Assembly (NCBI GenBank): GCA_030141605.1
Contig: JAQGDQ010000113.1
Span: 186,001-250,000 of the forward strand
Source of the DNA: Tubiluchus corallicola
Lineage: Eukaryota > Animalia > Priapulida
Direction: 5' to 3'
DNA: 64,000 nucleotides
Shown here: one piece after another, positions 1-64,000 of the stretch
Position numbering within the stretch: the stretch's first letter is position 1
How the letters are laid out: the number at the start of each line of letters is the position of its first letter
Notes under the pieces: model-generated
Database searches by the model: none
What the model saw: only the letters and a program-made list of their open reading frames with translations
What the model was told of the DNA's origin: nothing
Program-made: the position numbers and the translations under genes

Positions 1-84
1 TGTCCTTTATAAAACAAAAATCAAACCACATTGATATTGCCACCAACAAGTTCAAACTTCCCTTACGAACTGCTGGCGCTATGG

Positions 85-3000
85 TCACCACATATGTACA
101 TTGCCACGCCCTTTGTTTAATGCGAAGCTGCATAGGTTAAAGATATCAGGGTCTGGTATTATGGCAGTCACGTGTAACTCATCTCCTACGCTATTCTGCA
201 GTTTATATAATTGTTTTTTCTATCACAACAATAAGTTTTTTATTATCATTATTATAACCAAAATATTAGAATTACAGCACAGCATAAAATTACAAAATAT
301 AATTTTTTTAAAAGAATAAGCAAGGTACAACAATACAGAGACACTATTCAATTTATTGGGCTGAATTTCAAAAATATTCGAGTTTGTCCTTTCGAAAACA
401 AAAGGACGTCTTGTTTGTTCATACATTTCTTCATAAACTATCTCTATCTGGTGCAGTTGCGAAAACGAAGCACTATAGCACTCTTACAAGATACATAAGC
501 GAAATAAATTAAAATGACTCTAAACTTGTGTTTGGAAATGAAATAAATTAATCACATTAAATAATTAATTAATTTAATTTAAGAATTAAAATTAAATAAT
601 ATTTCACTTTTGTTTTCGTAACTGCACTACATTAAGGATGAGGTTGTACCTTGTAAGGTGTGGTTAACATTGTAATTGCCAAGTGTTCCTAGGACAATAT
701 CACTTGATGAAATATTGTAAGTATTTTGCAGTCGTAGTAGAGCATTAGCAGCATTCTTCGTATCATCCAAAGTGGGCAGCTGATGCTTCAACATTCCGCT
801 AACACGTGACTCTGAAACATGTTTAGTCATCCGTCAGATATACAATCGGTCAATCAGTCCTTCAAACCGTTAAGTAGACAAGTGCCAGAGACTATTATTA
901 TCCCACTTTTTAATGTGTTTATTATCAACTTATAACTTATAACATGATTCTTGTGTATTTTCTTTAAAAAATTGCTGGTCATTGCACAAAGTAGTAGGGC
1001 ATTATTAGCTTTCGCTCTAAAATTATATCAAATTTTTACTATTTTATTACAGAAATAATTTCTGAAACACTCAAGTCTCCAGTCTCCTAGACTTAAACTA
1101 AGTCCCCTCGTATATGTCAATGGTATCTACTAAAAAACAATTGTCTGTCAATTGTATTTTCACAAACACATTGTGTGGTCAGAAAACAATGAAACAACAC
1201 ATAAACGGAGCAATCAGAATGAAATCCAGTTGGAGTATTTTACATTTCGGCCTCTACCCCTACTTCCAAAATGGACGCAGCCAGGTAAGCAAGTTGTAAC
1301 TATCTCGTTTCTCCTAATTAAGAAAGGAAAAGTACAATAAACAATGGAGACATTATACGCAGTCATGATGTACATAATTTGTACAGAAACCTGTACATTT
1401 AGGTATGACTGCAATGAATCTGGTATGTCTACCACCTGCAGATACCCGCAATTTATACATGTACAAAGAGCGGCGGCATATAGTATTCGGTACCAAGTAT
1501 TGTCTGACATTCAAATCAATTGTTTGTAACATTAAAAATGAGTGACAGGTTTTATAAATCGCATTTTGCGTTTCAGTTATTGTAAACAGACATTATTTTA
1601 GTGAATTGATTTCGCGTGCATTGTCTTTTGTATATAATTATGTAAATAGTGTGTCCTCCTGTATGTGTGCTTTTTTGTAGTTGTATACTCTGCTTTATTG
1701 TAATTTCAGTAATTTAGTCATATGTTTTAATGTGTAGCCTTAATGACTTATATATATTTTAATTTCCTTATATATCAGCTTATATAAATCTGAAATAAAA
1801 GTGTGTATTGAATTGAACTGTACATAACCTATATATCTAAATCCACTTTCAAAACGATGCAGTTCATACAGGACAAACAATTATTTTACAAACTCTAACA
1901 AAACAGGAACAAGTAAAATTTAAATAGTAATTTCTGGTGTTGCAGAAAATAGGCAATTATTGTTTATCGTTCACTGAATTCATTATTACACAGAGTCGCA
2001 CGCTGGCGCTAGCATAATAACTATAATTCTCACATTTTCTTCTGTTTTTTTCTCATTTTAACTTTAACATTTTTCGCTTATTCCTTGTTTACATACTTTT
2101 GTATATAGGTTTCCCTCCTTGTTTCTATTTCACATTCAGCAGTTCTTACAAGCTAGTATAAGCTTCTTGATCTGCTGCAGTAGTATTATTGTAAAAGGAT
2201 ACTAATTCCAATCATTATACCTATTAGCTTGAGCTAAAATTATGCCATTATGTACACGTATGTAAATTGTATGCTACTGTGACATGCTATTGATGTGAAA
2301 TAAATTATTTGAAATTGAAATTGAAAATAATCAGAAACTGATTTACAAGTTTGTTGTTTTTATATAATCTGATTGGCGTTAACCATCAACCATCTGACCT
2401 CTAAACAGATCGGTCAAGTTTTTCCGAGCTTAACCTGGCGTGACTGTTTTCATTAAAATCCAAATTTTTGGGAACTTAATGGTAATTTGATTTAACTAAC
2501 GGGTTCACCGTGTACACATTTGACCGCAGAATAATAATGCTAGGCCGATGAATTCAGGTACCTTTACGTTCATTAGAAGGTACTTGTCAAAACTGATTAT
2601 TATATCGCTACATCATTCACATATTTATTAAAACAAAAGAATTTAAAACTTCAATTTACAACTGTTTAAAAAACATGTCCAAACGTTTTTTACAAAAGTT
2701 GTGTTGCCTTAATAATAAATGCTTTGAAGTACCTGTATAAATTGATTCACGTAATTGTTTTAACCCAGGTTTAAAGAAAAGATTTTGAAGTTTTGAACTT
2801 ACCAAATGTATCACCGCATACTTCACAACTCTTTTTACAATGCTTTAACATATACGCTATGTTGCTTTCACAATTACCTTCCTTTGCCCAGCCTGAACAC
2901 TTGTTCACCTCATCGTAGCAACCTATTGCAGTTAAAATGTATATTTAAAATAAAATCGAAATTGTTGACAGTATGAATATGTTTGTTCATGCATATAATT

Positions 3001-4495
3001 GAAAACAGCAGATAACTTATTAGCGCCGGACTGGACTGAATAACATTGCGGGACTGGCGGCTATTTACTAGTTGGTTGATTGGGTAGTAGCTGTTATTAT
3101 TATTATAATTCTTTATTTAAAATTTAAAATTACACACATGTACAATGGGTAGTTGGCTGGTCGATCATCGGTCGGCCTGCTGGTTAGTTGGTTTTAGTTA
3201 ATTGGCTGGTCGATCGTCGGTCGGCCTGCTGGTTAGTTGGTTTTAGTTAATTGGCTGGTTAATTGGTTATCTAGTTGATCGGCTGATGCCTAGTCGGTCA
3301 GTTGGTGTCGAAGTGGCAAACAAACTGCGCCAGTAGTAAAGTGACAGTTGCATAATCTTTGTAGCAAGCGTACTAAGTCTATTTGATTTTATTTTTAATC
3401 ACGGAGAACGATTTTTATATCAAAAAAATAATTCGATTACTGACATGCATAAAAGAATATATAAATTCTCTTACTTTTCTTCATTTTACATAGGTTACAG
3501 CTAAAAGCACAGTTTTGAGCCATATATAGTTCATTTTCTTTTACGTCACAGTCGCCCTTTTGTGCCCAGTCACGGCATTCCCATTCTGTATCATAACAGG
3601 CTGAAAGGAAATTTACAATTCCCGTGGTTATAATGGTTATTTGCAAAAGAACATTCATTCGTTTTTCTGCGAAACTGATCGGCTATATCCGGGGCGGGAT
3701 TATGACCGGTGCCCGTAAAATAATGAAATTATGGGGCTTCCCAGACGAAGCCACCCTCTGACTCGCCCGCACCCATCTTGAATATTTTTTACTCGTGATA
3801 TATTTTAGCGAATTTATATAGACTGAAGTAAACTTATTGCAAATTCTTTGAATAAACTAGAATAGCTATCTACAGTTTGTTAATAAAAATATTCTTTAAG
3901 AAATACCACTATTTTACTATTTATTGCAAACCAAATTAGCACGTATTTCAACTCATCCATAGTGAAAAGATTTTTTGCCAAACGTTACCAAAGCCTGAGG
4001 GCCCCAAGCTTGAAGTGCTCTAGGCTGCAGCCTACACTAGCCTATAGGACAATCCGGCCCTGGCTATTTCATTTGTCTTCAAAGTTTAGTAAATTTAGTT
4101 GGCTAATGTGAGTTTTAGCCTACGATGGTACTTAGTGACAATGCACTTGCGGGCCTCACAATTGTGGAACAATTAACCAAGACAAACTTTATCTGTTAAT
4201 GATTTCGCCGATTAACATTTTAAAGCGGAGCCGGAAATTCGTTTTTAAAACAGTTTGAGATAACCATTTTTATAGCATTCGCTCTATTATATTACTAGTT
4301 ATTATAATCGCAAAAATCAAACGTCGCTTACTTCAGATCTGTGCGATTAACGCTAAGGGTTTTATTGTAGTTTGTGTTAATTTATTTTAAACCTAGCTTA
4401 TTTAGTTCAGATTAGTTTAAAGCTGATACATGAATCCTCATAGTGCGAATATGTACAAACAAAAATGCAAAGAAGTAATATAAACTTAAACTCAA

Positions 4496-4531
<36 letters not shown>

Positions 4532-7500
4532 TCAAATACATATAAACAAAGATATATGCATACAAAGTTAGCTGATGTCACACAATATAATATAACAATA
4601 ACTGTCTTAAAACATAAAAGGGGTCCTAAGGTCTGATCACATTAAAACATTTAGTACTGCTAATGTGATTTTGAATGCAACAGAAAATTTTACAGTTAAC
4701 AGCAACATTAAAATCGTCACTTTCACAAAGACACCACGACAACGGCACTTTGATGTTAGACGCAGCAGCCACAGTTTTGCCTTATTTTGCACCTTCTTCT
4801 TAGGAAAATGTAAATTGAGTTTTTATGCCTTTTATTTTAACATTGTTTTTGTGCATTTTATGCTGTTGACACGCCTTGCATACGAAGGGCGAGACTAAGT
4901 ATTACCACAAACTTTTACTTACCATTTTCTAATGCATCATTCTTACATACTTTGCAACTTTTCCTACACTGAAAAAGCATGTATTTAGGATTTTTATCAC
5001 ATTCTCCCATCCTTGCCCAAGCTTCACAATCCGCGTTGCGATCAAAGCAATCTAAAATTATAATGTACAATGTAAAGATCACGTTAACTTAGAGTCAGTG
5101 CTTAGTTCACACCACGGTCGTAGGGTCATACTAGCTCCAAATACCCACACACCCACACACATGTTCTAGTCTTTTTCACAAATTTCCAATTACCCTTTAG
5201 TGCCACGTCAGGAAAACTCACAGGTTTGTCCTTAGGAAATCCCAGCCTGCATATACACATAAATACTAAAACGCCACAGCAATCACTGTTAAGCGAAACG
5301 AATTTATAAGCCTTAAACTACATGTATAAACTATTATAATACACAACAAACGTTTGGCAATTATTACCCTTGCCGTACTCGAGTGTATCGTGGTTAGCAA
5401 GTGTGATTGCAGAAACGTTTATGGAGTGTTATAATTGTTCACAATTTGTAGGCCAATAAATCATATGAATCAACCACGATTGCTGTGACTGTTTTTGCAA
5501 AAACGCCTTATAGACCACTCGGCCATATAGACGGTATCTCTCAGTGGTCAGCACAGGAAAAAGTTCATCCCTTATGGCTGTCCACGCAAATTCAGTATTC
5601 CAATGCTAGATTACGGTGATTGCACTAGATCGCACTAAATTAGAGTGATTCTAACTAATTAATTAGTTTTATTTTGATTAATTTTATCTAGAAGTTTCAG
5701 TGGGTGATTAATTAATTATTATAATCTTAATGTCAAGATTATTGTTAATGAGAGTAGTAATGAGCTACTCATTAAAATACTTACGGCACAAAAAGATCAT
5801 TAGTTCTTATGTAGGAAAATACTATTTTATGGGACTTTCTGTACAAGAGTAAGGCAAAATGGTGTTAATGACACACACCTGGATGAGCACCACAGGTATT
5901 GCAGCTTTTTCTGCACTGGTACATCATAAAAGCAGGATTATTCTGACACTCTCCTTTCGCAGCCCAATAAGCACAACTGTCTTGGTCGTCTTCACATTCT
6001 GTAAGCATAGTTATACAGAAAACTGTAATGTATGTAATATGATTACTTCCTATGATGAAGAAATTACAATACAGCATAAAAACAAAATCATATGTCATAC
6101 GGTTTTAGCGTTGGGATAGATCTAGTTTCTAAGCCTCAACAAACTAGGACAGATGGGTATGTTATCACTCTTTCTTTCTTTCCGCAGTACCAGTTACTCA
6201 TTTAGGACTGAATCTTGAAAGAGTAGAACGTAACTGAGGGGGATTCGAACCCTGGTCCTCTGGATCGACATCCAAGCGCCGTACCGCTAAAAACAGTTTT
6301 GAAGAGTGAGCGTTTTAAAAACTGTTTACTATGAAAGAATTAATAGAATATGAGTGCAATACGCAGACAAATGTCACTGTGTGTCCACTTTGCTTTTTCT
6401 TTTATTTCTTTTGTATTTTGTAGTTTTTAAGCTGTGCAGTTAGAAATATGCTGATATGCCCACACCTGTTTATTTGAAGGGCAAGTTGAAGGACTCTAGA
6501 TATGCAACCCTAGACTGACTGAAGAATAGAGCACAAAATTACAAGTTTTATTCAAAGTTCCAAGCCGACGAATTTAAGCGTATTTTTCATAAAATGCACG
6601 ACTGTTCCTGATTGCGTCTGCAAAATTAACGGCGTACACTTATATTTGTTATTATAGTATAATCTCTTATTAAATGACTTAATACTCAATTGCATTTCAT
6701 TGTTTCAACATACCAAATATTTCTACTGCATTGTTTCTACCACACCTTTTGAAGGTAAAGATAAGTTCTGAGTTGTATGGCCGAGTGGTTTAGATTTTAA
6801 CCAAGCCGTCTTGAGTTCGATACTAGCGGCTATGTTATTCGTTATTTGTGTGTTGCGTCCTTACCTGTATTGTTGCAAGTCGCTAAATAGCTGTTAGTGC
6901 TAATGTTGTCTGTTACACGAGCGACATTAAATAAATCTTGTCTTTGTCTTTATAAATAATCGTGACACAGTTTAGAATAATGCTGGTAATGCTTCAACAG
7001 CATAACAAATCCTATGATAAAGTTATGTCTGCAAATCTTACGGAAGAAGTAAATGTTATTTGTGAATTTCAAAGCAATTTTTATGTTTATGATTGCCGTC
7101 AGAGTCACACTGCTCATACCTAGCTCAAAGAAATGATCTCCTATCGATGCTCTCGACGTTAAATCTAAATTTCGGCCCATTTTTATCGCATGATAAGCGT
7201 AGAGAGGGTTTTCTGCTATTTCTGCGTTATCTCCGACTGACCGAAGCCACTCTCTTGTGCTGCTAATGGCGCTATAATTAAAATAGGAATAATTAACATA
7301 AACTTGTGTTGCCCATTTACTTGTTGATTCAGTACGAGAGAGAGAGAGAGAAAGGAGGGTGAAGAAAGAGAGAAAGAGACAGACAGACAGGCAGACAGAC
7401 AGAGAGGCAGAGAAAGAGAGATATAAGGTGGGAGAGAAGGGGAATGGGAGAGTTGGAGAGATGGAAAGAAAGCGAGAAGAGAGGTGGCGGGAAAGAGGTG

Positions 7501-7580
7501 AGAGGCAGAGAGGAAAAGTGAGGGAGAGAAAAAGAGAAAGATAGTTAGAGAAACGACAAGAGAGAGAGAGAGAGAAAGAA

Positions 7581-7657
<77 letters not shown>

Positions 7658-7862
7658 TTTACCTTTTAAGTTCATTTAGTTTTGCTGTTTCTTGTTCTAT
7701 ATATTCATTTAGCGTACTGGCTAACTTTTGATGAGTATCAAATAACATCTCAACATCATACATCGACGAAGCAACATCACCAATTCCTCTGACCGGCAGA
7801 AGAGACGTCACCAGAAATATGCAGACAACGTTCAACAATTTGTGATACCACCTGCTTCGCAT
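85..7862 (-). CDS. Secreted P4Ha_N (prolyl 4-hydroxylase alpha N-terminal-like) protein with four inserted ShKT domains, ~364 aa as modelled
   Basis: Phase-consistent GT-AG exons: 7862-7663 (signal peptide + DVASSMYDVEMLF..LNEYIEQETAKLNELK), 7271-7120 (NPLYAYHAIK, cf. P4HA HPVNAYKLVK), 6882-6865 (18-nt microexon), ShKT exons 5998-5879, 5051-4923, 3600-3475, 2922-2803, then 811-650 (LPTLDDTKNAANALLRLQNTY, cf. P4HA FPxxED..GAA.AL.RLQDTY) and a tentative 152-85 (DPDIFNLCSFA...W*). The last exon is uncertain. Confidence 0.8.
3153..3260. repeat. 49-bp tandem duplication in a TTGG-rich low-complexity tract
   Basis: ttggctggtcgatc-tcggtcggcctgctggttagttggttttagttaa occurs twice. Confidence 0.85.
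3690..4062. mobile_element. hAT-type MITE
   Basis: Imperfect TIRs CGGGGCGGGATT / AATCCGGCCCTG; 8-bp target-site duplication GCTATATC/GCTATTTC with 1 mismatch; related copy at ~15787-16043. Confidence 0.75.
6140..6290 (-). mobile_element. tRNA-derived SINE remnant
   Basis: Minus strand reads agcggtacggcgcttgga..ccagGGTTCGAATCCccctcag (B box), followed by AAATGAGTAACTGG, which resembles conserved SINE central domains. Confidence 0.55.
6775..6830 (+). mobile_element. tRNA-derived SINE head
   Basis: A box TGGCCGAGTGG and B-box-like GAGTTCGATAC; no complete cloverleaf. Confidence 0.45.
7335..7657. repeat. (GA)n microsatellite / purine tract
   Basis: Visible directly in the sequence. Confidence 0.95.
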
Positions 7863-10800
7863 GTCTGATGTTTATTTTGAAAACTGAAAAATCGTTAGAA
7901 AAGAAACAATCTCACAAAAGTCATGCTGACGCGCATATTGAATTTTTATTTTATCTCTTGTTTTAGTCAGTAAATAAAATTAAGCTTTCTAAAAAACCAC
8001 AGCAACAGGACATACACAACAACTTCGTCACTAGAAGCTTCCAAGTAAAATTTCTTCTCAGCTGTTGATGTGCTATTTAATTAAAACTAAACTAAGTAAA
8101 CTATCAATCAAACAAATCAGCAAATCCGTCAACACAGTCAACCAGCAAAACCAACCAGCCGACCAACTAACTATACCAGTGAAACAACCAACAACCAACC
8201 AACCAACCAGCTAACTATTGAACCACGCAAGCAAGCAACCAACCAACCAACCAACTAACCTGCCAAAAATTAGCCACCTAACCAACAATCAACCAACCAA
8301 CAAAGTAACCTACTAACCAATAAGCCAGCTAAGCAATCAAACAAAAACAGGCAAATAAGCGACTAATTAAATAGACGAGCAAATAAGGAAACAGAGAATA
8401 ATGCTGTTGACGTTGAATGCGATCTAAGACATTTGTTATTTCGCCAACAAGCAAATTCTCTACACTTAAATGCGAGTCGCCATTTTACCACGAAAAGAAT
8501 TGTATTGTTGTTTGCTCAGTGATAGTGGAATTATCGCTAATACTCTCAATTCGATTACGATGTAACCTTCCGGGATTTATGAATCACCTGACACCCAATA
8601 CCTGCTGCAGTAAGTATAGTTTCAATTAAATGTGAACACAAATACATGGACATGTGCACGTGTATAAACTATTATAACACATCAGAAAGAACTGACTGAC
8701 TTTTTGTCAACTGAATCACTTAATTTTACCTTTCAATGTTTAGCGAAATCGCAGTTGTTATCAGGAGATCTTGACGTACATGCAGATTATTAGTCGTTAT
8801 AATCGTATAAATTATTAAAATTCACGAATCAATGCAGTTATACTTTAACCGCTGCACAGGCACATTATCTGGAACATATTTACCAAATGCAATGCAAGTG
8901 AAATTTTGCTGAGATTGGCACATGAAAGTAATATTTTACTAAGCCTGGGTCAATGGTCTTGGCTGTCAGCCCATTAAACCTGAATGTCTCAAAAGCTTCA
9001 GGCTACTGTCGTTATCTGCGAGGTGCGTGCCGATACGGTTTGTCTACCTCAACATGCTTAATTCCTTCTATTATCACTCTTGTTTACCACAAATCTTTCT
9101 TGAGCGGTTGAGTGGCAGTCAGTTGAGGCTAGGCAAACATCATATTTAATTGTTTTTTAATAAATGAATGTGACCAACACTGTCAACAATGTCTTAACAT
9201 CACCGAAACTTTAAAACTGCATTTTCTATTTTTAAAGCTCAGCACCTTTTTCTTGGATTAAAGTATCATTTAGGTGTAAACGTTCTTATTAGGATTCAAA
9301 AATAAAAATTAAATGAAGAAATAAATAATTGAATCAGAGAGTAAATCAGCAAATGAACAAACAAGTAAATGAATGAATGAGCGAACGAATAAATAAATTA
9401 ATAAATAAATAAATAATAATGAAAAGAATTCATTTGTTTCTTTGATTATGAATCCACATTGATTATCTAAGTTATAACTATTCTTGATTTTTTACCAAGT
9501 TACTCACATTTACTAAGGTGATTAACCAAAGCTTAAGGTTAATGGACTTTAGTAAGAAATAAACGACGTCAGTGTCACAAAACGAGTTTCTAATGACGAC
9601 GAGTGTTGAATCACGTATGTCAACTGTAATTCACATTTGCAACGTGGTGATCAAAGAATGTTGCCTATTGAAAAATGATAATTTTATTGACGTCTAACCT
9701 GTTGACATGCTGCTGTTTGCTTTTTTCGTAGTCGCACTTAAAAATGATCTATTTAATAACCTAAAAAATGAAAAATAAACTTTTAGTAATTGACTTATTT
9801 GGTTATTTGTCTGAATACCTTATTACTTGGCAGACGGACTGAATGAATGGTCGATTATTTTATCGATAGGCTGTCTGTTTGACTGGCTAGATGACTATCT
9901 GTCTGCCTGACTGACTCGCTGGTTGGAAAACCTACCAAATCCACTGTCCGACAAACTAACTGAGTAACGAACTTTCAGTCTGGTTGACTAGTTATTAACT
10001 GACTGGCTAACAGACAAAAAGTGGTACGGTCTGTCGATTAACCAATACAGTAATTGATTACACAACAAATTAATAACTAAAGAGACGAAAAAATACGGGT
10101 GGCCTACGTAAATAACGCATGTGTTCTTTCTTAAAACAAAGAATGGATTCAATAAAACGTTTTGAAGCTGATACAATTCTTTATATCAGTTTGCATTATG
10201 TAATGATGTATTTTTTGTATGTAGGATTATAATAAGAAAAACTCTATCACGGCAGTCGCAATGACACTGCTTCATAACTATAGCTCATGAATAAATTTCC
10301 TTTTTCAGTTAATGGTTATGGTTATGATTACTACTATAAGTTAAAGTCATATATGGTCACATGGCACATCGTAAACTGAACATAGCTACTAAACGTGCGC
10401 CTTTGCGTATTCGTAAATTTCGCGACAATTGAGTTAGTGTACGTCATATTTTCTATATCAATATGGACCGGAATGTACAAAGAATACGCGGGGAAAATTG
10501 AAAATAAAGAAACACAGAAGACTACTTTATTGGCTTTATTGGCAGGTAATATCAAGCCGGGGATAGGAAATGCGCTTATTGGAGAAACACCTGCAAACAC
10601 CTGTTTCAAAAGAAGCCTTGCGCGAGCTGACTGCACAGGTTTCTTCCCGCGCACAAAATTAGTAAAATAAGTTTGAAGCTGCATTTGAGAAAATAAATAA
10701 ATTTATACATTAAGTTGCAGCACCGAATCTTGAAACTCTCAATTAACTGCTTTGGTGATTACTGATTTTCAAACTTTAAAAAAGGAAGAAGGTATTTTAC

Positions 10801-11019
10801 GTGAGCAGTGTACTATGGTTGTTGGCAAAAGTTATTCGAATCATTTTTATCAGCGAACCTAGCTGAAATTAGCATAATAAAGAGATACATTTTTCCACTG
10901 TGTAAAAGTAATTCGACTTTGTGCAAACTACAGAAAAATACTCGCATTGAAAACATTGCAAACTGAACAACAAGAACAGCGAGAATAGGATATTGAAAGT
11001 ACTGTCATCTGCATAGCAA

Positions 11020-28564
<17,545 letters not shown>

Positions 28565-29995
28565 TTAACTATTTATTAATGTTCAATGTATCTTGAAACG
28601 TTAAGTTGTTTAGTAGCAAATTTTGCTTTAACTAAAAACGTTTTTTAAACGCTCTGGTTGGTGTTCTTAAAAATGCGCTGCCAAGAAAGCAAACAATGAT
28701 GTAGTCCAATGGATACAAATTTTAAATTCTAACATTAACTGGACAAATCCATTTGTATTGCTGTTATATGTCACACTTGTTCAGGTCTCTTTCTTGTACT
28801 TTGTTGCAATTTATACATAGTTACGCGTATGAAGTTTGAAATACGATTACTTCTTTTATTTCATACACAGTAATTAAGACCAGCTATGGTACAGCACAAA
28901 CATAATATGCAAATCTTAAGTGAAATGTATGTCTAAATTACTTCAGTTACATAGCTACAAATGAAATTTATTTGTTATTCGTTGTTTTAATACCTTATTT
29001 TATTTTATTTTTTGCTTCGTGTCGTTTCGTTTTGTTCCGTACCATTTCGTGCTTCGTGTCATTTAAATACGTTTATCAATGCATTCATTTTAATTTGTTC
29101 TCCTTTCATTTCTTCCTTTCCTTTTTATCTCATTCATGCGCCCGTAATAAAGACAATAATTATTTCGAGGCATAAATGTGTTTCCGTCTTCCCATTGGCT
29201 TGTAGGTAACTACGCACAGACACTGGAAGCTAGTGACTAGTAAGCACACAAGCAACATATCATAGCTATATGACAGTGCAAATAACCTCAGTGATTACTT
29301 AACAACCAGATGAGAAAACAATGATGCACTACTTGTACTGTGATTGCAAACATATCATCTGCAAAACAATCCTGGTCCAATATTGTAATAATTATGATAA
29401 AAGAAACATTCGTTAGACGCCTAGTAAGCTTATAGTATTCCTATCATGAAAAACTGCATAGTTCCTGAGGATTGGTTTTCATAGGTTAACCATTGCCAGG
29501 TTTAATTTTAATTTGTAATTTGAAAGATAACAATGTGCTTGACCTTGTGACCACTGACCAACATGTTCATCCTGGTATAGCACCTTGTGTCTCTTAAAAG
29601 TGTTTGTGTATGACTCTAGGACCTTGCAACCCTGTTGTGCATCTTAAAAACAAAAACATTCCGTAAATCTTAAGCTGCCTCTGAGTTATCTTTGAGTAAT
29701 TATCGTTAATCGTCGATGATGATGCTGATGTTTCTGCTGCTGATGATGATGATGACGGTTATAAGGAGATGTATAATGATGGCAACGACTATAACGGTGA
29801 CAATGACGGTGATAATGACTACAACAATGATTAAGACCACGATTTTGATGATAATGGTGAATGATTAATTTTGGACAATTAGCACTGTTCAAAATACCTA
29901 AAATATTTTCATCCTTAGTAGGTTATTAATGATTAATCATTTTAATTTTGCAGAGATATTATTGGAGTTTTCGCAGAGAGGTTATTCTGTGGAAA

Positions 29996-32900
29996 ATGAT
30001 AAACATGGACAGCGTAGTATGTTTTACTGTACCAAGACATTCATTTAGTAAGTAATAATGTCATTACTAAAAGATGAGATTTTTATTTGCCCCAGTCAAA
30101 TAATTTTTGCAAAATTGCATTCTTGTAAACGTGATGCTGTCACATTGCATTCATGTTGCCAGCGACCGTTTTGGTTACTATCAGCTCAAGATCTCCTTCA
30201 ATTTAATAATAAATGGCGATCCATGACACAAACCTGACGTGCGGTATTATTATCGAAATATTTTTATTAGGCGACATTACCAGGGCAGGATGAAAGGATT
30301 AATGTCAACTTTGCTCTTTGGACTACTTTGCCTGATTGAAATGAAACAAGAACCGCGCAAAGAGGCAGTAGGTATGAGAATGCTCACCTAGGATTTGTCA
30401 TCTTTTTACTAAGTTAGTTTGAAAAAGCAGATTTTATTTATTTCAGAAGCAATCGCACTATCATTTTCATTTTATTTTAGATTAAATCTTCATTTTAGAA
30501 CAGGGCAGTCTTTATTTTAGAATACCTAATTTAGCTGACGAGGCCCGCTGAGAAAGCTTCAGGAATAAAGATTGCTTTTTCAAATTAAGAAAAATTTCAT
30601 TCAGCTTTTTTATTCAGGCAGCAGATTATTCTTATTTAGGCTTACTCGTTATTTTGAACGATGAACAATTCTTAAGACTATACTATGTAAACAAAGTTAG
30701 ACAGAAATATCTAAGAGCATTAATTAATTATGACTGTGATGGGCAGAATTTTTATAAAAAATTGCGCTTTATTTTTTCCTATTATTTCCCATTGCGATAA
30801 TGAGTTGGAGAAATGAGACGTTGAAGAAATGTGAACTGGTCGGGATATGAAACCGAGACCAGTGATTATGCCAGCATGAGATATTCCCATGCTCAATACC
30901 AACTGAGCTACAAGCCAACGTGTCAGAGCAGGCCTAAGATTTCCTCCTTGTACCTTACAATGAATTGCAATGGTGTGTAAAAATCTGGCAATCACAGTTA
31001 AAATTAATTAGTAATATCGTTAATTGCCCGCTAATTTGGGAAAATATCTAAGAGCTACTGTGCAAAGTTTAACTTACAGAGAAATTTAAGAACTATCAAT
31101 ATACGCGCCTACTCATATATACATTTTTGTTTAAAATACTGTACCTTAAAAGAACAATTAAACAAGAGTGTTAAGGTTCTACCGCTACCTTATTTTTAAG
31201 TGAGACGTGTTTTTAAATGAAACCCTGTTTTTACACGTGACCTGGCTTTCTTGAATCATTAGCCCATTTTATTGATGTCAAATTGATACCATATTTTATT
31301 CAATAGCATTGAATTCAATGCATATTTTATATTATAATGCACGCAGTTATGATAGCAGATGAAGTGGATTACTTAAAGGGTGCTGCATCGCATCTGGAGA
31401 GGCACATAAATCTTGCAATGAATTCATCAGGTGTGAAACTTAGCTCAGTGAGTGCCAGCAGTGTTCTAGTAGCTACAACAGCAGGTAAATGCAATAAAGA
31501 ATAGGAGCTTAAACGCACTATAGATTGAATACTATCAAAAATAAAACAAACAAAACTGTCGATACTTCCGTGTGTCTCTCACTCATATTTTCCTACCATA
31601 CGAAGAGACTAACTTGCTTATACTGGTATTTCATTTGCTGTACACAGTGCAGGTATTTCTGGTACATTCTTTCCAATTTGGAGTAAATAATAAAATTCCT
31701 CATCAATTCTCTTTTGCCTTAGATTTGAAATTAGCTCTCTGGGAGTCAAGAGCTCGTCCCTCCCGCCCCGAATAAAGCGGTTGTGGCTTCTAATTCAGAT
31801 TCTATGCATGCATATAGTTCAATACATATCCAGATGAAATTGGTCATAAGAAAAACAGATTTCCCGTCAGTCACCTAAAGCCAGGGTTTCATGGGGTTCG
31901 CGACTTCGGCGACTTTGCGAAAGTTTTAATGTCCAACAGTCGCCAAAAAAGGTCAAATTTTCTCAAAATAGTCGCAAAAAATGCGTCGCTCAAAAAAGTC
32001 GCAAGCTTCAATAGAAAAATTTAAAACGTTCAGTTTGTCGCAAAACTCGCAATCTCGTCAGTCTTCTCCAAACTGCCTTAAAGTTGTCTGAACATGCGCC
32101 AAACTTGCAAAAAAAATAACACCAATTATATGTGACCTTCGTCAACTATTAGAATATGCAAAATATTGGAGAACATTGAGGCACATTGGCACATTTAAGA
32201 ATGATGCGATAACTTTCAGACTATTTTTCAACATTTGGTGACATTTTGGAGCACATCAGTTGCCCCGCATTTAGTTTTGTTTAGCTTCAACTTTATTTAT
32301 TTATTGTGGATTTACAATATAGACTACGTGTGATACGCGTATCTCCGTGGTGCTAAGTGCAAGGTGCCAATTAAAGAATAATGGGCATCACAAATAATCT
32401 AACACTTCATTTGATAAAAGAGTTGGCTGAATACAATCCCGAGATAATGTTTAAACTTGTATACATGAACAGTTTACAATTAAAGTCACACGCATTAACT
32501 TGTGTGTAACAAAGACATTTTTAATAATTAACATTATGTAACAAATAACAACAGTAGCTTATAACAATATATTTACAAAGCAAATTGGCTGGTTAATCGT
32601 CTAACAGTAAATTTAACAAAGGTTGATATAATAATAAGGTAGATTTAATAAACTGTAGTAATATATTGTGGAGAATGAAGCAATCGAATACATTTCTGTG
32701 TAATATTGCAGTATTATAATATTGGAAAGACGTTAAACATGCGGAAATACGTCGCAAACAAAGCGTGCATATTTCACGCGAACTCCCTAGAGAAACACTC
32801 AAAATTCGCAAATTCGAAAACACGCGAAATGATTTATTACTTCGTACGAATGATCTGTGACAAGGTGACAAAAACTGTCACGGGAATTTTTTGGCGACTA

Positions 32901-35900
32901 TTTTTAAAAAATACAGGCATCACCAACGGTTTGCGAGCCCATGGAACCCTGGCTCAACCTTTTTCAAACTAGACCTACGATTTTACTGAACTTAGCAGGT
33001 GAAAAAAGGAAAAGGCACGCTAATCGTGACCACTCAGGAATTATCCTCAATGTTTATAGTTTTATTTTTACTACGGCTTTTTTATGCCTATTATCAAGTA
33101 TGAAAATCGACGAATTCTTAACAATTTTCAGCCATAAGCACCTGTAAAAGACTTCAAATAACGTAACAGGTGCAACAGACATTTGTCAAATTTATTGGTT
33201 TATAAATCACCAAACTTTTGAAGGTAGAAAACAAATATCAATGCACAGCGCTTCGGCATACTTCGTGTAGTTGGCTTATTGATGGCATTTTCAATAATAC
33301 AACACAATATAAAGTGTATTCATGTCCATCAACTGTGTCAGAACTTAACATAGGGGCCTGTAATAAGTCGATAGTGTATATTTGCAGAGCCAATTTTATA
33401 CAATTTAGCTATTTGCAGATCTATTACAGATGTAGCAATGGGACTGACATTAGTATTGTTACAGTTGCAGCAAAGGGACTTGGTATTATTATTCTTGGAG
33501 AAAACACTAGTAAACATTGTAATCTAGAAGCGCATTATTTGTAAGTAAAATACAAAACATTGTACATTTTTGTACACGTTTTATTAGAGCATATGCAGGA
33601 GGAACTTGAGTGGGAGAGGGAGTTCAGAACGTGAGGGGAAGTTCAGAACGGCCTATTTACACGGTTATATTGAGTGAGATGATCGCGACATAGGGTTGAT
33701 TATATTTGGTAATTTGTTATATACACAGCAGGCGTCTTTCCAAATTTTAATTTTATGTTGTCTTCATATCGACATATGATCGGTATCAGAAATCCCTTGA
33801 TCAGAAAGACACAGTAGGTGCATTAACCTTGGGCTTATCGAGAGCTTTTGATTCCCTCCCTCACGATCTCTTAACAGAAAATTATCAGCCTATGGCCTAT
33901 CTAAAAACAGTACTGTCCTCTTGGCTAGTTACTTGAGAGACCAATAACTGCGAGATAAGTGAAGAAAATATGATAAAATTGCTTGGAGTTAAACTAGATA
34001 AAAATTAATGTTTTAAAGAGCAGGTATAAGACATCTGCAGAAAGGCAGGAAGGCAGATCAATACCTTTGACAATATATCCCATAGTTTGAAACTAAAGAA
34101 AAGCTTAGAGTTTACCTAAGTTTTATTCGCGTCACCTTCGCGTATTGCCCACTTATTTAATTTTTACCTGTTTTTATAATCATTTATTTTAATAGTACGA
34201 CACTTGTGCTTGAATAAAATAAATGATCATTTTTTATACACAGCTCAGTTCATTTACACGCTAAACGGAAAGTAGTTATTTTAAATGTATTTTTTCAAAT
34301 TGTGAATAGGCTTAGATGACGTGTCCTTGTGCTTGCATCTGCAAGCTTTTGGTTGCTTTTATTAGTTTTTATAATGATTGTTGTAATTTTAGTCGGTGAT
34401 AGTAATTTCCGTTTGAACTAGTTTTTTATGTAACTCAAAATCGACTTTAAATACAAAACTACTTACTTACTTACATAATTACATATTTAGACTGTGCATC
34501 AGCATCTCAGGATTCCATAGCTCTGGCAGTTGTCAACCTTCCATGTAAAACGGAAGTATCATCAGGGGAGCATTGCCCAGCTGTGCTGTTTCATCTTCCA
34601 AGTGGTGTTTGTCAGACTCTGCAAGTTGACACATCAGAAATGGATCGTCTGTATCACGAGGCAATAGAAACTGTAATCTCGTATCTCAAAATATCAAACG
34701 CCGTAGTATTTTATGAGGAAAACAATGGTAAAGACATAAAGTAGTAAGAAAAAGAACTGTAACTATAGTTCAGATAGATTACAAATTTTCTATAGCATTA
34801 AATCCACGGTTTGCAACTTTGGTGACTATCTGGAAATTTTTGAGTCCAAACACTTGGTGAACGTCTCCATAAGTTCTCAAAGTAGTCAAAAAGCATGCGA
34901 GGATGTTCGCCATTGTTGTCAAAAAATCGCTGGTTTCGGTGAAAAAATTTAAGATGTAAAGTTTGTTGCCAGAGTTGCAAAATTCGCCAACTCGCTAAAA
35001 CTTCTCCAAGCTGTCGTAAAGTTGTCTGAACGTGCAAATATGTCACCAATTTTTTGTGATGTTCATGGTGCGTGTGCGTCAACAATTTCAAAATTCGCGC
35101 AAACTTGGGAACATTTTGAGACGATTTTGAGAATGCTGCGACGACTTTGTGACTATTTTTCAACATTTTGGCGAATGTTTTTGACACCTCGCTGTCTCAG
35201 AAGTCAGAATATTCTTCAGTTTTTTTGCAATTTCTAAACTGTTGGCGAACGTCATGAATAATTGATGACATCTGTGCGCACGTTTGGCGCATGTTTAGAC
35301 AACTTTACAGTTTGGACAACTTTGACGCGGCGGCAAGTTTCTGAATCGAATTTGCGACATTGTTTTTTCGACTCGTGCGACAAACTCTGAACATTTTAAA
35401 ATTTCCCGACAAAACCAGTGACCTTTTGGTGACAAGGGTGAACACCCTCATGTTTTGGAACTATTTGGGGAACTTTTGGAGCACATTTAGTGATTGTTGG
35501 ACCGAGAAATTTTCGGATAGTTGCCCAAATCGTAAATCCCGCTTTACCAGTGACAAGGTTCTAAATATGACTTTAAAAATTAGTGGTAAAACTAATCTAA
35601 AATTAAAGTACTACAGATACTTTAGCAATCAGAATCTTGAAATAACAATTCTTAATTGATTCATACTTCTAGTTTTCAGTAACATTATGCCCAAAATGTT
35701 TTTTAACCAAAATTTGGTACTAGAACGTTGAGGAATTAATTAGCGTATTACACATGTAGATACTGTTTTGTATGTCAACAGAATGTATCCATCAAAAAGC
35801 ATACGTTTGATTTGATATACTAATTTGTTTAGACCGAAATGTAATTAATAACCGACAGAAAAAAACTGTGCCAGCCAGTAATAATGCCTTTTGCGATCTA

Positions 35901-38900
35901 CATGTAACGTTGCATATCATCGATCTAGGTCTATCATCATCATCATCATCATCATCATCATTATTCTATAATGTGATATCAATGCTGGACGGGAGCCAGC
36001 GAGTCTGCCAGGCATGTTCTTGTCAACTTTTTATTATAACTACAACTTGTTGGGACATAGCAGAAAAAAGTATTAACTTGAAATTTAAAAATACTGAATC
36101 GAAATTTCGAGATACCTAGTCGAAATTTCGCTATTGGCAATTTCAAACTAAATTTCATGCACATTAGCAAACATTTAAAAGTTAATATTTAATAACAGGA
36201 CCAATTCGTAAAAACACATAATATAAATATTCAGAAAGCGATAGAATCATCATTTTATTCCTTTAGCTAATTAACTTTGAATAAACCATCATACATAAAA
36301 ATATTAATAATACGATTTCTGTGTTCAACGACATTTCTGTTTTTTTTATTATAGGAATTAATTTTCTTCCCGGGAATGCGCTTATTAATTTAAAAATGTA
36401 CGAAATTAACTCATCGCTGAACGTTACGAAGCTGTTGGCAACTGCTATGCAACAAAAATGGAGAACAATTATTACAATTGGAAGTGGGCGTCTGCTAGAA
36501 ACTGTATCGAAAAGTGCATGCAAATTTGAGTTTTTACAATTTACCACCTGGTTGTTTGCCAGCACTGTAAGTAATCAAAACCAAGAAATTTTAGGAAGAA
36601 GTACTTAGTGTTGTCACTCAGTTAAATTTTTTTAACGAATTTAATTTGTTTTGAGTTATTTTAATTTAACTTAACTAACTTGAACTACATTAGCATTCTT
36701 GGATAGTTTACATTGTGATTCTTATAGGAAAAGCATCGCTCATAAAAAATACCTGGTGAAATATCGAGTTCACCCCAAACAATGGAGATATTTTACCAGG
36801 AACTTATTCATTTAATTTTTATTTAAATTATATTAATTTTTATTTCAATTAAACTCATTTAATAATGTTAGTGTTTTGAAAGATTGTGTAAAATTTATAC
36901 AGTGCTTCTTCTCATAGGATAATTTCATTCCGAACTGTCAATTCTGTGAGGAAGGCAGTGCTTACTATATTCGACCAACTTTGTTTTCTGTGAGTCAAGA
37001 CAGAAGCAGATATAGTACATTACCAATTCAGGTACATACTCCATATTAAGTTAACACAAGTTTATTCTTAACGACAACAATAGTGAGAATGGATTAAAAA
37101 ATCCCACAATTAAAAAAATAAAAAAAAAGCTGGAAACCGTTTCAAATTGTTAGTCCATAAAACACGCAATTACTAATACTAATTTAAAGAGCTAGAGTGA
37201 CATTTATTTATACTTTAGTGCATAGAAAAAACTGAGAAGACATAGAAGTATAAAATCAGTGTATGGCAAGACACAGAACAGAGTGGGACCCAGCAGAAAC
37301 GAACAAGAAATTGTCCCTTTCTCTTTCCTGAATAAACTAATGATAATTTGAAACTTGGTATTTTTTGTTTCATTGCTCCTCGTTTTTAATTGAGGGACTT
37401 TTTAAAATTTAATTCACCCTGTATAAGTTTGTCGTGTTGCTGTGACATCATGTAATATTTGAGGTTATGAAAACTTATTAAACTGGAAAATAGGTGTTAT
37501 TTAATTTCACTTTATAGCAACTATACTGGAGTAGCAAGATGGTCAGAGTCTCGGAGATCGGACTGCGTTTACTACCAAATGAACTTTCAAGTACTACGAG
37601 ACCACCAGTCGCTCAAGATTGCTGTCTAGACGGTAGCAGTTTCGCATTTTCGCTGGACGTTTACAAGATGACATTCCGTTCCACAGCTTGTACAACAGTA
37701 AGGGTAAGAGCCTGCACAATGCTGCAACTCTGAGTAATAACTTAGAACATAAACTTAGTACTTTTTAATATTTTATGAATAAAAGCAGGTTTACTTACGA
37801 TAATTTACCTTGAAACGGCCGTACAGAACTGCAGAACTACTAAGCAATGTCCACTGGAACTTTTATGCTTGATTAGCCTCTGAGTTGCCACTGCATTATA
37901 TGCATACCTTATTATTATTACTGAGAAGATGTAATAGCAGCAACGTTTAGGTCTATGCTCCTTGACAGCTATGTAAACCAGCAGTAGCGCAACAACAACA
38001 ACAATATCTTTCGCAGCCGTATTAGTTTTAGCAATATGATCAATAATATAGTTACTACAATGTAGCAGTTTTAAATCTCGTGACAAATTATAAAACCAAT
38101 AAAAAACCCTCTTACCCTCGTACATGCTCAGTGGCCTATTCCTAGTTAAGCAAATGCTAGGTCAGTTCCATTGTCAGCAACATTATGTCCTATTTAGCAT
38201 GAATTTGGCTACCGTGATACAGGGCACACACGATGAACAATCAGTCTGCAGCAACTTGCTTGGGAGAAATTTTTACTAATCTGTGGGCTTGTTAAACGTT
38301 ATTTTTTCTTTCACCTGAAGATAAACTACAATGGTAATTTTTATTTGAAACCTGTGTTTTTCTAATTTCTTAATTACGCGATTTTTTCTTCATGCTCTAA
38401 TAGTTAATTCTCTACTTATCGATCGGGTAATGTTTCTTTTTCTTTTTCTTCAAAACTCAAAGTTGGCAACTTTTGGAGGAACAGAAGATGACAGAGCAGC
38501 TTTAGAAGAGGAAAGAAATCTAGACCGTCCACTCATTGTTAGCGTGTTAGAGGTAATGGGCATTTTAATTCTAGTTTATACGAATTAACAATTTAATTTA
38601 AAAGTAAATACTTAGATTTTGTCGTATAAAAGGAAGCAACTGACAAAGTTGGAACTTGCGTCTGAAAATTTCAGGCTAAAATTTTCAATTTTCGTTTTTG
38701 CAGGAGCCTCCGTTCATCTTCAAACGTGCTGCATCCAATGGCACCGTGTATTACTCAGGCTATAGCATAGATGTTTTGAACGAAGTTGCCAAAAGTCTTT
38801 CATTCACTTATGTATTTGTGGAACCAGTAGATAAAGTCTTTGGAACTAAGCAAAAGGATGGAACATGGACTGGTATGATGCGCCAGTTAATCGACGGAGT

Positions 38901-41900
38901 GAGTACAGATTTAGTAATAAAGTTTCAATCTGCGTTTATTGCTGTAACCACAATCTCTTTCCTGTATTATGTGATTTGTCTTGTTCTTTTCATTTGCCGG
39001 GTTTCTACTTTTTGCAGAAAATTGATTTGGCTGCAGCACCACTGAGTGTGACTGCTGACCGAGAGAAATTCGTGGATTTTACGATACCATACTATGATTT
39101 CTCAGGATTCAGCATTGTTATTAAAAAACCAATAGAAACGCCAGATTGGTTTAAATTTGCCAGCGTGTTCACCTGGCAAGTGTATGTGTGTCTCGGAAGT
39201 GCCATTATATGTAAGTAAAAATTCTTTAATAATGTTAAAACATTTAGTTTTCGATTCATTAAACACAATACATCGTGAGAGATAGTAAAGTATTCTATTA
39301 TATATAGTTATTATATCTTTGGTGTTTCGTCTAGGAGTGAACGAAGATTATAATTAAATTATGCTTAAAGCCTTCATTTTTCCAATAAAGTCAGTGGAAA
39401 AGCGACGCACTAAACTTTCCACAGTGAAAAGAAAAAGAATATACATCTAAAAAACTACAATAACACTTATATTTTGTATTTCATTTTATTCCCAAGCACT
39501 AATGGCTATGCAAAAATTGAATTACATAGTTATCAAACAAACGACATTGTGGTAAAATATTTTTCTGGTTATTGTGGTACTGTTATTTTTTATGATACTT
39601 TCATTTTGAAACTTAATAATTAGTCATATCCTTTTTGCGTCCTGTCTGTGTGCTGCGTGCATGCGTGCGTGCATGTGTATGTATAGCAGAAACATGTTTA
39701 TACATTTGCTTACGCATCACGCACAGTGCGAAATTATTGTTGCTCTTCCAGTGGTGGCTCTGGTGATCTTCCTTTTGGATAAATACAGTCCATACAGCTA
39801 TCAGAACAAGTATCCTGACGATAAGACATCTGGAAGGTTATTCACGTTGGCTGAGAGCGTGTGGTTTGCTTGTGGGGCTATAACACTTGTGGGTAAGTTT
39901 AACTGTTTAGTAGTACAGGTGTTACAGGTTATAAGGATTTGAGGCTTGTACACCCTGTCCCCTATACACTTCTCTGACTTAATGTAACGTAGTGCTGACG
40001 GAGTTCCAATTATTCCGCTTCAAGGGCAAGGTTACTGGGAGAAGAAATAGACTGCATCAATACTTTCCTCGGTACCATGTTAATCCACGAGTTTTAAAAC
40101 TTTTATCGAATTTTCAATATCAATCTTTATTCGAAGTAGATGAGTTTTACTGACTCATTCTGCTTGTTAAAATACGGTAAAACACACCAATTTAAAGTGT
40201 TTATAAATGAATCACAGCCAGGTAACATAATAACTAAATGTATGACTTCATCTATTGGCTTGGTCTTTTTGGCGTGTGAGCGTGTGATTTCGCCTATTGC
40301 TCATCTTACCAAATCAATTTTGTCACCTTGAAGGTTCTAGACTGTGGCACGAGAATTTAATAATTTAAAATAAGGAGACTAAGCCAGTAGATCATTTCGT
40401 TTATTCATTTAGTTAGAAGCACATTTAAACTATCAATTAAAACTGGATACTATAGCTTTTCAGAACGTTACACAAAGAATCCTGTAACTGCGTAGAATAA
40501 TTTGAAACTGCACTGATACTTTTAAGCACAATTTCAGAGCGTTTAATAAATGCAAAGCAATAAGAAAAAGATAACTACTAAGATACAAAAATGGAATTTA
40601 TTATTCGAGCAAAACTGGTCACTATCAAGGAAGGCATCTAAAACAAAGAAATTTACATGAAGTTAGAAACAACTTCGAAATACTGTTCAGCAGTTAATAG
40701 CCAAAAGGTGTAAATTATGGTATGGTATTATAATAATTTAACAATTTACCTTACAACCTACATATCTTGATTGCTATGAAACTATTTAACACTCCACAAA
40801 CAAGCAAACCATTATGTTAGTAATGAAAAAACTACCAATTTTAAGGAGCTGCCAATTTGTTACTGCATTCCACAAACCACTGTTGATGTTGTACAAGCTC
40901 AAGTGCACTTCAGCACTAAAGAGTGCACATAAATGCACTTGTTTTTGCAACGTGGAACGTAACTGTTGTTTTACGTCTAACGCTTGCACATAAATGCACT
41001 CATTCTTGCTGTTTAACTTAGCCCCAAAGCGTTTTACGCGTAATGCTTCCACATTTGCAGTATTGCCAAAAAACGGTAATTTTGTCCTTTGGCTATGATT
41101 TTATCTTCAAATGTTGAAGTGCTGGCCCACCTTGGCATCTATGAGATTTTATGTGTCATTCTGCTAGTCTAGATAGTTAATCTAGATGAAAGATGTTCGA
41201 AACCTTTCGGCAATAACTTCCATTTTGATAAACTTACATTTATTTGCCCATAATTCGAAGATTCAAAAGCTATGATAAATGAATTTTATTGTTATTTAGT
41301 TTTCAAAAAAATTAGTTTATATCTCATTCTATCCAGGATCTGGTGAGTCACCGAGAGCAATATCCTCACGTATTTTAGTCGCTGCCTTCTGGTTCTTCTG
41401 TACCATCATGATGGCCAGCTACACTGCAAACCTTGCAGCACTGTTAACCATGTCTAGACTGCAGTTTCCCATTAACTCTATAGAGGACCTCCTCAAGCAG
41501 ACGAATGTTAACTATTCCGCTGTAGCAGAGAACTCCGTGAACGATTATTTCAAGAGGATGGCACAGATTGAGAACAGTTTCTATCACATATGGAGGGAAA
41601 TGAGCTTTCAAGTAGTGTGGCCTTTTCAATTTTTTGATAGTAGATAAACTGAGACGTAGGCATTTTTATGCAAACAGAATTATGTTGTTCTTAATTTCCG
41701 CTGTATTTTTAACAAGATTGGGTATAAGTTTGCTGTATTTCTTTAACAGTTCTAATAATATCATTCTCTTCTTCTTTCGTCTTACCCTTTTTCTGTTCTC
41801 CTCTCTTTCATTTTACCTCTCTTTTTTACTTTCTGCCTCTCCTTCTCTATCTCTCTCTTTCTCTTTCTTTCCCTCTCCTCTCTTTCTGTCTCCGTCTCTC

Positions 41901-42021
41901 TTTTCTTTCGCTCCTTGTATTTCGCTTCCCCTGTTTCTCTCTATATTTCTCTCCCCCTTTCTCTCCCTCCCCCTCTCTTTCTCTCTCGCCCTCTCTCTCT
42001 CCCTCTCTCTCTCTTTTTCTT

Positions 42022-42092
<71 letters not shown>

Positions 42093-42107
42093 GTCTGTCT
42101 GTCTGCG

Positions 42108-42197
<90 letters not shown>

Positions 42198-42214
42198 CCT
42201 ATCTACCTATCTAC

Positions 42215-42287
<73 letters not shown>

Positions 42288-44395
42288 GATCCATCTATCT
42301 ATCTATCTCTCAGTTATCCTACAAACGCTGTTTAAATTACTACTTAATTATTCAACAGCATACAACAGAAGAAACCTACGACGACAGTAAAGCTGTATGG
42401 GAATATCCTCTGGGCCACGCCTACACCTACTTGTGGGAGCAGATGTCAAAAACTGGCTTTGTGAATAGTTCCAGGGAGGGCATGAGACTTGTTAGAGAAT
42501 CCAACTTTGCTTTTTTTCACGACACGCCGATGGCTAAGTGGGAGGAGGCCCGGTCTTGCGACGTTGCAGTGGTCGGTGATGAAATTAGTGCTAAACCTTA
42601 TGCTTTTGCTGTCCAGCAGAACTCACCGCTCAGGGGTGGCATATCAGCAATGTAAGCAAAGAAAAATCAGAAACACGATTACATTGAGATTAATTAAACG
42701 ATTACACATAGGATATTATGACTTTAGATTTAAATGCAGTGTTTTACTCGCATATGCGTGTATGTAATTTATTACTGAAGTATTTTTCCAGTTGGAATAT
42801 GATTGAGCTACCTCGACAGTCTACATAGTTGGTATGAAAAAAAGCTGAGGAAGTGTTTTTTTCTTAATCAGAACTTAAGAAGAGTTGTGAAAACCCTAGG
42901 CATCCAGTGATTACAGTGTAGCTGCTGGATACTTACCACTGTTTCTCATTAGCTAAATTGCAAAGTACAGGTGGCCATGGCTAAAGGTCTTCCATTGCAT
43001 TTGTGACTGATAAAACGAATTTTCTGCCAGTTTCTTTCTATGACAATAAAATATCTCCCTGTCGAGGAGGAACAAATACACTGCTTCTTGAATTGTTTGT
43101 AGTAACTGGCAAATAGGTTAGTGGATACAAAGTTAAGCAACAGTAGCAACAGCTAGTCAATGGGACCACCTAAAAACTGGCTGTAGGCGGATTTATCCGC
43201 CATGCCGCCTGTGCTTTTTTTTATTTGAAAAGGTGTATACAAACAATTATTAGTCTGTTACATATAACGTTAAGGGTCGGAATAGCAGGATATATTTTAA
43301 AGCGGAAGTGAAACCAATCACAGTGTCGCTAACAACAACTTCTCTACTTCAAAAGTGCCAGTAGTAACTTCAAATGTGCTAAAAGTAATTACAGTTGTGC
43401 AAGAAGTGGCTTCAAAAGTGCAAAAAGTGATTCCATGAATGCAAAAAGTAATTTCAATTGAGAAAAAAGCGAAAATTATTTTGAAACTATTCCAAAATGT
43501 TTATAATTGTTTGTCTCTAATTAGTTTCTGCTTTCAGTATATTGGAGTTGCAACGGGAAAGGAAGTTGGAAGAACTTAAGCAGTACTGGTGGAGGAAATC
43601 TTTTCCAGAGCCCAATTGTCCGACAGGTGGCGACACAAGCGGCAGAGTAAAGTTAGAAAGCGTGGCTGGGGTTTTCATAGTAGTCCTGTTCTCAATAGGA
43701 CTAGCTTTTGTAATGCTTGGATTGGAGGCACTCTACCACCAGAGACAAAAGTGCATGGGAAGGAAGTCACAGAACCAAAGGTACCTTTTCTTCTTCTTAT
43801 AATCTAAATGTCAAGAATATTATTAATGATGGCATAAACCTACTATTAATTAAGTTTTGATACGAAATTTGAAAGATAGGAAAACTAAAAAATGGGGCAT
43901 GACAAGATTTGAACCTGGAACCTTCTACCTCAGGAGGCAGACGCCTTGGACCACTACGCCTCTGTATTATGACACCATAAACTGTTTCAAAAGTTTTGGT
44001 AAATCGTGTTAGTGTCTTTGTTATAATTACTAAACATTCGTCGCATCTTGACAATGCTTCAGGAATGAAACATAATTTGGAAAAGTTTCTTAAATTGTAC
44101 GTTTCTTAAAAACGAAATCGCTATTTTCTCTCTTAAAAGTTGATCAACCTCTGCGAATAACCGGTCTCAGGAAGAATTCCGTGTATTGGTTTTCAATTTA
44201 ATGTGAATTTATTCTCAAATCCACTTAACTGATACAATGTATTTTTCTTTTTTCTGCACAACGTGTATCTTGTAAAACAGATGGGAATTAACCGTGAATA
44301 AAACACGGTTATGGTAACAACGTTCAAGGCATTGCCTATTGCAATATTATTTATTTATTTATTGTTTATGTTTTAGGCTGGCTTGGTCAACTTGA
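29996..44395 (+). CDS. IR25a/IR8a-clade ionotropic receptor (co-receptor-like, with ATD), ~795 aa
   Basis: Exons: ~29996-30047 (start uncertain), 31347-31484, 34491-34727, 36355-36566, 36918-37031, 37518-37703, 38463-38552, 38704-38898, 39018-39210, 39752-39892, 41337-41611, 42359-42651, 43538-43780; last exon uncertain (44377-44395, or 44281-44317, or read-through to the stop at 43802). Diagnostic motifs: [36 protein letters not shown], the co-receptor extra loop [57 protein letters not shown]. Confidence 0.92.
30838..30917 (-). mobile_element. tRNA-derived SINE head / tRNA pseudogene
   Basis: Minus strand has TAGCTCAGTTGGTA (A box) ... GGTTTCATATCCC (degenerate B box). Confidence 0.5.
31881..32952. 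mobile_element. Non-autonomous TIR element (~1.07 kb)
   Basis: Terminal inverted repeats CCAGGGTTTCATGGGGTTCGC / GCGAGCCCATGGAACCCTGG; subterminal GTCGC-rich motifs. Confidence 0.75.
33787..34160 (+). pseudogene. Decayed LINE (CR1/L2-like) reverse transcriptase fragment in an intron of the IR gene
   Basis: Translates with stops and frameshifts to [38 protein letters not shown], then [11 protein letters not shown]...DICRKAGR and YLSFIR..FAYCPL. These match RT motifs DLSKAFD and KxLGVxxD, with an internal deletion. Confidence 0.85.
34800..35542. mobile_element. Palindromic non-autonomous element related to 31881-32952
   Basis: Shares ttctccaa-ctg--taaagttgtctgaac with ~32063-32095; imperfect inverted ends (gactatctggaaattt / aaattttcggatagtt) and an internal inverted repeat (aaagttgtctgaac / gtttagacaacttt). 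Confidence 0.65.
41790..42310. repeat. (CT)n/(CTAT)n compound microsatellite
   Basis: Visible directly in the sequence. Confidence 0.95.
43347..43472. repeat. Degenerate 21-bp tandem repeat x6
   Basis: cttcaaaagtgccagtagtaa / cttcaaatgtgctaaaagtaa / ttacagttgtgcaagaagtgg / cttcaaaagtgcaaaaagtga ... Confidence 0.7.
43894..43965 (-). pseudogene. tRNA-Arg(CCT)-like pseudogene / SINE head
   Basis: Minus strand ggcgtagtggtccaaggcgtctgccTCCTGAggtagaaggttccaGGTTCAAATCttg; anticodon and T arms recognisable, acceptor stem does not pair. Confidence 0.5.
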
Positions 44396-44585
44396 TTACT
44401 TGAAGCGCTCCTTTTTGGTTTTTGGTAAAACGCTACCTGTTTTCGAATGTACATGGATAGACATCAGTCCGAGACATCACTAAATGGTCAAACACAAACT
44501 TGTCAAACGTTATCACTAAATAAAGAAAAGTTAATCATGCAGTGCTTAGCTCTGCATTACCATTAAACACAATAAGCATATGATT

Positions 44586-45103
44586 AGGGCCTCATAAGAA
44601 GAGGGGCCCACGCATTTTTTAATCAAATAATTACATAAAAGTTAAACGAAAATTATCTCGAAATATGTGTGGCAGTTTTTATGTTTGTTATCAATAATTG
44701 TGACGCAGTTTCTATGTTTGTTTACAATAATTATGAGTGTACGGACGGGCATCGATATTATAGCTACTGGGCAGCCTGATGAATTGCACATATGATGATA
44801 CGTTGATTGATTATATAATGTGTCATAATACTCATAATACATTTCAAGCGTGGTAACGCATTATAAAAATGTGGTGATACTGAAAACAGGAAAATGTTGC
44901 TTTTGATTTTATGTATTTCATTACATAGTGGTCATAATGACTACGTAACTACTATATCTTACTGCAAGTTTTTCGTTTCAAAAGATACAATTTCATTTTA
45001 CAGATTAGTATTGCTTTTAATCTGAACTACACATATATGGGGGCTTATCGGTACCATAATCTTTGCAGTGCTTAGGACATCTTGAGATCTTAATCCGGCC
45101 CTG
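44586..45103. mobile_element. Probable hAT MITE fragment, same terminus family
   Basis: Ends in AATCCGGCCCTG, identical to the terminus at 4051-4062; the left end is degenerate. Confidence 0.45.
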
Positions 45104-47677
45104 GAAGTTCTAACACTGAACGTCATAACACATGCATAAAAACTTTACACTGTCAAAGGAAAACCGGACGATTGTTTAGACTGAATCTCATTTTAATTTG
45201 CTGTCCAAGATATACATTTTCTTGCCGATAAATGTTAGCAATTGTTTCTTATATTTGAATAATTAACTTAGAAAGTTAATTCACAGTAACCGAACACAGC
45301 TATTGCTTACGTCAGAAACTAACCACAGTTTGTGCAATGGCAGGCATCTTCCCTTCCGCGTCAAACACGTTTGCGTAAGTGTTATAGTACTGCTTAAACG
45401 CGTGATGTCACGAACATGGACAGTACGTCATATGACTTCAGAAACTAACACTGCAGTTCATGACCATGGTTAACACGGTACCGCCTTCTATTTGTAGGCC
45501 ACGCAACTGTGACAGAAAGGCGCCGTTGCCAATCTCAGTAGATTCACTGAACCCGACGTAGCTTTGAAAGTTTAACAAAATTTGAGTATCGGAAGTAATT
45601 ATTATTTATTCTAAGCTTTCATTTAAAAAAGCTATTGTAGTTTTCAATATTTTAGGGCATTTTTTATTCTGAACTAATGTACATAATCATCCGGTTTTCC
45701 AGATTGGTAAGCTTTGTAAATTGTAATTTGTTATGACTATAATTGCTGAAACAATCATTTTCTTACCTTATTTTTGGTAAATGTTGTGTAGTAAGCTGTG
45801 TTGTGATAGGATTACGATAAAAATTTGTGGTGACAAAGCAGATATGATTTGATGTAAATTCGCTTTTAAAAGTGAACATTAATAAACGGCTTGCGACCAT
45901 GAATTCTCGTCCCCCTGCGTGGGTGTAAACATTGCTACCCTGAGGTTAATAACTGACCGTCCTTTACCAAAGTAAGACAAACGCACCTTATCTAAGACAC
46001 GTATGAGTTATAAAAGTTGCACATATGGTTATAAATGTGTGTAATATTTTTATCTGGAAAATGGAGTATGTACACGGTTTTTGTAATAGTAGCTTTATAC
46101 CACCGAATATTTTATTTAAATAAAATATTTATTTAGGATAAAATCATTTATTTACAAAAGATGTAGAAAATCCAAGTAATGTATAAATTAGCAGCACATT
46201 TATCAATAGAATCTTTAACATGCTGATAACCGTTATAATTATAATCACTGGTCCTCAGACAATCACCAGAAATAGTTATTTTCTCAGCCAAATTTTCTGA
46301 TTTTACTCTTACAATAAATTGGTAATTATTCAATGTTTCTTCATTTTGAATATAAATGATTAATATCAAGTCGCACTGAGCAACTTGAAGTCATGTACCT
46401 AAATAGCACACATACACACATATATGTACATAGTCTATGCTGATTTTATACTGCTGTAAATTTATTTTACGGGCTAGGTTACTAAACATGTACGTTTCGT
46501 ATAAGTGTATTTTCATTTATTGCAACAGCGAAACAGAAAATTTTCATTTGGATGGTGTCATAAATAAAATGATAACATTTTGTAATACAAGAATATATTT
46601 TGCTTTTATATTACTTACCATGTACTGAAGTAGCGATTTTGTAAATCAGAAAAATATTTCAGTCACAACGATATGACCAGCAAACGAAACAATCTACTAA
46701 ATCTACACTATACACAAAGATATAATTGTATGATGCTGCAAAAAACATGAGCATGAACGGATGTGAATATGAACCAATTATGTACAAAATTTTTGATAAG
46801 TTTTAAAAGTGAAATTGTCAAAAAATCTAACATTGAACGTAAACGCTTTTTTTATCATTCATTACAACAATTTTCTTCGCGGGTTACCCAATCGTCATCA
46901 TTTACACAGCAGTTGGGTTTTTGTCAAAGACGCCCCGTGGGTAAAACGGGGACAGCTTCATATATTCTAAACAACAAATTTAACACGAATATTATTGCAT
47001 TACTGATGTTTCAAATTTTTAAGCTGTGATTATTTAGGCCACCGTAGCGCAAGTTGCATTCAACAGCAATTCGTGAACACATTGAATTAAGTAAAAGTAG
47101 CTATTCACAAATAATAAGCCTTTTCACAGTTCCAGCGATTGATGATAATCGTGAAACGGTCAAAGGTTAAGTGTACCAGACAACGCATTTGTGTACACTT
47201 GACAATGCCTCGCAGCCCATGCTATTGCAATAGTAACAGTTTTAAAAGCTAACAAGAATTTTTCCTAGCTGCCTTTTTATTGTTTCCAAGCAAGTAAGTT
47301 AAATCATTCTATGCCCAGACTAATGCATGATTAAGTAAAGTCCACGCAAAACAACTGAAATTACTGAAATGATGCGACAGACGGTTTTGGTTTATCCAAA
47401 TGTTACGTGACTGTTGCAGTTAAGACGCACTGACCTACAGCAAGTCTGGATCTGCACAACGAAACTGTGGAAAAGGCTTATTCACATCCTAGTAAAATCA
47501 CTCTAAACAGGTACTTGATATCTTGCGTACACTTCACAACTGATATCAAGTACTTAACGACAATAAGTAGCTTGCAAAATGCCTCAATAGTAACACAGCC
47601 TAAAACTTAACACAAAAATTCTTTGACTTTGGCGTTGTCTTTTACAAATCCAGGAAATAAATTTCTTTTCCGATTGT

Positions 47678-50600
47678 TTAATAAAAGAGATCATCGATGT
47701 GTTTCAGACAGCTAGCTTCTTCCGGTGGAACACACTGTTTGATGTCATTTTCCCAGTAATAGCCAGCTGGGCAGGGGAGAAGGAACCCTCTTTTCCTATG
47801 ACATTGTTGATACATGGTACAGTAGCTTGGGTGAGAATAGTAGCCGTCTTCCATACCCTCGCAGGCAAATTTCAATGCAACTGAAACGTAAGAATTGCAA
47901 ATGTCTGCTTAAAATGGAACAAAATAACACTATAGTAACTGATATACGACTTGTCCCCAAATCGCTTGAAAGCATTATTATTTTATCTAAAGCAAACTGT
48001 GGAACAAATTTCGTTCACTTAAGTGAATCTGAAAAAGGAATCCAAAAAGGTTAGAGATAGTATAACACAATTTACATGCAATAATTTATTGCACATGTGC
48101 AACTCAATTTAAGAGATCAAGGGCATTCGGGAACTGCTTACTACATTCTGCGTGGGAAACGATTGCTGACCGTTTAGTTACTGGCAGTTTGTCAAACTTA
48201 TAATACGAATTAACAAATCTCCTAATAACATACTAATAATAAGACTAATAAAATGAATTGTTTAGCCGCATAAACATATTCCTTGTTATTCAGAATTGTA
48301 CGTTTCATTAATGGCGTTCAAAGTTGAGAGAGAGAAACAAAAAACGGAAAAGCCTGCAACATATTTGCCAAGAAACAAAAAACCTCTTACCTCTATTGTG
48401 TTCGATGACTTCTCTGTCTTTCCGAGTGCCACATTTGACGTCGTAGACAAAGATGCAATCTTGTATGTCATCATTCCACAGCTCTCCAGGTGGGCATGTT
48501 TGACGTGGGTCCTGCATGCAGGTGTAGTACTTCTGACAATTTTGATGATGTCGGTGAGCACCGGCCGCGTTGGGATCATCACAAGCTGGTCCTACAAGAA
48601 GCAAATTTTACACTAAGCAGTTTTACCTGCAGAAGAGTTTTCTCAGTAGTACTGTTGTAACACTAAAACATTATTTTTGAAATTGTGGGTACAGCTTTTT
48701 TTACATAGACATTCTGTTGAGGAATTTACCAAGAAATCCTCGAGTGACAATTCAGAAAACTTATCGTGGTACGAAATCCTGTAGCGGTTATAGATAAATA
48801 CTTAACAACTTAGTACTTCATGACCATGACATGACGCTGTCTTTTGTACAATTTACCACTTAAGAGGCTTTGTCGGACTGATAAATTTGGTATAAACGAA
48901 TTTTTGTCGTAATATATGCTCTGAAAGGAAAACAGCATGACTTTATACCCCACACTATGTTCAAGTACGGTAAAAAGGATGCATTTTAAACGCTAAAATA
49001 ATAATGCCAAAGCGTTTTTTTGATAATTACATAATTGGTTAAAAACTTAATTAGCAATGGACCAGCCCAACTAGTGATGACATCACAACTGAACATAATT
49101 TTCAACAGCATAAACATTTCATGAGCGTGTTGCATGCGTTTGCGAAAGCGAAGCTTGAAGCACAGTTCTACTGTACAGCATTTAATGTGTTATACCAAAA
49201 CTCGGCAATTTTTAAGCTTAAATTCAAATTTTAAGTTTACCGCCGTGCTCACGCATGAGCTCTCGAACGTGTGTGCTACATCACAACTGAACAACTCTGA
49301 AATGAGAGGCCCATCTAACTAGCGAAAGGCGAAATACATGTGGTAACGAAGAACTAGCCGCGCGAACGCAAAATTACGTTTCTGCGGTAATAATACTTTC
49401 ACGTTAGTCAGTCATTAAAAAAATAGTACGCTCCCCTTTTTTGAACAATAGTTTAAGATTGGGCCCGGTTTTTAATTAATTCTTGTTACATATAAAACTG
49501 CACCGGGTTCCATACAAATGCAGTAGCTACTGAGCAATGTTTACGTTGTTATCACCAACCTAGAGCCTTGCTGAAGTCGTTTTTGCCCTGTACAGGATTA
49601 AAAAGTACGAAGAAACTTACGTCTGCGCGGATCGTTCGTGCAGTTTACTCTGTTTCTAAAGTTGCAGACTTTAGCGACATCATCAAACGCCTGTCCACGT
49701 GGGCATCGTCTTACAGGGTTCCTTGTACACGTGTAGTAATGAGTGCAGTCGAATGGATCAACATAGGATCTATCTTGAACTCTTCCAACACACGAAAATG
49801 CTACAAAAATGCATTTGTTGATCAGTCTTTTCTATCTTGCATCCAGCATACGGACAGCTATTTGAATGTAATTACGAACACGAGAAACACCATAAAACAG
49901 TTATGTTCTAAACTAGCATGCAAATACAAATAAGGAAGTTTTCGTTTAAATAAGTTCACACATCTTATTTTCGTATCCACACCTTTGAACCGATATATAT
50001 ATATCGATTATATATATATATATAAGGTATAACATTTTAAGAAAAGTACAAAATTCGAGCCAGATACTTGTACCGAAGTTTTTATATTTTATTAATAACA
50101 GTGATTTTAAGTTAAAATTGAAATTGATTTTGTACTTTAGTCACAATGTAAAACGTGCTGTCAAGAAATAATTTTATGGTCTTGTAAGAAACTACTACAT
50201 GTAGCACACTAATCCTTCTATAATGTTGCTATATGTTTAGTTATTTAATAGTAGTTCGGTGATGATATAAAGTTAGCACTGACACAGTGTACCTGTTCAC
50301 ACTTGCTTTCAGCCTAGAATCATACACGATTTAAATAATTAACATGCAAATTGCAGGATTTACAGTTCATATTTTAAATTATAGTGCCTTGCAGATTACA
50401 AACGGCATAGAAACAAGCGGTTAAAAGAGGGTTTTGCGACAGGAAGTTTTCTAGTTGGTCTTTGAGTGTTGTTTAATGTGGTTTTAAAGAAAGTCCTTTC
50501 AAGACCTTTAAATCATGTTTAGGTGTACCTTGACATTTAGATCCACCCCATCCAGTCTCACACTTGTATTCAGGACATTCTCCACTGACTTTATTACAGG

Positions 50601-53600
50601 CGGCTCCACGCTCACAATGGCAAGTTCCAATGCAGTCAACTCCAAACTTACCATCAGGACACTCTGAAAAATGCTGACAAGTTTAGAAACTGTGAAACTT
50701 ATAGGCCTCAATAGAGAACAAGCATTTTTGTAAAACTGACTTTGTGTTTTGTTTTGCTTTAACAAAAAAATTGTTGTTCCTGCAAATGATGAGTTTAAAA
50801 AATAATGAAAACAATAAAACAAAAAATGCAGTGCTCATCCATCTTTGGTTTCAAAAAGTACAAGTACAATCAAAAGCAATATTTTTTCTCTTTGGGGGAA
50901 AATGGAAAATGCGAAAGGGTTTATTATTAATTAAGAGGATAATATTTTTGAAAATAGCCAAAACAATGCTGTTATTTTAAGATAACTATGCGATTTACTT
51001 TTTTCCAACTTTTCAAATCTCAAAGTGAAGAAAAAAGTATTAATTTATGACGCTGGTCATTTAATTTGGAAACCTGTTTTACTGCAATTCAAAATTTGAA
51101 AAGGAAAAATCAGGTTTAGATTGACGTACTTTTTAATTTAAAGAGAAAACGTAAGCTGAAACAACATTTTGCGTTGGTACAAATTAGCAGTGGTTGGTAG
51201 ACCGCCCTAAGAGATCTAAAAAGGTTGGCAGGGCGCCATAAGACACCTTCTGAGCCCAATACAAGGTCTTGGGTCTATCCAGTATCGTCTCTTTTCCTTC
51301 AACTAGCTAATTGTATCATTATTTGTTGTTTCAGACAAACTGTTAGATTAATTTTCTCTATTTTCACAGAAAGTTCTGTTGTCAAATGACGCAGGCAAGA
51401 TGTTGCACAAATCAATTAGTTGCACAAATTCATTAGTTAGTGCAAAACCGACTGATAAAATTCCTAAAGTTTTATATTTTAAAGAGAAAAGAAAAATAAA
51501 ACCATTTCTTCAACGTAGTATGCCCTAAAGTTTTGGATTGACAATTTGTTGACATTTGTAACTTAAAAACAGACTAATACAGTAATTAAACTTCCGTAAA
51601 ACCCACCTGCCAGACAAAACGGAATTCCGGTATATCCTGTCTCACACCCGGCGGGACATTTTCCTGTTAACTTATCACAGATCGCCCCGTTTTTGCAGGC
51701 TCCACACTTCGTGGCACAATTGATGCCAAAATATCCTTCCTCGCATTCTAAACGAAAAGTAACGTCATTTAAAAATATCTAAGCGGTTCCAGTAAATTAA
51801 TTTCAACTCAACCACGATTTAGGGCCAAATAGGGGTATTCTTTAGTTTCTAGGACAATTCCAAATAAACGACAGCTATTATTCAACCATTGAAAACATTT
51901 TGTAAAAGCCACGGATGAAAATAATCCTTTTAACTCTTGCTAACTTACTGCTGAAAACATGTGGGAAGATCAGTGTAAAAGGTACATCAAACACATACCC
52001 ACAGAATACCTCACAAACACTGGGAAAAGAATTCATTCTTCACCGATATTAGCATGGTCCCAGTTCAATGTCACAGATCAAATTATATAAACTAATTACA
52101 CAGATTCAGGTTTATTGTAAAATACTCACTTTCTTGGCAGCTCAGCCCTCTGTAACCAGCAGAGCATTCGTCATTGTTACATCTTCCTGTGACCTTGTCA
52201 CAAGGTCCTTCATCAAGACAATGGCAGTGCAGGGCACAGTTCATTCCGAATGTGCCATCGTCACATGCTGTACAAAGAAAGAAAGAATGTTTAAATTGAC
52301 ATCATTGCAGTTATTAGTATATTTATTGTACTAGTGAGACTCTTTCCACAATGTAACGACACAGCTTAGATGGATCCTAAAAAATTAATTATTCTAATGA
52401 AGTTTACATGACATTGTTATAGCCAAACTACAAGGGTGTTGTAGGTACAGCTTTTCCAAGTTTTGAAATCAAATATTTAGCTTTTTACTGACAATTAAGA
52501 TAATAATAGCAGCATCTTCTTTCGATATTTGAAAAAATAAATTGAGCCTTAAGCAATTTCACAAAAACACTTACGCTCAAGGCAGCCTCCTTTCGACTTA
52601 TAGCCTGGTGGACAAGCTGAAATAAAAACAAATTGTTTTATGAGAAAACTGAGTTATTTGCATCACTAAAAACATTTAATTTCCATTCATTTTTAGCTTT
52701 GATAGCATCATTGCCGGGTACTAATTATCGCCTAAATTTGAATAAACACTTACTCAGTTGACAGTATGGAATGCCAATGTATCCTGGAGCGCAGTCGCCT
52801 GGACATTTCCCGGATTCTGGATGGCAAGCGGCACCGCCAGCACAGTGGCAGTCATTGGCGCAGTCTTGGCCAAAGAAGCCAGGTGGACAACCTGAAAAAA
52901 CAGTCAGTCAAAGACTGTCCGAGATTCAATGAGCAACAAAACAAACGTGATTAAAACACGCGCAAATGGGAACTATAACGAGCAATACTTTTTTAAGGGA
53001 GGGTACATGTATCAAAATGTGGTTAGAGATATTAAACATGCTGTCTGGCTAATTTCCATAGAAAACCGCTTACAATGGTTTAGAATTTGAAACCGATAAA
53101 TCACTCATATATCTGCTCACATTAGAAAGTTGCTTACAACTTGTGCAGTGCACTAGATAGAATAAAGATACCTTCGTGCTGCATTAGAAACCTAATTTCC
53201 ATGAAAAACCACTTACAATGGTTTCGAATGAAGAAACAGATGAACCATTTATATAGGTGCTCACACAACAGAAAATTGTTTACAAGTTGAACACTAGATG
53301 GCGCTATTAAAGATGCCTTTCTGCTGTACTGAAATGTGTCAAAGAACCGACTCACTTTCCTGACAATTGTATCCAGTCCATCCAGGCTCGCATCGAGTAT
53401 CGTGCCCTTCTCTGTCACAGGTTCCATACAAAGAGTTGCAGGCTCTGAGGTCCAAGCAATGGCAAATGTTTTCACAGTTTTCTCCAAACGTACCCAGTGG
53501 ACAAGCTAAATCAGGAAAAAAATAACAAAATTATTAGACAAAAACCAGAAAAACAGAAAAGCTTACTTCCTTGACTATGACTTTTATTGTCTAAGTTTTT

Positions 53601-56600
53601 GTGTCTAACAAAATGAGGTTTACTTACAGACAGCAAGTTTTTCACAGTTTGGCCCTTTCCATCCCAATGAACAACTTCCGTCGGAACATTTGCCAGTGAC
53701 ACGGTCGCAGTAACCACCATCAGAGCACTTGCAGACGTAGTTGCAGTCTGGACCCCAACGACCCAGTTGACATTCTGCAGCGATAAAGCCGAATTACAGC
53801 AACATATGGCAAATGAAATATGCAAAATTATGATAATTCCTTTGTACTTCTAATACCCATAACGCCCTATAACCCTATATTCTGTTGCACACTGCAATTC
53901 TTTGCGATTAATTAGCATATTTCTTCTGCTGTATTTCTTTTTGAAACACACTTTACATAAAATCAATTAATAGTTCTGTGTCAGTCTATATGTAGGTTCT
54001 ATTGAAATTTTTATATCATAGCTGAGTGTACAAAATTTTTTATAATGCACTCTCCTTTTAAAAGCACAAAATAAATTTAAAATATTATACTAACTGCTAA
54101 AAGTTCTCCTGACACTTTTTCTTGCAAAGCAACATAAAATAGGGTTCTATTTTTCTACTTTTTTATGAATTCGCTAATTTTTGACTGGTTCAGATTTTTT
54201 CAGGTCTCCTTTCATTCTTTCAACTCATTATCAGCAAGTGTAAAAACTGTTGCAAAATAAACCGCAGTGGTTTAGGAAAATTCTGGCATTCCCAGTCGTA
54301 ATCTAATTAATGATCCAGCTATGTATTCACAAGGTTCAGTGCTTAAAATAAATTACAATTATAACGCCTGACAATTACAGAACAACTAGGTTTAAAACAA
54401 AGTTGTAAAGTGTTCTGCACATGTTCAGTTGGTGCAAAATGGTTACCTAGTAAAGCTGACTAATTTAGCAAAGTCTGCCAAGATATAAGTTCGAAAAGGT
54501 TTCATAAAAAATAGTTTTCCGTTTTAGCTGGCAACGTCGTAACATTTTTAACTGATGTTTGTATTTCAAACAACAAACCACAAAATTACTATTTTTTCCA
54601 ATGTAGGCCAAGGCACGTAAAGACTACCAATCCAATGCAGACAAAAATGTTCGCTGTGATGGTATATGATAATTACATAAAAGTAATTATTAATTCGAGA
54701 AAATAGTGGTTAGCTAAATCTCAGTCACATTCCTGGCACACATAGCCGTTACAAAATACTTGCAGGCATTGATTATCACCTGGCGTGTAATTGAAATTCC
54801 AGGTATATTTAATTACGGGTATTACAGGTGCAAATCTGTTTTTCCCGTTTTTTCTAGTCCAAGACAGTTAATCCTTGACTAGAGCTTTTATTTGAATGCG
54901 TTTTAAACGGGATTGGTTTTGATTTCCGCGTATTCTGTAATTTAGCCAGTTATTAATTAAACGATTATAGGTATCATTTTAAACTAACTTCGTTCTCAAA
55001 TGAGACTAACGCGTCGTGTATAAGTTCGGTTTTCAAAGTGAGTGTATTGTAATAGGAAAAATGTCAAAATGCAATTTAAGTCTCACCGACTTAACAAGTC
55101 TTTCAATTAGCTACATCAAGTTGGTTCCCACCGATTAAGTTTTCTGAGGGAGGAAAGCTGATGAAGAAAAAGATTTTTTTGAGATTTAAGTTGCATTTTG
55201 ATTTTTTTGTCCTTTTATGACCATGGCAAGTCTCGGACGAGCACTAACTTATTTTCAAGGTAATGAATGAACGTAAGAAACGTTATTTGTAAGAAACAAC
55301 ATAATTGTGCCTAACTAAAGTGAGAAGGTACAAAAACTTCATCACATGACCTCATAGGTGAAAAAATTAAAGGCACCTGATGTCATAATATCTGGGCACA
55401 AACTTAAAGTAATTACTCTCCATGAGTACCCTTATTTTTACCAGATTTAGCTCATTTGAGACCTCAGTTTAAGACCTGGTAAAGTCATTGTTTCAAATTT
55501 TCTATTAGTTATCATTATCACGTACAAGCTGCTGTAACAATAACAAAAAAATGTACGTCTAGAGGAAGCAGGAAGGAAACTTACTTTGATCACAATATGG
55601 TCTTCCCGTATATCCAGACGAACATCCGCCATCGCATTCTCCAGTGTCCTCATCGCAAGGAAAACCTCCAGCGCAGTGACACTCATTTTCGCACTGTGAT
55701 CCGTAGAAACCTGGCGGACAAACTAGAAAACACAAAACGCAAAACATTATTATTTGCACTCAGAAAATTATATTGCTGAGTTCATCACCACCATCATGAT
55801 CATGATCATCGTAGTCGTCGTCGTCATCATCATCATCATCATCATCAACAACAACAACTTCATTATCATCTCATTGTTACCACCATAATCATCATAACCA
55901 CTATCCTAATCATCATCATCACTATGACAACGACTCCATTCATCATCACCATCCTCTTCCTCATCACCATCATCATTAGTAACAATAGTTACCTGTATAT
56001 TGTCAACACCACCACCACCACCACCACCATCACCACACCCACCACCATCACCACCACTAACACCACACTTCTGAACACCGTCTTTAACTTTTCTGTCATA
56101 CCGATTTCAAGAGCAGCAGGATCAATGTCACCATCACCCGTGAGAGGGTTAACTATTTGCACCGCCACGGTACCTCTGTTCAATTGAGGAGGTACCCTGC
56201 ACAAAGCTTGCAGTTGACTGTTCATGGTAGCGTCCACATAAGTGTTGCCAATCTTGCACTTCACAGACCCAGATGCGGCATCAAAGCAAGGTCCCTGTGC
56301 TATGATCTCTCCACCAGTGAGAGGCACACGCGGAGGATAAATGTATAAGCGATTTCCTGTAAAAGGGATCGCACGTTTTAAGAAAGAAAAACGATTTTTT
56401 ATTTTGGTAAAGATTAGGTAGCAGTACCACAGACCTAAATATTATTTGCAGGCAGTTTTCACTGGGAAAATGATTTGGATGTTAAAAACATCAAAACAGA
56501 TATGAAAAACGAAATGTAGTGTTAAGACATGCAAGTATTAATACAAGTGATGAAAAGGAAAAAGCATTGCTAATTGCGGTGAATTTTAGTCAAGCATAAA

Positions 56601-59600
56601 GACCATGAGATTTAGGCACATCTTATTCTTCTCTTGCAGAATATTGAGTTCAATCTTAAAATCTATGTATCAAGTACCACTCTTTTAGTTAAAGGACAAC
56701 ACAACAGGAATGTTACTAAAATACGTCACTTTGCGCGAAGCAGTCGCAATAGTCTCACGTAAGCACAATATTTACAGCTTTTACAAACTGTGCAAGTAAT
56801 AGCCTACCTGAAATATCTACTCTACAACCACAAGCTCCTTTGGAAGACTACGGAGAACAAACGTCTAGAAACCAAAATAGCAGAGAAAGAGTGAATAGAA
56901 TATATTCATAGCGAAAAGTGCACTATAGATAGCAGAGACAAGGACAACATAAACTACATCACACCTTTCACACCTGTTTCTTTGCAACCAGCAGGTAGAA
57001 TGTCTAACTCTCCGACTTTGAAGATCCACTTTCCGGGCACGCCCACGTTGCTGGTTTCTTGAACGTTAAGCACGGATATCGTGCCGGATCCTTTTAGAGC
57101 TAAAAAGTTCTGCCCGTCTCCGGCGTTGAAACCAACCTGGAGAAAAATGAAATTAAGAAGTTGAAGCTTACTCACGTGGAAAACAATGTAAAGTGTGATT
57201 ATAATTAACAAATCAGTGCAAGTATTCTAGTCAAGTAATTAGTGATGTACTTTTTTACTTCGAGAAGGACATTATTCCTATGGTCAGTAATTTCATTACC
57301 CACCGACATCAAATAATTATAATTAATATTTAATCAGTTAAACACGCAATTGAGAGTGATGTTTGGACGTATAAAGAAAGACATTTGCCAGATTAAAATC
57401 CAGGACGAGGAGCAATCCAGGATTTGAATATCGATTTTTGCCACTTTTTCTGTTAAGCATTTAGCATCTGTTTCCATAGATGGAAGCAATGTACCACTAG
57501 TACACTAGTGATTTTTGTCTTAAATGCCAATAATAATCTATAGCAATAAGTAAATTAAGACACAGAAACGTACAAACACGAAGAATAACCTCTCCCTCCT
57601 AGCACGCTTGTAGAACGTATAACACGATGAACATTGTAGAAGGTACAACACGATGAGCGTTTTAGTCAAGTAACCAGTAACTTCCTCCAGGTTAATTAAT
57701 TGCTTACCTGTGCAGCTTCTCCTCCAAGTCCAGAGGTAGGGTCACCCTTGCTGGCCGTGCCTGTTGTCCAACTTAGCTGATTATACAGAAAAATTGCAAA
57801 CGTTTCCTCTCTATCTGTGACTAGGATGCACTGGAAGGTGTTAGTCTGCAAGAGAAAATTACATTTAGAGTGCGCGCGACAGTTATTTATAAATTACATT
57901 TTAGTTTCTTTATGTTACTTATTTAGTCTGAACAATTGGCTTTCGACCTTAGCCTAATCACAATTCATACGATGAATATTGCTCAGTAAAAAGTTGTGCA
58001 TTTAAAGGTGTTTTTGTAAACGGGGTTTATAGTATCTCTAATATCTTGTTACACAAAATAATTTACTTGATTTGCTCCTGGTTTTTATTAGTTACTTGTT
58101 GATATCTGTTTAAATGCGTTATGCAGTATTGTCTCATTTAAACTCTCCCTTAAAATTGTCTCATTTATTAAGAGTCACTCAGCATTGTTAGTGGACATGT
58201 ATCATTTATTCTCATTTGACACTCTTTCAGTATTTTCTCAGTTGAAAAGTGTGATTCGGTATTCTCTTATTTGGCACGTGTCAATATGCATTGTATTTAC
58301 CACGTATCATTCTGTATTGTCTTAACTGACAACTGTCATTCAGTATATTGTCTAGTTACATGTGTCATACCGTACTGTCTGACATGATACGTGCCATTCG
58401 TCATTGCTTAACTTGAATCTCGGTGTTAATCAATACCACTGCATTTTTGTACATGTAACTCAACAAGATTTGATTTAGACTTTTCAAGCCTTAGATCAAC
58501 ATTGTATTTTTTATATAAGTTCGGACCAAAAAACAGAATTGTGTTAAATTTGCTTATTTATCTATCAATATGTGATGAGAGTAAAAATTTCTCTTACATA
58601 AAAATATAATTTTGATGACCATGAACCAGTTGTGCGCATGCTTAGTTACTTACACTGCTTTCCCTGGTGCCACCGAAAAATGTAACGCGCTCCCACGTAG
58701 TCACGAATGCAGCTTTAGCTTCAAAGTCTAAATGAGTTATAAATGTAGTCCTAATCTCTCGGTTTATCCTTTCTAAGATTGATGGTTCTGAAAATGAAAT
58801 ATATATATATATATATATATATCAAGCAATAGTTACAATACTAATTGTTTCAAGACCATCCTGCAAATTCGTGTTGCTTAATCCTTTTGCCGAACAGAAA
58901 TATGAATGGCCTTCTAGAGTTTAACGTTATTTCACGTGTCAAATATATATAATATATATCTATAATATATATTATATTATATTATATTATATTATATTAT
59001 ATTATATTATATTATATTATATTATATTATATTATATTATATTATATTATATTATATTATATTATATTATATTATATTATATTATATTATATTATATTAT
59101 ATTATATTATAATATATTATATTATATTATATTATATTATATTATATTATATTATATTATATTATATTATATTATATTATATTATATTATATTATATTAT
59201 ATTATATTATATTATATTATATTATATTATATTATATTATATTATATTATATTATATTATCCAAGGTGTAATAATTTATTGTCACAAAGAAAGAGTAAAC
59301 TCAGATAAGAGAAAACTCATCAATATTAAAAATCCACTAATATTATATACATATGTGTATTTATAAATGCATATATTATACATTGTATATAAACTATTCT
59401 CCACAAACTTCCTGTGAAAAACAAATTGACAATTAAGAGTTTCCATCGTAGAATATGTGATTTGCTACTTTCAGTAATCATACATGGTGAGTCAAGGATA
59501 GACTTGCAGTATTATCCAAGTTCAAACATAAAGATACTGTGAAACTGTGCTGTAATTATCAAACTCATTCACGAAACAACAGCCTTTGCAATCAGTCCAG

Positions 59601-60946
59601 TCGATGATATTGCATAGGTGTACTTATATGAGGTACAAATTCTTTATTGTTCGTGTAAAAATATTGGCGATATTATGCCCTAAGAATAGCCATGACTTTG
59701 ACGTGCGAACAGGGTGTGTGGGTGAAGGACTTGATCAACGTCTATGTCAAATTTCAGACGATCATATCGACTTGGCAGCCCAGAAACTCTAGCTTGCGGC
59801 TGCATTCCTGTGCAACACCTCAAAGACGCAATAACATGTTTAACATTCATATTATCCATTCATGATCTTCACATTCCGTTCTTGTGATTCATTTTTACCT
59901 CTAGCCTAGGGTCCCTTCATGGTGTCGCAATGTAAAAGCGTTTAGAGCGATTCAGATTTTTTGTGTATGCATGTGACTAATTAAAGCAGCGGAGGAATCC
60001 GGTCTGTGCTACGGTTTTTTCTTCTACTAACATACTTCTTATTTTTCTTTCCAGGTCGTAATGAAAACGTAATCTTGCACAAGTGCAAGTTCATTTCCTA
60101 TGCAAACAAGATAAATTTTACCAGGGCAGGTTGTTATGCTCCGAATGCATTTAATGATCAAAGTTCGTATGAGAAATCAGATTTAGAAAAAACATAAATT
60201 TATACTACTTGTTAAAACGCGCAATGAAATTGCAAACCTACATACTATTTATAATGTTCCTAATGTCCGTCACACAAGACTCATTAAGATCACAATTTAA
60301 AGCATTGAAATAAACAGCAACTTTATTAAACACTAATAAACTTAATTACAACAACGGCTTTCACAATATCGCAACCATGCCGTTCTGCTTCACGCACTAA
60401 ACTAAACGCTGATGCAGTCAGACAACAATGCAACAGGTCCTGCCATCTATTGCTGACAATGTATACCTTACACTATTAGTCTTTTAGTACATTTTATAAG
60501 CATCCATCTTTTTACTTCTAATAATCTAGAGAGAATATTATTTAAAAAAATCTATGAATTGCAATCTTGTAAGTGGCCATCATAAGTGATTTGCATGAAA
60601 TCATTGTTCCTTTCGCCGAAAAGTTTTGATAATATTGATACTAATGATAAACATGTCGTTATCATGCGGTCTTCATGTATGAATAAAATAATGCTATATG
60701 TATATTTCTGTATATAATTTCTTGTATTTCCTCGTCGCAATCGATTCATAAAAGTGCATAGTGAGATATTTTTGGGTAGCAAGTAAGGCGCTTACTGTGA
60801 GTTTCGTAATAATACACTTTCCCATTGTTTCTAGATAAGTCAACATCAGCCCAGTAGGGTGCAATTACTATTGCACTGGACGGAAAAGGATCTGGCGTCC
60901 ATTGAGGTAGTCCAGTTATGAAAGACAACACACCATTGCTATTTAC
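47678..60946 (-). CDS. Extracellular NIDO + IPT/TIG + EGF-like repeats + three chitin-binding type-2 (peritrophin-A) domain protein, 5' partial, >=820 aa
   Basis: NIDO exons 60946-60796, 58787-58654, 57845-57708, 57136-56965 (VNSNGVLSF, IAPYWADVD, TNTFQCILVTD, WTTG, QVGFNAGDG). IPT exon 56356-56102 (PLTGGEIIAQGPCF). EGF-like exons 55722-55585, 53774-53628, 53505-53356, 52891-52754, 52616-52575 (mini), 52267-52130, 51747-51607, 50663-50529. ChtBD2 exons 49800-49621, 48591-48391, 47880-47678 (stop). Total 2463 nt in frame. Confidence 0.92.
48944..49472. mobile_element. Dispersed ~550-bp repeat, copy 2
   Basis: Same orientation as, and colinear with, 15023-15595. Confidence 0.75.
53049..53300. 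repeat. Diverged ~143-bp tandem duplication within an intron
   Basis: ctaatttccat..aaaacc.cttacaatggttt.gaat ... tgctcaca ... ttacaa.ttg..cactagat occurs twice. Confidence 0.75.
55782..56066. repeat. (CAT/CAC)n low-complexity tract
   Basis: Visible directly in the sequence. Confidence 0.85.
58120..58420. repeat. Degenerate ~30-bp tandem array
   Basis: Recurrent ..gtcattc-gtattgtct-a.ttgaca.. units. Confidence 0.6.
58969..59260. repeat. (ATTAT)n pentanucleotide microsatellite
   Basis: Visible directly in the sequence. Confidence 0.97.
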
Positions 60947-62827
60947 CTGAAAAAAGTGATTTTCTTTTATTATTATCTTAGCAAATGGAGGTTAGCAAAA
61001 TTTATTTATTTCGTGTAGGCGCAGTCCCGACAGGTTCAATTATGTTCGTAACACACACACTTTTATTACTACAAACCAAATCACAGCAGCAGCAGCAACA
61101 ACAACAACAACAACAAACAACAAGTTTAACATTGAACTACAACGGAACTGCAATCATTAAAATGGACAGAGGTGGCTAATTATCTTTTTTTCAAGTCTTG
61201 GCGCGTCTGAAACTTTGTAACCTACCTTAAATAATTTGCCTCACAAATTCCACAATCCAACAATTATGAGCTATTTTTCTAACCTGTGTTATGTACCCTA
61301 CAGGAATCTTAGTAAGCATGATTAAAATATTGGCTAACTGTGTTCCAGTTTCATGGGTCTTCTTATTAAAGCAACTGTACTGTACATGATACAAGACGCT
61401 GAGCTTGAAGAGTTTGTATACTTTTTTCTTTGCATGTTCGGATACTTTTCTGTCTCACCGTGTCATTCATTCGCCACGGATAATTTAAATCCTACGTTAA
61501 TCTGCAAACTAAAATCAACACTTTTTGCCGAAAAGCTAACAATGTATATCCCAGTCCGACGCGCAAAATAAATTTGCTAAGTATCTGATTAAAACAGAAC
61601 AACTGTAACAGTTTCACTAGGTTTTCACTTGTTACTTAAGTACAAATTTCTTAAGTACAAATTTTCACAATTAAAAAGAACTGTTTTTAGGAAAAATATT
61701 TATGTGTTTGACTACACGAGTTCGCTTGTGTGAAAAAAATGTTTTAAGCTAAAAAGATTTTTAAAATGCCACAAAATATTACGCTTCTAACATTGCGTTT
61801 CTTTCAAATTTTGCACAGAAATTTTGGTAAGATTTTAAGACAAGTCCAATGCACAGCAAATTCCAACGAAGATGATAGTTCTATAATTCCTAGCAGTGTT
61901 AATGGACTGGACCATTTTTATCAACTATAGTGGTCGGCTTTTTTATTGCAATAACTATGGCATGGTCACTGGTCATTCGACACGTTAATAATTTTCTATA
62001 AACAGAGTTTTTGCAAGGTTCCTGCACATTCCATTTGTAATGTGCCTAATACTTGCACAAGAATTTATACAACGTCCTTATAAGGAAATTGCTCGTTACT
62101 GTAATGGTCAATTGTCATCTAATCAGGAATAAACAAGCCTTGACCAGGTGCGCTCAATTGCAAAAGTTTCATTAATTGCAAAAGAATTTCGAATCTTTGA
62201 TTTGACTTTTGACGCACGCCCTGTTCACTGCACACCTGTGGGGTGAGAAACTTGCGGAAGTGAAGGTCATCGCTGAAGAATTTGCTCTGTTGTCGTGAGA
62301 GTAACAAAGGACTGATTTTTCAAAATCTTGCAAATATCTCAAACAAGAGAATGATATTATAGCAGGCGGGTCAATGTTAAAGATATTATACGAACAACGC
62401 AAATAAAATTTATACCTTCCAAAGATTTACATAATAAGAACGTCTGTATTGAATTATTATAAATTAAGTTGCAACGAAAGTGATTTAGATAATTTATGCT
62501 TATTGTATCACTTTCAGGTATTTACAACGAACGTAAACAAAAATAATTTTTCCACGTGATATTAGAGGCAGTCAGTACCGCTTTTTCGCAAATTTATGAC
62601 ATTAAAATTACACAGGGCGAAATCCCGCAGTATAAGGGCAAGGGTATAAATGTGGTTCAAACGTGACTGGTATAAATCATTACAAGAAATTCAATGTTAA
62701 GTCGTAATTTCATAAATCTAGTGGGAACTATTAACTATTTTTTAATTTATGACTATTCTACTGATTCAGCAAAATTTGATAAATCTTAATGAATATAACG
62801 AATATGAACATTTACATCTTACTCTCA

Positions 62828-63000
<173 letters not shown>

Positions 63001-64000
63001 CTTTTTTCTCACCCTCTACTCCTTCCTTCATTTTTTCTTGTCACTGTTTGATCTACCTTAGATAATTTTTACTTAGCCAGCAAAGAAAACTAAGAACACT
63101 GCTGACCTCAAATAGTCGCTCAGACAGGCACACGTTGGCAGATCTTTGTAATGCTAATAAAACACTGTAATTATCCTATTTGGTAATCGAAAGCTTTCAA
63201 TTTTGAGCAGAAGCGTCAGTTGACATGAGCCTTAATCAAAGGTTTGCACAATACTTATAACACTGCAGTAGCTAAATAAAGAAAATCGTAGCATATCCAA
63301 ATGTCCAAAAATTTACAACGTGACTTGAATTGCTTTATTCATTTGCGAATTAAAAACATGCAAGGTTTGTTAATATGATATTTAAGCACAAACTGAGATT
63401 ACTGCTGAAGACAGCAATAACAATTAATAATCAGGTTGCCACTTTTTATAACTACGTAAATATTTATTCTTATAAAAAACTGATTTTACGAAATTCCCTA
63501 ATTTGAAAAAAGACTGCTACTCTACTGCTACTAACGCAAAAAGTTTGCTATGGTCACTACAAAACACATGGTTAAGTGACAGCTATTTCTGCTGCCACAT
63601 ACTCTTACAGACTTGCCTAATCTTTTAAACAACTGTTACTTGCCCCTGAACCACTATTTCTGGTATTTTGTTGCTAACTGTCCTAAATATCCAAGCCATT
63701 CAAGTCTTCAGGCTGATACTTCCTAGCTTGTAGAGAAATTCATCTTATTACGTCAATTTAGCAATCATTTAAGCTTACGTTGATAGGCTTGCGGGCAACA
63801 ACTGACGCCGTTGCTGTTTTATATTTCACGGTTTTATTTTGGAATCTCAGATCATTATTATCGTTTCTAAATTGCGGCCAACAATATCAGTAAAAAATGA
63901 ACACGCTTTTGCAATCTTTTTCTGAAACGGCGTTTTTATTGTTCATTTTGTAGCCACTAGTAGCTTGTGGCTACAAAATTTAACTACTTCAAGAGTCTGC

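What the first reader, a model, noticed from the sequence alone, without database searches (positions are those of the whole stretch)
650..7862. P4H-alpha N-terminal domain split in the middle by four ShK-toxin-like domains
Seen: P4Ha_N-like motifs lie on both sides of four phase 1-1 ShKT exons (first half ..NPLYAYHAIK.., second half LPT.DD..AANALLRLQNTY). Known: in collagen P4H alpha subunits these motifs are contiguous within the dimerisation domain, and where ShKT co-occurs with P4H it usually lies outside, typically C-terminal to the catalytic domain. Inference: exon shuffling placed an ShK array inside a P4H dimerisation scaffold, possibly displaying multivalent ShK modules for K+ channel modulation, defence or matrix binding.
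Basis: partly seen in the sequence, partly recalled or inferred. Interest (0 to 1): 0.8.

Follow-up and report, generated by a model that had tools for sequence, protein, structure and literature searches.

The report
ShK modules inserted into collagen hydroxylase
An invertebrate gene for a divergent relative of the collagen-modifying enzyme prolyl 4-hydroxylase has four small disulfide-knot (ShK) exons sitting in an old intron in the middle of its dimerisation domain; they are likely spliced in as a looped-out binding module, a layout my limited searches did not find elsewhere.

Summary
Observation confirmed. Seven minus-strand exons form one open frame: signal peptide plus first half of P4Ha_N (7862-7663, 7271-7120), four intact ShK exons of phase 1-1 (5998-2803), then the second half (811-650). 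The flanking exons keep the lengths (152, 162 nt) and intron phases of ordinary P4H-alpha genes. So the ShK exons lie in a pre-existing phase-1 intron, at a helix-helix turn in a homologue's model: classical exon shuffling. All four keep six cysteines and show a protein-level constraint pattern. No P4Ha_N+ShK protein appeared among 32 P4H-alpha hits, 23 ShK hits or 31 loci, nor in ten paper searches; these searches are shallow. Not shown: splicing (no usable RNA), and the peptide-binding and catalytic domains, which would lie beyond the window's left end. Skipping all four exons also keeps the frame. A channel-toxin role is weakly supported: one of four modules has the Lys-Tyr dyad. Binding or anchoring is likelier. 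Coral P4H-TM-like proteins carry ShK inside their catalytic domain, so P4H enzymes recruit ShK repeatedly. The scan had not noted this gene type before; it noted analogous nested modules in other genomes.

The parts
7663..7862 (-). E1: start codon, predicted signal peptide, first long helix of the P4H-alpha N domain; phase-2 donor
   Evidence: P4Ha_N 1-34, E 0.003; phase 2 at profile node 58, as in 7 homologous loci; hydrophobic stretch
7120..7271 (-). E2: 152-nt exon, middle of the N domain with the Asn-Pro motif; 3' half diverged (conserved Trp lost); phase-1 donor
   Evidence: (152 nt in 7 of 7 loci with both flanking introns)
5879..5998 (-). S1: ShK exon, phase 1-1, six Cys
   Evidence: (E 1.7e-9)
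4923..5051 (-). S2: ShK exon, phase 1-1, six Cys; the only one with Lys-Tyr at the dyad position
   Evidence: (E 2.7e-9)
3475..3600 (-). S3: ShK exon, phase 1-1, six Cys, acidic
   Evidence: (E 4.3e-7)
2803..2922 (-). S4: ShK exon, phase 1-1, six Cys
   Evidence: (E 1.1e-8); covered by a contig of run X1 with no difference inside the exon
650..811 (-). E3: 162-nt exon, second half of the N domain with the most conserved helix; phase-1 donor
   Evidence: P4Ha_N 98-133, E 2.2e-8; human P4HA1, PDB 2yq8, E 0.004

Best explanation
This is the 5' part of a divergent collagen prolyl 4-hydroxylase alpha-type gene whose ancestral phase-1 intron holds four intact ShK exons, which are likely spliced into the message so that a 165-residue ShK array would loop out from a helix-helix turn of the dimerisation domain and likely serve as a binding or anchoring module. 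Shown: exon order, phases, open frame, domain matches, ancestral intron position. Inferred: (1) a class 1-1 ShK exon or exon set entered the old intron by intronic recombination; (2) all four are normally included; (3) the two halves still pack, because each ShK module ties its first and last cysteine together, so entry and exit lie close; (4) peptide-binding and catalytic exons follow beyond the window, giving an alpha2-beta2 type enzyme with eight ShK modules at its central dimer; (5) the modules bind a partner (substrate, matrix protein or secretory-pathway receptor) and do not mainly block channels.
For: Phase-1 intron at profile node 110 in 11 of 31 homologous loci (11 of 18 intron-bearing loci that span the site; two of the 11 are the same sequence); the window's junction maps to node 112. 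Flanking exon lengths 152 nt (7 of 7 loci) and 162 nt (2 of 4 loci; the other two 171) equal E2 and E3. In the model of homologue P0034 the junction residue 111 follows a two-residue break between helices 94-107 and 110-120, and homologues show small indels there. ShK exons: six Cys each; codon positions 1-2 are 44-69% identical between copies, position 3 only 28-41%. Their combined splice scores (9.5-14.5) match those of E2 and E3 (11.3, 10.4; matrix from other species). E3 keeps 11 of 17 near-invariant residues; the conserved alpha5 helix contacts the catalytic domain in the human tetramer model (PMC9676403, section 9 read; equating E3's helix with alpha5 is my inference). C1-C6 disulfide: PMC6409789 passage. 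Class 1-1 exons as a rule enter existing phase-1 introns: PMC3927616 passages. ShK-like domain of plant P4H is a Golgi-localisation and membrane-binding module: PMC11275109 abstract and discussion.
Against: No transcript was seen, so inclusion is untested, and skipping keeps the frame. No clear peptide-binding or catalytic exon lies in the window, though 4 of the gene's 6 introns exceed the 649 bases left. The N domain is degraded relative to its family: 20-31% identity to homologues against a median of 42% among them; 3 of 5 conserved E1 residues and 3 of 8 conserved E2 residues kept; long branch. The conserved N-terminal Phe is replaced by Ala. There is almost no linker between E2 and the first Cys. 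No second organism with the layout was found. No data identify a binding partner.
Confidence: 0.55

Rival explanations
1. The ShK exons are regulated cassettes: the gene makes a canonical alpha subunit by skipping and ShK-bearing forms by inclusion (up to 16 combinations).
For: All four exons are symmetric and the ShK-less chain is a complete, colinear N domain. PMC3927616 notes that symmetric modules are easily lost by skipping.
Against: ShK splice sites score as well as the host's. Introns between them are 552-1322 nt, too long for steric exclusion, and no convincing complementary intron elements flank them (best arms 40 nt at 70%, A+T-rich). The half of E2 next to the insert has decayed, which fits habitual inclusion better than a canonical main form.
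Confidence: 0.2
2. The gene has lost catalysis (ends after E3 or soon after) and makes a secreted dimer that displays eight ShK modules for defence, feeding or K+ channel modulation. This is closest to the first reader's idea.
For: Signal peptide; degraded N domain; no catalytic exon seen; reading through E3's donor stops at 630. S2 has the Lys-Tyr pair and its best solved match is 2mcr, a Brugia metalloprotease ShK domain (E 1.4e-8; that this is the Kv1.3 blocker BmK1 is my recall, BmK1 activity from PMC5793123 passage). Drosophila CG34041 is an N-domain-only precedent (PMC12340787 passages).
Against: E3 ends at a GT in phase 1 near the ancestral position. The helix thought to touch the catalytic domain is the best-kept part. 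Three of four modules lack the dyad and none is strongly basic; 11 of 82 database modules have the pair, several in P4H enzymes (this set was collected with the window's own words, so it is biased). A dyad is neither needed nor sufficient (PMC6409789 passage).
Confidence: 0.15
3. The ShK exons belong to a separate gene nested on the same strand in the P4H intron.
For: An in-frame ATG at 6098 or 6077 runs into S1 with a hydrophobic stretch (peak 2.2 against 3.0 for E1). ShK-only repeat proteins are common.
Against: S1 has a good acceptor right before its first Cys and S4 a consensus donor; entry and exit phases match the host intron. Only one weak, non-hydrophobic first-exon candidate lies between E2 and S1. 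The host would have to skip four strong exons every time. Terminal-exon candidates between S4 and E3 were not enumerated.
Confidence: 0.07

Closest known systems
Collagen prolyl 4-hydroxylase alpha subunits (human P4HA1/2, PDB 2yq8; mollusc and arthropod P4HA; Pfam PF08336)
   Same: Signal peptide, colinear N domain, same first three intron positions and phases, conserved Pro and C-terminal helix of the N domain.
   Different: 165 extra residues of ShK modules in the middle of the N domain; much more divergent sequence; downstream domains not visible.
Coral transmembrane-P4H-like proteins (P0011, P0013, P0019, P0024 named from Acropora, Porites, Montipora, Desmophyllum; P0012 unnamed)
   Same: Three ShK modules nested inside a P4H domain; the second catalytic copy in P0024 lacks them.
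   Different: Insert is in the catalytic domain around the EF-hand region; no P4Ha_N domain; database predictions, not described in a paper that I found.
Plant type 2 P4H with C-terminal Tox1 (ShK-like) domain (PMC11275109)
   Same: ShK-type module on a secretory-pathway prolyl hydroxylase; the only tested function of such a pairing that I found.
   Different: One terminal module on a single-domain enzyme without N or peptide-binding domains.
Class 1-1 modules inserted internally by exon shuffling, e.g. FN2 in MMP2 (PMC3927616)
   Same: Symmetric exons in a pre-existing phase-1 intron of the recipient gene.
   Different: Here the recipient is an ER enzyme's dimerisation domain and the module is ShK.
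ShK toxin and BmK1/AcK1/MMP23 channel-modulating domains
   Same: Six-Cys ShK frame; S2 has Lys-Tyr in register.
   Different: Modules are internal, tandem and mostly neutral or acidic; three of four lack the dyad.

Membership tests
Collagen P4H alpha subunit | P4Ha_N dimerisation domain | tested here: met
   Both halves match in order; E2 weak alone but supported in context and by exon length
Collagen P4H alpha subunit | N-terminal signal peptide | tested here: met
   Hydrophobic stretch after ATG 7862 aligned with homologues' signal regions; no dedicated predictor run
Collagen P4H alpha subunit | Ancestral intron positions (phase 2, phase 1, phase 1) | tested here: met
Collagen P4H alpha subunit | Contiguous N domain | tested here: not met
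   Interrupted by S1-S4 at DNA level; contiguous only if the exons are skipped. 32 of 32 homologues are contiguous
Collagen P4H alpha subunit | TPR peptide-substrate-binding domain | tested here: inconclusive
   Only a weak candidate at 482-290 (8 bits; 2 of 300 shuffles reach it; lacks the canonical donor; overlaps repeated DNA)
Collagen P4H alpha subunit | Catalytic domain with His-x-Asp...His | not testable with these tools
   Not in the window; no genome held
Collagen P4H alpha subunit | Dimerisation and assembly with PDI | not tested
   Complex prediction never ran because the queue was full
ShK domain (PF01549) | Six-Cys frame above the Pfam cut-off | tested here: met
   4 of 4
ShK-type Kv channel blockers | Lys-Tyr dyad in register | tested here: inconclusive
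   1 of 4 (S2); dyad not decisive
ShK-type Kv channel blockers | Measured channel block by a free or exposed module | not testable with these tools
   needs electrophysiology

The most novel reading that the evidence does not exclude
A collagen-hydroxylase paralogue whose central dimer carries eight ShK modules, with ShK number tunable by symmetric exon skipping, that uses them to leave the ER default or to grip a new substrate. Together with the plant, diatom-type and coral cases, this would make ShK a repeatedly recruited targeting module of prolyl hydroxylases, here for the first time inside the dimerisation domain.
Probability: 0.3. Interest if true: 0.7.

Novelty: new variant of a known kind. 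Interest (0 to 1): 0.45.

Why it matters
The N-PSB-linker-catalytic layout of collagen P4H alpha subunits is very stable (25 of 26 Drosophila genes keep it, PMC12340787 passages). A natural 165-residue insert would mark a tolerant surface site in the dimerisation domain. It would also give a clean test of what non-toxin ShK modules do, since the ShK-less form can be made by simply omitting four exons. ShK joined to P4H at several different positions in unrelated lineages points to a shared, still unexplained role. The mechanism of origin is textbook, so the surprise is moderate.

Tried and rejected
RNA: no RNA holder listed. X2 (RNA only by guess) touched only repeats at 88% likeness and nothing at 98%. 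X1 covers introns, so it is DNA and may be the source sample; no piece spans the gene. No genome held. Word-index search with E3: 0 of 69 candidates scored. Full phmmer with E3: 5 hits, 3 with P4Ha_N, 2 chance repeats, none with ShK. Metagenome scan with E3: 0 of 600 stretches confirmed. Atlas: E3 not readable; P0034 N domain without TPR clusters gave no usable hit; P0036 gave 30 hits, 7 rows shown, none listing ShK, but families under 10% of members are hidden. Complex prediction of the split halves: queue full, no verdict. Single-sequence fold of coral P0013 failed (pLDDT 34). Alignment A7 misplaced E2 and was discarded. A 53-nt candidate exon at 5246-5194 breaks the frame and was rejected. 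Mutually exclusive splicing by RNA pairing: no convincing repeats. Rfam on 1-9000: 0 matches; ARAGORN on the window: 0. Papers: ten searches found no description of ShK inside P4Ha_N. PMC3475032 lists ShK and P4Ha_N together only as a union over 9 template sequences (passages and 2 of 3 ShK places in one supplement); PMC12546972 lists them as separate domain counts; PMC7853314 passages were unrelated. InterPro was not available, and the 2013 paper on the N-domain crystal structure was not read.

Full report
What is there. The feature is on the minus strand of an animal sequence (about 35% G+C; neighbours are glutamate-receptor-like and NIDO/chitin-binding genes). Seven exons with AG/GT borders form one open frame: E1 7862-7663, E2 7271-7120, S1 5998-5879, S2 5051-4923, S3 3600-3475, S4 2922-2803, E3 811-650. 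S1-S4 are symmetric phase 1-1 exons totalling 495 nt (165 residues). The frame is open with all four and with none. Pfam assigns S1-S4 to ShK above cut-off, E1 to P4Ha_N 1-34 (below cut-off) and E3 to P4Ha_N 98-133 (above cut-off); E2 has no hit alone. E3 also matches human P4HA1 in the PDB (2yq8, E 0.004). A profile from 32 P4H-alpha homologues (P0034-P0065) aligns the ShK-less chain as one colinear domain and the full chain as two pieces. The real E2 beats 298 of 300 shuffles in that context.

The insert sits in an ancestral intron. I fetched 31 metagenome loci with P4H-alpha relatives and placed their introns by best-scoring joins. Eleven have a phase-1 intron at profile node 110 (two of these are one sequence). 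Three have a phase-0 intron at node 114, three have one at node 130, one gave no join there, six are continuous frames and seven do not span the site. The window's E2/E3 junction is phase 1 at node 112, in a divergent stretch. Its E1/E2 junction is phase 2 at node 58, as in seven loci. The exon between those introns is 152 nt in 7 of 7 loci and in the window; the next is 162 nt in 2 of 4 loci and in the window. So E2's donor and E3's acceptor are the old splice sites, and the ShK exons lie inside the old intron. This is what PMC3927616 describes as the rule for class 1-1 modules (passages).

The ShK exons look alive. Each has six cysteines. Copies are 38-46% identical, with third codon positions at 28-41% identity against 44-69% for the first two. 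Each acceptor ends two bases before the first Cys codon (about 1e-5 by chance). Splice scores equal those of the host exons, using a matrix from other species. The copies are no closer to each other than to the best of 82 database modules, so old tandem duplication and arrival as a ready-made array cannot be told apart.

Structural setting. In a model of homologue P0034 (mean pLDDT 69.6, about 75-80 here) the junction residue 111 lies just after a two-residue break between helices 94-107 and 110-120. Homologues vary by a few residues at this place. ShK joins its first and last cysteine (PMC6409789 passage), so each module starts and ends close together; linkers between modules are 5, 8 and 5 residues. 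I infer a looped-out array, not a broken domain. I could not fold the spliced protein, and the complex prediction did not run. The window's N domain is divergent: 20-31% identity to homologues, long branch. E3 keeps 11 of 17 near-invariant residues, E1 3 of 5, E2 3 of 8; the half of E2 next to the insert lost a conserved Trp and may now act as linker (inference). In the human tetramer model the conserved alpha5 helix, Phe24 and Pro83 lie near the catalytic domain (PMC9676403 section 9). By my mapping the window keeps the helix and the Pro and has lost the Phe, which leans towards, but does not prove, a catalytic domain downstream.

What is missing. No RNA could be laid on the gene. No TPR or catalytic exon is clear in the window. 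A weak TPR-like frame at 482-290 lacks the canonical donor and overlaps repeated DNA, so I do not count it. Only 649 bases remain after E3, and four of the six introns are longer, so the gene may simply run off the window. No genome is held.

Is it known? No protein with both P4Ha_N and ShK appeared: 0 of 5, 0 of 19, 0 of 55 rows, of which 32 P4H-alpha and 23 ShK, 0 of 31 loci, none in 7 Atlas rows shown. These searches depend on shared words or show few rows, so absence is weak. Ten paper searches found no description. ShK with P4H in general is known (PMC5793123 and PMC6409789 passages). My hits add two layouts: modules N-terminal to the catalytic domain (P0009, P0014) and three modules inside the catalytic domain of five coral-type P4H-TM-like proteins, absent from the second catalytic copy of P0024.

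Function. Only S2 has Lys-Tyr at the dyad position; charges are -2, +2, -5, 0; the pair occurs in 11 of 82 database modules, including P4H enzymes. Papers show the dyad is neither needed nor sufficient. The one tested P4H-linked module, plant Tox1, directs Golgi localisation and membrane binding (PMC11275109 abstract and discussion). I therefore favour a binding or anchoring role on an intact but divergent enzyme (0.55), ahead of regulated cassettes (0.2), a catalysis-free display scaffold or channel modulator (0.15) and a nested gene (0.07).

Verdict. New variant of a known kind; interest 0.45.

Noticed in passing
proteins P0011, P0012, P0013, P0019, P0024: Coral-type P4H-TM-like proteins carry three ShK modules inside the catalytic domain around the EF-hand insertion; P0024 has a second catalytic copy without them.
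   Followed up: partly
window 482-290 (minus): Weak resemblance to the TPR exon expected after E3, in the right entry phase, but no canonical donor and overlapping repeated DNA; probably chance.
   Followed up: partly
window 6770-6950 (plus): SINE-like repeat with A-box and B-box-like motifs; many variant contigs in run X1; a partial inverted copy of the A-box region at 5513-5525. On the minus strand it offers the top-scoring 45-nt phase 1-1 pseudo-exon, 6909-6865.
   Followed up: partly
window about 17400-28600 and 34400-43800 (plus): Two tandem ionotropic glutamate receptor-like genes (ANF_receptor, Lig_chan-Glu_bd, Lig_chan matches).
   Followed up: no
window about 47600-61000 (minus): Exons for NIDO, TIG and at least three chitin-binding CBM_14 domains, with EGF-like Cys-rich frames between them seen by eye; possibly one large matrix protein.
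   Followed up: no
window 3834-4006 and 15832-16005: Two copies of a 174-nt repeat, 81% identical; high multi-copy depth in X1.
   Followed up: no
L002:4212-4514 and L002:4996-5238: This P4H-alpha locus has two different versions of the TPR exon in tandem, possibly alternative exons.
   Followed up: no
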